Part shown: positions 1 through 64,000 of the stretch, piece by piece
Layout: every line of letters begins with the position of its first letter
Position numbering within the stretch: the stretch's first letter is position 1
Source: a virus
Length of the DNA stretch: 64,000 bases
Virus record (IMG/VR): IMGVR_UViG_3300031552_000001
Coordinates: 1 to 64,000 of that record
Direction: 5' to 3' (one strand)
Notes under the pieces: model-generated
What the model was told of the DNA's origin: nothing
Databases searched by the model: none
What the model saw: the letters and a program-made list of their open reading frames with translations, nothing else
Translations under genes and position numbers: made by a program

Positions 1-81
1 CCCTACCAACCCGCGCGGTTGGGGGGTTAAAGGGGGGATGGGTAGTATGGTGATTTGTGCAAACTGCGCGGGTTGGTAGGG
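1..81. repeat. 16-bp perfect inverted repeat around a G-rich spacer
   Basis: CCCTACCAACCCGCGC (1-16) is the reverse complement of GCGCGGGTTGGTAGGG (66-81). Confidence 0.85.
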
Positions 82-123
82 TATAAGAGAGGTGGACAAA
101 TTACTCTATTTTAGGAGGCGCAT

Positions 124-855
124 ATGGGGCGCGAGGTTAGACGAGTTCCTTTAAGTTTCAATTGGCCGCTAGAGGTTGTGTGGGGAGGGTATTTGAATCC
201 GTATGACCGATGTAACGTGGAATGTCAGGCATGTAGGGGTAGCGGATTAGGCCCTGAGATGAGGCAGCTTCAAGACGACTGGTATGATTTAGCGAACACC
301 GGGCGGAAGTGGAGTGACAAACTTACACAAGACGAGGTTGATGCACTTGTTGAATACAATAGACTACGGATCTTTGACTCTAAAAGCAATAAGTGGGTAT
401 CGGTACCGCGTACAGCAGAAGAGGTCAACAAACTTAGCGGACTACACCACGATGCAATAAACATGTCTATTTGTTTAGAGACAAGAGCCAAGCGACTTGG
501 CATTTACAAAATGTGCGACAAATGCGGTGGCGAAGGGGTAATTTGGACGTCGGCCGAAGACAAGGCAAAATACGAAAGCGGGAAAGCGTCAGACCCGCCG
601 GTTGGAGAGGGATGGCAGCTTTGGGAGACTGTAAGTGAGGGGTCTCCGATTACTCCAGTATTTGCGACCTCAGAAGAGCTTATTGACTACATGACAAAGC
701 CAGGGCCCGCAGGGAGGAGAAAGCCATGGGCAACTGGGTATTCTCGAGAAGAGGCTGAGGCTTTAGTGAAAGACGGGTGGTGTCCATCATTCACGGCTAC
801 CAAAGGAAAGGTCTACAATGGCGCAGAGGGAATGGTAGCTGCCGACAAGAAATAG
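124..855 (+). CDS. hypothetical phage protein with two DnaJ-type CxxCxGxG zinc-finger motifs
   Basis: 243-aa ORF with AGGAGG SD; motifs CQACRGSG and CDKCGGEG. Confidence 0.75.
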   Translation: MGREVRRVPLSFNWPLEVVWGGYLNPYDRCNVECQACRGSGLGPEMRQLQDDWYDLANTGRKWSDKLTQDEVDALVEYNRLRIFDSKSNKWVSVPRTAEEVNKLSGLHHDAINMSICLETRAKRLGIYKMCDKCGGEGVIWTSAEDKAKYESGKASDPPVGEGWQLWETVSEGSPITPVFATSEELIDYMTKPGPAGRRKPWATGYSREEAEALVKDGWCPSFTATKGKVYNGAEGMVAADKK

Positions 856-866
856 AGGGCATAGAA

Positions 867-1109
867 GTGAAAGCAGAACCTTTCAACCCGTGGCTTTTGG
901 TGGTGTCTAAGGGGTGGAGGAGAAGAGAGTTTGTGCGCACAGTGGCAACTGCGTGTGAGAGGGAGGCGGGGAAGGAGCACGGGAAAGTGGTCGTTGTTGA
1001 CTGCCCTACGCAGGAGATGGCAGACGAATTTCTGCACTTGTACAAAGATCTTTATCCAGAGTTACCGGAACCTGAAATTCAACTCGGTGGAAGCGAGCAG
1101 GAGAATTGA
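867..1109 (+). CDS. hypothetical protein
   Basis: In-frame GTG of ORF 777-1109 after GAGGG; follows the previous gene. Confidence 0.45.
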   Translation: MKAEPFNPWLLVVSKGWRRREFVRTVATACEREAGKEHGKVVVVDCPTQEMADEFLHLYKDLYPELPEPEIQLGGSEQEN

Positions 1110-1114
1110 GAAAG

Positions 1115-1160
1115 CTCCTGGATGGCAAGGGGGGCTGAAGCCCCCCTTGCCATCCAGGAG
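1115..1160. repeat. 21-bp perfect palindrome with 4-nt loop (terminator/processing hairpin candidate)
   Basis: CTCCTGGATGGCAAGGGGGGC-TGAA-GCCCCCCTTGCCATCCAGGAG just after a stop codon. Confidence 0.8.
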
Positions 1161-1405
1161 AAACCAAATGCCCCCTCCGCTATAAGAATCTTATTACAGC
1201 CGGAGGGGAATAGTGCAGCAACGTCATGCAACTGCATGATATTACTAATGAAACGTCGATTTTCGCAAGAGGGCATTAGGGGAAATTCGCAACATCGGCA
1301 ACGGCATTTGAGGTGTTTTTTCCGTAATTCTTCTTGGTAACCGCATGCGGTTTTGCAGCGAGATAGCCTTGTGGCTGCGAAACCCTACTGTCCGCACAGT
1401 GAGGA

Positions 1406-1807
1406 GTGATGCCGATGAGTGATGCGAAGTACAGTATTCAATTAAACATACACGACGAGCCGGTAATCATGACGCCCGAATCTAAGGTGCTTCCTGGGCT
1501 TGTTGACGCGAAGAACAAACTTAACCAACAGCTCAACGAAATCAGGCGCTTGAAGAAGGAAATAAGGGAGCTCACTGAGAAAGACAAAAGAAGAAAGCGA
1601 GAGGACTACCCCTTAGACATGGAGATGCCGACCATATGCGTCTCGTGCGGTTCGTGGTTCGACTTAGACCAGGGGAAGCCGTGTTATGAATGCAATATAG
1701 TGTATTGTGACAACTGCGCTTCGTATAGCAGGGATAGTTCGTGGATATGCAAGCGATGCGCCCGGTGGAAACGTGAAGCACGACGCAAAAACAGCAATAA
1801 GAGCTGA
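1406..1807 (+). CDS. coiled-coil plus Cys-rich zinc-finger protein
   Basis: GAGGAG SD; CVSC...CYEC...CDNC...CKRC. Confidence 0.7.
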   Translation: MMPMSDAKYSIQLNIHDEPVIMTPESKVLPGLVDAKNKLNQQLNEIRRLKKEIRELTEKDKRRKREDYPLDMEMPTICVSCGSWFDLDQGKPCYECNIVYCDNCASYSRDSSWICKRCARWKREARRKNSNKS

Positions 1808-1896
1808 AGGGAGCTTTAGCTTAGGAATGCCAAGAGAGGGTGTTCACATCAAGTACTCGTAATTTGTGTAATGTCTATTGGACTGGAGGTTGCCTG

Positions 1897-2619
1897 ATGA
1901 CGAATAAGCCAGATTGCTACAAGTGTAAACACCGAAGAGGTACTCAATGGGGCCATCACTCATCGTGCGTTAACGGCAAAGCGTATGTGAAGGGTAACGC
2001 GCATGGTATACGCAACGGCTGGTTTTTATGGCCGATCAACTTTGACCCAGTTTGGCTTGATTCGTGTGATGGGTTCGATCTCGCCGACGCCAGCGAGAGC
2101 GTTCCGACAACGAAAGAGAAAAGAAAAGCGAAACGCAATGACAACAGACTGAGGAGCGATAAGAAAGAGCGCTCACGATGCGGACTGCGAATTAAAAGCA
2201 CCCATAAGCGAAATACCGAAGGCGATTTGTCTAAGGAGGTGGACAATGGCGGTCCTGTGAATCGCACTGAAGAGGAACTGTCACTGGGACAGTATTTAGG
2301 TTCCATACGCATCGCTAGGAACCTAACTTTACGCGCGGTAGAAAGGGCTACTCAGCGAGAGGTTTCTAATGCCTATCTCAGCCAACTTGAGCATGGCTTC
2401 ATTAAGAAGCCCTCACCTAACATCCTCTACAGCCTTGCAGAGGTCTACGAGGTGCCGTACGAGACGCTTATGGAGAAAGCGGGCTACCTAACTCGAAAGG
2501 CAGAACAGAAGTGTGAGCAGAAGCGTAAGTCTATACTTGCACTCGACAATACGTCCCTGACTCGAGAGGAAGAGGAAAAGCTACTTCTTTACCTAGCCTT
2601 CCTACGTTTCCGGAAGTAG
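1897..2619 (+). CDS. XRE-family HTH regulator, fused in frame to a small Cys/His N-terminal domain (possible independent start at GTG 2257)
   Basis: LGQYLGSIRIARNLTLRAVE...SNAYLSQLEHG...PSPNILYSLAEVYEV is a typical Cro/CI-type HTH; GGAGGT SD before 1897. Confidence 0.85.
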   Translation: MTNKPDCYKCKHRRGTQWGHHSSCVNGKAYVKGNAHGIRNGWFLWPINFDPVWLDSCDGFDLADASESVPTTKEKRKAKRNDNRLRSDKKERSRCGLRIKSTHKRNTEGDLSKEVDNGGPVNRTEEELSLGQYLGSIRIARNLTLRAVERATQREVSNAYLSQLEHGFIKKPSPNILYSLAEVYEVPYETLMEKAGYLTRKAEQKCEQKRKSILALDNTSLTREEEEKLLLYLAFLRFRK

Positions 2620-2626
2620 GGGATCA

Positions 2627-3612
2627 ATCTTTAGAGCACTAAGAATGAGTGCTTACCTGACTGTCATGTACATTTGAGGTGTTAAACAAGTGCACCTACA
2701 CAAACCGCAAAACTTAGAGTGCTAGTTTAGAGCACTCGCATATCTCGCCAAAAGTTAGAACTTAGGGTGCCAGTTAAGAGCACTCGCAAGGCGCTCAATC
2801 ATAGGGGCTTTGCTCCTACACACCACAAAACGACGCACATACCTTTCGGTAATTGAAATAAGAGCTCTGACCGCAGGTAATCTTTAGGGCGTTAAGAAAG
2901 AACGCTTACACAACGTGAGTTATGACAATAGTAGGCCTCAAAGAGACACAAATGAAAGGAACTTAGAGTGCTAGTTAAGAACACTCGCCAGGTGACGAAA
3001 TCTAATGTTAGGTGCGTCAATCAAGAGCGCGCACGTCCTGCAGGTGATCGTCTTTGGGGCACTAAATAAGAGCGCCCACAAAAGAAGGCCGGCCTATAGT
3101 CTGCGTTTTCAGAAGCTTATGGTTCATCTTTGGAGTGTTAAGTGAGGGCACTCACAAGAGGTGCATCGGTTATTCTTTGGGGGGTTAAGTAAGGGCCTCC
3201 ACTTCGCATCTTGAAGACTAACTTTGGGAAGCTACGTACGAGTTTCCACACCACACCATCGAAATGCTAAGAAATAGCACTCACGTTTCATAGTAATTAA
3301 ATAGGATAAACCGGCGCGAACGACATTTGAAGAGGCAATAAAGGCCTCTTACCCGTAGCAAAGGCCCTGTTTGCAGAACAGCAACAAAGAGTTCTGACCC
3401 ATTCTGGGTCTGTGGGCCCATATAAAGAATTGAGAACAGTAGTAATATTTGAAGGGCCGAAATAAGGGTTCTTATACGACAACTCGAATTGTGTTTGGAG
3501 TGTTAAACAAGAGCACTCACAGCTTGCGTACGACTTGTATTTGGAGTGCTAAATAAGAGCACTCACAAGACGTAAAAGTTAGAACTTAGAGTACCAGTTT
3601 AGAGCGCTCGCA
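2627..3612 (+). ncRNA. array of about 18 degenerate hairpin units (consensus YHTTTG-GAGTGCT-AANNAAG-AGCACTC-AC), candidate structured ncRNA
   Basis: No long ORF; stems start at 2634, 2677, 2717, 2765, 2887, 2966, 3012, 3057, 3133, 3180, 3227, 3262, 3330, 3374, 3452, 3498, 3544, 3589; substitutions mostly keep pairing via G.U on the + strand. Confidence 0.75.
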
Positions 3613-3687
3613 CGGAAAAGCATTCACACGGAGCTCGATCACGATAAAGGAACTTCGCTCATAGAGACTTAGAAAAAGGAGAAGAGT

Positions 3688-4188
3688 GTGGAATTCGAAC
3701 TTTTAAAAGCGAAAAGCCGCCCGCCGGACACTACTGGGAGGTATTTCATTGGAGAGAAGTGCGCCTACTTTTCAAATGGAGTCGTATGGCTGAACTGCCT
3801 AATAGACTACGTGGACTCCGACAACGAACTGGTTATTCAAATAAACGGAGAACGGCCGCATCCGCAACATTGGCTATCTTATGTATTAGAGGACTGTTCA
3901 CTAGAGGAGCTGGCAGAATTTGAGGGTATAGGAGAGCAGTTCGAGTGGATGATGCGTAATGGAGTTGTTCCGTACCAAGCCTTTTTGTTGAAGCTGGAGT
4001 TTTATGCAGGCCCCAATGACGATGGCTGGGAAGTGACCTATAGCATAAAAGATAGAGAGCCTATAAGCGATAGCGAAGCGTCTAAAGCCATACTGGAGCT
4101 TCTCCTAGACAGAACGAGGGCCCTATGGGCCGACAGAAGTGCCGTCGTCGACATCTTCATGGCCGACTGCGGGGTAATTATACAGTAG
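3688..4188 (+). CDS. hypothetical protein
   Basis: 166-aa ORF with AGGAG SD. Confidence 0.65.
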   Translation: MEFELLKAKSRPPDTTGRYFIGEKCAYFSNGVVWLNCLIDYVDSDNELVIQINGERPHPQHWLSYVLEDCSLEELAEFEGIGEQFEWMMRNGVVPYQAFLLKLEFYAGPNDDGWEVTYSIKDREPISDSEASKAILELLLDRTRALWADRSAVVDIFMADCGVIIQ

Positions 4189-4285
4189 GGTTAAGGTATT
4201 AAACCTCAAGGCACAACCCCTTCAGTCCTTAGATAAATAGTAACAAGACGCTAGGTACCTTTTAACGTGCCGGAAAGGGGGATGT

Positions 4286-4498
4286 ATGAAAAACGCTGAT
4301 GAGATGAAGGAACTGTTGATGAGGTTAGGCGCCTCTTCTGTCTTCCTTACTAATACAAGTATGCCAACAGCAGCAAAAACTGTAGGTTTATTATGCTGGT
4401 TAAGGAGAACAAGAGAGAACAACGACACTAAAGAGCTAAGGCGCCAATTGCTATTCCTTCACATAACTGGGGGTTTTGACTACGAGGAGAGAAAGTGA
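4286..4498 (+). CDS. hypothetical protein
   Basis: 70-aa ORF, GGGGG SD, GTGA overlap with next gene. Confidence 0.5.
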   Translation: MKNADEMKELLMRLGASSVFLTNTSMPTAAKTVGLLCWLRRTRENNDTKELRRQLLFLHITGGFDYEERK

Positions 4499-5202
4499 AG
4501 CGAAAAAACACGTACCTCACGGTGGATTTAGACTACTGGGATGTTGCAAGGAGTCCATGTGCCAGGGGTGTAGTTAAGAGGGTGCTCGATTTGAACATCC
4601 CTACTTCTCTATTCTTAGACCATCACTTGGTGCTTCGTGATTTTAGTGGAAGAAGCGCCGAGTTTTCAAAACTTATTAACGTAGATCAACACGATGACCT
4701 GGCCGGAGATACGGCAGATCCACTGAATGAGGCGAATTGGGTTAATTATGTTCCCTTTCGCAAAAACGCGGTCTACGAATGGCGCTTTCCAAGGGAAGAG
4801 TTTGCATGCTGTGACGGACATGACGGAGGCTTTACGTGGTACTTGAATAGGAGATTTAGGGGGGCGTATAGCAGGGCTTTTCATCGGGATCATCGCTTAT
4901 CCGTTTGTGGGTGGAAGGAGATTAGACGCGTAGAAGGGCTTAGTAGGATTAACTACACGAAAATTGCTAAGGCGTCGTTCGTTTTGAGCCCCGCTTATGT
5001 GTCAGTAGAGAAGATACGACCCGCCTTGATGCTACTTGCTGAAGCTAAAGGCGACGTGACATGCTCGAAATACGTAAAGTCCGCTCTCAATCGTTTATTG
5101 AACGGGAGTCCAACACTATTTAAGCGCAGCATGTTATCTTACAGAAAAAGAGCTGACCCTAGTTGCAAGTGCGGCAGAGGGCAAAACTGGGCTAGTCAGT
5201 AG
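4495..5202 (+). CDS. UPF0489-like / arginase-deacetylase-fold putative metallohydrolase
   Basis: Motifs TVDLDYW, DHH, INVDQHDD, LNEANWV. Confidence 0.55.
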   Translation: MKRKNTYLTVDLDYWDVARSPCARGVVKRVLDLNIPTSLFLDHHLVLRDFSGRSAEFSKLINVDQHDDLAGDTADPLNEANWVNYVPFRKNAVYEWRFPREEFACCDGHDGGFTWYLNRRFRGAYSRAFHRDHRLSVCGWKEIRRVEGLSRINYTKIAKASFVLSPAYVSVEKIRPALMLLAEAKGDVTCSKYVKSALNRLLNGSPTLFKRSMLSYRKRADPSCKCGRGQNWASQ

Positions 5203-5267
5203 GAGTGTTGGCGGGACTATCTAAGAGTTCCGACGTGTTTCCCATGAGAACGAAATAGGAGAGGAGT

Positions 5268-5474
5268 ATGGAATTCAAGGATGACGATGAGAAGGTGCTG
5301 AAAAACATCGAAAAGGAAATCAAGGGCGCTATAGCGCGCATCCTTACAAAACATGGGGATGCAGGGGCGCACTGGCAAGTGGAGGCTCTTCCAGAAAAGA
5401 TGGCTAGGGCTTCAATGTACATTTTGCGTGTTACCTCTGATGCCGTGGACGATGCAAAGAACAGCAGGCTATAA
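5268..5474 (+). CDS. hypothetical protein
   Basis: 68-aa ORF with GAGGAG SD. Confidence 0.6.
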   Translation: MEFKDDDEKVLKNIEKEIKGAIARILTKHGDAGAHWQVEALPEKMARASMYILRVTSDAVDDAKNSRL

Positions 5475-5499
5475 GAGGTTTGTTGAAAGGAGCGGTTTC

Positions 5500-5871
5500 A
5501 TGCTTGAAACGATCTTTTGTCTGCTATTCGGGTGGCATTGCCCGTCTGGGCCCGTGCTAGAAGCTTCAGACCCTACTGTGAACTCTGGGATCTATCAAGA
5601 CGAAGCAGGGCTTTACTGCTTTGTGGCGGATGGGGAAACAGTTGGGTGCTTTGCCTGCACGCTAACTACAGGGCACAGCAGGGAAGAATGTGCTTACGCA
5701 ATGGCTGAAATGGCCAATAAAGCTGGAATGGTGGCTAGTGTGTGCATAAGACGCAAACAGAAACCTGCGCGCGCGATCTCTGGTAACTGTAAGTGCTCCA
5801 ACGGGAAAGAAGAGTGCGTAGAAGTACACGTAATAAACGCTGTTGTCCAGAAGTTGCGTTTCGAGAAGTAA
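5500..5871 (+). CDS. hypothetical Cys-rich protein
   Basis: In-frame ATG of ORF 5353-5871 after AAGGAG. Confidence 0.55.
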   Translation: MLETIFCLLFGWHCPSGPVLEASDPTVNSGIYQDEAGLYCFVADGETVGCFACTLTTGHSREECAYAMAEMANKAGMVASVCIRRKQKPARAISGNCKCSNGKEECVEVHVINAVVQKLRFEK

Positions 5872-5882
5872 AGGAGACGATT

Positions 5883-6221
5883 ATGGGAATAAACGTAGAC
5901 TCTACACGAGAGAATCAAACTGATACGCATTTATACGTTTGCTCAGAGTGCGGCTGCCCGGAAGTGGAAGAGAGCGTGTGGGTGGATATAAACACAGGTA
6001 AGGAAACTGAGGAAGACTCGCCTTTAGGTTATTACTGGTGCCCTAATTGTGAGGCAAATGTAAAAAGAGTGTGCTTGGTTAATACAAAAACTGGGGAATG
6101 CCTAGACCATGAAGGCCACAACGTTAAGCCCAACTTTAACTGGAAGCAAAGCAATGAAAAAGAATCCCGGCCCGAGGAAGGTGAAGCAGCTTGCGAGAAA
6201 CATCGCAGCGTGTTGGGTTGA
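5883..6221 (+). CDS. small zinc-ribbon protein
   Basis: AAGGAG SD; CSECG...YWCPNCE. Confidence 0.6.
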   Translation: MGINVDSTRENQTDTHLYVCSECGCPEVEESVWVDINTGKETEEDSPLGYYWCPNCEANVKRVCLVNTKTGECLDHEGHNVKPNFNWKQSNEKESRPEEGEAACEKHRSVLG

Positions 6222-6415
6222 GTAGGCCCTAGATGGTGGAGGCTTGGAGGACTCTCTCGCCGCAAGAGGATTTGATGAAGAGGAGATAGGGCTACAGGTA
6301 GAGGAGGAGTTGAAGCGTCTCATTGAACGTATGACCTGCGGGAGTCAACGACAGAGAAGAAGGCAGTGAGCGCCGTAAGAGAAGCTCCAATGTGGAAACA
6401 TGAAATGAGGCACGT

Positions 6416-6820
6416 ATGAAAAAGCCAACAACGCACGTTGTTGCGACGGGTATTATTGTCCTTGCGTACATCGCATTTGTTTTCGTTATCTCGATACAAC
6501 TCGACACAATTACCGACCAGCTGGGAAAGCTTCAGCCTAGCATCTATGCGACAAATGGTAGAGCTCAATGGAAGCCTATTGAACCCATACCGGATACCAG
6601 TAATTTTAACAAAATGTACTCCGATTTTTACTACATCGACGCAGGTCGTGTGGTAATGAAGCTGCGAAGTCTGAACGAGGGAAAACCGGGTAAGGTAGTC
6701 GAGATTCGGCGAAGCGATGACGTTCTTTTAGGGTACGTGGTGATGTTTGAAGACGGGACGAGTGTGCTCATGGAAAGCTTTGATCACAGGTACTGGCAGG
6801 ACAGCAAGAGTAGTAACTAG
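6416..6820 (+). CDS. N-terminally membrane-anchored hypothetical protein
   Basis: Hydrophobic VVATGIIVLAYIAFVFVISI; GAGG SD. Confidence 0.6.
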   Translation: MKKPTTHVVATGIIVLAYIAFVFVISIQLDTITDQLGKLQPSIYATNGRAQWKPIEPIPDTSNFNKMYSDFYYIDAGRVVMKLRSLNEGKPGKVVEIRRSDDVLLGYVVMFEDGTSVLMESFDHRYWQDSKSSN

Positions 6821-6912
6821 AGGTATCGCCAAAAGTAGATAATCAATGAGGCGTTTCAGCCTCAAAACATCACCAATAACTTTTACACTTCACGCTCTCA
6901 AGGAGAGGTAGT

Positions 6913-7311
6913 ATGCGTGTGGCTCGTATGAAATTATCTCGCGTTGATAAAGATATGTTCAGACAGTTGTATTCCCTGAACAAGCGCCGCTACGGCGAGA
7001 TGCGAGATATGCTGATTAAAGAAAGAACAAATAAAACGGCTTATGTGTATCTGATTTTTGACGAGAAGGACAAGCGAAGGGTAATTGCTTGGGCTATTAG
7101 TGCGTGCAAACACCAGCGCTCTTGTCCAGTAGGTATGTTTTGGGTTCGTCGCTCGCATCGTCGTCAAGGATTCGGGAAAAAACTACTGACCGCAATCGAT
7201 CTAGATTCTAAACGTAGATGCCGTAAATGGTACTACTACGACCATGACTACCGATCGTGTGAGTTTTTTTCACACACGTCGAGGGGCAAGAGCATAGACA
7301 CTCGGAGGTGA
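6913..7311 (+). CDS. GNAT-family acetyltransferase
   Basis: Acetyl-CoA binding motif A: FWVRRSHRRQGFGKKLL. Confidence 0.7.
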   Translation: MRVARMKLSRVDKDMFRQLYSLNKRRYGEMRDMLIKERTNKTAYVYLIFDEKDKRRVIAWAISACKHQRSCPVGMFWVRRSHRRQGFGKKLLTAIDLDSKRRCRKWYYYDHDYRSCEFFSHTSRGKSIDTRR

Positions 7312-7317
7312 ATCCTG

Positions 7318-7776
7318 ATGAGCACTACGCCCGAAAAAAGAAAGTTTGAGGTTGGTGATGTCGTTGCGAAGTTTGAGTACAACTGGGAGCTTGTTATCAG
7401 AAAGGTCGTCAAATCTTTTAAGAGGTACGTGGTGCTTTCTGACGGGTCAAAATACTCGCACGGCGGCCATGAATGCCACAGCGGCTATATAAGTTCGTAC
7501 ATTACTATAGCATCGCCAGAGCACCTCGAGGCGTTCAGGAAAAAGCTTAAATGGGGGAAGATAGAAAAGAAATTCAACGAATTGAAAGGACGAAGAGGCG
7601 AAATGGAAATGGGCGTCCTTAATTCTTTGCTCCAAACTTTAGAGAATATTTCTAACCAGGTTGCCGCACAGGGCGGCAGGTGGGGTCAGCGTCGAAAAAC
7701 GCATATACATGGAAGCGGCACTGGCCCCACTTCACACAACAGGAGCCAAAGGAACAAAAAACATGGCACAGCATGA
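7318..7776 (+). CDS. hypothetical protein
   Basis: 152-aa ORF, GGAGGT SD. Confidence 0.55.
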   Translation: MSTTPEKRKFEVGDVVAKFEYNWELVIRKVVKSFKRYVVLSDGSKYSHGGHECHSGYISSYITIASPEHLEAFRKKLKWGKIEKKFNELKGRRGEMEMGVLNSLLQTLENISNQVAAQGGRWGQRRKTHIHGSGTGPTSHNRSQRNKKHGTA

Positions 7777-8077
7777 ACTGAAGCTATGGCCTGCGCCATT
7801 TGATGCCGTTGATAGAAATGAGAAGCGGTTCGAATATCGCAGAGATGATAGAGGCTTTGAGGTCGGTGATGTTCTCTTATTGCGTTGTTGGGATCCAGCA
7901 GCCAGTGTCTACACAGGACGAACTCTAAAGAGGCGCGTGACCTATATTGCTCGCGGGCCCATGTTCGATATCCCATTAGGCTACTGTATTATGTCAATTG
8001 AGCCGGAGGAAGAATGGCTAATTTTGATGAGGAACGATTCCCGAAGTGGGGGAAGTAAAGAGCAAATGGAAAAGTAA
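7763..8077 (+). CDS. ASCH/DUF3850-like (PUA fold) protein
   Basis: HELKLWPAPFDAV...KRFEYRRDDRGFEVGDVLLLRCW. Confidence 0.8.
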   Translation: MAQHELKLWPAPFDAVDRNEKRFEYRRDDRGFEVGDVLLLRCWDPAASVYTGRTLKRRVTYIARGPMFDIPLGYCIMSIEPEEEWLILMRNDSRSGGSKEQMEK

Positions 8078-8105
8078 AAACCCAACTGTAAGGAGCAAGG
8101 AAATC

Positions 8106-8306
8106 ATGACTGCTGAAAAGATTATCAAGATTCGATGCGATATACACAAAACTAACAAGTGCTATAGTTATATAGAAGTTGACTCAGAGGAGGTGTATGA
8201 GGCCCGGCAAATCGCAGCTAAAGAAGGGTGGAAGCACGACGGTGAGTATAGAGATGCGTGTCCCGAGTGCGTGGAGTTTTTGAGAGGGGTAAAGGTTTGG
8301 TGGTAG
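8106..8306 (+). CDS. small zinc-binding protein
   Basis: RCD...C and DACPEC motifs; AAGGA SD. Confidence 0.5.
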   Translation: MTAEKIIKIRCDIHKTNKCYSYIEVDSEEVYEARQIAAKEGWKHDGEYRDACPECVEFLRGVKVWW

Positions 8307-8351
8307 GCGCAGTATGAACTCATAAACACGGCTATAAGGAACAAAGAAACC

Positions 8352-8633
8352 ATGACAGAACAAAACCAAAACGAAGAGTGCGCCGAGGCGACCACTGTGT
8401 CTTTCATAACCGCTAAAGAGGCAAGGAGAAGGTCACTAGAAAGCATCAGGAAAGATATAGCAACTATGATAGACGAGGCGATAGACGAGCGCGACTATAA
8501 CCCAGAAATAGTTATCCCTAACGTATTTGTGGCTGAGATAACAAGTGCCCTTGAGTCGCCTGCACTTGGATATTCTGTAAAAGTAACTCCGACTGACGAT
8601 GAAAGCAGCATTCTTAGCATACGCTGGTGGTAA
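8352..8633 (+). CDS. hypothetical protein
   Basis: 93-aa ORF ending LGYSV...LSIRWW. Confidence 0.55.
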   Translation: MTEQNQNEECAEATTVSFITAKEARRRSLESIRKDIATMIDEAIDERDYNPEIVIPNVFVAEITSALESPALGYSVKVTPTDDESSILSIRWW

Positions 8634-8824
8634 CTATTTGCCTAACAGTCACCGTATAGAATTACAGCACTGTAACTGTTCTGCGAGGTTCCTCAATAAT
8701 GAGGGCCTTGCAGAGCTATTAAAGCCCCGACAATTCGGACGCCACGTGGGCGTCGGGCGCACACGCATAATGCGTGACCAAGTCCGATCAACACGGGCAA
8801 AAGACCCGCGAAGGAGAAATCATT

Positions 8825-9817
8825 ATGTTGGTACACGTACACGTAGATCATGCAGAAGCAATGAAGGCCGGTAAAGTTAGTGCTGGATACTTCGGGGTTA
8901 CGCTCACCGAAAGCGACATAGCACAACTCTCGATCGATGAAAGAGAAGAGCTGGCGAAATCTGAAAACATCGGCATATCAGATCCACCGCATCACGCGAT
9001 CGGGAAGGCGGTAAAAATAGGGATGTTTGTCTACCAAGACATTCCGATCCCAGATTCATCGATATGGTCGATCAAGAAATCACTCCGCTACAGGATCGAG
9101 CTAAGAAATAAGCTCGAGCAAGAAGAAAAAGAAGACCAATTAAAGGTAAAGGTCCAGCACGAAAAACGGTGCGCTGACTCTCTGGATTTCGCGAAGAAGT
9201 TTCTCGCTGCGTCGATTGGCGAGCAAATGTCTAGAACGTACTTCGAAGACGACGCTGCGAGTATTAGAGATGGCAAGATTTTGATTCGCGACAGTGATTG
9301 CTCGGTGGATCTTCTCCCCGACGACATCCGAGACGAATACACGGCCGCGCTCGACGAAACCATAGCGCTGGTCGCAAAGAGGACAGAAGAGCGAGCTAGG
9401 AAGTACACCGAAAGAAAGATTGCGCTGGAAAATGCAGAGAGAGAAGCTAAGGAAAAATACAACGCTGAACGGGCCGCATGGATCGCGGATCACGGGAGCA
9501 AACGGCTAAAGATGTTAGCTGCAGAAGGTATCCGACACAATGCGACGTACATCGAGGAGCGCATGGCCATCGAGCGACCAGGGTGGGAGCGATATGTTGA
9601 CATCTGTGGGGTGCACAAAGAGATTCGTGACGCGACGGAGGAGCAGCTAGACGCACTCACACAGGCTCGCGTTACCGATCCCCTTGCATATCTCTGCTGG
9701 ATTGCAGATGGCGGCCATCTTGAAGGATGCGTCCATAACACAAAGTGTGAAGAATTCATTCCAGGGCCAGCTCTTGCTTCCAACTTCCTCAAAGACATGA
9801 TCATCAAACGGATCTGA
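8825..9817 (+). CDS. hypothetical coiled-coil protein
   Basis: Long ORF (from 8774); AAGGAG SD before ATG 8825. Confidence 0.65.
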   Translation: MLVHVHVDHAEAMKAGKVSAGYFGVTLTESDIAQLSIDEREELAKSENIGISDPPHHAIGKAVKIGMFVYQDIPIPDSSIWSIKKSLRYRIELRNKLEQEEKEDQLKVKVQHEKRCADSLDFAKKFLAASIGEQMSRTYFEDDAASIRDGKILIRDSDCSVDLLPDDIRDEYTAALDETIALVAKRTEERARKYTERKIALENAEREAKEKYNAERAAWIADHGSKRLKMLAAEGIRHNATYIEERMAIERPGWERYVDICGVHKEIRDATEEQLDALTQARVTDPLAYLCWIADGGHLEGCVHNTKCEEFIPGPALASNFLKDMIIKRI

Positions 9818-9965
9818 ACACTCCCATCAAGGGACTCAGCCACCAGACGATACAGTTCTGACAATTACCTCTATGGAAGTGCCATAAGAGTTATGTAGAA
9901 CTGCGATTTTATACATTGGCAGGTGTCATTAAGACGCCTGACGAAGTCAAACCAGGAGTAGGGCT

Positions 9966-10325
9966 GTGGACAACAAGGAAATGAGAGCATTCGTTAACAG
10001 CGTCTTGTCTTGTTTTTCTGAGGAAGAGCTTGAGGCCGCTATGAAGGAGACTGACGACGAAAAGAGGTTAGATTTTTTCGTCAAGGGAGTAAACGCGTGG
10101 GTCACTAAACGTCTACAGGCGCTATTTCCTTGGGTAGAGCGCGTTGAAGTAGATAAGGTTTCCGGTGCCATAACAGTAGAGCACTCTTATCCAGAAGGGG
10201 TGAATATATCCTCTTATGTACGAGAGATTCTAGGAGAAAAACTACCGCAGGGCATACCCGTAGATATACGAGACGTAAGAGTGGCATCGTCCCACTTGAG
10301 CGAAAAAGTTGAGGAGGTTCCATGA
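9966..10325 (+). CDS. hypothetical protein, translationally coupled to the Cas12m-like gene
   Basis: AGGAG SD; ATGA overlap at 10322-10325. Confidence 0.6.
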   Translation: MDNKEMRAFVNSVLSCFSEEELEAAMKETDDEKRLDFFVKGVNAWVTKRLQALFPWVERVEVDKVSGAITVEHSYPEGVNISSYVREILGEKLPQGIPVDIRDVRVASSHLSEKVEEVP

Positions 10326-11818
10326 AAAGGAAGACCAGCTCTTTACCTAGCCGGACATATCGGTACCATGTGCGCTTGGACCGAAATGATGAAGCTGTAT
10401 TCGACCGGATAGGTGCCCAATGCAAGGAGTACTACGCTGCGTTGGTGAACATAGAGAACCAAAGAAGAGCCGCTACAGAAGAGTTCCTCATCCTCAAGTA
10501 CCCGACCTTTGCTTCTTTGAGGGAGGAAATGAGCGAGTTAGAGAAAAGAGTCAAGGAAAAGGGAGTAAGAAAAGCCCTTTTCGAAGTAGGGAAGTCTTTC
10601 TCCAAAATGCTAAAAGAGCTGGTGGCCAAAGAAGCGGAGAGTCTGAAGAAGTTCACTGCGGAAGCGGTTAGACAGAAGAAGATTATAAGGGCTAGGCTTT
10701 CTGGAGAAGGACTACCCTGGGGCTCGTATAGCAAAGTAGAAATGGCTTTTTTCGCTGCGTGTAGGAAAGGCGGAGCATTAACGTGTCGCGAGAAGGAAAC
10801 GGGAGAGTCTATTGCTGTTCAAATTCAATGTACCAAACCATGCACGGTAGACGGGCTACGGTCTGACAGAAGAATACAGATTTCTACGCCGCCAACTTCC
10901 GTTTGGAGTCTTAGCTGGGGAGAAAGGAAAAGAGCAGCAAGGACAGTAGGTAAAATAAGAATAGGAACACAACGACCAGGTAGAGAGCCTGTGTGGTTTC
11001 ATTTCGCGGTTACCTACCACAGACCTTTACCTGAAGACGCCACCTTAAAGTGGGCGTGGATAGGGAGATCTCCGAGGCATGGAAGAAGCACCTATCGGCG
11101 CTGTGTAGATAATAAAGAACGCTGGCGTAAAAGATACGAGTACTACCTTTACTTAACAGTAGAGTCTTCAGCGTTCATTTCTCCACTCAGAGCCCCCACA
11201 GGAAAAACAGCGGCAATAGACGTAGACGTAGAGGTAGAGAGCCATAAGGACGGCCGCCTATCCATAGGGGAGCTTACAGATAGTAATGAAAGAAGAGAGT
11301 CGATCTTCTTCAGTGAGCACCTCCTGAATAGATTTCAGAAGTGTGATGAGTTGCAGTCCATTCGGGACAAAAACCACAATAGACTTGTAGAAGATCTACG
11401 AGAAGTCGAAGAACTGCTCACAGCAGGGTTCAGAAAGTACCTACTGGGAGAAGAACATAGAATAAGCCATCTTCATCACCTAATAACCTATGAAACTTTG
11501 GAGAATAAGGAGCTTTCTGAGAAGCTGCACAAGTGGGCAAAACAAGACCGCCATTTGAACGCATGGAAGTCTGAACAACGGGCTAAGACCCTAAGACAGA
11601 GAAGAGAAAAATGGCAGTTGCTGGCTATCGAGTTGGCAGACTACTACGACGAGATAACTATAAGCGCTCCCGCCTCACTGACCGTAAGAGGGCACTGGGA
11701 TGGTAACTTTCAAAAGAAGTGTGCCGCTGCTGGAGAGTTTATAGACGTTCTTTCCTACCAAGCGTCGAAGAGAGGCTGCAAGATAGTAAAGGTGAAAAAG
11801 AATGTCACTGAAGGGTAA
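10322..11818 (+). CDS. Cas12m (type V-M/V-U1)/TnpB-like RNA-guided DNA-binding protein, predicted nuclease-dead, lacking the C-terminal Zn finger and RuvC-III
   Basis: Colinear motifs recalled from Cas12m: YYAALVNIENQRR, LPWGSYSKV, SIAVQIQ, PVWFHFAVTYHRPLPEDA, RuvC-I AAIDVD, DELQSIRD, WAKQDRHL...RAKTLRQRREKW, RuvC-II region ITISA without Glu, AAAGEF. Confidence 0.7.
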   Translation: MKRKTSSLPSRTYRYHVRLDRNDEAVFDRIGAQCKEYYAALVNIENQRRAATEEFLILKYPTFASLREEMSELEKRVKEKGVRKALFEVGKSFSKMLKELVAKEAESLKKFTAEAVRQKKIIRARLSGEGLPWGSYSKVEMAFFAACRKGGALTCREKETGESIAVQIQCTKPCTVDGLRSDRRIQISTPPTSVWSLSWGERKRAARTVGKIRIGTQRPGREPVWFHFAVTYHRPLPEDATLKWAWIGRSPRHGRSTYRRCVDNKERWRKRYEYYLYLTVESSAFISPLRAPTGKTAAIDVDVEVESHKDGRLSIGELTDSNERRESIFFSEHLLNRFQKCDELQSIRDKNHNRLVEDLREVEELLTAGFRKYLLGEEHRISHLHHLITYETLENKELSEKLHKWAKQDRHLNAWKSEQRAKTLRQRREKWQLLAIELADYYDEITISAPASLTVRGHWDGNFQKKCAAAGEFIDVLSYQASKRGCKIVKVKKNVTEG

Positions 11819-12092
11819 ACTACAATGTTGGTGGAAGAGAAGTCACGTAATAACAGAAGATATGACCACACAATCGCCGGTTCTATGCAAACGATGTGGG
11901 GTGAAGATTTATTACAAAAAGGAAGTGGTGCACCTGTTGCTTAAAGGAAAGCAATCAGCATGTGGCCTCACTACGGACGCTCTTCTTTCATGGCCTAAAG
12001 GGCATTGCTGGGTCGGCAAGTCTCAATGGGGGTATACTGAAGGATGCCTGCAATGTCCAAAGTGTGAAGAAGTTTACCGTAGTTCTAAATGA
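11802..12092 (+). CDS. small Zn-finger protein; possibly the detached C-terminal Zn-finger module of the Cas12m-like protein
   Basis: 17-nt overlap with the upstream gene in the +1 frame; CWWKRSH...SPVLCKRCGVKIY. Confidence 0.55.
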   Translation: MSLKGKLQCWWKRSHVITEDMTTQSPVLCKRCGVKIYYKKEVVHLLLKGKQSACGLTTDALLSWPKGHCWVGKSQWGYTEGCLQCPKCEEVYRSSK

Positions 12093-12108
12093 CCAGACTC
12101 TCATTCGG

Positions 12109-12147
12109 AGGGGACTATATTAAACTCTACCTTTAATATAGTCCCCT
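12109..12147. terminator. 16-bp perfect hairpin after the Cas12m-like operon (terminator or RNA scaffold)
   Basis: AGGGGACTATATTAAA-CTCTACC-TTTAATATAGTCCCCT followed by TCTTT. Confidence 0.55.
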
Positions 12148-12233
12148 TCTTTGCGCCATACTAACCCTACGTTTAATAAGAGGGCGAAAGTTTGTGCACC
12201 TAAACACTAGACAAGTATTTCAGGAGGTGGAAA

Positions 12234-12836
12234 ATGTGTAAACGGGGGTCAAAGAGGGCACTTGAGATAAAAATCCCTAGCTATAGATCTCAAACCCACA
12301 AGGCTTACATACAGAAAATTAACGTAGATTCCTGCCTCTACTGGGTAGTGAAAGCCCTAAACGAAATAGGGGTAAATACTACATATTCATGCTGCGGCCA
12401 CGGTGAGGGGTTGGGAAAGATATCCCTAGAGGACGGGCGACATCTTCTAATAACACCCGATTCTCAAGCCGCAAAAGAAATGGAGATGGCTTACGCGCCT
12501 CGCTGTGCTAGCGACAAAAAGTTAAAGCCTTCAAAGAAACAGGGTAATGCTAGGCGAGGCGTGAAATCAAAATGGCAAGGCTTGCATTCCTACCGTTACT
12601 CCAAAAGTCCTCTTGAATTAAAATTTGCCAAAGCATGGCAAAGCTACAACGAGAAACCGCACTCTGAAGGAATGCTAGACGCTCTGTTGGAAAGAGGCAC
12701 ACTTCCAAACGACTCTCCCCCTCTCACTGCTAAAACGGCAGCCAATACTATTATCCAATGGCTGGGAAGCCAGGCGGGTCAAGGCTTCCTGAGAGATGTA
12801 ATGAACGAGCAGAAGGGCACCAATGAGTTACCCTAA
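12234..12836 (+). CDS. hypothetical protein
   Basis: AGGAGGT SD; TTYSCCGH motif. Confidence 0.6.
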   Translation: MCKRGSKRALEIKIPSYRSQTHKAYIQKINVDSCLYWVVKALNEIGVNTTYSCCGHGEGLGKISLEDGRHLLITPDSQAAKEMEMAYAPRCASDKKLKPSKKQGNARRGVKSKWQGLHSYRYSKSPLELKFAKAWQSYNEKPHSEGMLDALLERGTLPNDSPPLTAKTAANTIIQWLGSQAGQGFLRDVMNEQKGTNELP

Positions 12837-13572
12837 AAGAGATACACCGAATCTTCAAAATTGCCCTCCTCCAGTTACCGACAGTTCTGTAAGAGAATCA
12901 TTTGCAAAAGATAAGGTATTGGACCTGAATTACGAGACTGTTGAAGAAAGGCTTACCGCCATGTTCGAACTGAAAAGTGAACATGGTGGCAAAAGGATCG
13001 GATGTTGCGACAAAGAGCAATGGGAGTTCGGCGGGCATGTTACGCTTGGAAGGCTGTGGACTTCTATATTCGTTTGTCTGAGTTGTAAGAAGGTAGCGTT
13101 TGTGGTGCTTCTCAAAGAAGCCTTTTACCGCACAGAAGACATAGGGTACGGTCTAGCGCTGTTTGGAACAATCTATGAAGAAGGAAAGATACAATTCGAA
13201 CTAGGGTATCGTGCAGTAAGAGTGGCAAACGGAACATTAGAGCGTATTACTGTATCTGACATAGCCGCTTCTATGCTTCCCACTTTAAAAAATCATGTGG
13301 AAAGTGAGTTAGCATTAGGGCTTTTGCAGCTCATATCTAGAAGACAACTTCAGTTTTCTGATTTCTGTAATAGCCCTCTGTTCCCTCTAAGGGACCTAAA
13401 GACCAAATGCAAAGAATCTGGGTGCGACGGCGTAGTTGTCGTTTCCAGAGACCCTGCTAATCTCACGCTTAATGTAGATATGATTTACTGTATTAAATGC
13501 GGAAAGAGGTACGTCTTAGATACCCAAGGGTTGACAGGAAAGGAGCTCGAACAAAAGCTCTACGGATTATGA
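12823..13572 (+). CDS. hypothetical Cys-rich protein
   Basis: 249-aa ORF with CxxC pairs. Confidence 0.6.
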   Translation: MSYPKRDTPNLQNCPPPVTDSSVRESFAKDKVLDLNYETVEERLTAMFELKSEHGGKRIGCCDKEQWEFGGHVTLGRLWTSIFVCLSCKKVAFVVLLKEAFYRTEDIGYGLALFGTIYEEGKIQFELGYRAVRVANGTLERITVSDIAASMLPTLKNHVESELALGLLQLISRRQLQFSDFCNSPLFPLRDLKTKCKESGCDGVVVVSRDPANLTLNVDMIYCIKCGKRYVLDTQGLTGKELEQKLYGL

Positions 13573-13830
13573 CAAAATGAGATATTTTGTTGTTATAAGA
13601 ACTTAGGAAAAGAATGTCAGTATTCTCTAATCTGCACGTTAGGAAAAGCTGGCATTCTGTGTGGTGTAGATGGCAATGGGGTCCTCTACACAAAGGTCCC
13701 TCGGTCTTCCTCACGTAAGACCGGGGGACTTACTCCCGCCTCCCCATACTAGCTTGTCATCTAAAGATCTCAGATAGCTGATAGTTCATAACCACTTTCT
13801 GATGCCCTTAGATGGGCCAAGGAGAACCCC

Positions 13831-14493
13831 ATGCAGTACTGCCCCACACACCGTCCCCATTTCACTTGTGTAGAAGAAGAAAAAGCGTATTTCCAAGCAA
13901 TCATTGAAGAGATACTTTGTCACTGCGCCGAAAAGAATGTGCGCGTACCTGAGATGCCAATCAAGCATGATGGCACCGGATTGTGGATCCATGTAAGAGA
14001 CGTTATCGGGTACCTCAACGCTCTAGGAGGCAAAGACTTCACAAGCCATCTCAGGTCGCTTGATGAGCGAGCAAGGAAAAGCAAAGCCGCATGGGAGAAA
14101 TGGGCTACTGTCCATTCTTCCGCAACGGTGAGGCGAGAGATTGAGGATTGCGCCCCCATAAGCTGGTCCAAAGTCCATTCAGACTTTCTGAAATGGTTAT
14201 GTCCAGCCGGTGAAGGGCTATCCACAAGACAAATCTTTCCGGCACCTCGCAATCATGAAAGATGCTCTGTGTACGACAACTACACAATTGGACTTCACGG
14301 AGTAATCAAGGCTCTAGTATCCTGCGCAGAACTGCCAGAAGAAACAACTGCCTCTGTTTCCGAACCCGTCACCTTTTCTTGCGAAGAGGACGGGGGTGTT
14401 ATCAAAAGAATTGGTGTGCGCGTGGTTGTGAAAGCCCCCCACCTGCTCGAGAACCTGGAAGCGGCTTACGTGATTTTGAACAATAGGCGCTAA
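13831..14493 (+). CDS. hypothetical protein
   Basis: 220-aa ORF with AAGGAG SD. Confidence 0.6.
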   Translation: MQYCPTHRPHFTCVEEEKAYFQAIIEEILCHCAEKNVRVPEMPIKHDGTGLWIHVRDVIGYLNALGGKDFTSHLRSLDERARKSKAAWEKWATVHSSATVRREIEDCAPISWSKVHSDFLKWLCPAGEGLSTRQIFPAPRNHERCSVYDNYTIGLHGVIKALVSCAELPEETTASVSEPVTFSCEEDGGVIKRIGVRVVVKAPHLLENLEAAYVILNNRR

Positions 14494-14617
14494 ACAAGCG
14501 GCTCGGACAAAAGCACTAGAGCAGTCTAGTACCGTTCCTACATGCAACTCACACAGCTCACATTGCTTCTCGTTTCGGGAGGCTCTGCATTCGTGTGTGA
14601 ATTCAAGGAGAACTTAG

Positions 14618-15034
14618 ATGGCAGTTCACTCTTTTCAACCAAGCGTCGAAGCAGCTCGCAAGGCGGCCTTAGAAAAGGCGTTCAGACTGGAAAAGACAGG
14701 GTATCAAATCCGCCCAAGAGAATTGGACCTTCTTCACTATGACTCGTCAACAAACGAGTCGTACAAAATAATATGGGAGGAGAAAATAAAATACTCTGAG
14801 AAAGAAGAACGGCGGATAGGGGTGGAGGAAAAGAAAGCGAACGGTTCCGCTCAGTTTCGCGCCATTGCCACAACCTGTGACGAATGTGACGTGGACCCTG
14901 AGTGGCGTGTGCGGTCAGACTGGAAGCAAACCTACGAAGAAGCCCTCAAGTTCGCTCGCAGAGTCAGTGGAGAAGGGGAAGCCTACGCAAAGAAAAAAGG
15001 CTATACCACTCCGAAAGATTTGGTAGCTAAATAG
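14618..15034 (+). CDS. hypothetical protein
   Basis: 138-aa ORF with AAGGAG SD. Confidence 0.6.
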   Translation: MAVHSFQPSVEAARKAALEKAFRLEKTGYQIRPRELDLLHYDSSTNESYKIIWEEKIKYSEKEERRIGVEEKKANGSAQFRAIATTCDECDVDPEWRVRSDWKQTYEEALKFARRVSGEGEAYAKKKGYTTPKDLVAK

Positions 15035-15039
15035 GACAA

Positions 15040-15085
15040 ATAAACAAAGGCGTTGAAGGGTTAAACCCTCGGCGCTTTTGTTTAT
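15040..15085. terminator. bidirectional intrinsic terminator-like hairpin
   Basis: ATAAACAAAGGCGTTGAAGGGT-TAA-ACCCTCGGCGCTTTTGTTTAT right after a stop codon. Confidence 0.65.
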
Positions 15086-15236
15086 CTATCTACGGGTTAT
15101 TTGCAGCTAACGAAAGTACGAACTGTTCATACTTCCTTATATAAATTCTCTGGCCAAGAAGGTTTAAACGGGAAAAGCCTCTGTAGGAAACCCAGATACT
15201 TGTACGGCACAGAGAGCTCTACACAAAGGTATACCA

Positions 15237-15929
15237 ATGAAGCATCTTGATGAATTAAAACGGTTCTATCGTCAGCTAGACGGGAAAGTAAAATACACAC
15301 TCAAGAGGGAGAAAATAAAAATCTCATGTAAACCAAAGTGCAATCACTGCTGCTCTCTGCTAACTACCATCCATGCGTTAGAAGGTGTCTTCCTAGCGCG
15401 CGAAGTGCTGCGACGAAAGGATTGGTGGTCTATCGCTAAAAAGGCCAGAGTGGCCGCTGTAAAGGGAGAAGAGGTAGGGGCTAGCAGAAGAGAGTACTTC
15501 AACGCAGGTATTCCATGCCCTCTTCTCGGAGAAACAGGCCTTTGCAGCCTTTATCAAAGCAGGCCGGCTGCATGCCGGCTGCACATGGTAGTTTCTGAAC
15601 CAGACCTTTGTAGCCCATCTAACCAAAATGCAACAACATGCGCCGTAAACACCTCTACATACCTGGCATTGTTTCTGAAGAGATGTATCGAGATTTCTGG
15701 AATCGAGATGGTAGTAGCGCCTTTACCCCTCATGTTGTTGTTTTGTATGGAGAGAGGAGCAACAAAAGAAAATAGTAAGGAACTTCTACCGCTGATTGAA
15801 GGGCTGCCCACCCCCATTCAATGGGCTATGCGTGCCGCTTCCAATGACGATTGGGGGAAGGAGTTGAGTACGTCAGAGCAAAACGCTATGCGGGCAGCTT
15901 ACCTACAAGTATTCAAAGATGGGGTGTAG
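15237..15929 (+). CDS. YkgJ-family cysteine-cluster (Fe-S/Zn-chelating) protein
   Basis: CKPKCNHCC...CPLL...CSLYQSRPAACR. Confidence 0.85.
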   Translation: MKHLDELKRFYRQLDGKVKYTLKREKIKISCKPKCNHCCSLLTTIHALEGVFLAREVLRRKDWWSIAKKARVAAVKGEEVGASRREYFNAGIPCPLLGETGLCSLYQSRPAACRLHMVVSEPDLCSPSNQNATTCAVNTSTYLALFLKRCIEISGIEMVVAPLPLMLLFCMERGATKENSKELLPLIEGLPTPIQWAMRAASNDDWGKELSTSEQNAMRAAYLQVFKDGV

Positions 15930-15935
15930 CCTTTC

Positions 15936-16247
15936 CTAAAAATCAGACGGGTCGGGGCCGCGACCAGTAAGGTCTAGCAAAATCTCTAGAGCTAAGGCAC
16001 TAAGATCTGCGTAAGTAGCGTCTAGCCTTCCGTCTCTCCTCCATAAAGCTTTTACGGTAGGCGATAAAGACCGGCCGTCTTCTGAAGAAGGGCCGTCGTA
16101 CGTAAACGATAAGACACACTCGCTCAACGTTCCTTCTTTTGCGTGCTTCAGTGCAGCCTCTAGATATTCCACCATTTCTGGAGGAACCTTTTCTCCGGTA
16201 GGAAAGGGAACCACTTTTATAGATCCTTGTTTTTTGACCTTCTTCAT
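15936..16247 (-). CDS. hypothetical protein
   Basis: 103-aa ORF. Confidence 0.5.
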   Translation of the reverse strand: MKKVKKQGSIKVVPFPTGEKVPPEMVEYLEAALKHAKEGTLSECVLSFTYDGPSSEDGRSLSPTVKALWRRDGRLDATYADLSALALEILLDLTGRGPDPSDF

Positions 16248-16301
16248 TTTTTCTGTGTAACGTGCAGCCTAGTTTTTGGCAAGGCACTTAAGGGAGAGTT
16301 C

Positions 16302-16829
16302 ATGAGTTCTAAATGCAGCCCCGATTGCCCTGGGTGGGGAGTTTTCAATGATACAAATGAAATACAAAGATGTGAGTCGTGTGCGAGATTTGACAGCGAC
16401 GAGGAAGCAGTCTCCCATGTTCTGAAACTAGAGTGGCTAGACTCTTTGAGGGGACTAAACGAAACAGTAAAAGCTGCACTGGGCGGCCTACCTCCCTTGT
16501 TAAGAATCTTGGAAGAGAAGGCAAAAGAAAACGGGTCAGATAAGTCTCACTATTTATTTACTAGGGCTAAAGACTACTTATCTGAACTAGAAGAGGCTCA
16601 ACGCGTTAGCAAAAGTGATTCTCTAAGACTAGAGTTTGCTAGGATACTGTCCGCGCTCGAGCAGTCGGTGACAAATAAACAAATTAATCATTTGATAAGT
16701 ACATTGGGCATAGAAGTAACTCGTCTGCGCTCAAGGTTCATGCTGGCGAAAACTTTGGTTCGAAATTCCGCAGAAGGGATTACAGAAGAAGAAAAAATAC
16801 TAGCTTCAGAGGGCAATAAACGAGACTGA
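16302..16829 (+). CDS. hypothetical protein with N-terminal Cys cluster
   Basis: AAGGGAG SD; CSPDCPGW...CESC. Confidence 0.55.
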   Translation: MSSKCSPDCPGWGVFNDTNEIQRCESCARFDSDEEAVSHVLKLEWLDSLRGLNETVKAALGGLPPLLRILEEKAKENGSDKSHYLFTRAKDYLSELEEAQRVSKSDSLRLEFARILSALEQSVTNKQINHLISTLGIEVTRLRSRFMLAKTLVRNSAEGITEEEKILASEGNKRD

Positions 16830-16853
16830 AAACTGGCTTATAAACGGCGGCTC

Positions 16854-17183
16854 TTACGGGCCGCCTCGTCTCTTGCTTCTAGCTGCACTCGCGGCACTGA
16901 CTTTATTTAGCTCCTCTGCGGCTTGCTCTACTGTCCTAGACAGCCCGTTCAAAAGATCTTTTACGTCAGCTTGAAAGTGCTCCATGGACTCTGTACCTTG
17001 CTTTACGGATGCCGCAAAGTGCTTCATATGTTCCCCTACAACCTTGGATACAACCATAGATACTCTACCTTCCAACAGAGTAATCCTCCTTTCTACATCC
17101 GCCATGCGCTGGTCTAGGCTGATCACCTTATTTTCAATAAAGTCGTCTTCAGACGGGGTCAAAGTGGAACAATGATCAGACAT
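16854..17183 (-). CDS. coiled-coil hypothetical protein
   Basis: AGGAG SD; heptad-like sequence. Confidence 0.55.
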   Translation of the reverse strand: MSDHCSTLTPSEDDFIENKVISLDQRMADVERRITLLEGRVSMVVSKVVGEHMKHFAASVKQGTESMEHFQADVKDLLNGLSRTVEQAAEELNKVSAASAARSKRRGGP

Positions 17184-17223
17184 CTAAAGACTCCTAGTGA
17201 AAGTAGTAAGGGCTTGCCAATAT

Positions 17224-17706
17224 CTACTTGATTACGCCCCCCACCGCTGAAGCAATCAACGAAGGCATGCCTTGAAACACTCTTGCCGCTTCTTCTATTC
17301 TAGATGCAAACACCTTATGGGTAGAGGTGGAAAGCTCGAAAAGGTACAACTGGGCTTCTTCATAATCTCCAGCCTCATACGCTTGCTGTGCGAGCGCTAA
17401 GTTTAACTGCTCTCTGCTTATAAGCCCTTGAGTTACCAACCAGTTACCAAACCTAACCTCGTAATACTCATCCGCCGCCTCAACAAGAAGTTTTTTCGGA
17501 ATTCCCATTCCTGCTAAGACATCTACAAGCCTACGCTTAGGGCGAACTGAAGAAGCCTCTACCCTTTTTTCTGTTCGCTGGTCAGCAGAGTTACCACGAC
17601 TTGAATAGCCGATTGTATTGCCGACAGCACTGCTGCCTGGGATACCAGGGCGTCCGCTATCTTCTTGTCCGTTTCTTGCCTCTGTTTTATGTCGTTGACC
17701 GTCCAT
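17224..17706 (-). CDS. MshEN-motif (c-di-GMP-binding-like) protein; true start uncertain, probably near 17560
   Basis: RFGNWLVTQGLISREQLNLALAQQ fits RLGxxLLxxGLIxxxxLxxxLxxQ. Confidence 0.6.
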   Translation of the reverse strand: MDGQRHKTEARNGQEDSGRPGIPGSSAVGNTIGYSSRGNSADQRTEKRVEASSVRPKRRLVDVLAGMGIPKKLLVEAADEYYEVRFGNWLVTQGLISREQLNLALAQQAYEAGDYEEAQLYLFELSTSTHKVFASRIEEAARVFQGMPSLIASAVGGVIK

Positions 17707-17909
17707 TGATAGTGCTCCCGTTGGATCTTTTCGAATTTTTCATCCCTCTTAACAATCTCCCGGTCTTTTTTTCCTACAGCTTTCCATAAGACATAGACAG
17801 CAATGCTCAACCCGGCTATGCACACGCAAGCACACAATATCACCGCGGCTATGACCCCTCCGCGCTCCAACATTGGAAGGGCTGCATGAGTAGTAGCTAC
17901 TGGGTCCAT
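17559..17909 (-). CDS. single-pass membrane protein (holin/antiholin-like)
   Basis: GGVIAAVILCACVCIAGLSIAVYVLW followed by a basic coiled coil. Confidence 0.5.
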   Translation of the reverse strand: MDPVATTHAALPMLERGGVIAAVILCACVCIAGLSIAVYVLWKAVGKKDREIVKRDEKFEKIQREHYQWTVNDIKQRQETDKKIADALVSQAAVLSAIQSAIQVVVTLLTSEQKKG

Positions 17910-17939
17910 GTTCTATTTACTTCCTCATAACGGGCGCTG

Positions 17940-18236
17940 CTATACAGGTACCCTCTCTAACTTACTCTTAAGAGCGCGTTCAGCCGCTTTTGCTAGTCGC
18001 TGTTTATTAATGCTTACACACCTTTTGCACATTTTCGTCTCTTTCCCTTCGGTACGGGTGAGACGGCTAAGCAATTGAACAAAGCTCTCTACGCTTTCTG
18101 CTGTAGCTGAAAACCACATACTTTTACGCTTTGCCTGACAAATAACAGTAACGGGCTCATCTCTCGACATGTCATCAGCGGATGCTATTTTGGTGACGTG
18201 CCATGTGCCCTTCAGGTCCATCCCAAAAACGATCAT
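17940..18236 (-). CDS. hypothetical protein
   Basis: ATGA-coupled to the upstream gene; CKRC motif. Confidence 0.5.
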   Translation of the reverse strand: MIVFGMDLKGTWHVTKIASADDMSRDEPVTVICQAKRKSMWFSATAESVESFVQLLSRLTRTEGKETKMCKRCVSINKQRLAKAAERALKSKLERVPV

Positions 18237-18760
18237 TCGATACCTACAGGGATTAGCGTTCGATCAGAATAAGTTGCGCAGTCAGCCACACTCATTGACT
18301 TCTTGTACGATCCCGACATGGTGACCAGAACAGTACCCGGAGTTCGTACAAAAGAGGTCTCAATAACAGGTCCGTTCGACAATTCAGATGCAATGTTACG
18401 GACAAACGAATCGAAACCGGCGACTTCTCCATTTACTAAGCAGAATGGATCCCAGCGCGTAAATTGTGTGCCAGGCTCCCCACCAGGAGTATACGGCCTG
18501 CCCGCAGCGAGGAGGGCCTGTATAGCGGCGCCTGTTATGGGATCGTACGTATACGTCGTACAACACACCTGTTCGCCAACGTGGGCACAGTCAACGTGAT
18601 TTATTCGCTCTGCCACTACTCCGCTGGGGGCTCTAGCCATCACACTCGTAACGAATGTGCTACGTTGGGTGGGCGTAAGCTGAACAGGAGTTATGGGCCA
18701 CGCCACTTGAGGCTCGCCCGGGGCAGAAACAAAAATAGACAAAGCAATAATAGCAATCAT
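18233..18760 (-). CDS. putative secreted Cys-containing protein
   Basis: N-terminus MIAIIALSIFVSAPG. Confidence 0.55.
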   Translation of the reverse strand: MIAIIALSIFVSAPGEPQVAWPITPVQLTPTQRSTFVTSVMARAPSGVVAERINHVDCAHVGEQVCCTTYTYDPITGAAIQALLAAGRPYTPGGEPGTQFTRWDPFCLVNGEVAGFDSFVRNIASELSNGPVIETSFVRTPGTVLVTMSGSYKKSMSVADCATYSDRTLIPVGIE

Positions 18761-18769
18761 GGTATCCCT

Positions 18770-19624
18770 CTAGAAGAAAGTACAAGCAGTTGTTTCATCG
18801 GTCGCGCGGACCCAATCATACGTCGAATCATCTGTGATGCCGTGACAAACGCAAACCTCTGCTGGAGCACCGTCGTCTGTATCATTGATGTACCAGCGTT
18901 GTGGGCCTGCTGTGGTTGCGTCGCAGGCGTACGGCTCGGCGGGCGCATCGTTTTCGATCATGCCGTCGCCAATTGGCTTCCAGCCGGTGTTGCCGGTGCC
19001 AGATACTTTTTGCCAGAAGGTCTTTCCATACCCTCCGGTCGACACACTAAAAATTGATCCTATGCCGGCTGTAACCGAGCCTTCTGGCTCGGTGGCCGTC
19101 ATCTGCCACGAGGGGTAAGTTAGTTTGCCAATCCCTATCGCATCTCCATATATGACGCGTGCAACTATATCCGCATACGCGGAATCGTCCCCGGATCGAA
19201 ACCATATTTGCGCTCCAGATTTTTTGATCATCGGGCAAGCCGCTGTAGTGCATCCAAGCTGGATGCCCGTGAAGTCAGTTCCGGCGTTGTTGATAAGGAG
19301 AATGTATCCATCTACTGGGGATCGCATAAGAGATCTGCTGGCCCAACCAAGTCGAAAATCTGACAAAAAGTACGCGCCGGATATGTCCCAATAGACAGTA
19401 GGGGTTCCGCCGACGTACAGCCTAACCAAATCGTCAGACGGCGCAATCCAATACGTGTCGAGATCAGCGTCGAGCGTGAGCCTGTTGCCCGACAGGTTAA
19501 TGTCGCCGGACACGGTGCCACCCGAACTGAAATCAGGGGGCGTATACTCATATTGTATGGGCCCGCCAAAAGCAGCAGAGGGCTGCATCAGCCAGAACAA
19601 AACTAAAAGAAGGGCTCTTTTCAT
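18770..19624 (-). CDS. signal-peptide protein with a tail-fibre/tailspike-like motif
   Basis: MKRALLLVLFWLMQPSAAFG; PEGSVTAGIGSIF...FWQKVSGTGNTGW. Confidence 0.6.
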   Translation of the reverse strand: MKRALLLVLFWLMQPSAAFGGPIQYEYTPPDFSSGGTVSGDINLSGNRLTLDADLDTYWIAPSDDLVRLYVGGTPTVYWDISGAYFLSDFRLGWASRSLMRSPVDGYILLINNAGTDFTGIQLGCTTAACPMIKKSGAQIWFRSGDDSAYADIVARVIYGDAIGIGKLTYPSWQMTATEPEGSVTAGIGSIFSVSTGGYGKTFWQKVSGTGNTGWKPIGDGMIENDAPAEPYACDATTAGPQRWYINDTDDGAPAEVCVCHGITDDSTYDWVRATDETTACTFF

Positions 19625-19626
19625 TC

Positions 19627-20136
19627 CTATTTACCGCCTTTCACAGCCATTCCTACGTTCACTGTAAGGCTTTCATCGCCATCCGCCCCAGTAGGAACAA
19701 AATCGCACCCCACAATGGGGAAGCCCTCTATGTCCGCCCTAAACTCATAGCACGTAAGGCCTACACCAGGATCTTTGAACCACTTTCCATCAGTGAGCTC
19801 ACATACACCGTCTACGTACGTTTTGCATACTTGTACGGTATAAGGCTGGCCTCCTGATGTGTGATAGGCACTACAAGTAGACCTGAGGTCACTGACACTG
19901 CCATTAGCGTCATTGACGCACGCATACACTACCATGAGGCCATAAATCCCCATTATCGCAGGGGAGGATACTGACACAGTAAAACTTCTCGTCGTGGACA
20001 GGTCCAGGCCGTCGATTACAGTTCCTTTAAATTCATAGGCGTTTTTGGGGCCGGCTACTGCCATAGCGTGTGAGGGAAAAAGCAATACTATCGCCGCAAG
20101 AAGGCAAAGTAGGAATTTGTAGGGCGTGTTCGGCAT
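19627..20136 (-). CDS. putative secreted Cys-rich protein
   Basis: AGGAGG SD; KFLLCLLAAIVLLFPSHAMA signal peptide. Confidence 0.6.
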   Translation of the reverse strand: MPNTPYKFLLCLLAAIVLLFPSHAMAVAGPKNAYEFKGTVIDGLDLSTTRSFTVSVSSPAIMGIYGLMVVYACVNDANGSVSDLRSTCSAYHTSGGQPYTVQVCKTYVDGVCELTDGKWFKDPGVGLTCYEFRADIEGFPIVGCDFVPTGADGDESLTVNVGMAVKGGK

Positions 20137-20242
20137 AAGTCCTCCTAGTGACCCATTTTCGTGGTAAGTAGGGAGTTCACTCGCTGAGTGTAGCTCATTA
20201 ACCGCCGTGTAAGAATCACAAGTTGTATGAAAGGAGAAAGAG

Positions 20243-20476
20243 ATGTCATCAGGCTATGAGGATACCGTAGATGTAGAATTCGACGAACTAATTCGACAGT
20301 CAAGTAAGGCGTTTCTTATCAGTGTGGAGGGGAAGGAAACGTGGGTAGCCAAAAGCAGGACAGAGAACTCCGAGGAGCTCGAAAATCAGCTCTTACTTCC
20401 TCCTGAAGACAGAAGCGTCTTCACCATCATTGTTCCTAGATGGTTAGCTAAAGACAATGGATGGTGCGATGAATGA
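20243..20476 (+). CDS. small beta-barrel-like phage protein
   Basis: AAGGAG SD; KAFLI...ETWVAKS...IIVPRWLAKDNG. Confidence 0.6.
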   Translation: MSSGYEDTVDVEFDELIRQSSKAFLISVEGKETWVAKSRTENSEELENQLLLPPEDRSVFTIIVPRWLAKDNGWCDE

Positions 20477-20477
20477 G

Positions 20478-20654
20478 TCACGCCGCTTTAGCTCTCACTA
20501 AAGACGGAGGGCGCATGCCCCACTGCTTAGCAAGACGACGAATGTGTTCTTTAAGAACATCACTCTGACTTGAAGCCCATTCTTGCTTTAGCTGCTGGAG
20601 CATTTTCCTCTGAGTCTCGGCTATGGCATCCCTCGGCACTACTTGGGTACTCAC
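20478..20654 (-). CDS. 58-aa protein missed by the ORF track (MSTQVVPRDAIAETQRKMLQQLKQEW...RAKAA)
   Basis: AAGGAGGT SD before GTG on the minus strand, open to TGA at 20478-20480. Confidence 0.6.
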   Translation of the reverse strand: MSTQVVPRDAIAETQRKMLQQLKQEWASSQSDVLKEHIRRLAKQWGMRPPSLVRAKAA

Positions 20655-20796
20655 GGTACACCTCCTTATACTCGTTAGAATACCACACTTAGTTCTATTT
20701 GTGTTGCTAAAAGCGTACTACATACATATAAATACACCGAAGGACATGTCGTCCTTATTTCAATTTCCGGCGTAAGAGCCAGTAAGGGAGACTAAA

Positions 20797-20997
20797 ATGG
20801 CTGAAGCTATTGTAGTGAACCAGAAGCAAAAGGAAGTATTAAACAAAGTTATGAAGCTCGGAGGAAAGGTGAGCCTAGCCGAAGTAGACAAACGAACGGC
20901 AGGAGCGCTAGAAACCCGAGGCTTAGTAAAGCTCAGCGAGAACAAGAAGGGGCAGTTTGTATCCCTGACGGCAAAAGGGAAGAAGCTCCTCAACTAA
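20797..20997 (+). CDS. small winged-helix-like protein
   Basis: LETRGLVKL...FVSLTAKGKKLL. Confidence 0.55.
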   Translation: MAEAIVVNQKQKEVLNKVMKLGGKVSLAEVDKRTAGALETRGLVKLSENKKGQFVSLTAKGKKLLN

Positions 20998-21038
20998 TTG
21001 TTTCTAGTTCAATCATCGACAATGGAAATATGAAAGAA

Positions 21039-21129
21039 AGCAGCACAGCCGGCGCCGTTTAACTGCCTTACCTACCTGGAGTGTCTACTCAATGGAGAGA
21101 TTACCTTACGATTCGCCGGCTGTGCTGCT
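21039..21129. repeat. 16-bp inverted repeat enclosing 59 nt (candidate small RNA)
   Basis: AGCAGCACAGCCGGCG (21039-21054) / CGCCGGCTGTGCTGCT (21114-21129), intergenic. Confidence 0.7.
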
Positions 21130-21179
21130 CTCGAAATGTACTACTCTTTAATTTCCTAGTCAAACTGTTCCCAACGCGT

Positions 21180-21428
21180 TCATTCTACTCGGGGGGCAGG
21201 TTTCTTTCGCTTAGACTTAATGAACTCATACGCTTCTAGAAAATCCGGGTTAGAAGAGAGTTCCAGCAGCCTTTTATAGTCCAAGATAATTGCTTGGATG
21301 ACCCCTTGAAGGGGCGGTCGAACTCTTCGCTTCGACTTTTTCTCCATAAGCCGTTGCAGTGTTCTCAAGAAGCGCAGTTCTTTCTCTTCAAGTCGTATGA
21401 AAGTTCTTATACCTTTAGGTAACGGCAT
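21180..21428 (-). CDS. ribbon-helix-helix-like DNA-binding protein
   Basis: AAGGAAG SD; RTFIRLEEKELRFL...LQGVIQAII. Confidence 0.45.
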   Translation of the reverse strand: MPLPKGIRTFIRLEEKELRFLRTLQRLMEKKSKRRVRPPLQGVIQAIILDYKRLLELSSNPDFLEAYEFIKSKRKKPAPRVE

Positions 21429-21509
21429 GACACTTCCTTATTTGGTAGCTAAAAAGTGTATCTACATAGTAGATTTCTTCACTCTAACGGAAAGGTAGAG
21501 GACTAGCCA

Positions 21510-21815
21510 ATGCCCAAGGACGAAGAAAGTATTCCCATCGAGATGACTGTAGATAATTTGGACACGCCCCAGGCGGCATCTACTTTAGCGGTACTTGCTG
21601 TCTTAGGCCTGAAAAAGTACGGGAGAGTTACTTTTGTAGTTCGGCCAGATCGAGGGGTAGCTTTTGCTAACCCGGCGCACGTAGACATTCACCCAGACGC
21701 AATAGAAGACTTAGCAGACCGGCCGCTTAGATTTGTTAGGCCCCTACTTGGAGATGGAAAACCGAAGTTTGTAGCTTGGAAAGACGGGGTGTTGTGGGAA
21801 GTAGAAATCGAATAG
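21510..21815 (+). CDS. hypothetical protein
   Basis: GAGGA SD, 101 aa. Confidence 0.55.
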   Translation: MPKDEESIPIEMTVDNLDTPQAASTLAVLAVLGLKKYGRVTFVVRPDRGVAFANPAHVDIHPDAIEDLADRPLRFVRPLLGDGKPKFVAWKDGVLWEVEIE

Positions 21816-21867
21816 CGGCTAGAACAACGGCCCTTATGTGAGAACTCACAAACAAACGGAGACCAGA

Positions 21868-22740
21868 ATGACCGTGAAGCCAAAAACAAAGAACAGAGGG
21901 AAGACCTTAGTGGCGTTGGTAAGTCAACTCGAAGTAGATAAGATCTTAAACGTTGAGCAGCCAAAAGACTTGGATGTGCTGGCTGACTCTATAAAGGCCC
22001 TCGGCGTAAGGCATAAACTTCAAGTAAGAAGAAAAAAAGGGAGCGATAAACTCTACATCATCGACGGAAGACGAAGATTCCTCGCTGCGAGCAAGGCCGG
22101 GCTTCGAAAAATAGAGGTAGTAGACCATGGGTACATGAAGGATGTTGATGCGATAACATTAGGGCACGCAGAAAACTTCCTACGCCGCAAAAACAGCAAA
22201 AAGGAAACCATTCACGCCTGTCGACTCCTCCGCAGTGAAAAATTAACTCACAAGGAAATAGCATCTAGGCTATTCTTGGGGGAGTCTACAGTTAGTGAAT
22301 ACCTGTCCATTTCTCGAGCATCGCCCAAAGTAAAAGAAGCTGTAGTCAAAAAGAAGTCAGAAGGCGGAGTGAGTATAAAAGAGGGCCTAAAGATTGCACA
22401 ACTAGGGAGGGAACAGCAAGACGAAGAGATACAAAAGAAGACAAAAGGAGTCGAACAACCAGCTAAGAGGGCTCAGTTACCCAAAATACTAACAAATAAG
22501 GCCGAGGTTACACCCCTTAGCCAAAATATGGGGGTTTTAATGCCAGGGGAAAAACTAAGAAACGACTACCGTCTAGCTTCCGACTACAAGGAGAGATGCC
22601 AAAAGCTGGAAGTTGAAGTTCAAAAACGGCTCAGAATGAACCCTAGCAACGCCAAACTTCAAGGAATGAGTTTAGCTATTGGAGTGCTGCGAGGAAAACT
22701 CACAGTAGAGGAGTCCCTTATCAACTGGGGCAAAATATAA
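21868..22740 (+). CDS. parB: ParB/RepB/Spo0J-family protein
   Basis: LADSIKALGV...IIDGRRRFLAA (GxxRxxA), ENFLRRK, HTH LTHKEIASRLFLGESTVSEYL. Confidence 0.85.
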   Translation: MTVKPKTKNRGKTLVALVSQLEVDKILNVEQPKDLDVLADSIKALGVRHKLQVRRKKGSDKLYIIDGRRRFLAASKAGLRKIEVVDHGYMKDVDAITLGHAENFLRRKNSKKETIHACRLLRSEKLTHKEIASRLFLGESTVSEYLSISRASPKVKEAVVKKKSEGGVSIKEGLKIAQLGREQQDEEIQKKTKGVEQPAKRAQLPKILTNKAEVTPLSQNMGVLMPGEKLRNDYRLASDYKERCQKLEVEVQKRLRMNPSNAKLQGMSLAIGVLRGKLTVEESLINWGKI

Positions 22741-22762
22741 GAGGTTTCTCTGATTTATGATG

Positions 22763-22819
22763 ATGTAGTCAAATGTAGTCATTCCTCGCCGAGTGAGGAA
22801 TGACTACATTTGACTACAT
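22763..22819. promoter_or_regulatory. 25-bp perfect palindrome with tandem ATGTAGTC subrepeats (parS-like/operator candidate)
   Basis: ATGTAGTCAAATGTAGTCATTCCTC-GCCGAGT-GAGGAATGACTACATTTGACTACAT, 22 nt after the parB stop. Confidence 0.55.
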
Positions 22820-22848
22820 GGTTCATGAAAGGTCACATGGAGCGCGTA

Positions 22849-23319
22849 ATGTCATCTTTTATTCAGAAGGTAGAGCCTGTTTTGGACCCGTCCGTAAGAG
22901 CCCTTTGTGCTAAAGCGTATGATGGACATCCGAAGGGGTGCCCGAATTTCCGAAAGAGAGAAACATGCCCTCCGTATGCTCCTTTATTTGAGGAAGTATT
23001 CAATCTCTCATATCCAGTGTATGCGATTGGAGAGAAGTTCAATCTAAAAGCTCATGAGGATAAGATGAGAGAGCTCCATCCGGAGTGGTCTTACAGACAA
23101 CTTACGTGCTGCTTGTACTGGCAAGGAAGCGTAAGAAAAAGGCTGAAAGAAGAGATTAAGAAGTTTCAAGCGGAGAGGGCAGGATTTATCTGTACGGACT
23201 GTCCAGAAGCTTTGGGGGTAAATGTCACAGCCACTTTAGGTTCTGTAGGAATAAAGCTAGAATGGCCGCCAACAACTTACGTCGTCAAAGTAGCATTTTG
23301 TGGGGCGCCAAAAGGATAA
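22849..23319 (+). CDS. DUF2284-like predicted metal-binding protein
   Basis: CAKAY...GCPNF...TCPPYAP...CPEALGVNVTATL. Confidence 0.7.
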   Translation: MSSFIQKVEPVLDPSVRALCAKAYDGHPKGCPNFRKRETCPPYAPLFEEVFNLSYPVYAIGEKFNLKAHEDKMRELHPEWSYRQLTCCLYWQGSVRKRLKEEIKKFQAERAGFICTDCPEALGVNVTATLGSVGIKLEWPPTTYVVKVAFCGAPKG

Positions 23320-23364
23320 GAGCAGCCGCTAGGTAAGCCCATTGCAAAGCTAAGGAGGACCGGC

Positions 23365-23895
23365 ATGAAATTATTATTATTAGATGTCGACGGAGTAGTC
23401 GCAGATTTCATAAGAGGGATGGAAGAAAAAGCGGGGTTTAAATTTACTGAAGAGCAGCTGAAAACCTTTTATTGCGACCGGCAAGTAAGTCCTACTAAAA
23501 GGTCTAAGATTTATGAAATCGCCAGAGACCCTTCCTTCTGGGAGAGTCTGCCTCTTATAGAGGGCGCAAAAGAAGGACTCAGACATCTGAACGCGTTAGG
23601 GTACAAAATTACTTGGGTAACTAGCCCGTGGAAAGGCTGCGAGGGGTGGGAGGAGGCTCGTAAGGCGTGGCTAAACAAACACTTTGACATCGACCGTATG
23701 GGACAAGAGGTAAAGGTGATGTCCGACAAGTCCGAGGTGGACGGGGATATTTTCATTGACGATAAAGTAGACAACATACGAGATTGGAAAAAGAACCATA
23801 GTAAAGGCAGAGCCTATATTTATGACGCTCCCTCCAATAAAAACTTTCACAACGCCCCTAGATTCACGTGGGGGAAAGTGAAAGAGCTGTTATGA
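23365..23895 (+). CDS. 5'(3')-deoxyribonucleotidase, HAD superfamily (NT5C-like)
   Basis: LLDVDGVVADF, WVTSPW, DIFIDDK. Confidence 0.88.
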   Translation: MKLLLLDVDGVVADFIRGMEEKAGFKFTEEQLKTFYCDRQVSPTKRSKIYEIARDPSFWESLPLIEGAKEGLRHLNALGYKITWVTSPWKGCEGWEEARKAWLNKHFDIDRMGQEVKVMSDKSEVDGDIFIDDKVDNIRDWKKNHSKGRAYIYDAPSNKNFHNAPRFTWGKVKELL

Positions 23896-24341
23896 ATCCT
23901 TTGCGCGTACCGTGGGGGAAGAAACCGCCTACTAAAAAAGAGAAGTCGGCTTCCCCGCCTTTCATAGGAATAAAAAACGAGGCGGCTAGAGAAAACAGAG
24001 ATGCTTCTAGTTTCGTGTCCATTTCTGTTCGCGGAGTAAAAGGAGCTCCGAATGGGAGCTATCTTCTTCCTTGGAGCGAAGGGGCTTGTTTAAAGTACTA
24101 TCTATCTCAAATAAACCTCATTACGGCTGCTATACACTCTGCAATTCTCGACGACGCATATCCAGAAGAGGGTAGGTTAAGATTAAGATACGTACCCAAA
24201 AATAACTCTCGCATTAAACTAGGAGCTCCGTCGGTAGGCGCCGCGCTGCAATACCAAAGATCTTCTCACGATGCCCAAAGAATAGCCTATCGCATGGGCG
24301 GCGGAACAAAAGTCGTAGAGATGCCTTTGAGTAAAAGATGA
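23892..24341 (+). CDS. hypothetical protein
   Basis: ATGA overlap with the upstream gene. Confidence 0.55.
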   Translation: MNPLRVPWGKKPPTKKEKSASPPFIGIKNEAARENRDASSFVSISVRGVKGAPNGSYLLPWSEGACLKYYLSQINLITAAIHSAILDDAYPEEGRLRLRYVPKNNSRIKLGAPSVGAALQYQRSSHDAQRIAYRMGGGTKVVEMPLSKR

Positions 24342-24416
24342 AGAAGTAGCGAAATACCTCTTGTCTTGACGGTATAAGAACCTCGAACATTAACTTCTAA
24401 CTTTACGGAGACAGAA

Positions 24417-25538
24417 ATGTTAATTCATCACACCGCAGAGGACTATGGGTCGGCAGCACAAAAAGCAGCAGATTGGGCAGTAAAAAAGCTTGATAGGATT
24501 ATAGCCGAAGGGAAAAATAGGGCGATTTCTACGATAGGAGAAGTTCAGAATAACCAGCCGAAAGATTATTTGGTGCCGTCATCTACCCTTAGATTTATGG
24601 CCAACAACAACGCCCTCGAGGCGAGATGGGGTTCCTCTGAACAGTTCAAAATACACCCCCATGCTCTAGAACAAGTGGGTGAGCGATGCGGTATGCCCAA
24701 CCCAAAGAAAGTTATGAACTGGATAATGGATGATGATTCAGGTGTCGGGGCCTCTGAACTTGCCGAAATCCTGAACCGCAAATTTACCAGCCAAAAAGAT
24801 AAGAGGTTTCTTGTAAGGTCTGTAAACGGACAAGAGGTACGTGGATTTCTGAGCGACAGGTACAGGAGATTAGATTCTGCCCCTCTTGTAGAGTCTTTTA
24901 TTGCACGAGCCATTGAGCACGGAGCTCTGCCTATCGAGGGTAAGGCGTTGGATACGAAGTTCTACCTAAAGGTAGTGCTACCGCACATTCTGGAGCCCCT
25001 TCCGGGAGAAGTTATGCTGTGGGGGGTCCAGTTGAAAAACAGTGACTTTGGAGACGGAAAACTGGATGTTTCAGGTTTTATTTATAGACTTAGATGCACG
25101 AATTTGCTGATGGGAGAAAACGGGTTCTCGAAAGTTCATCTTGGTGGGCGACTCGACGAAAACTTGGAGTTCAGCGAGAGAACCTACGAGCTTGATACTA
25201 AAACTATGGCCTCTGCTGTAATGGATGTAGTCGATTCTGTTCTTGAGCCGAGTAACGTGAAGAAGAGCGTAGAGGCTATACAATGTCTCGCAAAAAAAGA
25301 AACCGATTCAGATGCTGTGCTAAAGGTTCTTCGAAACAAGTCTAAGCTAACAAAGGGAGAAGCAGAAGAAGTAGCTAAGATCTTTAATAGCGCAGAAATA
25401 GAAAAACTTCCTCCAGGGCAGAACGCTTGGAGACTAAGCAATGCTATAGCTTTATTGTCACAACAGTGCGAGCCCCGTCGACAACTGGAGCTTGAAGAAG
25501 TAGCGGGAGAGGTAGCTGGGCTACGAAAGGCAGCATAA
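24417..25538 (+). CDS. DUF932/DUF945-like protein
   Basis: VRGFLSDRYRRLDS, NSDFG, YRLRCTN, NAWRLSNAI. Confidence 0.7.
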   Translation: MLIHHTAEDYGSAAQKAADWAVKKLDRIIAEGKNRAISTIGEVQNNQPKDYLVPSSTLRFMANNNALEARWGSSEQFKIHPHALEQVGERCGMPNPKKVMNWIMDDDSGVGASELAEILNRKFTSQKDKRFLVRSVNGQEVRGFLSDRYRRLDSAPLVESFIARAIEHGALPIEGKALDTKFYLKVVLPHILEPLPGEVMLWGVQLKNSDFGDGKLDVSGFIYRLRCTNLLMGENGFSKVHLGGRLDENLEFSERTYELDTKTMASAVMDVVDSVLEPSNVKKSVEAIQCLAKKETDSDAVLKVLRNKSKLTKGEAEEVAKIFNSAEIEKLPPGQNAWRLSNAIALLSQQCEPRRQLELEEVAGEVAGLRKAA

Positions 25539-25553
25539 AGACAGGAGACCCTA

Positions 25554-25862
25554 ATGGTAGAGTCTGAAGAGTTTACGCGCGAAGTAGAGGTGTTCAAATA
25601 CAGAGAGACGAAAGAACCTGTAATTACCCCAAAGACAACTTGGGAGCCGATCCCTCTACACGAACTGAAAAAGGGGGATATCTTTCGGGTATTCGACGTG
25701 AGAGCAGATGGGAAAAAGCGTCCGGACCGGGTGTTGAACGGGCAGCCTGCGGTGTACGTCGCAGCAGTAGATGGAAAATTGGTTCCGAGGCCCACACTAG
25801 CAGAAGTGCGCGCAGACCCAGTGAATGGATTCTTCTTCGACGAAGTAAAAGTTAGGTGTTAG
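25554..25862 (+). CDS. hypothetical protein
   Basis: AGGAG SD, 102 aa. Confidence 0.55.
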   Translation: MVESEEFTREVEVFKYRETKEPVITPKTTWEPIPLHELKKGDIFRVFDVRADGKKRPDRVLNGQPAVYVAAVDGKLVPRPTLAEVRADPVNGFFFDEVKVRC

Positions 25863-25863
25863 G

Positions 25864-27918
25864 ATGAACGTAGACCAGATATTCAAAAAAGACGGGCCCT
25901 TGTCAAAATATTGGCCCAACTACCTGCCGAGGCCGGGGCAGGTTGCTTTAGCGAAAGCCGTAGAAGGCGCTCTAAAAGATGAACGGCACCTATTGGCTGA
26001 AGGGCCTTGCGGTACCGGAAAGTCTTTGGCCTATGGAATACCCGCAGCTATCAAAGTGCTAACAGATAAAAGCACGGTGGTTATCGCTACTGCGAATATA
26101 GCTCTTCAAGAGCAACTCCTCAAAAAGGACCTGCCTCTCATAGCAAATGTAATGTCAGACATAGAACTAGGAGACTTGAAATTCTTTTCTAGGAAGGGAA
26201 TGGGGAACTATGTATGTCTATATAAGCTAAAAGAGCTAACGCTAAACCCTAAAGAAGCTTGGGCAAAAACTCTTTGGAAGTGGGTAGAGAAGTCTGATGT
26301 GGGAGACAAAGAGGAGCTTCCCGTAGACTATCATGAGCTTTGGCATCACATAGCGGCCAACCAAAATGAGTGTGCCAAAGAGTCCTGTAGGTTCATAGAC
26401 AAGTGCTATGCCTTCCGGGCTAAAGAAGAGATTGAACGATCTGGGCCCTGTATCGTGGTAACCAATTATCATCTTCTTTACGCAGATAGTTTAGTAAAAG
26501 GGGCCACTCAAGGGTACGTAAAGCTCTTACCAGACCACAGTGTAACGATAGCCGATGAGGCCCACGAGATGGCGGATATCGCAAGGTCTTTTCAAGGGTT
26601 CGACATCTCCATGAACAGTTTCATGTGGTTGATAAGGAAACTTGGAAAACTAATAAAAAGACCCGACACCAAAAATTCAGTGGCAGTACTGATGGATACC
26701 GCAAGAGAGTTTTTTGATGATGTGGTTAAATACTACCACTCGCATTCGCCCATCCTAAAGGCCCCTTTAGGCTTTGGACGTGAGTTCCTTACCGCCCTAG
26801 CAAGCACGGCCGACTTAGTAAAGAAAGAATCCTGTACGGAAAAGGATGAAACTAAACAAGCCTTACTAGATTGCTTATTTTCATACATGCACAAGAAGAA
26901 CTCTCAGCTATCTAGTATATGTTTTGGGGGTACCAATACAGGTATTCTACCAGACCTCCTGGATTTGAGTCTTCCTCTCAATGAAGACAACGACGAGGAG
27001 GACGAGAAACTAGAAGAGGGGTCCGTATATTACTTAGAGTATGCTGGAAAGGAGAAGCCGATCCGTCTGTGTAGCCAAGTTATAGAGGTGCAAGATTTTA
27101 TTCGAGACCACATACTCGATTCCAGCACACTGATAGTTACGTCCGCTACGCTATCTACTAACGGCAATTTCGAGTTCATAGCCGAGGAGCTGGGGCTAGA
27201 TCCTGACGAATACGCCTCGCTGATAGCGCCTAGCCCATTCAACGCTAGAAATATGCTTGTCGTAGTGCCCAACAGCTTCCCACCTCCTCAAAATAAGGAC
27301 GACCACATACTGGCCGTATCAAAAACTATAAAGGAAGTGGTAACTGAACTAGGTGGTAGGTCTATGGCACTGTTTACTAGCTATAGATCTTTGGAATATG
27401 CCGCAAAACACCTCGAGTCTACTCTTGTTGGAATAGAGCTTTTAGTCCAAGGAAAGTTGCCTAGAGGAAAGGTAGTCCAGAGACTAAAGGAAAACGAGAA
27501 AAGCCTTATCTTGGCCACTGCGTCCTTTTGGCAAGGCATAGATATACCAGGTCGGTCATTGAGCTGTCTGTTCATAGAAAAATTTCCTTTTGCTCCCCCT
27601 ACGGACCCCGTTGTGTCCTATATGGGAGACCTGTGGTTAAAGAAAACAGGAAATAGCTTTTCTTCCTTCATGAACTATAGTGTACCCAAAGCTGTAATTG
27701 CTCTAAAACAAGGAGTGGGGAGGCTTATACGACAAGAGTCTGACTACGGAGTTGTTGTCTTGTTTGATAACAGGTTGGTTACAAAAAACTACGGTGCGCA
27801 CTTTGAGTGTGCGTTTCCAAACGACCACTTCCGGTCATCGAAGATTTCCTCGATAACTAAGTTCATACAAGAGCAGGATGCGAGGGTACTCCATGAGCGT
27901 GACAGAAAAGAGGAGTGA
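25864..27918 (+). CDS. dinG: DinG/YoaA-family Fe-S ATP-dependent 5'-3' helicase
   Basis: Q-motif RPGQ, Walker A GPCGTGKS, Fe-S Cys cluster, DEAH, TSAT, FWQGID, QGVGRLIR. Confidence 0.93.
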   Translation: MNVDQIFKKDGPLSKYWPNYLPRPGQVALAKAVEGALKDERHLLAEGPCGTGKSLAYGIPAAIKVLTDKSTVVIATANIALQEQLLKKDLPLIANVMSDIELGDLKFFSRKGMGNYVCLYKLKELTLNPKEAWAKTLWKWVEKSDVGDKEELPVDYHELWHHIAANQNECAKESCRFIDKCYAFRAKEEIERSGPCIVVTNYHLLYADSLVKGATQGYVKLLPDHSVTIADEAHEMADIARSFQGFDISMNSFMWLIRKLGKLIKRPDTKNSVAVLMDTAREFFDDVVKYYHSHSPILKAPLGFGREFLTALASTADLVKKESCTEKDETKQALLDCLFSYMHKKNSQLSSICFGGTNTGILPDLLDLSLPLNEDNDEEDEKLEEGSVYYLEYAGKEKPIRLCSQVIEVQDFIRDHILDSSTLIVTSATLSTNGNFEFIAEELGLDPDEYASLIAPSPFNARNMLVVVPNSFPPPQNKDDHILAVSKTIKEVVTELGGRSMALFTSYRSLEYAAKHLESTLVGIELLVQGKLPRGKVVQRLKENEKSLILATASFWQGIDIPGRSLSCLFIEKFPFAPPTDPVVSYMGDLWLKKTGNSFSSFMNYSVPKAVIALKQGVGRLIRQESDYGVVVLFDNRLVTKNYGAHFECAFPNDHFRSSKISSITKFIQEQDARVLHERDRKEE

Positions 27919-28093
27919 AACGGAAGTTATTTTGTTTCACCTTACTAGTGTAATAGGGTTATGCCAGACGCCAAGAGAACATTGGACACCAGAAGACACC
28001 TTGGCGCTCAGAAGGGCCCAGTCTTTCGTTCAAAAAATCAGAGGGGAACTCAGTGAAAGCAGAAACTCGAAAGAGAATTCAACAGTTGCTTGA
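27893..28093 (+). CDS. hypothetical protein
   Basis: 66-aa ORF overlapping the helicase end. Confidence 0.35.
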   Translation: MSVTEKRSETEVILFHLTSVIGLCQTPREHWTPEDTLALRRAQSFVQKIRGELSESRNSKENSTVA

Positions 28094-28247
28094 CTCTCTG
28101 CCAAAAGGAAGAAAATTCAGTAAGCTGAAGAGCGAATTTCAAAGAAAAGGGTTCTTATCAAAAAGAGAAATCAGGGAACTTTACGGACTAAAAGCAGGTA
28201 CGCTTACCCCTGACATCCACTCTGAAAAATAACAAAGGAGAATCAAC

Positions 28248-28892
28248 GTGAGTCTGTTTATAGCAATAGAGGGTATAGACTGTTCGGGTAAGAAAGTTCA
28301 AAGCGAATTGCTAGCTGCCGCGTTAGGTGCAGAGCTGTTCTCTTTTCCTGACTACTCTACAGAAAGCGGCAAAGTGCTGCGGTCTTACCTCGATAGAAAA
28401 TGGCATGTATGCGACCCGCAAAATGAGCTAAATTCCTACGTAGAAACATTCGCCTACCAGTCATTTCAAACTCTTAACAGGCTGGAAAAAGTTCCTGCCA
28501 TACAAAAGGCATTAAAGTACGGAGATGTGGTAGCTGACAGGTGGACCAAGAGCGGGGAGGTGTACGGACCTGTCTTTGGATTAGACAAGCAGTATATTCA
28601 TGATGTTCAAGTCACTTTGCCTCGTCCACATCTAAACATTCTACTAGATATAGACTGGGAAACTTCTGTAAAAAGAAAGCCAAAGAAAAGAGACGTGTAC
28701 GAAGCTTCCGAAGCGCTAATGCGGGCTGCATCTAACCAGTACAAGAAAGAATGGGAAGGGCACACTTGGCATGGGGTTACAGCTACAGATTGGCAGGTGA
28801 TCGACGGCAATAAATCTATAGACGAAGTTCATCGAGAAATTCTTCTATTGGTAAAAAATAGACTAGAATTCATGCGAACTTACGGAAAGTGA
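28248..28892 (+). CDS. tmk: thymidylate kinase
   Basis: FIAIEGIDCSGK P-loop, SFP, VVADRW, LPRP...ILLDID, IDGNKSIDEV. Confidence 0.88.
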   Translation: MSLFIAIEGIDCSGKKVQSELLAAALGAELFSFPDYSTESGKVLRSYLDRKWHVCDPQNELNSYVETFAYQSFQTLNRLEKVPAIQKALKYGDVVADRWTKSGEVYGPVFGLDKQYIHDVQVTLPRPHLNILLDIDWETSVKRKPKKRDVYEASEALMRAASNQYKKEWEGHTWHGVTATDWQVIDGNKSIDEVHREILLLVKNRLEFMRTYGK

Positions 28893-28916
28893 GTACGCTT
28901 CAAGGAAGGGGTAGAC

Positions 28917-29420
28917 ATGACTCTTATAATCTGGTGCGTTCTTTTGAATTGGTCTCCGTTCTTGCTGTTTTGGATTTATCCAGTAGGGATGATGTTAGTT
29001 TTTAAAGACTTCAAGTTTACCGGGTTTGAAGGCCCCTTTGCTAAATTCGAGTTAGTGAAAGAGGGAGTGGAACCCTGGCATCAGAAACTATGGAAAGATT
29101 GGGCAGGAGTGGGGTTGCCGGGGTTCCTTTGTTATAAAGTACCGCTCTTTAAACTAAAAGATTCAGACTGCAGACTCGCGTGGATAGTAAGAACAGTTAA
29201 GCATGAGAAGGTTCATTGCCGGCAATGGTTAGCGCTGGGCCTCCTGTTTCCAGTTTCCTACTACATACACGCGCTTTTCATACTTCTATTCAAAAAAGAT
29301 AAACACGCCTACTTGGACTGTTGGGCAGAAAGGGCGGCAAGAGAATATGCGGAGCAGAAGGTCGACATTCCCAAAGAAGAGTGGCCGCAAGGGCCAACGG
29401 ACAGGTGGCCTTGGTGGTAA
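28917..29420 (+). CDS. membrane-associated HExxH zincin-like protein
   Basis: VKHEKVHCRQW, hydrophobic segments, WAERAA. Confidence 0.55.
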   Translation: MTLIIWCVLLNWSPFLLFWIYPVGMMLVFKDFKFTGFEGPFAKFELVKEGVEPWHQKLWKDWAGVGLPGFLCYKVPLFKLKDSDCRLAWIVRTVKHEKVHCRQWLALGLLFPVSYYIHALFILLFKKDKHAYLDCWAERAAREYAEQKVDIPKEEWPQGPTDRWPWW

Positions 29421-29620
29421 CCTTACAAAAGTACCTAAAAACTAGGCCGCCGTTGCGACCAGCGCTTGTTATGGCAGAAGAATTTGTACTTAAACGCCTC
29501 CGTTTAATGCCCTATTGTGCGGGTGAAAAAGAACCCTCCGTATTCGGTATAAAAGTAGTGAAAGGTCTTTTGCTCTTGACTTCCTGATAGACAAGAGTAA
29601 TTTCACTTTCATTAGGTAAT

Positions 29621-29754
29621 GGGGCTGTTGACCAATGGTTAGGTCACTTTCCAGTCAAGAAAGAGCAAACACCGTTCGGTCCCTCGGTTCTTTTTAAGAA
29701 CCAACACAGCTAGAACAAACAAGCAATATGCAGGTTCGAATCCTGTCAGCCCCT
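29621..29754 (+). ncRNA. tRNA-like RNA 1 with ~65-nt insert between anticodon-like arm and T arm
   Basis: Acceptor GGGGCTG/CAGCCCC, D arm with GG, stem CTTTC-CAGTCAA-GAAAG, T arm GCAGG-TTCGAAT-CCTGT. Confidence 0.75.
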
Positions 29755-29783
29755 CCTTACCTAGTTTTGATCTCTGAATTTTT

Positions 29784-29919
29784 GGGGGTGTAGCCGAATT
29801 GGAATAGGCGCTTTCACAAGGGAGAAAGAAATGCACACCGTTCGGTTACTCGGCCTTCTACCGAAAGCCAACATACACGAACAAACAAGCACATGGAGGT
29901 TCGAATCCTCCCGCCCCCG
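29784..29919 (+). ncRNA. tRNA-like RNA 2 with conserved insert
   Basis: Acceptor GGGGGTG/CGCCCCC, TAGCCGAATTGGAATAGGC, CTTTC-ACAAGGGA-GAAAG, GGAGG-TTCGAAT-CCTCC. Confidence 0.75.
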
Positions 29920-29957
29920 CATTTTACGTAGTTTGCTTTATCAGTAGTAAGAATTAC

Positions 29958-30094
29958 GCCCCTGTAGCCAAAATGGTAAAGGCACTTGAAATTCTAATCA
30001 AGACAAAGACCCCGTTCTGGCACTCAGCTTTTTAAGAAGCTAACCGCAAGGAACAAACAAGCGTATGGAGGTTCGAATCCTTCCAGGGGCGCCA
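29958..30094 (+). ncRNA. tRNA-like RNA 3 with conserved insert and encoded CCA
   Basis: Acceptor GCCCCTG/CAGGGGC then GCCA, TAGCCAAAATGGTAAAGGC, CTTGA-AATTCTAA-TCAAG, GGAGG-TTCGAAT-CCTTC. Confidence 0.78.
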
Positions 30095-30098
30095 CTTT

Positions 30099-30221
30099 GG
30101 GGGAAGACTGGGCACGGTGCCCACCAGGTATGGGACTTGGACTCCGTTCTAAACCTCGGCTTCTTTAGAGAAGCCAACTAGTAGAACATACATGCAATCG
30201 GTTCGACTCCGACTCCCCCCA
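30099..30221 (+). ncRNA. tRNA-like RNA 4 with conserved insert and long D-stem
   Basis: GGGGGA/TCCCCC, TGGGCA-CGG-TGCCCA, insert CCGTTC...CTCGGCTTC...GAAGCCAAC...GAAC, TCGG-TTCGACT-CCGA. Confidence 0.65.
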
Positions 30222-30320
30222 CCTCTTCGATGTTTGGGTGCGCAACAAGAGGCGCTCACACGCAAATTTTTTAATTTGCTCCACCCACAAGCTTCTCTCC
30301 TCGCGCACCCGTCTCAAGAC

Positions 30321-30354
30321 GGCCTGAGTAAGCGTACCTCCGCTTACTCAGGCC
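30321..30354 (+). promoter_or_regulatory. 14-bp perfect hairpin between the tRNA-like array and the TROVE-like gene
   Basis: GGCCTGAGTAAGCG-TACCTC-CGCTTACTCAGGCC. Confidence 0.55.
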
Positions 30355-30434
30355 ATTCTACTTTCGACCTTCTTTAACTCAGACTTTTATCGTGGTAATA
30401 CGTGCCTCAATTTTTCTTTCACATGGAGACCAGC

Positions 30435-32321
30435 ATGGACCAACAGCAAACCCAAACAAGAACAGAAGCACTCGGTCCCGCCGAGAGGGTGATTCAGTCC
30501 CTCCTTCAGTACTCTGACCATATTTACCACGGCCGGCCAGGTTGTGTTCGTAAAAATGAGTCAGAGCCGGCAGGAGTAAAATGGGGGCCTGTTATCTGGA
30601 AAGAGGAGGGCGGAGAAAAGGTTGTATACGAGACTGTAAAAGTAGGAAGGCGGTCTGAGAGGAAAAAAATAGGAGTCCTCAAACCCGACCTCAAAATAAA
30701 AGACGGCCGAAGGGTAATAGGGGAATATAGAAAACCTGGGCTGTACAAAGAGCTAGCGGCGCACTGTTACGAGAAAATAGCTGAAGTATGGAAACTGGAC
30801 AATGAGTTTGCGGCCAGGTGGGCAAGCTGGGCGTTTACCCAAGAACACAGGGACTTAAAGGTGTTGCTTTGCGCTTTTATGCTCGTTCAAAGCCGTAAGG
30901 GAGATCCTGTCATCGAGGATGGAAAAATCCTATTCAAGGATGAGGATTACAGAGATGTCGGCGAGGCTATGTGTCTAACTCGCGCCAAGTTGGATTTAAA
31001 CCCAAAGCTGCTACTGAGAGTAGGCGAAGTGCTGGCTCTCGAAGACATCGCTAAAATCAACCGGAAAATGGGTTTCAATGTATCGGCACGAAAACCTGTA
31101 CTGGGTCGGTATTACAAAGTAGTCACAAAGTGGCTGAAGTACCGAGAAGAGAACATCCCTCTGTTACAAGGGCTAGTAAAAGCAGGATTTAGAACTACTG
31201 TAATGCGGCTTTCCCGAAAAGTCGGTTACAAGCCATCTTCCCCCTCGTTCTTTGAACTCTTGAAGTGGAGGCAAGTTCAGGCCAAAGACGGGCGCAGAAC
31301 TATAGCAATAGGTCAAAAGTTTGAGTCCGAGTCCTGGAAGGGCTTAAAAGAGGAACAAATTTGCGAGATAATCGTTTCAGAAAAACCCAACTGGAAAAGA
31401 TTAGTGGGCATGCTTCCTGTTGAAGTAGGGGTTACTCAAGCTATTGTTACTGCCGCGGTGGAGGCGGGCTGTCTTTCCAATCAGGACTTAATTATCCTTA
31501 CTCCTACCCTTGAGGAGCTAGGGTTACTGAAGGTTCCTGCTGTTCACGATAGGTGGAAGGAGGCAGTTAACAACGCGGAGAACCAAAGAGCTTCCAACAT
31601 TGCGAAAAACGTAAGAACGAAAGAAGCTAAAGACGGGCTGCAGGAGGCTTCTGATAGGGCCGCTGAGAAGGTTTTTAAAGAAGCAACCAAAGATCTAAGA
31701 GTCTACTGTATCGTCGATAAGTCAGGCTCCATGGATGGCGCTCTGGAAAGGGCGCAAGAATACCTCACCCGATTCCTCGGCGGGTTTCCACTAGACAGAC
31801 TTCATGTTTCTGTCTTCACCACAATGGGAACGGAAATACACATTCGTAGTGCAAAAGCTGCCGCAGTTAAACAAGCCTTTGCCGGTCATTCAGCAGGAGG
31901 AGGTACTTGCTACGCTGCAGGTGTGAAGGCTTTAAGTCACCATAAGCCATTAGACAATGAGGACACCTTAATGCTGTTTGTAGGTGATGAAGAAGACTCT
32001 GGGGTGAGCAATTTAGTGAATGAAATTAAAAAGTCGGGTATTCGCCCTTCGGCTTTTGGCCTTTTAAAAGTAGCAGGGTATGGCTTCGCAGGAGGAGGAG
32101 GAAATATAGTAACTCAAGCTGCTCGGCTACTGGACATTCCGTGCTTTCCCATACAAGAGGGTATGTTTACTTCAAACGACCCATATGCGGTCACTCGAAT
32201 TTTGAGGAACCTCATCGCTTCTACTCCAGTAGGTGCGAAAAGTACTCGAGTCTCGTCTAGGAAATCTCTCATAGAGGAGATTCTAGCCACCAAGCTGCTA
32301 AAAAAACCTGTTTGGGCATAG
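30435..32321 (+). CDS. divergent TROVE/Ro60-like helical domain plus C-terminal vWA domain
   Basis: vWA MIDAS IVDKSGSM, GGTCY, FVGDEE; helical N-terminus with TROVE-like DNEFAARWASWA and VMRLSRKVGYKP. Confidence 0.65.
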   Translation: MDQQQTQTRTEALGPAERVIQSLLQYSDHIYHGRPGCVRKNESEPAGVKWGPVIWKEEGGEKVVYETVKVGRRSERKKIGVLKPDLKIKDGRRVIGEYRKPGLYKELAAHCYEKIAEVWKLDNEFAARWASWAFTQEHRDLKVLLCAFMLVQSRKGDPVIEDGKILFKDEDYRDVGEAMCLTRAKLDLNPKLLLRVGEVLALEDIAKINRKMGFNVSARKPVLGRYYKVVTKWLKYREENIPLLQGLVKAGFRTTVMRLSRKVGYKPSSPSFFELLKWRQVQAKDGRRTIAIGQKFESESWKGLKEEQICEIIVSEKPNWKRLVGMLPVEVGVTQAIVTAAVEAGCLSNQDLIILTPTLEELGLLKVPAVHDRWKEAVNNAENQRASNIAKNVRTKEAKDGLQEASDRAAEKVFKEATKDLRVYCIVDKSGSMDGALERAQEYLTRFLGGFPLDRLHVSVFTTMGTEIHIRSAKAAAVKQAFAGHSAGGGTCYAAGVKALSHHKPLDNEDTLMLFVGDEEDSGVSNLVNEIKKSGIRPSAFGLLKVAGYGFAGGGGNIVTQAARLLDIPCFPIQEGMFTSNDPYAVTRILRNLIASTPVGAKSTRVSSRKSLIEEILATKLLKKPVWA

Positions 32322-32334
32322 ATAAGTTCTATTC

Positions 32335-32369
32335 ATACAGCGGGTTATCTTTAAAGATGCCCGCTGTAT
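32335..32369 (+). terminator. intrinsic terminator-like hairpin
   Basis: ATACAGCGGG...CCCGCTGTAT then TTC. Confidence 0.55.
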
Positions 32370-32399
32370 TTCAATTTGACCCTGTGGGAGGGTTCGACA

Positions 32400-33350
32400 A
32401 TGTCGTGGAAAGAGCTGTTGTCAAAGACAAAGCAAGAGGTTTTACCTTGGTTTGGTTTGTCAACAATCCATAATGCCTATCGGTCGTGGACTCTAGTTGG
32501 AGATAGTCCGCTTGAGCATGGGTGGTACAAATTCGATGTTACGGCAGGCCGAGCTGCTACTTTGGCAAGTCCAGAACCCCAACCAGGTAATCTGGAGTGG
32601 GCAGACGGCCAACAGAAGATAAAAGGATATGTTGTAGGGGGTAGATTTATACCCGACGGCCGCCGCGTTATAACAGACCCCTCAAAACTGGTACAACAGA
32701 CACAGCCTCTCTACTGTATAGAACCGGGGCTAGAAAGGTTCGCTAGGGCAACTGCCGTTCTGGACAGGCATACCTACCTAGTTTTCATGCAGCAGGAGTT
32801 TCCGGAGGCTGCCGATGAAGAAGTAACGATAGCCTACCGAGAGCGCAGATCTTCTTTAAAAGGAATTAAAGGAGTAACTCCTGCTCTCGACCTCGCCTTT
32901 AGATGGATGACGCATCAACGGAATGTTGTCGAAGAACGTAGGCGCCAACTCGAGCTCTTACGAGAGGAGGAAGAAAAGAAGATAGCTGAAGCTGAAAGGT
33001 ACCAAAAGCTACTAAAAGAATCCGGAAGCGCCGTAGGCAGAAGAGCGATTGCGGAGCAGGATTTTGAGACTGCGGCAAGGGAGGCGTTGAATATCTCAGG
33101 TGCTACGCTTCTGGACGCTAGACCATCTAAAAACAGAGGGGAAATGGTAGTTCAGTACAGATTCGACCACAGGGGTTTGGAGTGCGTAGTGGACGCAAAA
33201 ACCCTTAGAGTGATTGACGCTGGAATCTGTCTTACTGACGAATACACGGGCGAAAAGGGAGATGCCCGTTTCACTCTTGAGTCTCTACCCGGAGTGGTCC
33301 GGGAAGCCATTCGAGCTGGTTCGCTGGTGGTATGGAGGCATGCAGATTGA
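32400..33350 (+). CDS. hypothetical protein of the vWA/ubiquitin-like cluster
   Basis: GGAGGG SD; central coiled coil; C-terminal DAGICL motif. Confidence 0.7.
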   Translation: MSWKELLSKTKQEVLPWFGLSTIHNAYRSWTLVGDSPLEHGWYKFDVTAGRAATLASPEPQPGNLEWADGQQKIKGYVVGGRFIPDGRRVITDPSKLVQQTQPLYCIEPGLERFARATAVLDRHTYLVFMQQEFPEAADEEVTIAYRERRSSLKGIKGVTPALDLAFRWMTHQRNVVEERRRQLELLREEEEKKIAEAERYQKLLKESGSAVGRRAIAEQDFETAAREALNISGATLLDARPSKNRGEMVVQYRFDHRGLECVVDAKTLRVIDAGICLTDEYTGEKGDARFTLESLPGVVREAIRAGSLVVWRHAD

Positions 33351-34371
33351 GGCAACGACCGTGCTGACAGAGAAAGAAAGAATACTAAAGTCTACAAGGC
33401 CTGAAGAGTTGTTTCCTGGCAACCTAGAAACGGCCAAAGACGAGTACAAGAAGTTAGCCAGAAAGTGGCATCCAGACTTTCAAAACGGAAGCACTTCCGT
33501 AATGTCTCACATAAATAAGCTGTATGACGAGGCAGTACTTCTCATCCAGGCTGGTAAATGGCCAAAGAGGGGCATCTTACGGCTCAATAAAGAGATCGCA
33601 GGGACTATTTCCTTTCGGTTTCTTGCAAGTAGGCCCTTTAGCTTAGGTCACCTATATTTAGGGGAAACTCACCTCTCATATCTTGTAGAAAAAAAGCATT
33701 TACGGTTCGCCGAACGGTCACTTTCTGCGACTGAAAGTTTTCGATATGCCAACCACAAGATGGAGTCAGAGATCTCTAAATACCTGCCTAATAACGTAAC
33801 TCCTTATCTACTAAAAGACAGTCGATGCTTGATAAAAATACCAAAAGTGAAAGAAATGCTATGCCTTAGAGACGTTCTTTCCTTTTACGGAAAACGCCTA
33901 AAGATGGAAGAAGTCGCTTGGATAGGAAGCGGCATGCACAACATTGCATGCTACCTATATTGGGCTGGGATTGTGCATTCCAACTTCTCTTTGGACTCGG
34001 TTTTTATCAACCCATCTACTCATGACGTTGCTCTCCTTGGGGAGTGGTGGTTTGCCTCAAGGCGAGGCGAAAGGCTAAGACACTTGCCTGCTAGAACTGT
34101 GCATTTTCTTCCGTGGGAAGTGCAGGTCCGTAAGGAAGCGACCTACCTCATAGATCTAGAGACCATAAGAGCTACTCTCAGAGAATTAATGGGAGACATC
34201 ACAGGTAAAGACATCGAGTGCAACCCCTTATCGGAATGGGCGCAGACTCCTGCCACTAAAAAGCCCAATAAAGAATACGCTAATTGGCATAGTGCCATCA
34301 AAAAAACCTTCGGGAGACGAAGGTTTGTAAAAATGGCTCTCAATTCGGAAACTTTATATTCGAGTAAGTAG
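33340..34371 (+). CDS. J-domain (HPD) fused to a degenerate protein-kinase-like domain
   Basis: AKDEYKKLARKWHPD; IVHSNFSLDSVFI...VALLGEWWF resembles kinase subdomains VIb-VII without catalytic Asp residues. Confidence 0.7.
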   Translation: MQIEATTVLTEKERILKSTRPEELFPGNLETAKDEYKKLARKWHPDFQNGSTSVMSHINKLYDEAVLLIQAGKWPKRGILRLNKEIAGTISFRFLASRPFSLGHLYLGETHLSYLVEKKHLRFAERSLSATESFRYANHKMESEISKYLPNNVTPYLLKDSRCLIKIPKVKEMLCLRDVLSFYGKRLKMEEVAWIGSGMHNIACYLYWAGIVHSNFSLDSVFINPSTHDVALLGEWWFASRRGERLRHLPARTVHFLPWEVQVRKEATYLIDLETIRATLRELMGDITGKDIECNPLSEWAQTPATKKPNKEYANWHSAIKKTFGRRRFVKMALNSETLYSSK

Positions 34372-34415
34372 TAAACGTCCCCTCTAACAGGAGCAAGGCT
34401 CTAAAGGAAAAGAAC

Positions 34416-35339
34416 ATGGGCGGCGGTCGATTTGATCCTACAGACTGGAATGATTATTCAACCAGCAGAGGCTACGATAAGCCTACTACAAAAGCAGCTG
34501 ACATCTACAAAAGGGGGGATATATTTAAGGACTTTGACCCCAAAAATCTGAAAGACGGAATTAGGGAGTCAAGAGATTCAGAAGACAACCCTAACTCTAC
34601 TCCTATCATTGTGGGGTTGGATGTCACCGGCTCTATGTTTACGGTACTAGAGACCATGGCAAAAAGGGGGTTAAAGACCTTATTTGAGGAAATCTACAGC
34701 AGAAAACCCGTAGAAGACCCTCACGTCCTTTGCGCTGCTATAGGCGACGCGTACTGCGATGGTGCTCCTTTGCAAGTTACTCAGTTCGAGGCAGATTTGA
34801 GAATCGCTGAGCAGCTAGAAAAGCTGTACCTGGAAGGTGGAGGCGGAGGGAATGACTCCGAAGGGTACTCTTTGTTGCACTACTTTGCAGCAAAACACAC
34901 GTCTTGTGACTCTTTCGAGAAGAGGAAGAAAAAGGGGTACCTATTCACTATCGGCGACGACGGCCCCACCCCAAAAGTGATGCCAGAGCACGCAAAAGCA
35001 GTATTCGGGGATGACATTGAGGAGGCGCTTTCTTGCCAGCAGATCCTTACCCTGGCTTCTCGTCAATGGGAGATATTCCATCTGATAGTCCAGGAAGGGG
35101 GCACCGCAGATAGGGCCATGGACGGCAGATGGAAAAAACTACTTGGAGAGCGGGCTTTGGTTTTGAGAGATCATCAAAAGATGGCTGAGGTCATAGTGTC
35201 CACGCTACAAGTAGTCGAGGGCGCCAACCAAGACGCAGTCGTAGACTCGTGGAGCGGAAGCACTGCGATGGTAGTAAAAGACGCAATTCAGAACCTTTCC
35301 AAAAGAGATCAATCCTCTTCTGAAATAGTCACTCTCTGA
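34416..35339 (+). CDS. vWA-domain protein
   Basis: MIDAS-like LDVTGSM, EGGGGGNDSEGY, FTIGDD. Confidence 0.85.
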   Translation: MGGGRFDPTDWNDYSTSRGYDKPTTKAADIYKRGDIFKDFDPKNLKDGIRESRDSEDNPNSTPIIVGLDVTGSMFTVLETMAKRGLKTLFEEIYSRKPVEDPHVLCAAIGDAYCDGAPLQVTQFEADLRIAEQLEKLYLEGGGGGNDSEGYSLLHYFAAKHTSCDSFEKRKKKGYLFTIGDDGPTPKVMPEHAKAVFGDDIEEALSCQQILTLASRQWEIFHLIVQEGGTADRAMDGRWKKLLGERALVLRDHQKMAEVIVSTLQVVEGANQDAVVDSWSGSTAMVVKDAIQNLSKRDQSSSEIVTL

Positions 35340-35373
35340 CTATCTCCCAGATATGAATAATGCAGTAGGGTAA

Positions 35374-35417
35374 CGACATGCGGGAAGTAAGCTGCTTTTC
35401 GCATGTCGCTTCTTTTT
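35374..35417 (+). terminator. intrinsic terminator
   Basis: CGACATGCG...CGCATGTCG followed by CTTCTTTTT. Confidence 0.65.
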
Positions 35418-35449
35418 CGTTGAAACCTATTTCCAAAAGGATGTAGTCA

Positions 35450-36634
35450 ATGAAGCTGACAGCAGTAATAGGGGCAAACTACGGAGATGAAGGAAAAGGC
35501 CGCGTAGTTGACTACTTCTCAAACAAAGGCTCTTTGGTCGTACGGTTTAACGGTGGAGCCCAAGCAGGGCATACTGTAGTCACCAAAGTAGGCCGTAGAC
35601 ATGTTTTTAGGCATTTCGGCTCTGGCACATTCAAAAATGCGCCCACCTATCTTTCTAGGCACTTCATAGTTAACCCCGTACTTTTTCGTCCGGAGTATCA
35701 GCAATTATATGCGTTAGCGTTAGATACAAATGTCGTTGCGCACCCCGAATGTATCGTTACCACGCCCTGGGATATGTTTCTCAATCAGTCCTGTGAGAAG
35801 AGCAAATGCGTCTCTCACAGAGGAAGCTGCGGGTGTGGAATAAACGAGACAGTAGTGAGGAATCAGTCGAAGTTTAAACTCACCCTTAGAGACCTAAGCA
35901 GCCCAAACCTGCCAAGTACGTTATTTTCAATAAAAGACGAGTGGGTTCCGCACAGGGTGTCGGAACTGGGGCTTAGTTACGGAGAACTCTCTTCTTTGAT
36001 AAGAGAACCTGAGTGGGCTTATCGATTCTTGGATGACTGTAGGTTTTTCTTGAAAAAGTGCAGGGTTCTCCCCTTACATGAAGGGGATACCTCTCCTAAC
36101 TTTTCCAGCTTTCCTGATGCAAAACACGTCATCTTTGAAGGTGCTCAGGGTCTACGGTTAGACGAGTTAGGTCGCGATTTTCCTTTTGTTACTAGATCTC
36201 GGACGGGCCTCCCTAACGTATTGGACATTATTAGAAAAGAAGGGTTTAACGACACTCTGGATGTCGTATACGTTACGCGCCCCTATCTCACTCGTCACGG
36301 TGCCGGTCCGCTGAATAACGAACTTACGGCTCCGCCTTACGCAGGAATTACTGAAAGGACTAATGTTTTCAACGCTAATCAAGGCCCCTTTCGATATGCT
36401 TGGTTAGATATAGACGCGCTAGCAAGAACTACTAAAGAAGACCTAAGCCTAGCGACTGACGTAAAAACAAACCCGAAATTTGCTATAACATGTTTGGACC
36501 AAATGCCCCGTACTTTTTCTGTCATAGCGGAGGGTAAATTGGTGATGGTCACTGCCAAAAAATTGGCATCTATGCTTTCGGACCGTACTGGCATAGAAGT
36601 GTGTATGATGACGCCCCCTCCTTCTCCTATCTAA
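35450..36634 (+). CDS. purA: adenylosuccinate synthetase-like protein (PurA-type active site)
   Basis: GANYGDEGKG, RFNGGAQAGHTV, IFEGAQG, TRHGAGP. Confidence 0.88.
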   Translation: MKLTAVIGANYGDEGKGRVVDYFSNKGSLVVRFNGGAQAGHTVVTKVGRRHVFRHFGSGTFKNAPTYLSRHFIVNPVLFRPEYQQLYALALDTNVVAHPECIVTTPWDMFLNQSCEKSKCVSHRGSCGCGINETVVRNQSKFKLTLRDLSSPNLPSTLFSIKDEWVPHRVSELGLSYGELSSLIREPEWAYRFLDDCRFFLKKCRVLPLHEGDTSPNFSSFPDAKHVIFEGAQGLRLDELGRDFPFVTRSRTGLPNVLDIIRKEGFNDTLDVVYVTRPYLTRHGAGPLNNELTAPPYAGITERTNVFNANQGPFRYAWLDIDALARTTKEDLSLATDVKTNPKFAITCLDQMPRTFSVIAEGKLVMVTAKKLASMLSDRTGIEVCMMTPPPSPI

Positions 36635-36751
36635 AAATAACCCGACACTCGGCCTTCAGCGCAGGCATTTTCATCTAGAACAGTCGGGTTCAATTAGTCT
36701 ATTTTGGCGCTGTGCCGCAGATTGGTAGTCATTCTAAAAAAGAGGTTTATC

Positions 36752-38743
36752 ATGAAACAGGTTACTTGGGTTTTTCTGTGTTTGAGCATCGTGTCGTGTT
36801 CGAGCGGCACGCTGTTCGTTCCTTTAGAGTCAAATCCGTGTGACTCGTGTGAAGAAGGAGAGGTTTGCAGCCAAGGCGAATGCATTTCTCCAATTGATTG
36901 TGAAGAGTTAGGGGGTGTTGTGGTCAAGGGGGGCGGCGCATGCCAGCTATGCGGCGACTTTGAGGTGGTGGGTACAGAAGAGTGCGATGATGGGGAAGAA
37001 ACCGAATTTTGCAACTCAGACTGCACTTTTACTGAGTGCGGGGACGCCATAGTGAACTTTGCCTCAGGAGAAGAGTGCGATGATGGAGAAAATAATGGCA
37101 GGTATCAAGGATGCACAAAAGAGTGCACAATTTCTCCTTACTGTGGAGGAGACAGTGCCGCGGTAGCTTGTGACGATCACGACGCATGTACAGTTGATGC
37201 TTGCAGTTACGACGGATGCACAAACACCTTCTCGTCTGACTTATGTCACCACCTTGCGTTCGACGTGGCGCCTATGAAGACAGTGTTCGTAGGTATGACC
37301 TGGCCGACGTTTTCTGTGCGAGTGGAGAATTCTCTGGGCTACCCGGTAAACATTTCCTCTCCTGTTACCTTAGTCTTATCAGGGGCGCTCAACAGAACCA
37401 TCGAAGCTACCCTCGTAGAAGGAGGTGCTTACTTCTCGACTCTTGCAGCATTCAAGATTGGAGCTGTAAGCATAGAAGCTAGCGTGCCTCTTATAGGCTC
37501 CACGTCAAGAACTGTTGCAGTTATTGACCCCTCTCCAGAGTGCAAGCTGGACGATGATTGCGATTTGGGTTTTGTGTGTAATGAGAATTGGGGAATTTGC
37601 GCGCTTCCTAACTGCAAATCTCAACCGGACTTCACTCCCTGTGAAGTAATAACAGACCCCGACCGCTCCTACGATATTTGCTTGGGGGGTAAATGCGAAT
37701 CTCCTGGCTGTGGAGAAGGTAACTGTAATTCTCCGGGGCCCAATTTCAAGATACCGGATACAGGAGCGGTGCTTTGTTATGGAGAGGATTCAGAAATTCC
37801 CTGCCCTAGTGAAGAAGAGGCCTATTATCTACAAGATGCTCAACAGGGGTGGGATTTTACCCATTCTGCGCCAGAAAGGTTCTCGATAGATGTGTCGTCT
37901 GGAAATAAAGTGATAACAGATACTATCACTAATTTGATGTGGGAAGGCTGCACTCAAGGTTATGACAACTGCTCTGACCTAGGTGGGGTTTGCGGTCCTA
38001 TGTGCGACTGGAGTGAATCTATAGCTTATTGTGATTCTTTAATGTGGGGAGGGTACACAGATTGGAGGTTGCCTAATTCCCAGGAACTTCTGTCTATTAT
38101 CGACTACCGCCATCTCACTCCGGCGCTAGACAAAGAAGTGTTCGACGACTTAGGTGTATACCCTGGCGCGATGTATTGGACATCTGACAGCTCTCTATAC
38201 GAAAAATCTATGGGGCTCACAGTAGATTTTCGAGATGGGGAGACGTCAGTTCAAGATAAAAGCCACGAAATTCCTACTCGTTGCGTAAGAGGGCGCCCTC
38301 ATCTCATAAACTACAATAGGTTTGAAAAAACAGAAGGAGCGTATCCCACGGTTTTAGATACTACTACGGGGCTGATGTGGCAGGGTTGTTTAGCTAGCTC
38401 TAATTCCGTCTGTAACCCTAATTACACCTCCAAATATCGATGGGATGGAGCTTTGTTCTATTGCGAAAATTTAGAATGGGGAGGCTATAGTGATTGGCGG
38501 CTCCCTAATGTAAAAGAAACACACAGTTTGATAAATCACAGAGAGCGTTCGAGAGTCGACTCCACTATGTTTCCTATGGTGTCCAATCAGTCCCTAATTT
38601 GGACATCTACGCCATCTCCAAAAATTAGTGGAGGATCGTCTACAAAAAAAGAGGCATGGAGGGCGCTTTTCGGCTCTTACGACAGTATAAGTTCTGGCAG
38701 CAAGGAAGAGATGCTTGAAGTCATGTGCGTAAGAGACCCATAA
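36752..38743 (+). CDS. Cys-rich putative lipoprotein with DUF4215-like repeats and two Lcl/DUF1566 domains
   Basis: Lipobox-like LSIVSC; CGD...EECDDG repeats; TNLMWE...YTDWRLPNSQEL and TGLMWQ...YSDWRLPNVKE. Confidence 0.8.
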   Translation: MKQVTWVFLCLSIVSCSSGTLFVPLESNPCDSCEEGEVCSQGECISPIDCEELGGVVVKGGGACQLCGDFEVVGTEECDDGEETEFCNSDCTFTECGDAIVNFASGEECDDGENNGRYQGCTKECTISPYCGGDSAAVACDDHDACTVDACSYDGCTNTFSSDLCHHLAFDVAPMKTVFVGMTWPTFSVRVENSLGYPVNISSPVTLVLSGALNRTIEATLVEGGAYFSTLAAFKIGAVSIEASVPLIGSTSRTVAVIDPSPECKLDDDCDLGFVCNENWGICALPNCKSQPDFTPCEVITDPDRSYDICLGGKCESPGCGEGNCNSPGPNFKIPDTGAVLCYGEDSEIPCPSEEEAYYLQDAQQGWDFTHSAPERFSIDVSSGNKVITDTITNLMWEGCTQGYDNCSDLGGVCGPMCDWSESIAYCDSLMWGGYTDWRLPNSQELLSIIDYRHLTPALDKEVFDDLGVYPGAMYWTSDSSLYEKSMGLTVDFRDGETSVQDKSHEIPTRCVRGRPHLINYNRFEKTEGAYPTVLDTTTGLMWQGCLASSNSVCNPNYTSKYRWDGALFYCENLEWGGYSDWRLPNVKETHSLINHRERSRVDSTMFPMVSNQSLIWTSTPSPKISGGSSTKKEAWRALFGSYDSISSGSKEEMLEVMCVRDP

Positions 38744-38765
38744 CGCAAATTGTGTTTTGGGTTGT

Positions 38766-38810
38766 TATCGAGGAGGGCATAGCCCGTAAGGCAGCCTCCT
38801 CGATATTTTC
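38766..38810 (+). terminator. intrinsic terminator
   Basis: TATCGAGGAGG...CCTCCTCGATA then TTTT. Confidence 0.6.
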
Positions 38811-38847
38811 TAGACTTATTGAGTTGTATCTCCTCTATGAGAGTTAG

Positions 38848-39096
38848 ATGAGAAAAACACCAAAAGACACCCCAGGCCTTAAAGCTTGCGGGTGTAAAAA
38901 TTCGAACGTGTTAACTTGTTATGTTTATGATGCTAGCTTTACTGGTGTCCGAGAGCATTACGTACAGTGTCAGTCTTGCGGAAGTGGAACAAGAGTGACT
39001 TCCACTAAAGCTGAAGCTCAGCGCTTATGGAATATTAGACAGCTACAATGGATAAACCCAAAGAAATGGCGTTTTAAAGAGGGTAAAGAATGCTAG
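38848..39096 (+). CDS. Lar-like (restriction alleviation) zinc-finger protein
   Basis: CGC...YVQCQSCGSGT...AEAQRLWN. Confidence 0.6.
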   Translation: MRKTPKDTPGLKACGCKNSNVLTCYVYDASFTGVREHYVQCQSCGSGTRVTSTKAEAQRLWNIRQLQWINPKKWRFKEGKEC

Positions 39097-39485
39097 AAGC
39101 GGCTGCTGTGTTTGATTTAAACTTCAACGAGTTTTATGGACATTATCCTGACGGAAGAACCGACTCTTGGATACCTGACTCTCGATCTTTGTGGGAATTT
39201 ATTTGGGAGCACCGAGTAGAAGTAGGGGGAGTCGCCCACACGCATCCGTGGGATGGGGAGGCTTATCCGTCACAAACAGACATAACCACGTTCGCTGCCA
39301 TAGAAACAGGGCTCGGTAAAAGACTTCTGTGGCCAATTATTACTATGACAGAAACTAGATGTTTCTCATTCAACAAACTAATGCGAGAGTACACAGATAC
39401 TTTGTTTCTCATTAACATTCCGCAGCATACAGAGGCATTACGTATTCTTGCGGAAAACCTGCGACAAAAGTCGCTAGGAGGATAA
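39090..39485 (+). CDS. JAB/MPN+ (Mov34) metallopeptidase
   Basis: JAMM motif AHTHP...YPSQTD. Confidence 0.85.
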   Translation: MLEAAAVFDLNFNEFYGHYPDGRTDSWIPDSRSLWEFIWEHRVEVGGVAHTHPWDGEAYPSQTDITTFAAIETGLGKRLLWPIITMTETRCFSFNKLMREYTDTLFLINIPQHTEALRILAENLRQKSLGG

Positions 39486-39486
39486 C

Positions 39487-39774
39487 ATGGGTGGAATGGA
39501 TTTGGTACCGATTGTAACCGAGTTGTCTTCAGCAAGGCTCACTGTTACCTATAAAGGAGAACAGGGGGACCTGCCGGACAGCGTAGAGTATGACACGCCC
39601 GACGATGTCATAAAACAAATAGCGAAAGAGTCCATTCGTGGCGGGTATGTGCCAGGGATTTCAGCAGACCCGGACGCGGAGTTTGATGACTTTGTAGTGG
39701 ATAGATTTTCTGCTAGAGAGGGCGCTCCTATACCTCGGATCAGCCTCAGGCCGAAAACTCCGTTCGGCAGTTAG
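39487..39774 (+). CDS. ubiquitin-like (beta-grasp) protein candidate
   Basis: 95 aa, directly after JAB, ends ...SLRPKTPFGS. Confidence 0.55.
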   Translation: MGGMDLVPIVTELSSARLTVTYKGEQGDLPDSVEYDTPDDVIKQIAKESIRGGYVPGISADPDAEFDDFVVDRFSAREGAPIPRISLRPKTPFGS

Positions 39775-39807
39775 TATCTTCTCAAAAGTAAAACACAAGG
39801 AGAATCT

Positions 39808-40125
39808 ATGGCCGGATTCTTATTGTTATTCAAACGGTTGTTTAGAAAGCCGCACCCTCTCTTAGACTATTACCATTGCGACAGAGCAAAAAAGCGTATG
39901 GATGACTACGAAAAGCTTAGAGCTAAAAGAGTGTTGCCCTCATCTTCCGTATCTACTGTAGCCCTGTCTCAGTACACGCAGCAGGCAGCGAATATCGTAG
40001 AAAGAGAAGGTAAGGAGTACGCTCCGAGTCTGGAAAACGAGGTGCGCTTGCTGTCACTGCTAGTTAGAGAGCTGTTGGGCGAGGTTATATACCTTCACGA
40101 CCACTTAAACCGCCATGTCAGATAA
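39808..40125 (+). CDS. hypothetical protein
   Basis: AAGGAG SD. Confidence 0.5.
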   Translation: MAGFLLLFKRLFRKPHPLLDYYHCDRAKKRMDDYEKLRAKRVLPSSSVSTVALSQYTQQAANIVEREGKEYAPSLENEVRLLSLLVRELLGEVIYLHDHLNRHVR

Positions 40126-40432
40126 AAAATGCTCCCACACTTGGGAGCTACAACTTAGATTCTCTAGTCCTCCCGGTAAAGGCTCCATACAACGCTTTCG
40201 ATGCGCCTTGTGTGGAGCTTGGGGGTACAATAATCCTCCATACCGAATGGTCATCGCTTCGTATAAAGGCCCTATCTTAAATCCTCCACAACACTGGGAT
40301 CGAGAGTCTTTCTCCGATCCTAGTCTGTCAATGCAGGATATCGAAGTTACAGAGTATACAACTGCTAGAGAACTTGAACGAGACAAACCTATAGGGTGGT
40401 CTCTCCCGGATAAATGGAGTGAGCCTAAATGA
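40115..40432 (+). CDS. small zinc-binding protein
   Basis: CSHTW...FRCALCGAWG. Confidence 0.5.
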   Translation: MSDKKCSHTWELQLRFSSPPGKGSIQRFRCALCGAWGYNNPPYRMVIASYKGPILNPPQHWDRESFSDPSLSMQDIEVTEYTTARELERDKPIGWSLPDKWSEPK

Positions 40433-40662
40433 AACATAGCCAGACTGCCTCCTACAACAACCTTTCCGGCAAAGTAATTCATGTCGGCGTAGGGATTCAT
40501 GCCGTTGTAAAGGAATTTTGCAGGGAACGTAACTTACACATGAGAAACTTTACAGAAGAGGCTCTAGATAGAGCTATGTTTGTGACAAAAGAAGAAGAAA
40601 GTTACGAAACTGAGCATAGAAAGAACAAAAATGAAGAAAAGACATCTGTCTCTGCCGATTGA
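40429..40662 (+). CDS. ribbon-helix-helix-like regulator
   Basis: KVIHVGVGIHAVVKEFCRERNLHMRNFTEEAL. Confidence 0.5.
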   Translation: MKHSQTASYNNLSGKVIHVGVGIHAVVKEFCRERNLHMRNFTEEALDRAMFVTKEEESYETEHRKNKNEEKTSVSAD

Positions 40663-41452
40663 GTGCGGAGAAAAAACTTGTGCTTCTCAAAAAGGAAAGT
40701 TCTGCGAGTTTTTGTATGTAGAGAGATTTGGTACAACCCCCTTCTGCAAATTGTTTTCTGAACAGTTAAGAATAAAGGGGCATGTTCCCTTGGAAGAGGT
40801 AGACGGGTGGTTGCAGCGTCATCCAAGGTGTCTCGAGCTCGAAAGCAAGTTAGAGGCCCTGCCTTTAGAAAACTTCTCGGATAAAAATATCCGACTTTTC
40901 GGAAACGAGTTGTCTCTTACAGGGGCCTTATTCTCGAGTAATGAGGAAGGGTACATCTGCTTATTTCCTACTCAAAAAGCGCCACCTAACATAGCAGTCA
41001 TGCCATTAGATATTGAGGAGTGGAAACACCTTCTCAAGCAATTAGACACTCAAGAGGTGGAAGTAATTCAAACCGCTTCAGATGGAACGGTTACCAAAGC
41101 AATTTTGAGAAAAAGTCAGAGACTTATCGAACAGAGGGTCTCCTGGAGTGTATTTCGACGAGACAGCTACCGTTGCAGGTATTGTGGCGCCACTGGGGTT
41201 CCGCTGACCGTAGACCATTTAGTTCTATGGGAAGAAGGGGGGCCCAGCACAGAAGATAACCTCCTTACTGCCTGCCGCCCCTGCAATAAGACTAGAGGTA
41301 ACTTGCCATATGAAGAATGGCTTAAACACCCTTACTACCTTGAGAAAGCACGCAACGGCCTCTCGAGAGGACAGCAATGCGCCTTAGCGGCTATTGTGCC
41401 TCGCCTAAAAGACATTGAGCGTAGAGTGTCCAAACGTTCAACAAGAAAATGA
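40631..41452 (+). CDS. HNH endonuclease-domain protein (McrA-like)
   Basis: VFRRDSYRCRYCG...LTVDHLV...GG...NLLTACRPCNKTRG. Confidence 0.88.
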   Translation: MKKRHLSLPIECGEKTCASQKGKFCEFLYVERFGTTPFCKLFSEQLRIKGHVPLEEVDGWLQRHPRCLELESKLEALPLENFSDKNIRLFGNELSLTGALFSSNEEGYICLFPTQKAPPNIAVMPLDIEEWKHLLKQLDTQEVEVIQTASDGTVTKAILRKSQRLIEQRVSWSVFRRDSYRCRYCGATGVPLTVDHLVLWEEGGPSTEDNLLTACRPCNKTRGNLPYEEWLKHPYYLEKARNGLSRGQQCALAAIVPRLKDIERRVSKRSTRK

Positions 41453-41464
41453 CAGGAGATTTTT

Positions 41465-42040
41465 ATGATAGTCATTGTTGGATTAGGCGCTTTGGGCTCT
41501 CACTTGGCTTTAGTTTTAAGGAACCACAAAGAGGGGCTACATCTAATTGATTTCGATAGAGTGGACTCTCATAACACTCAAGCTCAGTTCCACGGTGTAA
41601 GAGATATTCGACTCAAAAAATCGGAGTCTTTGAAGAAGAATCTATTTGGGCTATTTGGCTCAAAAGTACTGGCTACCCCCCATAGAGTAGAAGAAACCAA
41701 CGCAGAGACACTGCTTTCTTCCAACGAGGTCGTAGCAGATTGTACAGACAACTACGTTGCTCGGCAGCTCATACAAAAAGTATGTACCAAACTGCCCGTG
41801 CCATGCCTACACGGAGCTCTTTCAGGTGATGGGCTGTTTAGCCGAGTAGTGTGGGATGAGCACTTTACAGAAGCGGACAGGGAGGACGAAGAGGGCGGTG
41901 CTACTTGCGAGAATGGAGAAAGGCTACCATTCTTCTCTTTCGTCAGCTCTTTTATGGGAGGGGAAATACAGCACTTTCTGAAAACTGGCCAGAAGAGGAG
42001 TTTTCAGCTTACCTCTTCTTCAGTTCTTCGACTTGCTTAG
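41465..42040 (+). CDS. ThiF/MoeB/E1-like adenylyltransferase
   Basis: VGLGALGS, IDFDRV..HN, KK, DCTDN. Confidence 0.9.
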   Translation: MIVIVGLGALGSHLALVLRNHKEGLHLIDFDRVDSHNTQAQFHGVRDIRLKKSESLKKNLFGLFGSKVLATPHRVEETNAETLLSSNEVVADCTDNYVARQLIQKVCTKLPVPCLHGALSGDGLFSRVVWDEHFTEADREDEEGGATCENGERLPFFSFVSSFMGGEIQHFLKTGQKRSFQLTSSSVLRLA

Positions 42041-42044
42041 CTTA

Positions 42045-42073
42045 GAAGAGAGTGAGTATTTCTCACTCTCTTC
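42045..42073. terminator. bidirectional terminator between convergent blocks
   Basis: GAAGAGAGTGAG-TATTT-CTCACTCTCTTC. Confidence 0.75.
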
Positions 42074-42086
42074 AATTTTTTAGCCC

Positions 42087-42371
42087 TTAGACTTCCGGAT
42101 GTTCCAGCTCCTCTACAATGGGTTCATCGGCTTCTGTTTCTTCGCAGCGATAGGGTTTTTCGTCATCTTGCATAGCGTAAGCAAATCCTCGAGCCTTAAT
42201 GACGAATTTAGCTTCCGCCTTCGAATCTGATAAACAAACTTCGGCGTCAACAAAATCAATTTCCATACCTGCAGAGCGGAAGGTCTCTAGAATGGGAGAA
42301 ATAAACTCTGAAGGGGTTACTTTCTTTGAAGAGGTTTGAGGTAAATCAATAACGGCCTTTTTACGAGGCAT
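42087..42371 (-). CDS. hypothetical acidic protein
   Basis: AAGGA SD, 94 aa. Confidence 0.55.
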   Translation of the reverse strand: MPRKKAVIDLPQTSSKKVTPSEFISPILETFRSAGMEIDFVDAEVCLSDSKAEAKFVIKARGFAYAMQDDEKPYRCEETEADEPIVEELEHPEV

Positions 42372-42762
42372 GATCTGGTCCTTTGTAAAAGTTCGTGTTT
42401 GGCTTCACAATCGCTGCTTTTAATTTCACCAACGGTCTTGCCTGTCAAGATACGAAGGGGGCCCCAGCCAGGCGGCCAGAACCTAGCTGGGGCGCGCAGG
42501 GCTCAGGGAGACCAGACCCTTATACCCCGCGCCGTTTACGGTGAAGGTGGGCCTATCCTAGGAGCGTAAGCTCTCGAACTTTCCAATTTTTTTAGCTTGG
42601 CTCTAGGAGCAGATAAGTTTTGGAGTCTGCCGTCCGTGCCTGCAGGGTTAGACGTTAGAAGGTGAGCTCCCCCGTTTCCGGCAAGACCTGGTATACCGGG
42701 CACGCTAGCGGATTCCTTTAACAGAATACCGCTAGCTCTAGACGCCCTAAGCAGTTTCACGA

Positions 42763-43491
42763 TTACAGCCCTATAGCAGAGCCTTCAGACGCCCCCAAAG
42801 ACACTAACGGCAGCGCACTAACCGCCACGGCATATGCCCGTTCAAACTGAACGGCCGCGTTTTCTTGGATCACAGTACCTTGCGCGTCCGTAGCCATAGT
42901 GTGGTTCGGAATATAGCAAGATTCCATGTAACAGGAACCGACAGTATCCTCATTGCTGTCTCGCAGGTACAACATCATGCCTACAGGCTGCGAAAAGAGG
43001 TCGGACGCTAAGTTAAGATACAGGTTTTCATAACCCGGCGCTACCTTCACGTCATGAGGGTTAGCTACAGTCAACGCCCCTACATTATCTGCCCCTATAA
43101 CAGAGGGGATAATTGTAGGAGGGAACAGGTCTTGGTAGTACGCATACAGCACGCGCAGCAGAGAAGGGCCGTGGTACATGACCCTGCTCAAGCCCAACTG
43201 TCCCACGGTATGCCCTGAGACAAAAAAACTCCTCTGAGACCCGATTTCCCAGATTCGATTAAACTGTCTGTTGTGGCTCAAGCTAAAGTTTTGAACGATA
43301 CCGAGCGGATACACGATATCATCCACGGCTCCGCTTGTTGCCCCCGTTCCAGCCAACGTCCCTACACCAATATTAGCTAATCTAGGAGGGCCTGCGGCTA
43401 ACATAGTGAAGGAGGCGTTAAGAAATTGACCGTCCACCAGACCGCTCTGCACATACCGTTGATACGGTTGCCATTCACTGAAGCGAGCCAT
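42763..43491 (-). CDS. tail tube protein
   Basis: Downstream of the sheath; LGIVQNFS...NRIWEIGS...GQLGLSRV...CYMESCYI beta-rich pattern. Confidence 0.6.
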   Translation of the reverse strand: MARFSEWQPYQRYVQSGLVDGQFLNASFTMLAAGPPRLANIGVGTLAGTGATSGAVDDIVYPLGIVQNFSLSHNRQFNRIWEIGSQRSFFVSGHTVGQLGLSRVMYHGPSLLRVLYAYYQDLFPPTIIPSVIGADNVGALTVANPHDVKVAPGYENLYLNLASDLFSQPVGMMLYLRDSNEDTVGSCYMESCYIPNHTMATDAQGTVIQENAAVQFERAYAVAVSALPLVSLGASEGSAIGL

Positions 43492-43546
43492 ATGAGGTCT
43501 CCTTTACGATTAAGGTGTGTCGCAACGCTAACATAATGACCTTACA

Positions 43547-44851
43547 TCAAGTTACGATACCTAACGTAAGGGCGTTCGAGCGGTGACCGTTACTCACTAC
43601 CACAAGGGAGGCAGAGTCGCCGTTAGCAGAGCCCGTAAAGTCGCTGACTGCCATGGCGATTGCTGTATCCGTAATGGTACCGTTAACGGTCTGTTCAAGA
43701 TTGTTGACTAGTACTTCGACTCCTGACCCTACACCGCCTGCAAGTGGGGTAGCCGCTGCCACAACAACGGGATCTCCGCCGCCGCCGGAAACAGCAACTT
43801 GCACGAGGGCATGTGCCGCAGCATAAGCGTCGACGGCCGCTTTCACGTCTGCGGCAGTGGAGGTGCCCGTATTGAGCGTAACAGTAATCGCCGTACCCAC
43901 TACAGCAACAGATAGGGCACCACCAGTTGCCAGTTCGACCGTAATGGAATTACCAGGCGTACCTGGACGGTTGGCACTAAAAGCTAGAGAAGCGGCCCCC
44001 GTACCAAAAGTATACGAAGCAAAAGACTGCCCCTGGAGAAAATTATCTCCGGCAATTGCCGCGGCAACGGGAGACCCTGCAATACTCACAGAAGTGCCTC
44101 CTGTTACTTTACCGATAAGCGGATAGTCCGCTTCTGGGGTACGGATAGCCAGACTCAGAGTGTTTGTAAGACGACCATTGGTACGCACTTGGAGAGCCGC
44201 AGAGTCGGCATCTGAAATCCCGCTCAAGTCAAAAATGGCTGTAAAGCCCGTAGCCGTAACTGCGGAGACCACGGTTTGGTCGACGCCGTTTAACAGGACT
44301 TCAAAGCCCGAGCCCACTCCACCAGAAAGAGCTGTTGCAACTGCATCAAGTACGGTACCACCGCCACCGCCAGAGACAGCCACTTGCACGAGGGCATGAG
44401 CGTCCGCATCGGCGTCAATAGCGGCCTTCACCGCAGCAGCCGTAGAACCCGCGGCCGCTAAGGTCACAGTAATAGCGGTGCCTACAACTGCAACGGAAAG
44501 AGCTCCGACGCCAGTAGTCAAAGCCACTGTAATGCTGTTTCCGTCAGTGCCGGGTCGATTAGCAGTGAATGCCAAAGAGGCGGTAGTCAGCCCCAAGGTC
44601 AAAGTAGCCGCAACCTGGTCTTGAAGAAGGTCGGAACCTACAACACCGTATGTGGCAGTAGGGTCTTGCTTATCAATAGCGCCTCCCCCTACCACCTGAG
44701 TAAGTTGAGGATATCCAGAGAGCGACTCAAGGGTGACCATAGCCTCCTCTACGTCATCTCGAAGATCTTGGACTTCCGCCTGTAAACCGCCACTTCCTCG
44801 AACCAAATGAGGCTTGTCAGGGCCCTTTGAACCGAATGCCTTTGATGCCAT
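43547..44851 (-). CDS. virion structural protein with an internal ~190-aa duplication
   Basis: ASLAF(T/S)ANRPGT.GNSITV.L...ALSVAVVGTAITVTL...AHALVQVAVSGGGG occurs twice. Confidence 0.65.
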   Translation of the reverse strand: MASKAFGSKGPDKPHLVRGSGGLQAEVQDLRDDVEEAMVTLESLSGYPQLTQVVGGGAIDKQDPTATYGVVGSDLLQDQVAATLTLGLTTASLAFTANRPGTDGNSITVALTTGVGALSVAVVGTAITVTLAAAGSTAAAVKAAIDADADAHALVQVAVSGGGGGTVLDAVATALSGGVGSGFEVLLNGVDQTVVSAVTATGFTAIFDLSGISDADSAALQVRTNGRLTNTLSLAIRTPEADYPLIGKVTGGTSVSIAGSPVAAAIAGDNFLQGQSFASYTFGTGAASLAFSANRPGTPGNSITVELATGGALSVAVVGTAITVTLNTGTSTAADVKAAVDAYAAAHALVQVAVSGGGGDPVVVAAATPLAGGVGSGVEVLVNNLEQTVNGTITDTAIAMAVSDFTGSANGDSASLVVVSNGHRSNALTLGIVT

Positions 44852-44911
44852 GATTTTCTCCTTAGAGCTAAAAATTGGCGAGAGGGCCCGCCAGTTTTTC
44901 GTTAATTATGA

Positions 44912-45265
44912 CTACTCTTCCTCAAAGGCCTCTTCATCAAGACCCTCTTCATCGATTTCGTCTTCATCTTCGCACTCAAGTTTATTGAGTATCCCCTCTT
45001 TGCACAAAGCCTCTCCGAGTTCTTCATCACACACTACCTGAATAAAATGAGCATCCGCGTGCTCTATCTCTAAACCCTGGTCTGACGCCAACTCTGACAT
45101 TCGGTCTAAGGTATCCGCAGCACTCCTTAGCAATTCCGCATAGGCTGTAAAAGCTTCGGCATCTGCATTAGAAACCCCATTAGACTTCGCATGCTCCAAA
45201 CAGTAGCCTAGGTCATCACCCTGTTTAAAGTACGGAAGGTGCAACTCGTAAGATTTAGAAGTCAT
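44912..45265 (-). CDS. hypothetical acidic protein
   Basis: 117-aa ORF. Confidence 0.6.
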   Translation of the reverse strand: MTSKSYELHLPYFKQGDDLGYCLEHAKSNGVSNADAEAFTAYAELLRSAADTLDRMSELASDQGLEIEHADAHFIQVVCDEELGEALCKEGILNKLECEDEDEIDEEGLDEEAFEEE

Positions 45266-45283
45266 TTAGTCTTTCTCTCTTCA

Positions 45284-46093
45284 CTACACTGTAACCATGA
45301 TGCTAATTCTTCTTTTACCACGTCCGATAGGTCGTGGGATTGAAGTAAAAACTTGAGCCGCTAGTTTTTGGTCGTACTCGTGACCAGGAGGATGCCCCTG
45401 GCCTCGCCGAGCCCTCCTATCCATCACTTCTAAATTCTCTGGTCGGTTGTCCGACCGATTTCCGTTCCTGTGATGAACTATTTCCCAATCCTCTAAATAG
45501 CGCCCAAGCGCCTGCTCCATTACCAAGCGGTGCTCGAGCATAAGCCCCGACTTCTGTGCTCTTGGGTGCCCTTCTGGAGCCCAAACTAAAACGTAACCCT
45601 GTTTGTCGTAACGAGGCTCCGTCCTCCTCGGGCGACCTGCGGGTAATCGATCTCTTAACCTGTTCCCTTGAGTGTCGATCCGACCTTTCCTTTTTAGTTC
45701 GGCATGACAACCACACATGCCCCGACTGATAGCCCTCTTTGAGCACCCAGGCACTAAGCAAAGGGTCTGAGGACCCTTTTCTCGTAACCGCAACACCTTG
45801 AGTTCTTCCCCCCGTTTTCTTTGCTGCCAATGACCAGTGCAAAGACCGTCTCCGCAAGGACGGTTTGTGCAGCCATCTACTAAGCATTGGGCTCCTGGCC
45901 CGTAACTGCCCACCCGTTTGAATGGTCGAAGTTGTTTTCCAGTTTCCCAATCGAAGATACTCCGTAAGGCATAAATGTAATGACGATGGCAAAAACCCCG
46001 GCTCCCTCCCTTTATAGTATTTTCGCACCCCTCTGCTTTGCATACTGGCCACGGTTCTTTTCTTTTAGGTCGTCCTGGATGTCGTAAATTCAT
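45284..46093 (-). CDS. free-standing HNH homing endonuclease with CxxxGC repeats
   Basis: EHRLVMEQALGRYL...VHHRNGNRSDNRPENLE; CKAEGC, CLVDGC, CLVPGC; AAGGAGGT SD. Confidence 0.88.
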   Translation of the reverse strand: MNLRHPGRPKRKEPWPVCKAEGCENTIKGGSRGFCHRHYIYALRSIFDWETGKQLRPFKRVGSYGPGAQCLVDGCTNRPCGDGLCTGHWQQRKRGEELKVLRLREKGPQTLCLVPGCSKRAISRGMCGCHAELKRKGRIDTQGNRLRDRLPAGRPRRTEPRYDKQGYVLVWAPEGHPRAQKSGLMLEHRLVMEQALGRYLEDWEIVHHRNGNRSDNRPENLEVMDRRARRGQGHPPGHEYDQKLAAQVFTSIPRPIGRGKRRISIMVTV

Positions 46094-46124
46094 AGTGACC
46101 TCCTTGGTCACTATTATTATACCA
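46092..46124 (-). promoter_or_regulatory. extended -10 promoter (TGGTATAAT) plus SD-occluding hairpin of the HNH gene
   Basis: Minus strand TGGTATAATA-ATAGTGACC-AAGGA-GGTCACTAT-G. Confidence 0.6.
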
Positions 46125-46133
46125 CAATTGACG

Positions 46134-49100
46134 TTAGATTATTAGGGTCAGCCTCAAATAGTTCGCAGGGAAGGGAACGTCGATCGTGACGTCCACCAGA
46201 ATAGTGTCAGGAGCGCTAGCATCTTGAATCAAATTATTGACGTCTGCGCCAATAAGAACCCCTGACTCAATAAGAAAGTTAAGCTGCCCCTGCACAACCG
46301 TCGATAAACTATCCAGAAACCCTTGTGTGATATTAGAGCGGCCTATGAAGTTGCGAAGACCTGCCCGCATAAACTTTGCGGTAAAGTCCACGACCTTAGT
46401 AATCGACAGCTCCCTGGTTTCAATCGATGAGTTGTCAGTAGACAGTTGGTGTCTGCAAATAACAGGCGCCCCTACCGCATCCCGTACCAGAATATAAACC
46501 CCGCCTGCGGCGATGATATTAAGATGCGTATTGGTAAACTTATCGTTTGAGCCAATAGGGCGCGTTAATCCGGTAATGGGGAAGTTAGTAAATCCCTGCT
46601 GTGGAGGCTGCTGCCCTACCATGCCCACAATACAAGCCGTGGCATAGTAACCGCTTACAGACTGCTCCAATCCAGTGACGTTAATTGCCACTTGATCTGG
46701 GAACACATAATAGCCTCGACGGAAGCCATAAGCCTGAGCAGATTCTTGAATCGTAGAGGCAATAGCTGCCCTGTCTGGGCGGGTAGTACCAGAAAGAAGT
46801 AGTTGCTCGCCCCTAATAAAGACGCTCCAATCATCACTGATGACTGTAGTGGGGAACGCATCGCTGCTGTAGAAGGAATCCTCGTTTCCATCCCCAGCAG
46901 CAAACGTAGTACGAAGAGTGAGAGTAGTTCCGGCAGTGACCTTCTGGACAAGGTAATACTTATCGTCGTCTCCGATATCTAAGTACACCTCGTTATCGAT
47001 TTCGCCCGTAGTGGGGTTAATATCGAGATTGGGGTCAATTCCAGCGGCAATAAGAGCCGGAGCGAGGTTGACATCGACAGTGCACTCATTCGCGGTGGCT
47101 GTAGTATTGAGGTCCGTACCAGATCCTACAATCTCAGGATTTGCCCTATCCGGCATAGGAGGATTAAAGAAGTAAATCCTTTCCCCCTTCTGCTCAGGCT
47201 CCGACATCGCGTTAACATGCGTCAAAAACGCCTGATGCACCGTGCTGAGCTGAGAAGCAGTAGCTAGCGCATATACTTCCTCATTCTCCAAAAAGTCTGC
47301 GCATCGAGCGTACCCTGCGGGGGTGCCGTCAGGAGCATCAGCGGAAACCTCCGGCACACCAATTGCGGCCACAGAAGTAGCTGTTGCGTTTAACAACGCC
47401 AAGTAAGCCATAAGTGCGCCGGGGTTATCAGTGCTTATAGGGTCAGCGGCCTCTTCAAGCGTAGAGATGTCGTCGATAGTCAAAAGAGCCGGATTATCAG
47501 CATCCGGACTCAAATCTAGACGAAGACCCTTATACGCAATGACTATCGGAGCAAACCCTGGGTTGAACGGGGTTCCGGTCAGCCCATCCCGAAGTATCTG
47601 GCTTTGAACAACTGCATTTCCAGAAATGTCTATAGCCAAGTCTGGTGCGGGCCTGCCATCTCCAACTGTAGAACTGGATCCCGTAAAGCCAAGAATGGTA
47701 TTGGCAGTCCCGGCGCCAATAAGTATCTTCGACGCTTCTCCAACCTTTACGCTGGTCAGCTTCAATGCGGGGGGACTAGAGCTGCTAGCTGCCGCAATAT
47801 TCGGAGTGAGTTCATTGATTCTATCCACAATAGAATCAAGAGAAGTTCCGTTGTCGTCCTCATCCTTCTGAAGCGTAACACTCCAAACTTTCGGATTACT
47901 GTCTAGCGACCACTCAAACGTTTTACCGTTCAAATCGGCATCAGTACCCGTAACCGGGCTGCCGTCAACAGCAAAAAGAGTGTCTGTTCCACCTGTAACT
48001 TGAACGCTAGCGGTGCTACCGACGTTCTCGTTCCTGGTACGGAACGCCAGGTAAGTACCAGCCGCGTCCTCCACGCCGGTAACAAGCGCGGTATACGCCT
48101 CAGTATAGACTGCCTGGGAATTCCAGTCCGCGACCGCAGCAGCTATTGTTGCATGAGCCGCCGCCCAAGTAATTGTTTCCGAACTTTTAGCGACTCCCAG
48201 ATAAGTAGGAGTGTAGATTACCGTTTGACCTGACGTTCTGGCCGTAAAGGCAGCGGAGGCCACCTTTATTGCAGGCAAGCCCGGGCGGTACCGTATATTC
48301 TCACCGACGTCTGAAAGAGGAAGAGAAGTAAAGCCTAAATCCGAAGCTACAGTCGAGGCGGCAACTGTTATAGCGGCATCACTTCCAGTATTAGCCGCAA
48401 GAGTTCTGAACCCAAGATGCGTAGCTACGGCAGCGTCAACTTCGTCCCCGACATCATTGGAGGCGTACGTTTCAAAATTCGTAGCCTGCGCGTTAATTTG
48501 AGCTATAGCGTAGGCTAACGTACTCCAAGAGTCAGCTCCAACTCCCGTACCCGAGCTGACCGTTTCAGTAGATTGAGCCACGCCGCTCACGGTTACGTCT
48601 ACCGAGATACTTTCACTCGGAGACGACGTACCAGAAAAAGCGCTTTGAGGCACCACGTACGGCCTGCTGGCTGCTACAGCGGCTACGGTGCCTGTGACAG
48701 TCGCGGCCGCGCTGGCACTCGGAGCAGGATATACGAGGTTGTTGGCTTCTATCCATACTCTTCGAGGGGCAAACTTAGCCCCCTGGGATATAATGTTTTG
48801 CTCTACTTCCATTGTTAGTAGAGCGCTTTCCACTGTAGCCACTTGGCCTATAGCAATTCCATCGGCGATTAAATCATCGCCTACTGCAATACTGTCACTC
48901 AAGAAGTTTGGAGCAGTAATGTAGGCCGTACCGAGAGAAGACACCGTCCCCTGCTGGTTTCCAACATATACCGCAAGCCGGGGGCTAGTGTAATCTCCGT
49001 CACTATCGTCTACGGCGTAAAAGCCTGAACCCACCGCGATAGTATCATCTGCGGCACTGAAGCCCAACCTTGTAGCTCCCACATTGGCAGAGCCTTCTTT

Positions 49101-49766
49101 TCTTACAACAACAGAGGCTCCAGCACCGTAGTTCGTAGAGGTAAGAACAAGAACCCCTGTTCCTCCTGTTGCGGACCTAGAAGCCAAGCCGGGAACCAAA
49201 GCATTGATTTGGTCGATTACCTCGTCAAGAGTTAGGACACCCCCCGGCGTAGAAGCAGCGAAAGTTACCGTGATGTTACCCGACGTAGGTAAGGTGCCGG
49301 ACGTGGGAGGCAGTGCAGTGTGCCCATCAAGCAACAGGATAAGGGTTCTACCGTCTAGGTCGTAACCACCTCCTGTACCTGTTTCAGTAGAAGTCCCCTC
49401 TACGTACGGCTGCAAAGAAACGGTAGGGTCAAGGTAGCTTTTAAGAAATGCAGACTCTCTTGATAGCTCCCTGAGCTCTCCTCCAAATTCAAAGAATACG
49501 CGCACCGTATCCTCTAGCACGTCCACTTCATCAATGTTATCTCGAGGAGAAGGGAAAGACGACTGGAGGACGGTCTGCTCAAGTTGCTCATATAAAGAGC
49601 TTATCTTGGCATCACTATTTACCGTGCCGTCACTTTGAAGCGCTTCGATAACTTCAAAGAATGGGGCTATTACGCAAGGAACTAGCGTAGGAGTAACTAT
49701 AGTGGGAGACGTGGATGCGAACTCTTGCACCACTTCGACCCCGGGTCGGGGGAGTTCAGTAGCCAT
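46134..49766 (-). CDS. contractile tail sheath protein (very large)
   Basis: C-terminal sheath motifs TRELSITKVVDF...FIGR...DTILVDVTIDVPFPANYLRLTL. Confidence 0.85.
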   Translation of the reverse strand: MATELPRPGVEVVQEFASTSPTIVTPTLVPCVIAPFFEVIEALQSDGTVNSDAKISSLYEQLEQTVLQSSFPSPRDNIDEVDVLEDTVRVFFEFGGELRELSRESAFLKSYLDPTVSLQPYVEGTSTETGTGGGYDLDGRTLILLLDGHTALPPTSGTLPTSGNITVTFAASTPGGVLTLDEVIDQINALVPGLASRSATGGTGVLVLTSTNYGAGASVVVRKEGSANVGATRLGFSAADDTIAVGSGFYAVDDSDGDYTSPRLAVYVGNQQGTVSSLGTAYITAPNFLSDSIAVGDDLIADGIAIGQVATVESALLTMEVEQNIISQGAKFAPRRVWIEANNLVYPAPSASAAATVTGTVAAVAASRPYVVPQSAFSGTSSPSESISVDVTVSGVAQSTETVSSGTGVGADSWSTLAYAIAQINAQATNFETYASNDVGDEVDAAVATHLGFRTLAANTGSDAAITVAASTVASDLGFTSLPLSDVGENIRYRPGLPAIKVASAAFTARTSGQTVIYTPTYLGVAKSSETITWAAAHATIAAAVADWNSQAVYTEAYTALVTGVEDAAGTYLAFRTRNENVGSTASVQVTGGTDTLFAVDGSPVTGTDADLNGKTFEWSLDSNPKVWSVTLQKDEDDNGTSLDSIVDRINELTPNIAAASSSSPPALKLTSVKVGEASKILIGAGTANTILGFTGSSSTVGDGRPAPDLAIDISGNAVVQSQILRDGLTGTPFNPGFAPIVIAYKGLRLDLSPDADNPALLTIDDISTLEEAADPISTDNPGALMAYLALLNATATSVAAIGVPEVSADAPDGTPAGYARCADFLENEEVYALATASQLSTVHQAFLTHVNAMSEPEQKGERIYFFNPPMPDRANPEIVGSGTDLNTTATANECTVDVNLAPALIAAGIDPNLDINPTTGEIDNEVYLDIGDDDKYYLVQKVTAGTTLTLRTTFAAGDGNEDSFYSSDAFPTTVISDDWSVFIRGEQLLLSGTTRPDRAAIASTIQESAQAYGFRRGYYVFPDQVAINVTGLEQSVSGYYATACIVGMVGQQPPQQGFTNFPITGLTRPIGSNDKFTNTHLNIIAAGGVYILVRDAVGAPVICRHQLSTDNSSIETRELSITKVVDFTAKFMRAGLRNFIGRSNITQGFLDSLSTVVQGQLNFLIESGVLIGADVNNLIQDASAPDTILVDVTIDVPFPANYLRLTLII

Positions 49767-49809
49767 TTTTAACACCTTTCAACAAGTCGCAGTGTTCTGT
49801 AGCCATAAT

Positions 49810-50592
49810 TTACTCCTCTCCTTCAAACTTCGCATCCTTCACGACTTGCGAGAAGGTGGACTCTGGAGGTTGTGTACTCACAGGATGGACAGGCCGCCCA
49901 TAAATAGACGCCCGGCGAATCTGCGCAGCTTCTCCTGCGCTAAACCGTTTACCGGCTGGTGATACGTTCATTGTCATAAACATTTGCCTAAACGTTACCG
50001 ATGGGTCTCTTATAAGCCACTGGGGCTGCCAATAGAACGGGATAGTTACCACCCGGGATATGATCTTCTCTTCGGGCAGTGGGCCCGTGTATGCGGTAGG
50101 ACCCGACTCGGGAGATATGGCATGGTTCATCCCTACTTGATGTAAGCCGCCCCCTTTTATGATAATACGCCTATATACGTTAGTGGCATAGGAACAATAC
50201 CAAGCTATTCTACTTGCAAGTAGCCCATCTCTGCTTTGACAGTGATAGGTCATTGTCGAGGGAAATAGGTCTGTATGGGTTCTTTCTCCCGTCGACATCA
50301 CCTTTTGCCGCATAAGCTGGTCTATAGCTAAAACAGCCCACTTACCTTCCCCAAACACACATGTTATGTGTGGTTTTTTCTCTACAGCCTCTAACCTAGG
50401 CTTCTGGTCGGTAATAATGAGTTCTGTAGTCTCTTCGTTAGGCCTCCACTTCCAGCCCGTTCCCTCTGGAGCCTCTCGAAAATAGTTCTGCAAAAAATAC
50501 ACGAACACCCGCGTGATTTGCAGCATGGGGTCTTCCGCGAGGCTCAGGTCTGAGCCCCTCTCATACCCTCTAACTGTTTCGCTTGACGGCAT
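49810..50592 (-). CDS. tail terminator/completion-like protein
   Basis: Position just upstream of the sheath; 260 aa. Confidence 0.4.
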   Translation of the reverse strand: MPSSETVRGYERGSDLSLAEDPMLQITRVFVYFLQNYFREAPEGTGWKWRPNEETTELIITDQKPRLEAVEKKPHITCVFGEGKWAVLAIDQLMRQKVMSTGERTHTDLFPSTMTYHCQSRDGLLASRIAWYCSYATNVYRRIIIKGGGLHQVGMNHAISPESGPTAYTGPLPEEKIISRVVTIPFYWQPQWLIRDPSVTFRQMFMTMNVSPAGKRFSAGEAAQIRRASIYGRPVHPVSTQPPESTFSQVVKDAKFEGEE

Positions 50593-50926
50593 TCTGCTCT
50601 ACCTGATTCGCTCTTCTAAGAGCTTCCATAGTTGCGAACGAGCTAAGAGCTCCTAGTACCCCTATCGCCTTTCCTACTCGAGCTTTAGTAGTTGCGCTCC
50701 ACGGTTGAGGTAAAAGCCTAGAAAGATACTTATGGCCCAAAACGGCACCCCCTGCTGCTCCTAAACCGTACCCTAAACCGTACCCTATTCCACTTTTGAG
50801 CCGCTTCTTTACTTGCAGACCTAAATTAGGTTGAAAGGACACCCCTTCCTCATTAGATTTTTCCGCCTCCTCTGCCTCCTTAATAAGCAGCAGTTCTTCA
50901 ACAAATGACGAAAAACTTGGAGACAT
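50570..50926 (-). CDS. glycine-zipper virion protein
   Basis: GIGYGLGYGLGAAGGAVLG; FVEELLLIKEA. Confidence 0.55.
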   Translation of the reverse strand: MSPSFSSFVEELLLIKEAEEAEKSNEEGVSFQPNLGLQVKKRLKSGIGYGLGYGLGAAGGAVLGHKYLSRLLPQPWSATTKARVGKAIGVLGALSSFATMEALRRANQVEQNAVKRNS

Positions 50927-50928
50927 TT

Positions 50929-51807
50929 CTACTCTTCCAGAAGATCTTTTATGGGGGATACAAAGTCAGCTTGCGGACACATCGGCCTTGTCATCGATCG
51001 AGCCGGGGAGAACGAGCTAGATACGTCAAAGTTTACAGGCACCTTGAATTTGATATCATCCTTGGGTAGAGCCCACAGTTTCATTTCTTGCCGCACTACG
51101 CTTCTCAGTTTCTCAGTGACAGGAACGTCCTTAACCAACCACCGTTTGTTTTCAGCCTCTACAATCATATCCTTTGGTTTGATGGGCGGGAAGGCTGATG
51201 TTCTGGCAGTGGTCATTACGAACTGATGTTCTTCAAAGTCAGTCCTTTGCACACTTTTAGGAGAGGGGTCGATTTGTATGTAGAATCTTATAGGTTTCGC
51301 AAAGCCGCCGACGTAAGTGGTATCAAAACAGGTCGCACAATTTTGATGGGTAGCCCTGCCGATCGTATTACCTTTTGGCCCCAAGTCATAGCAGTTACTA
51401 CATCGTTGTCCGAAGGTGAGAGCAGGAAACAAGAACGCTACTCTTCCCGTAAACTCCTGGAGCAAAAGAGACTCTCTTCTTCGAAATTCTAAGCCCAAAA
51501 GATCTGGCTCTGCCTCTAACCAAACAGGACCAAATTCTTGTGTCTCTCCAGTTTCGCGTAAAACAGAACGTATCTTGTAATAGTAGTTTCTCCAACGATG
51601 GAACTGGTGAACTCCAGGGTCTCTAAAAGAGTACGTATTGTAGAAAGGGCCCGCTATCACACTGAAAGGCCCAGCGGCTCCGTCTACGCTCCGAAGAACG
51701 TAAAAATCGTAACCCTCTAGCTCTTCGGTAGTATCCGCAATCTCCCAAAATAAATCCAGGTAGTCGATGGAGAATGAGCGGACATAGAGTTTAGTTACCG
51801 TAATCAT
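50929..51807 (-). CDS. neck/head-closure-like protein
   Basis: Fn3-like N-terminus, RCSNCYD...CATCFDTTYVGG, PPIKPKDMIVE...RWLV. Confidence 0.55.
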   Translation of the reverse strand: MITVTKLYVRSFSIDYLDLFWEIADTTEELEGYDFYVLRSVDGAAGPFSVIAGPFYNTYSFRDPGVHQFHRWRNYYYKIRSVLRETGETQEFGPVWLEAEPDLLGLEFRRRESLLLQEFTGRVAFLFPALTFGQRCSNCYDLGPKGNTIGRATHQNCATCFDTTYVGGFAKPIRFYIQIDPSPKSVQRTDFEEHQFVMTTARTSAFPPIKPKDMIVEAENKRWLVKDVPVTEKLRSVVRQEMKLWALPKDDIKFKVPVNFDVSSSFSPARSMTRPMCPQADFVSPIKDLLEE

Positions 51808-52143
51808 CTAGCCGCCAAACATACGAGTTAGCCAACCCTTCTTAAACCGATTCAAGACAATCTTACGATATTCAGGCTTCATACTCTCAAGTATGCTGAC
51901 TGTAATATTGGGGTTGTCTATTGCCTCCTGTATGCCTCTTTTGAAGCCAAACATCGCCCGATCAATGTTACCCGATGAGGTTAAACCTCCAGTCAGAGCG
52001 CCCATACTGGCTCCAGTGGCCCCGCCTACAAGAGCATTACGAAACCTGTTTTCGCCCTCGCCGGTAATAGCCCCAACTGTCGCGCCTCCAGCTCCACCTA
52101 AAGCGACGCCTTTTGCTACGGGGGTTGATAGGACACTGGTCAA
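51808..52143 (-). CDS. glycine-zipper virion protein
   Basis: GVALGGAGGATVGAITG...ALVGGATGASMGALTGG. Confidence 0.55.
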   Translation of the reverse strand: MTSVLSTPVAKGVALGGAGGATVGAITGEGENRFRNALVGGATGASMGALTGGLTSSGNIDRAMFGFKRGIQEAIDNPNITVSILESMKPEYRKIVLNRFKKGWLTRMFGG

Positions 52144-52178
52144 GGTATTAAGTACCCCGCCCGTTTTAGCCAGTGCCC

Positions 52179-54068
52179 CTACTGAGGGCCCTCTTCACTC
52201 TCTCTAGGAAACTGATTTGCCCCAAACCCTTGAGTAAGACCCTGGACGTATCCATGCCCCGCTCCGGCACCAAACGCTCTGCGCGCTCGAAGCATCGACA
52301 AAAGCTTATCGGCTACCGCTTCTTCGGCACCTTCTGCCTGACCAACTCTTCTACCATACAGACCGCCGAGCGCGGCTCCGCCTAATGCGCCTACTCCGGC
52401 AGCTAGAGGAGCTTTAGCTTTCAAAAGCTTACCCACACCAAAACCAGCGCCTGCTCCTAGAGCCCCGCCTCCTAGTCCTCCGGCAACAGTGCCTCGCCTA
52501 CCCCACTGCTGAGCTCTTCCCTCTATGTCCTCTCGCTCTTGAGCGTTTTGAATAGCCTCTTCTATCTCTCCTGGGCTTAGAGCAGGCTGGCCGGTTACGT
52601 TAGGCATGAAAGTACCTTCAGCCATTTTTGCCATTATTCTGCCCGCCGCGTCACCTACTTCCATCAAAGAAGAGACTTTGGCGGCCCCGCTCTTGTCTAA
52701 ATACTTCTTTCCCTTTTGCGCCGCAAGCCAACCAGGATCCGTGGTTCCTTCCGCTTCTGCCTGTTGTACTATTCTTTCTACTTCTTCGGGTGTGGCGGGC
52801 CTCCCTTCTGGCTCATCTATAAAACTTGCGGGGAGGCCCATACCGAATGCAGCGCCCAATAGGCCTCCGGCAACACCTCCACCAAAAGTCCTAGCAATTC
52901 TACTGGGCAAAGTCCTGCCCCCTTTATATCCTAAATATCCTCCAAGACTGCTTCCCGCTAGACCTCCAAGAATTGATCCTACATTCAAGGAGCGCAATTG
53001 TTTTTCAGAAAAATGCCTAAACTGCTTATCGTCCGCTGTCTTAGATTGATTAGATGCCAAAGCCCCCACACCAAAGCCCGCCGCTCCAGCGGTTCCCATA
53101 GCTACCCCCGGATGGGCCTTAGCCGTTTGCATGACGGATTTACCCACTCCTGCGCCGCCCTGCCTGGCAGCTTGAAATGTACCAGCCACTTGTTGAGCTT
53201 TTCCCTTAGCTGCCCCTATAGCGGGCTTAACCGCGCTTACTGCTTTGGAGCCTATGCTCTTCAAAGCCGGTACCGCTGCACTAAGGTTGAAAGCAAGTTT
53301 AGTGTACCCGTCCTTCTCAAGCTTAACAAGCGCCTTATCTATATCACCCCCACAGCTGCCAAAAGCAGCAGCAAAGCATTCAACGGATGCAGACTTGTCT
53401 TTCGTTAAAGGGCCCTTATAGGGAGGACCTTGATGTTGCTTACCAGGCTTGCCTTGGCGAGAGGCGATTCTAGCCTTCATACCTGCCGGCATGTCCGGGT
53501 GATCGCGCTTCAAAGCGCTGTAAATCTCTTTTACTTTCTTAGGGCGATCTTGCTCAGTAAAATGAGGCATGTCCCTTTTGGCGGCCGTTTTGTAGTTAGG
53601 CAAAATTTGCGCTACCGAGGGGGCGTTAGTGGCCAAGTTTTTCAAACCCCCTACTGTCTTACCTGCGCCTTTAGCTAGCTTGGCCGCTCCGGGTATGGGA
53701 ATAGCGGCTGTTTTTGCCCCAACAGGGATTCCCATTGGGCCTTTTCCTTTTCCGCGCCCTTTTCCTTTACCTTCTCCTTGAGAACGGAGCTTACCCCCAG
53801 GGCAAGAGGCAGCAGCTTTCTTTACTCTTCCGCACTCGCACTGAAAGATACTTCCAAGCTTTGTCATCTGCCCCCCGCAGCCGCCACAGACATCTTCTGG
53901 CAAAGCCACCCCTGCCAACTTGGCTAGCTCCTCCACAGAAGCCGATTTTAAAAAGCGAGCGTCTTCCTCTTCTCGAGCAGCTTTCTTAGCCAACTCTTCT
54001 AAATGAGCGTCGAGCCTGCGTTGAGTTCCCGCATACTTTACCAATTCTTCAATGTAACTCTCAAGCAT
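52179..54068 (-). CDS. large Gly/Ala/Lys-rich putative internal head/ejection protein
   Basis: 629 aa, multiple glycine zippers and K-x-A motifs. Confidence 0.65.
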   Translation of the reverse strand: MLESYIEELVKYAGTQRRLDAHLEELAKKAAREEEDARFLKSASVEELAKLAGVALPEDVCGGCGGQMTKLGSIFQCECGRVKKAAASCPGGKLRSQGEGKGKGRGKGKGPMGIPVGAKTAAIPIPGAAKLAKGAGKTVGGLKNLATNAPSVAQILPNYKTAAKRDMPHFTEQDRPKKVKEIYSALKRDHPDMPAGMKARIASRQGKPGKQHQGPPYKGPLTKDKSASVECFAAAFGSCGGDIDKALVKLEKDGYTKLAFNLSAAVPALKSIGSKAVSAVKPAIGAAKGKAQQVAGTFQAARQGGAGVGKSVMQTAKAHPGVAMGTAGAAGFGVGALASNQSKTADDKQFRHFSEKQLRSLNVGSILGGLAGSSLGGYLGYKGGRTLPSRIARTFGGGVAGGLLGAAFGMGLPASFIDEPEGRPATPEEVERIVQQAEAEGTTDPGWLAAQKGKKYLDKSGAAKVSSLMEVGDAAGRIMAKMAEGTFMPNVTGQPALSPGEIEEAIQNAQEREDIEGRAQQWGRRGTVAGGLGGGALGAGAGFGVGKLLKAKAPLAAGVGALGGAALGGLYGRRVGQAEGAEEAVADKLLSMLRARRAFGAGAGHGYVQGLTQGFGANQFPRESEEGPQ

Positions 54069-55626
54069 AGTAGTCTCCGTGCTCTAAATGATTGGAATGA
54101 CCCGCCGCAGCAGAGCTTCCTAACCCTACCCCGCTAAGAATGGCCGCTCCTCGAAGATAGTTACCTACGTTAGTAGAGTCTTTGGCCGCCTCTTCTACGA
54201 CTTTTCCAGAAGCAGATGAAGGAGCCCTCTTGGTTGCATTGCGGATAGAGGATAATATGCCTGCTTTTTTAAGAATGCCGTCCGCCCACGACACATAAAA
54301 GCTCGCGACCTCTTGTTCTTTAGAGGGAGAGCTAAAAGCTAGCTTCTGTATGTTTGGGAAGTTTGTAGCTACTTTTAAGGCCAAGTGCCAGGGATCTAAC
54401 CCACTGGCTTCTGCAAGCTTACAAAAACCTTGACCCAGTCCTTCTTTGTCCGAAAAGCTCTTATCCAAGCTATAATTAAAGAACTCTAGCGCCGCGTGTT
54501 TTTGAAGAGGAGGGCCATACTTTTGGTAGAGAAGCCCTAACGCATGATCTAAAGAAGCCTGCTTGATGTCGTCCTTACATCTAGCATCTGCCACCTTTGC
54601 CTTAGCCGACTTTTGTTTTGTGAGTAGCTCTCCTTTAGGCTTACCCCTCAGCGCGCCATAAATAGAGCTGCCAGCTAACCCCCCGGAAACTCCGCCTACT
54701 ACGGCCCCACCATAGCCTTGTGTGATCTTACTGAGGAGAGTACTGCCTGTCCTCTGCCCCAGGTAACCTAACAGCCCTCCCCCAATAAGACCACCGGCTC
54801 CCCTTGCTATCAACTCTGCAAGATCCTGCCTCGAAGAAATTGGTTTTGTACTTGGGGCTTCAGCTATCTTATCGACTCGGGCATTTGAGCTCATGGCCTC
54901 ATCCTCCATCTTCTCTAAACGGGTGTAGTAATCGGGAATTTCAGACAAATGATCTCTAGCTATTTCTTTAGCTACCAAAGGAGACTGCGTGTGCTCTTTC
55001 TCTATCTTCTTTCCCATAGCTAATTGCTTAGAAGAGAAGTCAGAGTTAGGACGATAGTCGGCCTTACCTCCCGTAAGGGCTTCTTTAGCCGCTTTGATAA
55101 AGGCCACCTTGTCCGCTAACGAAGCAGTAATAGCTCCTGCCCCTAAGCCCCCTGCTCCGGCGCCTATCTCCAAACCAGTTCGGTATCGCTGCAATACATT
55201 TCTGCCCTCCTCGGCTGCCGCTCCTGTAAGGGGGGCCCCCTTCTTCCATCCTAGTCCTACAAGTTTCTTAGCGACCGGCTTGCCTAATATATGCTGACTA
55301 GCTTTTCGTGCGCCAATACCTCCTGCCGCACCGAGAGCAGCGCCCGTTAAGGCGCCGCGAAGCTTACCCCCCTCTCTAGAACTCGCAGCCCCAGCAAGTC
55401 CTCCCAAACCAGCCCCAGTCAGGCCCGCAGCGAGCCTTCCAAACCCCTCTTTGAGCATTTCGCTGCCTTTTTTCTCGGTATCCGCCTTAGAACTTTGAGG
55501 CATCTTACGGACGGCGAGCATGATAACGTCATCTAAAGCAGGTGCTGCCTTTTCTGCCATCTCTAAAAAAGAGGCTTTTTTAACGCGCAATCCAGCCTTG
55601 TCTAAGTAATCGCCCCACTTTCCCAT
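54061..55626 (-). CDS. putative internal head protein with glycine zippers and a DUF5661-like domain
   Basis: MGKKIEKEHT...AKEIARDHLSEIPDYYTRLEKME. Confidence 0.65.
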   Translation of the reverse strand: MGKWGDYLDKAGLRVKKASFLEMAEKAAPALDDVIMLAVRKMPQSSKADTEKKGSEMLKEGFGRLAAGLTGAGLGGLAGAASSREGGKLRGALTGAALGAAGGIGARKASQHILGKPVAKKLVGLGWKKGAPLTGAAAEEGRNVLQRYRTGLEIGAGAGGLGAGAITASLADKVAFIKAAKEALTGGKADYRPNSDFSSKQLAMGKKIEKEHTQSPLVAKEIARDHLSEIPDYYTRLEKMEDEAMSSNARVDKIAEAPSTKPISSRQDLAELIARGAGGLIGGGLLGYLGQRTGSTLLSKITQGYGGAVVGGVSGGLAGSSIYGALRGKPKGELLTKQKSAKAKVADARCKDDIKQASLDHALGLLYQKYGPPLQKHAALEFFNYSLDKSFSDKEGLGQGFCKLAEASGLDPWHLALKVATNFPNIQKLAFSSPSKEQEVASFYVSWADGILKKAGILSSIRNATKRAPSSASGKVVEEAAKDSTNVGNYLRGAAILSGVGLGSSAAAGHSNHLEHGDYYA

Positions 55627-55638
55627 TAAAATCTCCGA

Positions 55639-55770
55639 CTATGCCCAAAAGAGAAGTATATACTTGCCGGGACGTTCAAAGATTGCTTGTATGTTAGAAG
55701 GGATGATGCTGTTATCATTCACAAAGCTCACAAGATCGCCAATCGACTCGAACATGTTGTAGTAAAGCAT
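55639..55770 (-). CDS. 43-aa protein missed by the ORF track (MLYYNMFESIGDLVSFVNDNSII...YILLFWA)
   Basis: AAGGAAG SD, fills the intergenic gap, ends TAG. Confidence 0.5.
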   Translation of the reverse strand: MLYYNMFESIGDLVSFVNDNSIIPSNIQAIFERPGKYILLFWA

Positions 55771-55891
55771 AAAGGCTTCCTTTTTCTACAAAGAGGTCAA
55801 TAAATTACCTTACGCTCTGTAGATGGGGGTGAGTGTACCCTTTCTCTTTTACTGATAGAAGCCATAGCAGCAAACTAAATCTTCGCCCCTT

Positions 55892-56416
55892 TTACACATA
55901 GCCAAAAAAAGCGTTCACAAAATACAGCTCGCTGTGTACCCCACTTCGATTAGGCCCAAGCAGGTTTTCTATATTTATGGCCACCAAAATTCTCTGCTTC
56001 TTCCGTTCGTACTCTGACTTCATCATGCTTATCCAAGATGCAATAAGCTGGGGGTTTTCTGTTTGTACGTTCTGCCCTCCGTCTGAGTATGAAATGTGAT
56101 TACGAAGATGTAAGATACCCAAAGACTCAAGGGCGGTGATTACCACCCCTCGAGTAAAGACGCTGACGAACCCTCGTTCTATTATCATTTGGAGATCTTG
56201 CCCTATGAACGGAGGGGTCGACATCCAATCGCTAAGGGTATCAATAACCGCCCACTGTAAATGTCTTGGACTATGATCGTACCCTGCTGTAAGACGATTC
56301 AATTCAGGATAATCCCGCATGAATCTACGGGTGTATTCTGCAAGCTTTTTTATGAGAGGATCGTTTAGTTCAACGAACCCGGAGGTTGTTCCTTCGTCTG
56401 TGATAGCATAGGTCAC
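55892..56416 (-). CDS. head-tail adaptor (neck) protein candidate
   Basis: Helical protein in the head-tail block; MRDYPELNRL...LRNHISYSDGG. Confidence 0.55.
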   Translation of the reverse strand: MTYAITDEGTTSGFVELNDPLIKKLAEYTRRFMRDYPELNRLTAGYDHSPRHLQWAVIDTLSDWMSTPPFIGQDLQMIIERGFVSVFTRGVVITALESLGILHLRNHISYSDGGQNVQTENPQLIASWISMMKSEYERKKQRILVAINIENLLGPNRSGVHSELYFVNAFFGYV

Positions 56417-56419
56417 TTG

Positions 56420-56863
56420 TTACCACCGCCTGTTGCCCTTCTTGCCCCGCTCCTTGTGTTTGATGCCTTCTGCGGATTCTTCAGACTCAATAGGCTCGGA
56501 CGCTTCTTCTTCTTCAATTTGAGGAGCTTCTTTTTCCTCAATCTCTACCGGAACTTCTTTAGCGGGTGCTGCTTCCTCCTTCGAGGGCTCCTCCTTTGAA
56601 GGCTCGGGTTTCGGGCTCGTTCTATGATGCTCGGCCTTCACCACGATCTTTTTCGTTTTCTGCAAATAAGAAGGAGGTTCTTTTCCGACATACAAGAGCT
56701 TGCCTATCTCGTCCTTATGAATTTTGTGAGCCGTCTTCAACAGCTCCTCATCCACTTGCATGGATTTCCCTGGGTACAGTAGTTTCCCTAAAACCAGAAG
56801 GTTTTGTGGCACTACCGGCGTAGCCGGATTGTTGGTGACGTTCCAAATACGGGTCATTGCCAT
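56420..56863 (-). CDS. hypothetical protein
   Basis: AGGAG SD, acidic tail. Confidence 0.6.
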   Translation of the reverse strand: MAMTRIWNVTNNPATPVVPQNLLVLGKLLYPGKSMQVDEELLKTAHKIHKDEIGKLLYVGKEPPSYLQKTKKIVVKAEHHRTSPKPEPSKEEPSKEEAAPAKEVPVEIEEKEAPQIEEEEASEPIESEESAEGIKHKERGKKGNRRW

Positions 56864-56866
56864 AAC

Positions 56867-57736
56867 TTACTCCTGCTCCTCTGCTTCAGCAGCATCCAGA
56901 ATGGCGTCGATTACCGCCTGTTTGTTGGACAGCTTTTCGGGAGACTCGACTCCGTAAAGAGTAGCCATTTCGTTAAGCTCGTTACGGCTTTGCTGACGGA
57001 GATCTTCTTCTGACAGGACAGTGGAGTCCTCGTCATTTACTTCCTCTTCTTCGGCTTTTGCAGCTTCGTCTTCCTCTTGAGACCAATTCTTCCCCGGGTC
57101 TTCATCTTCGCCCTGACTTTCGTTAGCAGGGGCCTCTTGGTTTTCTTGAGTCGTAGGTTTACCTTCGGGATCTTTTAGGTCTTCACCGTTGGGATCTTCG
57201 TTGGGATCTTCTTTTTCTTCCCACACTTTCTTATCTGTCGTATCGGCGAAAAGAGGCTCGAGAAGCGTTTTGTCGATTTTTAAGTCATCCTTGTAGTCCT
57301 TAGAGAGCCTGGCTCCCAAGTCCGCAAGTTGATCTACAGTAAGCGCCTGTAGACTGTCAGGTCTGCAAATTTCTGCAGTGCCGGACCGTACACTAGCAAG
57401 CAGTGTATTGAAATTACGAAAAAGGTCTGTAAACGACACTTCAGTGTACCTATCGCCCTTACAACGAATATGACGGCCGTCATCTAACATCAAGCGCTGT
57501 TTTCTCTGACCAGGTCGGCCGGCACGATGAACCTTGGTTCTGGCACTGTACCCTAAATGCCTAACCATGACGTAATCCAAGGGCCGAGGCTTAGCCTCCT
57601 TAACCTCTTCTTTGGCAGAAGGGTTCTTCTCATACTTCTCTTCCTCAGGAGCATAGCCTTCTTCTGGTCTAGAAACTTCCTCGTTGCTCACCACACCCTC
57701 TTGTTTCTGAAGGGGTTCTTCATTTACCGATACCAT
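56867..57736 (-). CDS. acidic protein with C-terminal Rho-N/HeH-like motif
   Basis: LRQQSRNELNEMATLYGV...NKQAVIDAIL. Confidence 0.6.
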   Translation of the reverse strand: MVSVNEEPLQKQEGVVSNEEVSRPEEGYAPEEEKYEKNPSAKEEVKEAKPRPLDYVMVRHLGYSARTKVHRAGRPGQRKQRLMLDDGRHIRCKGDRYTEVSFTDLFRNFNTLLASVRSGTAEICRPDSLQALTVDQLADLGARLSKDYKDDLKIDKTLLEPLFADTTDKKVWEEKEDPNEDPNGEDLKDPEGKPTTQENQEAPANESQGEDEDPGKNWSQEEDEAAKAEEEEVNDEDSTVLSEEDLRQQSRNELNEMATLYGVESPEKLSNKQAVIDAILDAAEAEEQE

Positions 57737-57737
57737 T

Positions 57738-58568
57738 TTAGGCCTCCTTTAGGCGGCGCTCAGTTTCATGAGGGCACTCACCAAAATGCGCTTTGGCACA
57801 ATTGCAGTTCCAGCATAACACTTGGAACCCGGGTGGGTAGCTGTTGTTCTTGAGCCACCGATACATCTCCACCACATAACCGTGCTTCTTCTTAATAGAG
57901 CGTCTATGCTCTGCGCCATCATTATTAACATGGTCGATAGTAAGAAATTCGAAAATAGTTTCTCCGCAGCATGCACAGACAGGGCCACCATAGGCGTCGA
58001 ATGCTTGAAGCTTAAGGAGCCTTTTTCTTTCTCTACCGACTGATCGGTTACGCTCTCCATTCTTATGGTATCTGTCCCTAGCTTTAGCCTTACAAGCTGA
58101 ACATAAGCTGATTTCAGTAGTCTTAAGAGGCTTACGGCAATGGAAGCACTTTCGATTTTCTTGAAGCTTAGCGTGGTATTCCTTAACGTAGCTTCGAGTG
58201 CACTCTTTACACCTAGTCCGGCCCGCAGCAGTAGATGAGGAGTAAAACTTCTCGATAGGCAAATATTGCTGATGCCCACTACACCACTGAGTGCCTTCTG
58301 AAGCAGCCCTCTTAATAAGTTCTTGCTCCGATAAAACGTAGTTCTTTTTATACCAGCGTTTGGTGTAGCTTCTGCACCTCTCGCAGTAAACCTTTCGGCC
58401 GTCGTTTCTAGGCTTGTTACATCTAGGGCAATACCCGGAAGATTTAAGACTCTCTCTACGCTTGTTGTACGTAGCTTTTCTACACGACTTGCACTGATTA
58501 TACCCCGGGTAGAAAGCATCGACCGCAAGCTCTTTTCCACAAGTTGAACAAACTTTCAATTCGAGCAT
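57738..58568 (-). CDS. HNH endonuclease with multiple CxxC zinc fingers, inserted after the capsid gene
   Basis: CACCGE...LTIDHVNNDG...QVLCWNCNCAK. Confidence 0.85.
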   Translation of the reverse strand: MLELKVCSTCGKELAVDAFYPGYNQCKSCRKATYNKRRESLKSSGYCPRCNKPRNDGRKVYCERCRSYTKRWYKKNYVLSEQELIKRAASEGTQWCSGHQQYLPIEKFYSSSTAAGRTRCKECTRSYVKEYHAKLQENRKCFHCRKPLKTTEISLCSACKAKARDRYHKNGERNRSVGRERKRLLKLQAFDAYGGPVCACCGETIFEFLTIDHVNNDGAEHRRSIKKKHGYVVEMYRWLKNNSYPPGFQVLCWNCNCAKAHFGECPHETERRLKEA

Positions 58569-58630
58569 GGCATAAGCCTCCTTCGAGGTCCTTATGCCAT
58601 GCCATACAATTACTTGTCACCCAGTATTGT

Positions 58631-59758
58631 TTAATATTGGGATACTGAAGGGTAATGAAGCCCTGAATCAACTCGGTTATTCTCGGCACCGAGATCTTCC
58701 TCGGACGCCGGCAACTTCGCAGCGTATCCAGTGTCTTCATCACTCGGCTTCACAGAACCTCGGTAAAGCTCAAGCTTACGGCACGCGGCAATATTTACGA
58801 TGCCCATGCCGATATCTTCCCAACTTTGCCACGTGATGACGTTCGCAATCTTGTCGATATAGAACTTGGTGTTGTTGAGAATGTAGAACTTGCCAAAGAA
58901 CTGCGGCGCAGTGAAGATGTAGATGTTCCCTGTTCGGAGAATGTCTGTCTTCACTGTACGAACAACCTTACGGCCCAGCAGGGTATTATACTTGTACCCG
59001 TCAACGACCGTCTCAGACGTGATCTTGTCACCGAAGTCCTCGAGCGTCCATTGAAGAACGTCATCGTGGTCACCTTCAGTGATAAGTATACGTTCTGAGC
59101 GCAAGCGGTTGTTATCAAGCAGCTTAAACAGGTTAACGAAGTCAGGCCGCTGTACAGGACGAACCGTAAAATCTGTACCGTCAGCCGCCAGTGCCAACTC
59201 ACCCTTCACAACAGACACTACTTGAGCAGTAGCGCTACCAGCTCGGATATTGGTGGCGTTGTAGGCAGTACCAGTACTGTTGGTTTCTACCTGAAGCGCC
59301 TGAATTCCAGACTCGATATGACGGGTGAACTCCCTGTCTTCGATTTCCTGGATATCTTTCACCGAGTTGTCTTCAATGACTTTGGTGATAGGCATTTCGT
59401 AGGCCAAAAGCTCCTGTTCTGTCTTCTCAAATTTCTCCGAAGAGATAGTGAAGAAGGGAATCTCAGCCTTAGGCGCGCGAATGAACCGAGCAGTAGGCTG
59501 ATCACGGAAGGTGATAGCCATTGCGCGGCTCTGAGGCTCCACATCCACAATCTTGACGAGAGTGTCGTGGTTAACAGACCTCTGACAGTCCGCCCGGGTT
59601 ACCTGCTCCGGAGGAATAATGTGACGAGAATACGCAACTTCGCGCAATCGATCGCGAATCCACGAACCGCCGTATTCAGCAATCTTGTCTTTGCCTTCCT
59701 GCGTATCCAACCGTTGGTTGAACATCTCGAGTGTTGCTTGGACCATACTCATAGTCAA
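58631..59758 (-). CDS. major capsid protein
   Basis: 375 aa after decoration/scaffold genes; HK97-like order PKAEIPFFTISS...IQEIEDREF...YNTLLGRKVV...QSWEDIGMGI. Confidence 0.75.
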   Translation of the reverse strand: MTMSMVQATLEMFNQRLDTQEGKDKIAEYGGSWIRDRLREVAYSRHIIPPEQVTRADCQRSVNHDTLVKIVDVEPQSRAMAITFRDQPTARFIRAPKAEIPFFTISSEKFEKTEQELLAYEMPITKVIEDNSVKDIQEIEDREFTRHIESGIQALQVETNSTGTAYNATNIRAGSATAQVVSVVKGELALAADGTDFTVRPVQRPDFVNLFKLLDNNRLRSERILITEGDHDDVLQWTLEDFGDKITSETVVDGYKYNTLLGRKVVRTVKTDILRTGNIYIFTAPQFFGKFYILNNTKFYIDKIANVITWQSWEDIGMGIVNIAACRKLELYRGSVKPSDEDTGYAAKLPASEEDLGAENNRVDSGLHYPSVSQY

Positions 59759-59800
59759 TCTCCTTGTCCTTTCGTTGAGGTTCTCAGTTAGCTACAAGAG

Positions 59801-60253
59801 CTACACTCGGATGAACCGCAAGAAGTTGTTGTTGCTCGCTGGCAGCCGCGTGACATAGCCAATAATGTGACCTGTGGTGTAAATCTTCAGGCCCCTTAGC
59901 CATGTAGAAGTACCAACAGTTACTGTTGAAACTTCCAAAGCGGCCCCCACTGTCAGAGAAGTAGAGCTCATAATCAGCGTGTCTGCCTCATACGGCCCAA
60001 GGTACAAGAACGGGCCCTTCTGAAGGGCTTGGGTCTCGTACCTTCCGCGTTCTGCGAAATACGCAAACGACGGTACTTCTGCAGGAGTGGCAGAACCCCG
60101 CGCCATCTTGTAAGACGTATCGAGCTCTAAGAACTCTCCGTCAAGCAAAGGCTGCGCGTTTGTAGGGTTCAAAAGAGCAGGCGCTGCCAGCTCGAAAGGA
60201 CGACGTTGAATCGTCTGAAACTCACTCACCAGTTTGATGTTTTGAACTGCCAT
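59801..60253 (-). CDS. capsid decoration/cement protein candidate
   Basis: 150-aa beta-rich ORF immediately upstream of the MCP. Confidence 0.5.
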   Translation of the reverse strand: MAVQNIKLVSEFQTIQRRPFELAAPALLNPTNAQPLLDGEFLELDTSYKMARGSATPAEVPSFAYFAERGRYETQALQKGPFLYLGPYEADTLIMSSTSLTVGAALEVSTVTVGTSTWLRGLKIYTTGHIIGYVTRLPASNNNFLRFIRV

Positions 60254-60295
60254 TTCTTAACCTCCAAGATTTCTGCGTTGTGTCCTTAAACCAGC

Positions 60296-60652
60296 TCAGG
60301 AAGCGGGGTCCTCACCGCTAATGATGAACTGTTCAAAGGAAGATAAGCTGCCGCTACCCGCTAGTTCGTCGGGGTTACCAAATATGCGGCCCTGAGGAGC
60401 CGCAAGCTTGATAGCCTCTTCAGTGACATCGAGGCTGGGAACTACTTCTAGAGCCGCCACTTTTTGCTCAAAAGTGAGGTCTGTAGAAAGCCCTTTTTCC
60501 TCCATATCCCTAGCAATTTTTTCCATCCTGCCTTTTTTCTCATAACTTGCCACTTTCTCTGAGAGAGTGTTCCGCTCTGAGGTTAAGGCTTCGATGGCGG
60601 CCCCTGCCTGCTTTAGGAGAGAAGCCGCGTCTTGAGTGCTAATCTTTTTCAT
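60296..60652 (-). CDS. scaffold-like head protein
   Basis: Coiled coil, K-x-A motifs, ends LSSFEQFIISG. Confidence 0.55.
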   Translation of the reverse strand: MKKISTQDAASLLKQAGAAIEALTSERNTLSEKVASYEKKGRMEKIARDMEEKGLSTDLTFEQKVAALEVVPSLDVTEEAIKLAAPQGRIFGNPDELAGSGSLSSFEQFIISGEDPAS

Positions 60653-60671
60653 AGACTTTGTTCCTCTCAGG

Positions 60672-62189
60672 CTAGGCCATCATAGGAGAAGGGGGTGGAT
60701 TTGCGCCGGCAGGGGCACTTGCGCCCATACCAAACTGTTGAAGCTTCTCCGTATCCTCCGCTCCGGCTTCTGGGGCTGCTCCAGATTCTGGGCCAGCTTC
60801 AGCGCCTCCGGCCTCTCCAGCCAAAAGCTCCTGCGCCGCAGCAATGTCCTCGGGAGTCACACCGGCAAGTACAGCAGCTAACGCCGCTTCCATCTCTTGA
60901 TTCTCCTCCGGTAAAGCCTCAGGAGCAACTGCTCCTTCAGCTCCCGCAGGAGGTGGAGGTGGAGCGCCGCCTTCCCCCATAGGGGGTGCTTCGCCTGCTG
61001 CTTTCTTCACCAGCATAGCAATCCTCTGACGTACTTCGGGCGAGGATGACGCCAGTTTCTTGAGCAACTCTCTTGTCGCAGAAATCTTTACACCCGCAGC
61101 GGGGGTGTTATCCAACGACTCTTGGAGAGTATGATCGTGAGCCGAAGACTGCATCGGCTCAGTCAAAAGCTCTGACAAAGCTCCTTTATTCTGTTGCTTG
61201 GCTTTACCCTTGGTTGCGTTGATAGCCGCTTCATTACTAGCAAGCAGATCTCGGCCGCCGCCTTCGCCAGAAGTAGGAGCAGAACTTCGAGGCGTATTAC
61301 TGCCTGCCTCAGACCCTTGAGACTGAACGCTAGGTACGCCAGGCTCAGACTGCAAAATAGGCTCGGACCCAGCAGAAACTTGTGCAGGATCTTCGTCATT
61401 TCCCGCAAATTTCTGAATCAGGGCCGCGGCTGAATCCAACGGAATGCCAGAAGCTGCGGCCTTTGCCATAAGAACTTTTGCTCTCTTGGCCTGTGCAAAC
61501 TTCTGACGTAAGACCTCAGCTTCCTTACCAGATACCCGGTCCAATACTCGAGCAGCCCTATCTGATGCTGTCTTGCTGCCGGTGGACTCGTCTCCACCAG
61601 GCTGCTTCAACAAATCCTCAGGCTGAGGCGGAAGCATCATGCCCTTGTTAGTTTCCAGAGCGTTAGCGGCATCATTAGGATTAGGCTTCTCATCCGGAGT
61701 AACAGACTTCGGCGGTTGATTTGACGATGTCGCCTCGCCGCTCTCGCCTGCGTCCAAAGAGGTGCCTGGAGTGTTGGCCCCTGAAGACGGAATAGCATTA
61801 CCCGCCCCCACTCCCGTTCCGGAGTTATCTGGGGTTACAGTAGAAGGAGGAATAGAGTCGGGATTCGCCTCAGTGGTCTGATGCGCCTTATCCCCTCCTT
61901 CAAATGCTTTCTTAATGAGCGCTTGATTGATAGCCGCATATTCTGCCAGTTTCTCTTCTGGAGTCTGCGAATAATCAATCAAATGCAAGTTTCCCGCAAG
62001 ATGCTTACATGCAGAAGCGAGCTTGCTCAAATACTCATTGCTAAGGTTGGTCTCTACAGAAGGCTTGGCCAAAGGCTGCGACGTAATCGCCGCTCTCTTC
62101 TCAACACTCCGGGAAGACTCGCTAGCAAGCTTCTCCTTAGTGTCGCCAAGCACCTGACGGACCATCTCGTTAACCGACATACTCATCAT
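60672..62189 (-). CDS. low-complexity scaffold/internal head protein
   Basis: 505 aa Pro/Gly/Ser/Glu-rich with many K-x-A motifs. Confidence 0.6.
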   Translation of the reverse strand: MMSMSVNEMVRQVLGDTKEKLASESSRSVEKRAAITSQPLAKPSVETNLSNEYLSKLASACKHLAGNLHLIDYSQTPEEKLAEYAAINQALIKKAFEGGDKAHQTTEANPDSIPPSTVTPDNSGTGVGAGNAIPSSGANTPGTSLDAGESGEATSSNQPPKSVTPDEKPNPNDAANALETNKGMMLPPQPEDLLKQPGGDESTGSKTASDRAARVLDRVSGKEAEVLRQKFAQAKRAKVLMAKAAASGIPLDSAAALIQKFAGNDEDPAQVSAGSEPILQSEPGVPSVQSQGSEAGSNTPRSSAPTSGEGGGRDLLASNEAAINATKGKAKQQNKGALSELLTEPMQSSAHDHTLQESLDNTPAAGVKISATRELLKKLASSSPEVRQRIAMLVKKAAGEAPPMGEGGAPPPPPAGAEGAVAPEALPEENQEMEAALAAVLAGVTPEDIAAAQELLAGEAGGAEAGPESGAAPEAGAEDTEKLQQFGMGASAPAGANPPPSPMMA

Positions 62190-62209
62190 TTTGACGGTCT
62201 CCTTTAGGT

Positions 62210-62479
62210 TTACACGAGCGGCGGCGGCGTCGACTTTACAGCACCACCGATGCCGGTAGCCGCCATTGGCGCGTTTGAGTGAACCATGGTGTAGTTTGTT
62301 GGCTGAGCTGGCTTAGGTTTCGGCAAAGAGTTCCCTTTACCGATACCAGAAGAGGGAAGTGGCTTGCCTATAACATTTCCGCCCATACCGCCTACTGCGG
62401 GTTTAGTGAATTTCATCACATTGCCCTCGGCGATTTTTTGAAGCTCATCTGTAAAGGAAGCCAACATTCTCTCGTACAT
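62210..62479 (-). CDS. hypothetical head-block protein
   Basis: In-frame ATG at 62479; SFTDELQKIAE. Confidence 0.5.
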   Translation of the reverse strand: MYERMLASFTDELQKIAEGNVMKFTKPAVGGMGGNVIGKPLPSSGIGKGNSLPKPKPAQPTNYTMVHSNAPMAATGIGGAVKSTPPPLV

Positions 62480-62480
62480 T

Positions 62481-63194
62481 TTAGCCCGCTCTCTTTGCCT
62501 CCACTGCGGCCACATCTATGCCAGCGTTAGCCAACATCTCAGCGGCTCTTTGGTTCACGGCCGCTGCCAGCTTCTCTTCATCCGAAGAGCGCAGCAACCC
62601 GTGCGCTTCGGCCCACGCCGCCGCACGTTTCTCGGCAAGAATGTCTATTGCGCTCTTCTTTCCTGGCGTGGAAGCGGCCTCCTTAACAACAGGGCTAGGC
62701 CCGCCCTCACCGCTCTTGGCAGAAGCCTGCTTCTCTATCTTGCACTTTTCGTTCCAGAAGGCGTGTGCCATTTGCCTGCCCAAGTAATCTGCTTGAGCAA
62801 CTTTCTCTTCGAAAGACTCCTCGCCTGAATTAGCGGTATCCAAAGCCTTGAGTTCAGCCAAAGCAGCCTCCTTCAAAGCCTCTTCCTCACCCTTCTCAAG
62901 CTCTTTCTCCTCTTCTTTCTTCTCTTTTGCAGCAGATTCAGATTTCTCGTCGGCAATTCCCTCAAAGTCAGGTGCTTCGCCTGCGGCCTCTTTTACCAGA
63001 GCGCTATCTTTTCCAAAGATCTCTGCTGCAACTTTTACCACAGTGCTTCCATCAAGCTTGTCGATGTCCACACCTTCTGCCCTCAAAGCCTCGTCCAAAA
63101 GCTGGATTTCAGCCAACTTCTCTACGTCCGAAGAGTCGCGAGGGGCACCAATCGACTCTCGTGTACCGTACATTTCTGCCAAAAAAGCGTTCAT
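62481..63194 (-). CDS. scaffold-like acidic head protein
   Basis: AAGGAG SD; K-x-A rich; QADYLGRQMAHAF. Confidence 0.6.
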   Translation of the reverse strand: MNAFLAEMYGTRESIGAPRDSSDVEKLAEIQLLDEALRAEGVDIDKLDGSTVVKVAAEIFGKDSALVKEAAGEAPDFEGIADEKSESAAKEKKEEEKELEKGEEEALKEAALAELKALDTANSGEESFEEKVAQADYLGRQMAHAFWNEKCKIEKQASAKSGEGGPSPVVKEAASTPGKKSAIDILAEKRAAAWAEAHGLLRSSDEEKLAAAVNQRAAEMLANAGIDVAAVEAKRAG

Positions 63195-63283
63195 GCTAAC
63201 TTCTCCTTGATGTGTTAGGTTTATCTCTCAGGCTTAATAGGCAAGTCACCAAGGATGAGCTGTCCTCTATGCCCCACGCCTGG

Positions 63284-64000
63284 CTACACTCCTCGAGCAA
63301 CATACTGCCCTCCCCGCCACATTTTATCCCCGGCGTCCAACGCACGGTCTACTACACCACGAGTTTTAGGGTCTCTAAGCAAAGCCCCCAGCCCGCTCAC
63401 TGCTGCCATTGAAGTAAGCCAAGGATGCTCTGCTACCAGTGAACCTAATAAACCGACATCTTCCCCTCGCGCCATCGACCGACGCTTGTGAGCCGAATAC
63501 AGTAAAGCTAAGGGCACGGACCCTAACACCAACGTTAGAGTTCTTCTGTCTAACCCTAAAGGAGACGCAGTCTTGCTAAACATATCTTCAGTGCTTAAAC
63601 CTAGAGTTCTGGCATGAAGCTCCGGATGGCTTACTATTGCTTTTGGTAATTCGCTTGCCAATTTCATGATCTCTTTTCTGTACCAAGTGTATGCGGATGC
63701 AATCTTGGAGAGAAGAGGAGAATCTACTTCGGAGGACGAATGGTGAGAAGCGGGCTTTGATGTAATAATCTTCCCTATTCGACGCCGCACAACCGGCCCC
63801 GTATATGACTTGTCTTCCAAAAAGGGCAGAAGCCTCTCGAGCAGGGTCTCATCAAATTGGGAAGAATCTAAAGGAGCACAAGGAGCTTCACTGCTGTCAT
63901 TTTGCGCAGCTACTGCTCCAGCATTATCTAACTTGTCTGCAAGGTCGCCCTTTCCTATATGCACCAAAATGATGCGCTGAAACTCCTCGGGCTTTAAAGC
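63284..64000 (-). CDS. 3' part of a head-block protein (frame open past the window end)
   Basis: Frame reads ALKPEEFQRIILVHIGKG... from base 64000. Confidence 0.6.
   Translation of the reverse strand, partial: ALKPEEFQRIILVHIGKGDLADKLDNAGAVAAQNDSSEAPCAPLDSSQFDETLLERLLPFLEDKSYTGPVVRRRIGKIITSKPASHHSSSEVDSPLLSKIASAYTWYRKEIMKLASELPKAIVSHPELHARTLGLSTEDMFSKTASPLGLDRRTLTLVLGSVPLALLYSAHKRRSMARGEDVGLLGSLVAEHPWLTSMAAVSGLGALLRDPKTRGVVDRALDAGDKMWRGGQYVARGV

Follow-up and report, generated by a model that had tools for sequence, protein, structure and literature searches.

The window analysed here comprises the first 64,000 nucleotides of a phage genome of 192 kb (IMG/VR record IMGVR_UViG_3300031552_000001). 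At positions 2629-3611 of its + strand lies an array of hairpins, predicted to encode guide RNAs, in which 17 units are recognisable when degenerate copies are counted. Each unit follows one format: a 7-bp stem, a 7-nt loop, TTTG on the 5' side of the stem and AC on the 3' side. An XRE-type HTH open reading frame (ORF; 1840-2619, + strand), possibly a regulator, ends 10 nt before the array, and a 166-aa ORF (3688-4188) lies downstream of it. The gene of a 498-aa protein resembling Cas12m (10322-11818, + strand) is found on the same strand 6.7 kb downstream of the array, hence not adjacent to it, and its start is overlapped by a 119-aa ORF (9966-10325, + strand). The first-pass annotation, made from the sequence before any search, had placed an array at 2627-3612 with a modal period of 43-48 nt, and we recovered both the location and the period.

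Composition of the array

A scan for 7/7/7 hairpins with TT[AG]...[AG]C flanks gave 13 strict matches in 2634-3544; in the remainder of the 192-kb genome the same scan gives about one unrelated match per 8 kb, on either strand. We then built a covariance model from the array units (R1) and ran it on the whole genome. It matched the array units, four solitary copies and, weakly, two places within the array (3368-3402 and 3446-3479). All matches are on the + strand, and the best one elsewhere in the genome has E = 0.1. The 21 units (17 in the array, 4 solitary) thus all share the strand of the effector gene.

Units 1 and 2 lie at 2629-2656 (closed by A.A and followed by a 15-nt gap) and 2672-2699 (12-nt gap after). 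Units 3 (2712-2739) and 4 (2760-2787) belong to a second type (type 2, CTTA...GC with the loop AGTTWAG), and the 94-nt gap after unit 4 holds a small hairpin with a 3-nt loop (2802-2818) and half a unit near 2848-2866. There follow unit 5 (2882-2909), unit 6 (2961-2988; type 2, 18-nt gap after), unit 7 (3007-3034; 17-nt gap after), unit 8 (3052-3079), unit 9 (3128-3155) and unit 10 (3175-3202), the last two each followed by 19 nt; unit 10 has three G.U pairs. The stem of unit 11 (3222-3249) is wholly unlike the consensus and forms every pair, unit 12 (3257-3284) is degenerate with 5/7 pairs, and unit 13 (3325-3352), again wholly unlike the consensus, pairs perfectly and precedes a 94-nt gap that contains the weak R1 match at 3368-3402. 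Unit 14 (3447-3475) has one extra loop base and AT in place of AC. Unit 15 (3493-3520) is followed by 18 nt, unit 16 (3539-3566), which has the top R1 score, by 17 nt, and the array ends with unit 17 (3584-3611), degenerate and of type 2. All are on the + strand, as are the solitary units: one intergenic before the XRE-type ORF (1820-1847), one within that annotated ORF in a low-complexity linker (2149-2176), one intergenic after ORF 4495-5202 (5207-5234) and one 24 nt before the 119-aa ORF (9915-9942).

Spacing from unit to unit ranges from 35 to 168 nt. The eleven short gaps measure 15, 12, 20, 18, 17, 19, 19, 7, 17, 18 and 17 nt; most fall within 12-20 nt and their median of 17-18 nt equals the length of a Cas12m guide, which is the role we predict for them. 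The five long gaps point to the decay of some 5-7 units. All gaps are unique except for one 11-nt stretch that occurs before two type-2 units, so these two gaps derive from a segmental duplication and their unique part is just 7-10 nt. When the candidate guides were compared with the phage's own genome, only chance 11- to 14-mers were found, in totals equal to expectation; one 11-mer of a guide recurs three further times, with overall counts still at expectation. Two 19-nt candidates had no match in viral contigs and the candidates as a set had no protospacer in the phage database, both at guide lengths (17-20 nt) that lie below the power of collection-wide scans. The arrays of two relatives of the effector likewise gave no protospacers in the phage collection.

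The units share a mean column identity of 68%, far from the near-identity of canonical CRISPR repeats. The first-pass annotation had expected ordinary CRISPR finders probably to miss the array, and Tandem Repeats Finder reported nothing. A promoter and terminator scan of the array gave nothing useful, with sigma-70-like promoters absent. The array region had no blastn match in the phage collection (three chance matches of 26-38 nt at E <= 10), and the exact consensus unit was absent from viral contigs. Viral contigs contained 15 loci with a degenerate two-unit pattern and metagenome contigs at least 119, of which 80 were examined; we judged these to be chance matches because none fits R1.

Pairing and scaffold anatomy

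The stems vary in sequence and keep their pairing, as the first-pass annotation had claimed. In the aligned units 92.9% of 140 stem cells are paired, against 72.8% in shuffled controls (0/500 as high), a statistic to be read knowing that units were selected partly on pairing; controls with a slid register reach 33-60%. Changes on both sides occur at all 7 stem pairs (30 cells, against 8.3 in shuffles). The pairing is also biased towards the + strand, again in line with the annotation, which had noted G.U pairs that work on that strand only: the stems contain 19 G.T against 8 A.C, and the minimum free energy of the unit is -7.8 kcal/mol on the + strand against -5.8 on the other (Wilcoxon p = 0.015). 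Folding of the whole array (z = -3.3 for + and -2.0 for -) is uninformative, as pairing between units dominates.

The final C is invariant in 20/20 units. The bases that close the stem are G..A in 14 of these units, A..G in four and A..A in two. The first-pass annotation had read the four TTA...G units as covariation of the flanking purines; the four units exist, but they are evident paralogues, so the exchange counts as one event. We also found that the 5' flank can pair with the loop in a 3-bp pseudoknot, with 85% of its positions paired against 67% in shuffles (0/500); the four type-2 units count here as a single event. One of its pairs is CG in eight units, AU in six, GC in one and GU in one. 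Nothing is conserved 5' of the 3-nt pseudoknot strand, where the 5' part of the 36-nt Cas12m repeat would be expected.

These features recur in Cas12m crRNAs. All eight characterised Cas12m crRNAs end in G-stem-loop-stem-AC ahead of the guide (PMC11013384 Table S5). The Cas12m2 structure shows a flipped-out base, after which come the G(-23).A(-2) pair, a 6-bp stem with an 8-nt loop, and C(-1), and target pairing is limited to 17 nt of the guide (PMC10442227); the non-canonical G.A pair guessed by the annotation corresponds to G(-23).A(-2). In PmCas12m the 5' flank forms a 3-bp helix with the start of the loop, and the mature crRNA measures about 33 + 17 nt, with an optimum of 17 nt (preprint 10.64898/2026.03.26.714355). 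The pseudoknot register of our units equals that of PmCas12m, of Cas12m2 and of 28 viral arrays. With the G.A-type closure and final C, a stem of free sequence that keeps its pairing, and a pseudoknot with an unpaired base, the unit is, as judged from sequence comparison, isomorphic with the experimentally defined Cas12m (type V-M) crRNA scaffold.

The Cas12m-like protein and its relatives

The predicted product of 10322-11818, one of the proteins singled out by the first-pass annotation, is Cas12m-like by sequence and by modelled fold. It matches the Cas12m chain 23vw_A of the PDB (E 7.6e-10), and its AF2 model (pLDDT 78) retrieves Cas12m2/Cas12m structures as the top four Foldseek matches (8hhl, 8hio, 8pm4 and 8hhm; E 1e-17 to 1e-20), with Cas12f and TnpB weaker (1e-8). 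The RuvC-I Asp is retained, Ser stands in place of the RuvC-II Glu, and the protein terminates ahead of the Zn ribbon and RuvC-III; a complete RuvC with a Zn-ribbon (TNB) insertion is therefore lacking, and PF07282 aligns over model positions 2-27 of 60 only. Because the RuvC-II Glu, RuvC-III and the Zn ribbon are missing, the protein is predicted to be unable to cut DNA. At 498 aa it is the most truncated member of the family that we saw, and since both missing parts, the Zn ribbon and the final RuvC segment, also contact the crRNA in Cas12m, it may lack competence. ORF 11802-12092 was considered as the missing Zn-ribbon part, which neither BLASTP nor hhalign supported. The 119-aa ORF has no homologue among the upstream overlapping genes of effector relatives. 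No Cas1, Cas2 or Cas4 was noted in the subset of window ORFs scanned with Pfam, PHROGs and NCBIfam.

The effector family comprises 1142 cluster representatives at E <= 1e-3. Of the 50-odd relatives that we examined in viral and metagenomic contigs, most have an array of this architecture after the gene. Relatives are encoded by 43 IMG/VR viral contigs, and at about 29 of these 43 loci an array on the same strand comes after the gene. Same-strand G-stem-loop-stem-AC arrays also follow relatives at loci L019, L021/L022, L023, L025 and L193. Between loci the flank/loop pseudoknots covary, and stems differ between orthologous arrays. Some of these arrays (L038/L039, L021, L025 and L019) show variant stems along with irregular spacing (43-92 nt) and short periods of 46-56 nt, and that of L019, with its 7-bp stem, 7-nt loop and TTG...AC, has a geometry identical to that of the window units. 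The irregular arrays share with ours the protein family and the G...AC frame; their stems, too, vary without losing their pairing, and their spacing can be as short as 43-56 nt. They differ in lying directly after a full-length effector gene and in keeping a recognisable consensus repeat, whereas the window array is more divergent, has an A/U-rich loop and pseudoknot, and is unlinked to its effector. R1 matched none of the loci encoding effector relatives, so the resemblance between arrays is one of architecture and not of sequence. Related loci were also sought with the XRE ORF, the 166-aa ORF and the helicase as starting points, which yielded either nothing or a single irrelevant locus. Taken together, the ORF, pattern and family searches found no close relative.

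Function of the array and comparison with known systems

We consider it probable that the array supplies hard-wired guides for RNA-guided DNA binding, without adaptation, as a streamlined relative of type V-M (Cas12m) arrays. Its most likely partner is the truncated, nuclease-dead Cas12m-like protein of the same phage, so that the phage may possess a fixed set of about 20 guides that direct DNA binding. The layout that the first-pass annotation had compared to a type V crRNA gains support from the Cas12m scaffold match, the Cas12m-like protein and the similar arrays of its relatives. The unit anatomy, covariation, strand bias, protein homology and association of arrays with the family are observed directly; from them we infer transcription, processing, loading, DNA binding and targets among host genes or competing elements.

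The unit of about 28 nt would be a minimal Cas12m-type crRNA scaffold. Its 3-nt 5' strand (usually CUU) would make a small pseudoknot by pairing with bases 1-3 of the loop (usually AAG), and would be followed by one unpaired U and by a G that closes the helix against A; the 7-bp stem, free in sequence provided that it pairs, would come next, the scaffold would end in the invariant C, and the following 12-20 nt (median 17-18) would be the guide. The + strand array would be transcribed along with neighbouring genes of that strand, and the transcript would be cut into RNAs of one unit plus its guide, which would load onto the 498-aa protein. The loaded protein would bind matching PAM-adjacent DNA and block transcription or replication, like characterised Cas12m proteins. 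A fuller scenario is possible, and we offer it tentatively and with some doubt: a CRISPR array would have turned into about 20 mature-sized, hard-wired guide genes without adaptation or repeat identity, their scaffolds kept by structure alone (which would also guard against recombinational collapse). Expressed from the left-end gene block, they would program the truncated and nuclease-dead derivative of Cas12m to repress several host genes or rival elements at once, and solitary units located in untranslated regions, among them the leader of the effector operon, would be single guides or autoregulatory sites.

The array could instead be a relic, i.e., a former Cas12m array and a pseudogenised effector that are both decaying and out of use. 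The truncation of the effector and the loss of its RuvC-II Glu fit this explanation, as do the irregular spacing, the degenerate units at 3257, 3447 and 3584, the long gaps with half units and the target searches that found none. Yet neutral decay breaks pairs, whereas stems that differ at up to 7/7 positions are still 93% paired, with 30 cells changed on both sides, a covarying flank/loop pseudoknot and an invariant final C. The effector frame is also open over 498 codons, with a confident predicted fold, and Cas12m works without nuclease activity, which makes the nuclease dispensable for its function (PMC11013384). We therefore regard a relic as unlikely.

Hairpins without guides could also act as decoys, either as an RNA anti-CRISPR or sponge for a Cas12m-type effector of the host or as a sponge for the phage's own protein. 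Many scaffold copies on one predicted transcript would suit this role, as would the solitary units in untranslated regions and the gaps that are too short or too long for guides. There is also precedent, since phages reportedly make RNA anti-CRISPRs of repeat mimics (the work of Camara-Wilpert et al. 2023). Such RNA anti-CRISPRs and solitary repeats are, like our units, phage-borne CRISPR repeat structures, some of them solitary, but they imitate the repeats of the host and have no cognate effector alongside. The window phage encodes its own matching effector, the relatives of this effector have ordinary arrays with unique spacers, and the short gaps cluster at 17-19 nt, the functional length of a Cas12m guide, for which a decoy has no need. 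These points make a decoy quite improbable.

We give very little credence to an element that acts as DNA, be it palindromic operators for the adjacent XRE-type protein or hairpin/cruciform elements of a promoter or origin. An HTH protein is encoded immediately upstream and each unit is a 7-7-7 inverted repeat of a size typical for dimeric HTH sites, but the half-sites vary while their complementarity persists, contrary to what is expected of operators. The excess of G.T over A.C (19 to 8), the better folding of the + strand, the asymmetric flanks and loop in a single orientation throughout, a flank/loop pairing that is meaningful only in a single strand and the lack of sigma-70-like promoters all argue against it. 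Another class of RNA, i.e., a ToxI-like type III antitoxin for the downstream 166-aa ORF or a CsrB/CrcZ-like sponge, is the least credible explanation: the repeats do lie directly 5' of a small ORF (3688-4188) and have A-rich loops, but Rfam gave zero matches at E <= 1, the loops lack GGA motifs, the 166-aa ORF has no match in Pfam, PHROGs or NCBIfam (ToxN-type families included), and ToxI-type repeats are near-identical pseudoknot units, unlike the covarying hairpins here. The sponge, antitoxin and operator alternatives of the first-pass annotation thus find no support.

A hard-wired guide array would stand closest to type V-M Cas12m (MmCas12m, Cas12m2, GoCas12m and PmCas12m). With these it shares the pseudoknot, unpaired base, G.A closure, hairpin and final C of the scaffold, a guide 3' of the scaffold with about 17 effective nt, the lack of a tracrRNA, and an effector similar in sequence and fold that binds DNA without cutting it (predicted here). 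In contrast to type V-M, the window repeats each have their own covarying stem and are not near-identical (68%), they lack the 5' third of a typical 36-nt repeat, the spacers already have the mature length (median 17-18 nt and not about 36), and the effector, whose gene lies 6.7 kb away, is missing both the Zn ribbon and RuvC-III. A canonical CRISPR array would have adjacent cas genes and an adaptation module, whereas here there is an effector homologue 6.7 kb away. TldR proteins are reportedly TnpB-like, nuclease-dead repressors whose single long omega-type guide RNA is encoded next to their gene (the work of Wiegand et al. 2024). Like the protein studied here, they are RuvC-inactivated, C-terminally shortened members of the TnpB/Cas12 lineage on mobile elements, with short hard-wired guides that serve transcriptional repression and not immunity (predicted here). 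The window differs from TldR in its multi-unit array of short crRNA-type scaffolds and in a protein that is nearest to Cas12m.

A working array would show how far a system can drift from the textbook CRISPR array with the service of its effector intact: repeats that share a structure of about 28 nt, few fixed bases and a covarying stem, and spacers pre-trimmed to 17-19 nt. It would be a natural case of multiplexed CRISPR interference by a phage, intermediate between type V-M systems that provide adaptive immunity and TnpB-derived repressors with a single guide, such as TldR. Because standard CRISPR finders miss such arrays, RNA-guided systems of phages and plasmids are probably under-counted. 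The variation over 21 units would also amount to a natural mutational scan of the scaffold, in which the positions read by the protein would be the U and G of the flank, three loop bases and the final A and C, the others needing pairing alone. This variation could help in designing minimal, non-repetitive guide arrays for Cas12m.

Another phage-borne effector has been described in the myxophage MV-1, whose Cas12m locus likewise has no adaptation genes and no targets found; unlike ours, the MV-1 effector measures 610 aa and retains the complete D-E-D triad, and the array next to it is regular, with 8 spacers and a single consensus repeat (preprint 10.64898/2026.09.14.751636). The authors of that preprint claim the first phage Cas12m, whereas, by sequence similarity, relatives of the effector studied here are encoded in 43 IMG/VR viral contigs.

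A structured hairpin array at the left end of the genome

The record is an IMG/VR virus genome of 192,137 bp (CheckV 100%), whose first 64 kb make up the window; it belongs to a tailed phage that encodes a sheath-like protein and has very few database relatives. An ORF-free stretch of 1.07 kb lies between an XRE-type HTH ORF (1840-2619) and the ORF at 3688-4188, all on the + strand. The first-pass annotation had placed a hairpin array at about 2627-3612, and this is borne out: a scan for 7-bp stems with 7-nt loops in a TT[AG] / [AG]C frame gave 13 strict hairpins in 2634-3544, and there are 17 units in 2629-3611 once degenerate copies are counted. In the remaining genome, the same scan gave only scattered unrelated matches, on both strands. 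We built the covariance model suggested by that annotation (model R1, alignment A1), and a genome-wide search recovered only the array units, four solitary copies (1820-1847, 2149-2176, 5207-5234 and 9915-9942, all +) and two weak matches inside the array. Every match is on the + strand within the first 10 kb, and the best match elsewhere in the genome has E = 0.1. Because the model is near-exclusive to these units, the array is real, far beyond chance. The solitary unit at 2149-2176 sits in a Lys/Arg-rich linker of the XRE-type ORF, between a Cys-rich N-terminal part and an HTH domain starting at about residue 148. This ORF may be composite, in which case a small gene of its own would lie between the units at 1820 and 2149.

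The stems were also described as varying in sequence while keeping their pairing, with G.U pairs specific to the + strand, and both points hold. Over 20 units, 92.9% of the stem cells are paired, a percentage inflated by the partial use of pairing itself to recognise units, versus 72.8% after shuffling of the 3' arms (0/500); with the partner slid, pairing is 33-60%. Two-sided changes occur at all seven stem pairs (30 cells versus 8.3 in shuffles). The units at 3222, 3325, 5207 and 9915 have wholly different stems that still pair, which the selection of units by pairing does not explain. G.T pairs outnumber A.C pairs (19 versus 8), and, folded one by one as RNA, the units are more stable on the + strand (mean -7.8 versus -5.8 kcal/mol; 16/20 units; Wilcoxon p = 0.015). 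Base identity is fixed in the flank (TTT, followed by G), at positions 1, 6 and 7 of the loop, and in the A and C that trail the stem; this C is invariant across units. Structure is conserved, not sequence.

Likeness to Cas12m crRNAs

The Cas12m scaffold is known from published structures and RNA sequencing. The Cas12m2 crRNA has a flipped-out base followed by G(-23), which forms a non-canonical pair with A(-2), a 6-bp stem, an 8-nt loop, and C(-1) directly 5' of a guide of which just 17 bases pair with DNA (PMC10442227). All eight Cas12m crRNAs of Bigelyte et al. end in G, stem, loop, stem, AC (PMC11013384, Table S5). In PmCas12m, the first loop bases pair with three 5' flank bases, cleavage of the pre-crRNA falls at guide position 17-18, and the mature crRNA has ~33 + 17 nt, 17 nt being optimal (preprint 10.64898/2026.03.26.714355). 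The window units share with this scaffold the G..A closing, the final C, the stem (covarying in the window) and a small pseudoknot, in keeping with the type V crRNA-like layout first proposed for them; the pseudoknot was absent from that description. The closing pair is G..A in 14/20 units and A..G in the four type-2 units (starts 2712, 2760, 2961 and 3584; CTTA...GC flanks). In the pseudoknot, three flank bases (usually CUU) form a helix with the first three of the loop (usually AAG), with one unpaired U before the closing G; it is 85% paired versus 67% in shuffles (0/500). One of its pairs is CG in eight units, AU in six, GC in one and GU in one. Flank and loop changed together in the type-2 units which, being paralogues, count as one event. 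Judged on these features, the window unit appears to be a Cas12m crRNA scaffold.

As previously noted, the period is 43-48 nt with unique short linkers, whereas a canonical array has 36-nt repeats, ~36-nt spacers and a period of 72-73 nt. The eleven short gaps (15, 12, 20, 18, 17, 19, 19, 7, 17, 18 and 17 nt) match a working Cas12m guide in length, so the array reads as back-to-back mature-size crRNAs. An identical 13-nt stretch at 2750-2762 and 3574-3586, before type-2 units 2760 and 3584, reveals segmental duplication within the array. Half units at ~2848-2866 and ~3383-3398 retain the end of the loop, a variant 3' arm and GAC, lack the matching 5' arm, and are probably decayed units. The duplicated stretch, the presumed decayed units in five long gaps and the lack of adaptation genes among the ORFs scanned indicate that duplication and drift shaped the array, with selection acting on structure. 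The long gaps also contain hairpins with 3-nt loops (7 bp at 2802-2818, 6 bp at ~3391-3405) and GC-only palindromes (8 bp at ~3087, 6 bp at ~3411).

The putative effector and the arrays of its relatives

The putative effector is a 498-aa protein (ORF 10322-11818, +). With phmmer, it matched one chain among PDB sequences, Cas12m 23vw_A (E 7.6e-10, residues 64-447). With its AlphaFold2 model (pLDDT 78), the top four Foldseek matches are Cas12m2/Cas12m cryo-EM structures (E 1e-17 to 1e-20), with Cas12f and TnpB next (1e-8). An exhaustive search gave 1142 cluster representatives at E <= 1e-3, none above 32% identity; relatives in a collection of 5.8 billion proteins have 552-655 aa and a Cas12f1-like TNB domain. 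In the alignment, the effector keeps the RuvC-I Asp, has Ser at the RuvC-II Glu position and ends immediately short of the Zn ribbon and RuvC-III; its PF07282 match covers only the first 27 of 60 positions. ORF 11802-12092 (96 aa, two CxxC pairs) overlaps the last 17 nt of the gene in another frame and precedes a strong terminator-like hairpin (12105-12150). BLASTP and hhalign gave it no support as the missing C-terminus or Zn ribbon, similarity to that region of the relatives being undetectable.

On relatives' contigs, a gene-free stretch directly 3' of the gene, on the same strand, is full of G-stem-loop-stem-AC units (L019, L021/L022, L023, L025, L193). In an IMG/VR profile search, a relative turned up on 43 viral contigs (L031-L073), ~29 of them with an adjacent same-strand array, so Cas12m-type systems are common in phages; a 2026 preprint called a myxophage system with a regular array the first in a phage (10.64898/2026.09.14.751636). 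The flank/loop pseudoknot covaries across 28 distinct viral arrays; flanks ending GCC, GGGCT or CCCC, for example, have complementary loop starts. Most arrays are regular, with a period of 72-73 nt, and some are not: spacing is 43-92 nt, with several stem versions, in L038/L039, and the L021 contig carries four separate arrays whose periods are 46-56 nt (11737-12230 and from 13764, 14380 and 16039) around a 577-aa relative that is itself related to the solved Cas12m 23vw_A (E 4e-75). The L025 array has 16 stem versions, and that of L019 matches the window units in stem length (7 bp), loop length (7 nt) and TTG...AC frame. Single units stand at L029:5784-5812, 26 nt past the relative's stop codon, and at L194:4622-4646, 5.4 kb upstream of the relative; the latter resembles the window units in its CTT/AAG pseudoknot and A-rich loop. 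In the array after the 646-aa relative of L038 (11977-12890; L039 is the same), the closing pair looks U-A, not G.A. Model R1 had no matches outside its own genome among the viral, metagenome and relatives' loci searched. Compared with the relatives' arrays, the window array has the most divergent sequence, is unlinked from the effector gene and goes with the shortest effector. Given the irregular arrays and single units among relatives, it is the extreme of a continuum.

Novelty, proposed activity and alternatives

Cas12m systems are well characterised. What is new is an array without repeat identity or regular period, which falls outside the definition of a CRISPR array and which, as the first-pass annotation had anticipated, repeat finders miss. 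This array retains all the structural hallmarks of the Cas12m scaffold along with mature-length candidate guides, and is apparently paired with a Cas12m derivative without Zn ribbon and RuvC-III. In the most likely mechanism, the + strand would be transcribed together with the left-end gene block and cut into scaffold-plus-guide RNAs by the effector or by host RNases; Cas12m crRNA processing is independent of RuvC (PMC11013384). The 498-aa protein, presumably incapable of DNA cleavage, would use these RNAs to bind matching DNA and, by analogy with Cas12m, block transcription or replication.

A decaying relic would account for the effector truncation and the decayed units but not for compensatory changes in two helices or invariant flanks, and we consider it unlikely. 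Slightly less plausible is a decoy or RNA anti-CRISPR, which leaves the 17-19-nt gaps and the cognate effector unexplained, even if the many scaffolds and the solitary copies fit it. All units share one orientation and have asymmetric flanks, which argues against a double-stranded palindromic operator; an operator array for the XRE protein, failing the tests of half-site conservation, symmetry and strand-independence, is very improbable. ToxI- or CsrB-like RNAs, which fail the repeat-identity/toxin-gene, GGA and Rfam tests, are the least credible.

Regarding the preferred reading, RNA-guided DNA binding by the effector, the candidate guides did not match the phage's own genome beyond chance, and two of 19 nt had no exact matches in viral contigs; scans of this kind are weak for 17-20-nt guides. 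The gap after unit 2760 opens with 11 nt that occur three more times in the genome, inside coding regions at 103114, 105230 and 149504 (genome coordinates); as guide-prefix counts over the genome equal expectation, these recurrences probably reflect codon usage.

What the first reader, a model, noticed from the sequence alone, without database searches (positions are those of the whole stretch)
9914..9942. Solitary copy of the array hairpin in the leader of the Cas12m-like operon
Seen: CATTGG-CAGGTGT-CATTAAG-ACGCCTG-AC has the array geometry (7-bp stem with one U.G, 7-nt loop ending AAG, G...A flanks, AC 3' end). It sits about 25 nt before the gene translationally coupled to the Cas12m-like ORF, 6.3 kb from the array. 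This is the only physical link I see between array and effector. Inference: a cis autoregulatory binding site or a single mini-guide (following sequence GAAGTCAAACCAGGAG), similar to Cas-autoregulating crRNA-like RNAs.
Basis: partly seen in the sequence, partly recalled or inferred. Interest (0 to 1): 0.75.

Follow-up and report, generated by a model that had tools for sequence, protein, structure and literature searches.

The report
Lone guide-RNA hairpin before phage Cas12m gene
A 28-base RNA hairpin just upstream of a phage's shortened Cas12m-like gene is very probably a diverged stray copy of the phage's own guide-RNA scaffold, placed where the bound protein would cover the ribosome-binding site; that suggests self-regulation, which has not been tested.

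Summary
The hairpin is real: 9915-9942, 7 bp with one U.G, loop ending AAG, G...A flanks, 3' AC, 23 nt before GTG 9966. Its likeness to the 2627-3612 array units exceeds chance but is not overwhelming.

- Infernal model of 15 units: 11.9 bits, E 0.79 per window.
- Model of 20 other members: best non-member hit, 16.2 bits, E 0.17.
- Ungapped profile: third-best non-array hit in the 192-kb genome, about 0.1 expected by chance.

It departs from the units at three conserved places: C instead of the invariant loop A13, G4 instead of T, and a C-G first pair.

It is not the only link between array and effector. Better solitary copies lie at 1820 and 2149, and a similar one at 5207. All lie in a 20.6-kb island that a complete relative lacks.

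The 498-aa protein is Cas12m by sequence and fold. It keeps the His-Arg pair that reads C(-1) and G:A in Cas12m2, and the hairpin has those bases.

The downstream "guide" has no target in the phage, so a CreR-type circuit is unsupported. My best reading (about 0.4) is a cis binding or processing site that occludes the SD.

This scan had already described the array and effector on this genome.

The parts
9915..9942 (+). Solitary 28-nt hairpin: ATTGG flank, 7-bp stem with one U.G, loop CATTAAG, then AC. A diverged copy of the array's Cas12m-type scaffold unit.
9943..9965 (+). Segment that would be the 'guide' if the hairpin acts as a crRNA handle. It holds the SD AGGAG (9954-9958) of the downstream gene.
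   Evidence: No target in the phage genome or nearby.
9966..10325 (+). Orphan 119-aa ORF (GTG start), overlapping the effector ATG as ATGA.
   Evidence: No family or look-alike found.
10322..11818 (+). 498-aa Cas12m-like protein. It lacks the TNB zinc ribbon and RuvC-III, has Ser at the RuvC-II Glu position, and keeps His233-Arg234.
11802..12092 (+). +1-frame 96-aa ORF with two CxxC pairs 52 residues apart. Possibly a split-off, degenerate zinc-finger remnant.
   Evidence: no significant similarity.
12110..12153 (+). 15-bp hairpin followed by TTCTTTG: terminator-like end of the operon.
   Evidence: Read.
9853..9912 (+). Long imperfect hairpin (-17.2 kcal/mol, z -3.1) followed by GAUUUUAU, directly before the solitary hairpin. 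Possibly a leaky terminator or a processing site.
2627..3612 (+). Array of 17 covarying 28-nt units separated mostly by 15-20 nt.
1820..1847 (+). Solitary unit in the leader of the XRE-like gene, 49 nt before ATG 1897.
   Evidence: 23.9 bits, E 1.5e-4.
2149..2176 (+). Solitary unit inside ORF 1897-2619.
   Evidence: 21.1 bits, E 1.1e-3.
5207..5234 (+). Solitary unit 5 nt after the stop of ORF 4495-5202 and 33 nt before ATG 5268. It shares the TTGG flank and C-G first pair with the 9915 hairpin.
   Evidence: 15.3 bits, E 0.068.

Best explanation
**What it is.** The hairpin is a diverged solitary copy of the 28-nt Cas12m-type crRNA scaffold that makes up the phage's hairpin array. It is transcribed as part of the leader of the operon that encodes the truncated, nuclease-dead Cas12m-like protein.

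**How it would work.** The protein recognises the scaffold through its WED-domain His-Arg pair and may cut just upstream of it, as Cas12m does in pre-crRNA. It then holds the next 17 nt or so as a pseudo-guide. That segment contains the SD of the small ORF, whose stop overlaps the effector's start. A bound protein would therefore hinder ribosome loading and lower its own synthesis when free protein exceeds array-derived RNA.

**Shown.**
- The hairpin exists and has above-chance likeness to the family.
- The protein is Cas12m by sequence and fold.
- The reading residues and the bases they read are conserved.
- The spacing to the SD is as stated.

**Inferred.** Binding, cutting, occlusion and feedback.
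For: - **The family is an RNA structure.** 93% of stem cells pair, and all seven pairs show changes on both sides. A 3-bp pseudoknot between the 5' flank and the loop also covaries.
- **The unit matches the Cas12m scaffold.** Cas12m2 has G(-23):A(-2), C(-1), loop G(-9) and A(-11), an ordered scaffold of about 29 nt and a 17-bp heteroduplex (PMC10442227). A canonical viral Cas12m repeat (L008) ends in the same geometry: CTTG, 7 bp, a 7-nt loop starting with A, 7 bp, AC.
- **The candidate keeps the key bases.** It has G5, A27, C28, A17 and G19, and two of the three pseudoknot pairs.
- **Statistics.**
- **The effector.** Foldseek's top four hits are Cas12m2 and GoCas12m, at E about 1e-19 to 1e-17. 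The profile aligns the family's invariant HRP motif with Cas12m2 H269/R270, and one search shows these are H233/R234 in the window protein.
- **Shared island.** Hairpins, array and effector all lie in island 855-21510. A complete relative (MCP 85% identical) lacks the island, the effector and the hairpins.
- **Precedent.** TnpB binds and processes its own mRNA (PMC10278001; title and abstract opening only, paper not read).
Against: - Infernal E-values are only 0.79 (R1) and 0.17 (R2) per window.
- The hairpin breaks the invariant T3-A13 pair: C13 pairs with G19 instead, closing the loop to 5 nt. It also has G at position 4 and a C-G first pair, which no array unit has.
- The other leader copies end 33 and 49 nt before their start codons, so SD occlusion is not a shared property.
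- The effector gene has its own strong SD (GAGGAGG), so coupling to the small ORF may matter little.
- No solitary repeat lies upstream of cas12m in four viral loci that carry canonical arrays.
- No second genome carries this island, so conservation cannot be tested.
- The protein lacks its zinc finger and may be inactive.
Confidence: 0.4

Rival explanations
1. It is an extra stand-alone guide RNA: scaffold plus the following 17-20 nt. It would act in trans on host or competitor DNA, or as a CreR-like repressor of a promoter. Its place in the effector leader would then be incidental or serve co-expression.
For: In type V systems a single upstream repeat is enough to make a crRNA. Solitary copies also sit before two other genes. 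CreR elements of this kind are known upstream of cas12a (10.1101/2023.03.10.532045).
Against: There is no match in the phage genome with at most 2 mismatches over 16 nt. Within 2.5 kb either side there is no partial match above chance. The would-be guide is constrained by carrying an SD. The host is unknown, so host targets were not searched.
Confidence: 0.2
2. It is a decaying relic. The island once held a longer or scattered array, genes were inserted between units, and this unit is drifting without function.
For: It deviates at three otherwise conserved positions. Copies are scattered at 1820, 2149 (inside an ORF) and 5207. Part of the array itself is degenerate: units with 8- and 9-nt loops and a half-unit near 3262.
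Against: The stem is perfect and more stable than that of the four other family units folded (-13.1 against -7 to -10.2 kcal/mol). The bases Cas12m reads specifically are all intact. Decay would be expected to break pairing first.
Confidence: 0.15
3. It is unrelated to the array: a chance hairpin, or an ordinary mRNA element such as a 5' stabiliser or part of the terminator-like structure just upstream.
For: R1 gives E 0.79 per window, with chance-level hits of similar score elsewhere. The predicted fold is 8 bp with a 5-nt loop, not 7/7. A terminator-like hairpin lies directly upstream.
Against: It is the third-best non-array hit genome-wide, with about 0.1 expected. Outside the island nothing on either strand scores above 12.7 bits. 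All strict-geometry hits fall on one strand within 8 kb. It is not followed by a U run, so it is not itself a terminator.
Confidence: 0.2

Closest known systems
CreR / crRNA-like Cas-regulating RNAs (types I-B, I-E, V-A; 10.1101/2023.03.10.532045)
   Same: A degenerate repeat that forms the cognate stem-loop sits just upstream of the effector gene. The expected outcome is autorepression that senses how much crRNA competes for the protein.
   Different: CreR acts in trans on promoter DNA through a PAM-flanked partial match. No such match exists here. The proposed action here is on the effector's own mRNA. The system is V-M-like and phage-borne.
Type V-M CRISPR-Cas12m (MmCas12m2, GoCas12m; PMC10442227, PMC11013384)
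   Same: The effector fold and the His-Arg scaffold readers match. The scaffold geometry also matches: G:A pair, terminal C, loop A and G, pseudoknot. Spacers of about 17 nt fit the 17-bp heteroduplex. The mode is DNA binding without cutting.
   Different: The protein lacks the TNB zinc finger and RuvC-III. The repeats are 28 nt and differ from one another, rather than being 36 nt and identical. The array lies 6.7 kb away. Solitary units sit in gene leaders.
TnpB processing of its own mRNA into omega RNA (PMC10278001)
   Same: An ancestor-type protein of the same superfamily binds a structured element within its own transcript (title and abstract opening only; paper not read).
   Different: The TnpB element overlaps the 3' end of the ORF and supplies the functional guide. 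Here the element is in the 5' leader, and the guide function is doubtful.
RNA anti-CRISPRs (Racr; solitary repeat units in phages; PMC10651486)
   Same: Phage-encoded solitary repeat mimics that bind a Cas protein.
   Different: Racrs mimic the host's repeats in order to disable host Cas proteins. Here a cognate effector is encoded 380 nt downstream in the same phage. Host repeats are unknown.

Membership tests
28-nt hairpin family of the 2627-3612 array | 7-bp stem, 7-nt loop, on the + strand | tested here: met
   Seven pairs with one U.G. The fold adds a C13-G19 pair, giving 8 bp and a 5-nt loop.
28-nt hairpin family of the 2627-3612 array | Purine at position 5 opposite A or G at position 27; invariant C28; loop G19, with A17 in most units | tested here: met
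   The hairpin has G5, A27, C28, A17, A18 and G19.
28-nt hairpin family of the 2627-3612 array | Invariant T3-A13 pair of the 3-bp pseudoknot (columns 1-3 with 13-15); T at position 4; purine at the first stem position | tested here: not met
   It has C13, G4 and a C-G first pair. Pseudoknot pairs 1-15 and 2-14 are kept. The canonical L008 repeat also has a C-G first pair.
28-nt hairpin family of the 2627-3612 array | Model score clearly above background | tested here: inconclusive
   R1: 11.9 bits, E 0.79. R2: 16.2 bits, E 0.17, top non-member hit. Ungapped profile: 17.7 bits, about 0.1 expected per genome, rank 3.
CreR-type Cas-regulating crRNA-like RNA | Degenerate cognate repeat upstream of the effector gene | tested here: met
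CreR-type Cas-regulating crRNA-like RNA | Pseudo-spacer partly complementary to a PAM-flanked site in or beside the cas promoter | tested here: not met
   The best match within 2.5 kb either side is 13 of 20 with a longest run of 6. No genome-wide match has at most 2 mismatches over 16 nt. The promoter itself was not identified.
CreR-type Cas-regulating crRNA-like RNA | Effector-dependent repression, relieved by competing crRNAs | not testable with these tools
   Needs reporter assays.
Type V-M Cas12m effector | Cas12m sequence and fold, with WED His-Arg scaffold readers | tested here: met
   phmmer against 23vw_A gives E 7.6e-10. Foldseek against 8hhl, 8hio and 8pm4 gives E about 1e-19. The family's HR motif aligns with Cas12m2 H269/R270, and is H233/R234 in the window protein.
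Type V-M Cas12m effector | C-terminal TNB zinc ribbon and the third RuvC motif | tested here: not met
   The ORF ends before them. The next +1-frame ORF shows no significant TNB similarity.
Racr (phage solitary repeat that mimics host CRISPR repeats) | Likeness to the repeats of the host's own CRISPR system | not testable with these tools
   The host is unknown.

The most novel reading that the evidence does not exclude
The zinc-finger-less, nuclease-dead Cas12m derivative may no longer be mainly a DNA binder. It could instead be a hairpin-specific RNA-binding protein that cuts and/or translationally controls a small set of phage mRNAs carrying the scaffold in their leaders: the XRE-like gene at 1897, the gene at 5268, and its own operon at 9966. 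The 17-unit array would then act as a titrating sponge, a guide source, or both.
Probability: 0.12. Interest if true: 0.85.

Novelty: new variant of a known kind. Interest (0 to 1): 0.5.

Why it matters
I found no report for type V-M among the Cas12m papers I read, and I recall no phage-borne effector regulated this way.

If the hairpin is bound in cis, it would show a Cas12-family protein regulating translation by treating its own leader as a pseudo-guide. That is a step between TnpB's handling of its own mRNA and the trans-acting CreR circuits.

It would also give a simple handle for testing whether this unusual truncated protein binds the array units at all: a 28-nt RNA and one protein.

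If the hairpin is only a relic, it still documents how a fixed phage guide array breaks up among inserted genes.

Tried and rejected
- **Rho-independent terminator.** Rejected: no U run follows the hairpin, and the scan did not flag it.
- **DNA palindrome or operator for the neighbouring XRE-like protein.** Unlikely: G.U pairs and strict + strand bias point to RNA.
- **Self-targeting or CreR-type guide.** No match found.
- **Promoter in the leader.** No sigma-70 consensus. The phage's GGTATAAG-type motif, a lead from earlier notes that I rechecked, is absent. Only a weak GCCATAAG lies at 9881.
- **Comparative test.** This failed. The effector has no close relative in the 5.8-billion-protein search or in IMG/VR. 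Five related phage records lack both effector and hairpins.
- **Solitary repeats upstream of cas12m in other viral loci.** None found by Hamming search (47), and R1 found nothing there.
- **Small ORF.** No family, no homologue beside other cas12m genes, no Atlas look-alike.
- **Tools and searches that returned nothing.** A genome-contig scan with P0007 found nothing.

Full report
**Setting**

The window is the first 64 kb of a 192,137-bp virus record. It is a tailed phage with a major head protein, sheath-like protein and helicase. Positions 13-138 repeat at the contig's end.

The finding lies in a 148-nt gap between ORF 8774-9817 and a 119-aa ORF (GTG 9966). The stop of that ORF overlaps the ATG of a 498-aa ORF as ATGA.

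**The hairpin**

The sequence reads ATTGG, CAGGTGT, CATTAAG, ACGCCTG, AC at 9915-9942. It has seven pairs, one of them U.G.

It folds on its own at -13.1 kcal/mol (z -4.5). It is present in both the MFE and centroid folds of the whole leader.

The predicted fold adds a pair between the first and last loop bases, giving 8 bp and a 5-nt loop. No array unit I folded does this.

A longer hairpin (9853-9903, z -3.1) followed by a short U run precedes it directly. This may be a leaky terminator for the upstream gene.

**The family it is compared with**

The region 2627-3612 holds 17 units of 28 nt: a five-base 5' flank (mostly xTTTG or xCTTA), 7 bp, a 7-nt loop, 7 bp, then AC or GC. Most gaps between units are 15-20 nt.

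- In 15 gap-free units, 93% of stem cells pair, and every pair shows changes on both sides.
- I also found that columns 1-3 pair with loop columns 13-15. These are 89% paired, with A-U and C-G five times each at 1-15, and U-A ten times against C-G four times at 2-14. No shuffle out of 500 reached this, and the given register beats all slid registers. The four C-G units at 2-14 form a subfamily and may reflect a single event.

This matches the published Cas12m2 crRNA (PMC10442227):
- a non-canonical G(-23):A(-2) pair;
- a terminal C(-1) read by His269/Arg270;
- loop G(-9) and A(-11);
- a pseudoknot stacked on a stem;
- about 29 ordered scaffold nucleotides;
- a 17-bp guide-target duplex.

Cas12m homologues on IMG/VR contigs have ordinary 36-nt repeat arrays directly downstream, and all four consensus repeats end in AC. 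The L008 repeat ends in CTTG, 7 bp, a 7-nt loop starting with A, 7 bp, AC. It has the same GCT/AGC pseudoknot potential.

**The protein**

- The 498-aa product hits a solved Cas12m by sequence (E 7.6e-10).
- Its relatives are 550-655 aa, and nine of the ten carry the TNB zinc-ribbon domain.
- An AlphaFold model (pLDDT 78) has Cas12m2 and GoCas12m as its four best PDB matches, at E about 1e-19 to 1e-17. Cas12f and TnpB score about 1e-8.
- The family's invariant HRP motif (His233-Arg234 here) aligns with Cas12m2 His269-Arg270.
- The ORF stops before the zinc ribbon and RuvC-III. A Ser stands at the RuvC-II Glu position.
- The following +1-frame ORF has two CxxC pairs but no significant TNB similarity.

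**Is the hairpin a family member?**

It keeps G5, A27, C28, A17, A18 and G19, and two of the three pseudoknot pairs. It has C in place of the invariant A13, G in place of T4, and a C-G first pair.

| Test | Result |
|---|---|
| Infernal R1 (15 units) | 11.9 bits, E 0.79 per window |
| Two held-out true units with longer loops, under R1 | 12.8 and 13.7 bits |
| Infernal R2 (20 members, candidate excluded) | 16.2 bits, E 0.17, best non-member hit |
| Ungapped profile with pair terms | 17.7 bits; leave-one-out members score 17.2-40.2 |
| Rank among non-array sites, both strands | third in 14 of 16 pseudocount settings, second or fourth in the other two |
| Markov simulation, 24 M positions | about 0.1 hit of this score per genome |
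| Natural background, 1.35 M positions of related phages and Cas12m loci | one unique hit |
| Own genome outside the island | nothing above 12.7 bits |
| Strict geometry filter | 10 sites, all + strand, 1820-9942 |

I put membership at about 0.75-0.8.

**Not the only link**

- R1 finds stronger solitary units at 1820-1847, in the leader 49 nt before ATG 1897 of an XRE-like gene.
- It finds another at 2149-2176, inside that ORF.
- A unit at 5207-5234, 33 nt before ATG 5268, shares the TTGG flank and C-G first pair with the candidate.
- A complete relative (192,446 bp, MCP 85% identical) has the genes matching 124-855 and 21510-21815 only about 260 bp apart. The region 855-21510 is therefore an accessory island.
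- That relative has neither the effector nor the hairpins.

**Mechanism**

A CreR-type circuit needs a PAM-flanked partial target at the promoter. The 20 nt after the hairpin have no match above chance within 2.5 kb either side. No unit's guide matches the phage genome with fewer than 2 mismatches over 16 nt, and the counts fit chance.

What is special here is spacing. The SD lies 12-16 nt after the hairpin, inside the stretch the protein would hold as a guide.

I therefore favour a cis binding or processing site that limits translation of the small ORF and, through the overlap, of the effector.

Three points count against this:
- The effector has its own GAGGAGG SD.
- The other leader copies sit further from their start codons.
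- Four other viral cas12m loci have no upstream solitary repeat.

No promoter was recognised in the leader.

**Limits**

- No second genome carries this island, so conservation could not be tested.
- The host is unknown.
- Earlier notes of this scan had already read the array and the effector in the same way. I reached the same reading from my own calls.

Noticed in passing
window 2627-3612 (alignment A2 columns 1-3 with 13-15): The 5' flank of each array unit pairs with the first three loop bases, forming a 3-bp pseudoknot. Pairing is 89%, with A-U/C-G and U-A/C-G exchanges. The canonical Cas12m-type repeat in L008 has the same potential (GCT with AGC).
   Followed up: partly
window 855-21510: A 20.6-kb accessory island holds the array, all solitary hairpins and the Cas12m-like operon. 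In the complete relative G001 the flanking genes lie about 260 bp apart.
   Followed up: partly
window 9853-9912: A long imperfect hairpin (-17.2 kcal/mol, z -3.1) followed by GAUUUUAU lies directly before the solitary hairpin. It may be a leaky terminator or a processing site.
   Followed up: partly
window 2149-2176: A well-scoring scaffold unit lies inside the linker-coding part of ORF 1897-2619, which encodes a Cys-rich N-terminal part and a C-terminal HTH_3 domain. It reads LRSDKKERSR in frame.
   Followed up: no
L014:14454-15300: A viral Cas12m locus has a stretch of degenerate, irregularly spaced repeat copies ahead of its regular array, 4.6 kb from cas12m. This is a milder version of the degenerate array seen here.
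   Followed up: no
genome 154646-154670 and 191853-191881: R1 gives two further + strand hits outside the island, at 19.8 and 14.5 bits, both with other loop lengths. The first lies inside long ORFs on both strands. The second lies in an ORF-free stretch near the contig end.
   Followed up: no
window 13-138 and genome 192011-192137: A 126-nt identical overlap joins the two contig ends and includes a GGGTATAAG promoter-like box. The record is circularly closed or terminally redundant.
   Followed up: partly
window 11796-11818: The effector frame and the following CxxC ORF overlap by 17 nt in the +1 frame, near a GAAAAAG run. This could be a split gene, a frameshift or an assembly error.
   Followed up: partly

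Follow-up and report, generated by a model that had tools for sequence, protein, structure and literature searches.

Cas12m effectors (type V-M, formerly V-U1; MmCas12m2, GoCas12m and PmCas12m) bind DNA without cutting it, and all those characterised are nuclease-dead (PMC11013384). In the solved Cas12m crRNAs, pairing joins positions -28..-26 to -17..-15, and the stem extends to -3, ahead of A(-2) and C(-1), with guides of ~17 nt forming a 17-bp heteroduplex (PMC10442227). His269 and Arg270 of Cas12m2 read the G.A pair of the crRNA together with its C(-1); the zinc ligands of this protein begin at His549, and the crRNA scaffold is held by its RuvC lobe as well (PMC10442227). The comparisons with Cas12m below draw on these two sources and on bioRxiv 10.64898/2026.03.26.714355. 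Similarly relevant are the TldRs, TnpB-like nuclease-dead repressors of which some are phage-encoded (10.1101/2023.11.30.569447; PMC13418256), and which retain RNA-guided DNA binding where C-terminal truncations have removed the ZnF/RuvC (10.1101/2023.11.30.569447). These descend from TnpB, and employ one long omega-RNA-like guide adjoining the gene.

Type V-M loci also occur in viruses, as illustrated by MvCas12m of a myxophage (bioRxiv 10.64898/2026.09.14.751636) and by the 43 IMG/VR loci found in this work. These carry cas12m on viral contigs without cas1, cas2 or cas4, as does the locus described here. Unlike that locus, nearly all retain the zinc finger and RuvC-III, and have near-identical repeats directly after the gene, although the arrays of L007, L028 and L004 are short-period or irregular, with periods of 46-54 nt in the first two. 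Across the loci of 47 relatives, the array directly follows the gene in approximately two-thirds to three-quarters, usually within ~150 nt of the stop codon.

The locus studied here lies within a window of 64,000 nucleotides, the whole stretch of DNA that was analysed, from a 192 kb genome. Its phage setting, proposed in the original prediction, was corroborated by matches to a major head protein and a helicase, and by the CheckV rating of the IMG/VR record as 100% complete. The reading we lean towards, from sequence and structural models, is that a naturally miniaturised Cas12m effector uses a hairpin array as the guide source for non-cutting DNA silencing. The effector gene and the motif predicted to read its crRNA are:

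10322..11818, + strand: miniature Cas12m-family gene, 498 aa (ORF call, phmmer, family profile, AF2, Foldseek, VIA)
11018..11032, + strand: HRPLP motif (H233-R234-P-L-P237) of the WED domain, in columns 84-100% conserved in the family

Multiple independent searches place this ORF within Cas12m. The sole phmmer match in the PDB was Cas12m 23vw_A (E 7.6e-10, query 64-447), there were 1142 homologous cluster representatives at E<=1e-3, and a profile of 96 relatives matched Cas12m, Cas12m2, GoCas12m (8pm4) and UnCas12m4a with E values from 3e-182 to 2e-82. Homology to characterised Cas12m is significant over most of the length by both phmmer and profile, a resemblance that at the level of sequence is far beyond chance. 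All the motifs listed in the original prediction are present in the translation, each in a column conserved across 158 relatives. The AF2 model (pLDDT 89.7, pTM 0.86) has the expected WED domain, helical REC domain ('roof', or sickle) and RuvC fold, with all five beta-strands of the RuvC core but neither the last RuvC helix nor the zinc finger of the TNB. Foldseek ranked Cas12m2 and Cas12m as the best matches of this model (8hhl, E 6e-19; 8pm4, TM 0.69), while VIA returned Z scores of 20-21 across 421-464 residues for Cas12m and Cas12m2, against 16 for TnpB, aligning model residues 7..498 with residues 1..547-560 of the Cas12m-family chain. Hence the WED/RuvC fold anticipated by the original prediction was recovered by structural searches against Cas12m and TnpB. 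The protein therefore shares with Cas12m both this fold and the HRPLP crRNA-reading motif, being homologous over residues 1-498, although it is shorter (498 aa, relative to 550-650 aa) and has a smaller 'roof'. Residues H233 and R234, in columns 96-100% conserved, are taken to correspond to His269 and Arg270 of Cas12m2, an equivalence drawn from position in the family alignment and likeness of motif.

The original description as 'Cas12m/TnpB-like' consequently holds in its first half, on the evidence of profile and structure, but not its second. TnpB and Cas12f chains cover only family-profile positions ~420-575, which is the region absent from the 498-aa ORF, and therefore a TnpB identity was rejected. 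Judged on homology and modelled fold, the ORF is a true member of the Cas12m (type V-M) family. No close relative of the gene was present in the collections searched, and in a FastTree phylogeny of 125 family members it lies on a long branch (1.68), with its placement unsure.

The protein departs from other Cas12m towards its C-terminus:

11225..11227, + strand: RuvC-I aspartate D302, kept (family alignment)
11663..11665, + strand: S448, at the RuvC-II glutamate column (family alignment)
11732..11809, + strand: last 26 residues, matching no more than positions 2-27 of the Pfam TNB model (60 positions; 13.6 bits)

As originally proposed, the RuvC-I aspartate is retained, whereas the RuvC-II glutamate, present in 81% of relatives, is replaced by serine within ITIS. 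The family motif GWR, after the RuvC-I aspartate, reads VEVE (GWR to VEV). Cas12m effectors ordinarily fill all three triad positions, as DED, HDD, NDD and the like. The third carboxylate of the triad was lost here with the C-terminus, leaving the RuvC site incomplete in a family alignment of 159 sequences (the query and 158 relatives), 104 of which have the DED triad. The prediction that the ORF ends ahead of the zinc finger and RuvC-III is likewise established by the alignment and by PF07282 (TNB), the 13.6-bit match to which is below the cut-off. The ORF terminates immediately ahead of the first CxxC, and hence is without the CxxC..CxxC and DQDxNA columns that are ~90% conserved in the family; there is no TNB zinc finger (CCCC or HCCC) in its RuvC domain. 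The end of the model aligns to approximately residue 547 of Cas12m2. The epithet 'nuclease-dead' does not set this protein apart, since it applies to every characterised Cas12m (PMC11013384).

The loss is unevenly distributed. In the N lobe, 67% of family-conserved columns are kept, inside the family range, whereas the figure is 45% in the RuvC region, lower in only one of 158 relatives, and 7% in the TNB. As read from the alignment, erosion is selective, with the RNA/DNA-binding lobe, including HRPLP, being kept while the RuvC pocket is eroded. Zinc-finger-less forms require at least four changes on the 125-member FastTree phylogeny, although some are possibly fragments. Two such relatives are exceptions among the viral V-M loci: P0040 (L060; 524 aa), with a 7-repeat array after the gene, and L053 (565 aa), with a 2-repeat mini-array of A..GC type. 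As both keep canonical repeats beside the gene, TNB loss is compatible with the possession of an array.

The genes surrounding the effector bear on whether its truncation is genuine:

8774..10325, + strand: pair of upstream genes in the effector operon (347 aa, then 119 aa), without family assignment, the second overlapping the Cas12m start (ORF calls)
11802..12092, + strand: ORF2, 96 aa, Cys-rich (CxxC ... CxxCxxC), in the +1 frame (ORF call)
12110..12152, + strand: perfect 15-bp hairpin (GGGGACTATATTAAA / TTTAATATAGTCCCC), then TTCTTT (read from sequence)

The effector gene begins at an ATG that follows a GAGGAGG ribosome site and shares bases, in ATGA, with the stop codon of the preceding gene. 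Searches of the neighbouring ORFs against Pfam, PHROGs and the PDB returned nothing informative, and a sigma-70 promoter scan found no signal above shuffles. The downstream hairpin gives the operon a terminator-like end, although it was not listed by a consensus scan. An assembly or sequencing frameshift, or a read-through stop, in a full-length cas12m could be suspected from the start of ORF2 in the +1 frame shortly ahead of the stop codon, and from the tblastn alignment of one homologue, which extends slightly beyond it. However, beyond 11818 nothing resembling CxxC..CxxC..DQDxNA is encoded in any of the three forward frames, the PF07282 match covers only the first 27 model positions, inside the ORF, and the terminator-like hairpin follows at 12110, such that an artefact is scarcely credible.

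ORF2 instead raises the question of a split effector, in which this Cys-rich protein would be a zinc-binding module replacing the lost TNB in trans. It overlaps the end of the effector gene by 17 nt, is served by a separate ribosome site (AAGGTG), bears the motifs CxxC and CxxCxxC, and includes a stretch, VITEDMTTQSPVLCKRCG, that by eye recalls the family's V.V..A.TT..C..CG. Yet ORF2 scored -0.2 bits against the 69-position C-terminal profile of the family, well within the spread given by 2000 shuffles, for which the median was -1.3 and the 90th percentile 1.6, has no RuvC-III-like DxDxNA motif, and was without homologues among 5.8 billion clusters. A six-frame search of the whole genome with the same profile found no frame encoding a TNB. 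Division of the effector between two proteins is thus very improbable, and the same score and six-frame search led us to reject the idea that ORF2 is what remains of a TNB, whether frameshifted or diverged. The complex predicted between the 498-aa ORF and ORF2 had a score of 0.00, which gives no verdict and carries no weight either way.

The original prediction had noted the absence of an array, cas1 and cas2. This extends to the whole 192-kb genome, in which there was no cas1, cas2 or TnpA/Y1 transposase, and no canonical CRISPR array detectable by a k-mer chain search, meaning there are no near-identical ~36-nt repeats beside the gene. The k-mer search yielded only a 34-nt repeat in two copies (genome position 177874/177931), in an ORF-dense stretch. 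Yet the window itself does hold a CRISPR-like hairpin array, 6.7 kb upstream of the effector gene:

1840..2619, + strand: HTH gene of the XRE type, 259 aa (HTH_3, E 5.6e-8)
2626..3612, + strand: 16 hairpin units, candidate crRNA array, in a 1-kb gene-free stretch (covariation, covariance model, descriptor)

Each unit opens with yTTTG or CTTA and continues as a stem of 7 bp, the two strands of which enclose a 7-nt loop (AAnnAAG), before closing with AC or GC. The start-to-start period of tandem units is ~40-48 nt, with gaps of 12-20 nt after each, mostly 17-20 nt (two are short, at 12 and 15 nt); five longer gaps span 48-94 nt. A C occupies position -1 in 15 of the 16 units, and the stem is flanked by purines throughout, as G..A in ten, A..G in four and A..A in two. 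In most units, positions -28..-25 could pair with the start of the loop to give a pseudoknot of 3-4 bp. No two units share the same stem sequence, and mean column identity is 70%. All seven stem pairs vary on both sides, so the units are not near-identical direct repeats at regular spacing, and their divergence is far greater than that among CRISPR repeats. Nevertheless, double changes occur at all 7/7 stem pairs, with 93.8% paired, a result matched by 0/500 shuffles, and the G.U pairs work on the + strand only. Because of these compensatory changes and G.U pairs, the units are established as an RNA structure, rather than a protein operator. Their covariance model found 16/16 units, on the + strand and confined to 2626-3612, with none near the 498-aa gene. 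Weaker unit-like hairpins were reported by this model at gene ends, at 1817 and 5204. An Rfam scan of positions 1-16000 returned only spurious miRNA matches, with no family pointing to a single omega-RNA-like guide, and exact and degenerate unit patterns had no matches in IMG/VR and JGI metagenomes. The array, like the gene, is therefore without close relatives in these collections.

Set against the Cas12m scaffold, the units have a 3-4 bp pseudoknot, a purine, a 7-bp stem to -3, a second purine and C(-1) in matching positions, a layout also seen in 26 repeats adjoining viral cas12m genes, and the predominant tandem spacing of 17-20 nt is in line with the 17-nt Cas12m guide. A sequence-free Cas12m descriptor, controlled by its recovery of the arrays beside viral cas12m genes, identified a single cluster in the 384 kb of both phage strands, at 2569-3330. 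Sequence models do not cross-detect: a covariance model of the 26 canonical viral V-M repeats did not detect the units even with its filters off, and the units' own model found nothing significant in the loci of 40 relatives, or in L006 alone. Hence the likeness is architectural only, extending to scaffold geometry and guide length, and was judged after both structures had been seen. The original suggestion of 2627-3612 as a possible guide source is genuinely, though indirectly, supported by this architecture and guide length, but no similarity to canonical V-M repeats was detectable in primary sequence. They differ from the arrays of Cas12m in being AT-rich, mutually divergent and distant, rather than adjacent and identical 36-nt repeats. 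As side observations, the best match of the 26-repeat model was a coding-region chance match (L008 at 18957), and two unit-like hairpins were seen by eye at 600-700 of L006, which is anecdotal.

The distance of the array, whereas those of most relatives adjoin the gene, counts against the favoured reading, as does the poor conservation of the RuvC lobe, which in Cas12m2 helps hold the crRNA. The divergence among units, the two short spacings, the failure of sequence models to cross-detect and the lack of any 12-nt seed match in the phage genome weigh in the same direction. The distance and the eroded RuvC lobe instead speak for gene and array being unrelated, the former being a decaying or re-purposed Cas12m relic, such as a guide-less nucleic-acid-binding protein, and the hairpins a structured ncRNA, acting as a sponge, as processing sites, or as sites for a protein such as the adjacent HTH. 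This alternative is consistent with the XRE-type HTH gene ending 7 nt ahead of the array, the weaker hairpins at gene ends, the lack of any unit near the 498-aa gene, and the lack of sequence-level likeness to V-M repeats. Against this, the 1.5-kb frame is open, within an operon and preceded by a strong ribosome site; decay affects only the nuclease pocket, while the RNA/DNA-binding lobe and its His-Arg pair are kept; the hairpins are structured as RNA, not as a protein operator; and a rare gene family shares a genome with an array of that family's scaffold geometry and guide length. On balance, this explanation appears unlikely.

A different relationship between the two would be counter-defence against a type V-M system of the host, in which both components serve as decoys. 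Host Cas12m would be titrated by the RNAs, and the crippled protein would sequester crRNAs of the host or sit on targets to no effect. RNA anti-CRISPRs are repeat mimics encoded by phages, generally close copies of the host repeat that are single or few. These and solitary phage repeat units likewise imitate CRISPR repeats without cas1 or cas2, the units here mimic V-M scaffold architecture, and the 498-aa protein keeps its crRNA-reading residues while having lost parts of the NUC lobe. However, decoys would be expected to be near-copies of the host repeat and alike, whereas the 16 units all differ in their stems, each is followed by unique guide-length sequence, and the genome encodes a putative effector. 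Moreover, as Cas12m acts by binding alone, a truncated binder is not obviously defective. Such a decoy function is distinctly improbable.

Under the favoured reading, the array is probably a source of fixed guides. These guides look hard-wired, because there are no adaptation genes and the units have diverged by compensatory changes. At the 17-nt guide length with up to 3 mismatches, only chance-level matches were found in the phage genome, and 12-nt seed matches were absent. This lack of self-targets argues against the guides timing expression of the phage's own genes, as had been originally suggested. Separately, the sequence after the unit ending at 3352 has a 20/22 match at genome position 137190 (rough p ~0.02), with a GTAA 'PAM', which runs into the repeat.

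Silencing by such a system could proceed as follows. Firstly, the protein would be expressed from the four-gene operon. Secondly, the gene-free 2626-3612, on the same strand, would be transcribed into a precursor containing at least 16 units. Thirdly, each unit would fold into the V-M scaffold, with its short pseudoknot, stem closed by a purine-purine pair and C(-1), the last being followed by a unique guide of ~17-19 nt. Fourthly, the units would be bound and trimmed by the protein, processing by Cas12m being independent of RuvC. Finally, the complexes would settle on PAM-flanked complementary DNA, blocking transcription or replication without cutting, most likely in host genes or competing mobile elements. 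We infer the RNA binding, DNA binding, pairing of protein with array, and targets in this scheme.

More specifically, the locus might be a Cas12-derived counterpart of the TldRs, namely a zinc-finger-less, hard-wired, multi-guide CRISPRi device in a large, probably lytic phage, to which we would tentatively give slightly less than an even chance. Like TldRs, the 498-aa ORF has a decayed RuvC site and a C-terminal truncation affecting the ZnF/RuvC, and the system is phage-carried, without adaptation genes, and with candidate fixed guides; unlike them, it descends from Cas12m rather than TnpB, and would use many short crRNA-like guides. Each of the 16 guides would have a private scaffold, and these scaffolds would have drifted via compensatory changes, since only shape and C(-1) would be read. 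Its silencing would be aimed at targets of defence or takeover in the host, or else at rival mobile elements. If this is true, the protein would be the smallest DNA binder of the Cas12m type in nature.

That uncultivated viruses commonly carry Cas12m is evident from the 43 IMG/VR loci, and hence a recent claim of the first phage Cas12m must be qualified. Should the protein and array cooperate, RNA-guided DNA binding in the Cas12 lineage would require neither the TNB nor an intact RuvC site, as is already so for the TnpB-derived TldRs, and compact tools for CRISPRi, base editing and epigenome work could be built on a natural scaffold of 498 aa. Such cooperation would also add a case of phage guide RNAs in offensive or regulatory use, and would illustrate adaptation-free array evolution, in which repeats diverge while their shape is kept once the guides are fixed.

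The 498-aa ORF is confirmed as a member of the Cas12m (type V-M) family. Searches of Pfam and PHROGs gave no match, and no close relative of the gene turned up among 15 billion proteins or in IMG/VR and JGI metagenomes. With phmmer against all PDB chains, the sole match was Cas12m 23vw_A (577 aa; E 7.6e-10), with residues 64-447 of the query aligning to 83-468 of the chain. At E<=1e-3, an exhaustive search matched 1142 cluster representatives, of which the closest is only ~32% identical; typical relatives are 550-650 aa and carry a C-terminal zinc-ribbon domain that Pfam assigns to TnpB/Cas12f. A family profile built from 96 of these representatives matched Cas12m, Cas12m2, GoCas12m and UnCas12m4a (E 3e-182 to 2e-82), and matched TnpB and Cas12f only over its last ~150 positions. 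All the Cas12m motifs listed in the original prediction are present, each in a conserved family column, and the structural comparison with Cas12m and TnpB proposed alongside it also placed Cas12m best: the confident AlphaFold2 model (pLDDT 89.7, pTM 0.86) had Cas12m2 and Cas12m as its top Foldseek matches (E 6e-19, TM 0.69), and VIA gave Z 20-21 for these vs 16 for TnpB.

The protein fails two Cas12m-defining features, the C-terminal TNB zinc finger and the full catalytic triad, and its locus also misses an adjacent canonical array; it is therefore not filed as a plain Cas12m member. In VIA, model residues 7-498 align with Cas12m2 residues 1 to ~547; Cas12m2 binds zinc through His549, Cys552, Cys569 and Cys572, and its third RuvC residue is Asp579 (PMC10442227). 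The protein therefore stops exactly where the TNB zinc finger starts. As had been predicted, the RuvC-I Asp is retained (D302, with the adjacent family GWR replaced by VEV), the RuvC-II Glu position (81% of the family) is occupied by S448, and the ORF ends before the zinc finger and RuvC-III, lacking the four Cys columns and the DQDxNA aspartate that are ~90% conserved in the family. Of the family-conserved columns, the protein retains 67% in the WED/REC lobe, inside the family range, 45% in the RuvC region, a level below which a single one of 158 relatives falls, and 7% in TNB/RuvC-III. The predicted model includes the complete RNase H core of five beta-strands. The HRPLP motif is intact, and by alignment position, rather than residue-level Cas12m2 alignment, is taken as the putative equivalent of His269/Arg270, the two Cas12m2 residues that read the crRNA G.A pair and C(-1) (PMC10442227).

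The gene lies in an operon of four co-oriented genes:

8774-9817 (+): first gene, 347-aa protein
9966-10325 (+): second gene
10322-11818 (+): third gene, the 498-aa Cas12m-family ORF
11802-12092 (+): fourth gene, ORF2
12110-12152: perfect 15-bp hairpin followed by TTCTTT, downstream of the operon

A GAGGAGG ribosome site serves the Cas12m-family gene, whose ATG overlaps the upstream TGA (ATGA). The source IMG/VR virus record, of which the window covers bases 1-64000, is 192,137 bp, 100% complete by CheckV, and encodes a major head protein and a phage-type helicase. The truncation is taken as real. That it is an artefact is hardly credible, as the family C-terminus profile matched no frame of the 192 kb, and PF07282 matches over its first 27 model positions only, all inside the ORF. 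A split enzyme, in which ORF2 completes the protein, is very unlikely: this Cys-rich 96-aa product, overlapping in the +1 frame, was suspected by eye of being a diverged zinc ribbon, but was rejected as a TNB remnant, scoring -0.2 bits against the C-terminus profile, within its own shuffle distribution, and a homology search found no homologue. ORF2 is either an unrelated small protein or, at low odds, a partner. Its C-terminus (CW..G..EGC..KCEE; 12006-12071) recurs at that of the 347-aa protein (9697-9760; BLASTP E 4e-5; 34-nt DNA repeat, 79% identity); the two thus share a small Cys motif inside a single operon.

Zinc-finger-less forms need at least four changes on a rough tree of the family, and canonical V-M repeats adjoin two of them:

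L053:4870-4979: two repeats just upstream of a 565-aa viral relative without zinc finger or RuvC-III
L060:1787-2222: seven repeats following P0040, a 524-aa relative without zinc finger or RuvC-III

Both are candidate natural TNB-less effectors. TldRs, nuclease-dead RNA-guided repressors derived from TnpB, keep RNA-guided DNA binding by ChIP-seq when C-terminal truncation removes ZnF/RuvC (10.1101/2023.11.30.569447). All tested Cas12m bound DNA and did not cut it (PMC11013384), and tested Cas12m process pre-crRNA without RuvC. Many viral relatives (L019, L037, L039, L052, L053, L055) end in a basic tail after RuvC-III (RFAKKHK, KWAKKH or FAARHKK), which the L053 protein keeps and the 498-aa protein lacks.

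The absence of a CRISPR array, cas1/2 or IS ends noted for the window extends to the 192-kb genome, which has no canonical array, cas1, cas2 or Y1 transposase. A two-copy ~34-nt direct repeat outside the window (GCGGTAGAATCACTCCAGTrcGTGmTGGTCGTT, 57 nt apart, 177874-177964), probably inside an ORF, was the only CRISPR-like spacing in a k-mer scan. The candidate guide source is instead:

2626-3612 (+): 16 divergent hairpin units in a gene-free stretch, on the same strand as the ORF

Each unit opens with yTTTG (or CTTA) and closes with AC (or GC); between these, the two strands of a 7-bp stem enclose a 7-nt AAnnAAG loop. All seven stem pairs vary on both sides across units, with 93.8% of cells paired (reached in 0 of 500 shuffles); when the partner is shifted along, pairing breaks down. 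G.U pairs are functional on the + strand only, hence the units are RNA structure. Their covariance model finds only 2626-3612 in the genome, save weak extras at 1817, 2146 and 5204. Divergence among units is far above that of CRISPR repeats, and the array has no close relatives in IMG/VR or JGI metagenomes. A 259-aa XRE-type HTH gene (1840-2619) ends 7 nt before it, preceded by a gene for a Cys-rich, FYVE-like zinc-finger protein (1406-1807), with a weak unit-like hairpin (1817-1848) between them.

The original prediction that this array may supply guides is supported indirectly. The Cas12m2 crRNA has G(-23).A(-2), a helix of -22..-17 with -8..-3, and a 17-bp heteroduplex (PMC10442227); that of PmCas12m pairs -28..-26 with -17..-15 and -23..-20 with -6..-3, its ~33-nt repeat part preceding a ~17-nt guide. 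Across 43 viral loci carrying Cas12m relatives, repeats share GCC-TG-stem6-GGC-N6-stem6-AC, both helices covarying. Counted from C(-1), the units resemble this in geometry: -28..-25 could form a pseudoknot with the start of the loop (the two inner positions each pair in 15/16), purines occupy -24 and -2, the stem joins -23..-17 to -9..-3, and -1 is C in 15/16. The flanking purines are G..A in ten, A..G in four and A..A in two; a genuine viral repeat, in L053, likewise shows the A..GC form. Ten tandem units are separated from the following unit by 12-20 nt (17-20 in most cases), a spacing likened to the 46-54 nt array periods of the L007 and L028 relatives. A sequence-free descriptor (purine, stem 6-7, loop 7-9, stem, purine, C) recovers arrays adjoining viral cas12m genes and gives a single cluster across both strands of the phage, at 2569-3330. 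Against this, a covariance model from canonical viral repeats alone misses the units, even unfiltered, the reverse search of relatives' loci with the units' model is empty, and 6.7 kb separates array and gene, whereas most of the 43 loci have an array directly 3' of the gene. An unrelated relic accompanied by an unrelated ncRNA is a rather improbable alternative.

The L004 array (11949-13637, after relative P0004), with ~20 repeats irregularly spaced at 47-164 nt and drifting 5' halves, represents a halfway form linking a regular array to the degenerate one of the window. On a 108-kb phage-like contig (L007:7735-13462), ~30 repeats of GCCyGCGAGGAGGCyTrGTrTCCTCGAC adjoin relative P0007, in at least five mini-arrays between small ORFs (periods 46-50 and 65-74 nt); a promoter-like TTCGTAGAAyTGGTATTCTGTGA occurs 19 times and precedes many of the repeats.

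Against the phage genome, the guides gave no 12-nt seed match, and matches at chance level with up to three mismatches. The stretch 3353-3374, just past the unit that ends at 3352, matches 20/22 nt inside an ORF at 137190-137211 (+), running 3 nt into the repeat without a TTN/YTN motif (rough p ~0.02); this match is unexplained, and probably chance. The most likely mechanism, favoured with moderate confidence, is crRNA-guided DNA binding, in which the units would serve as hard-wired guides and the 498-aa protein would bind DNA of the host or rival elements. That protein and units form a decoy pair against type V-M systems is unlikely. At least 43 IMG/VR viral contigs (L015-L057) encode Cas12m relatives, most with an array immediately following the gene and without nearby adaptation genes. 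Among uncultivated viruses, Cas12m is therefore common, which qualifies the claim of the "first Cas12m in a bacteriophage" (bioRxiv 10.64898/2026.09.14.751636).
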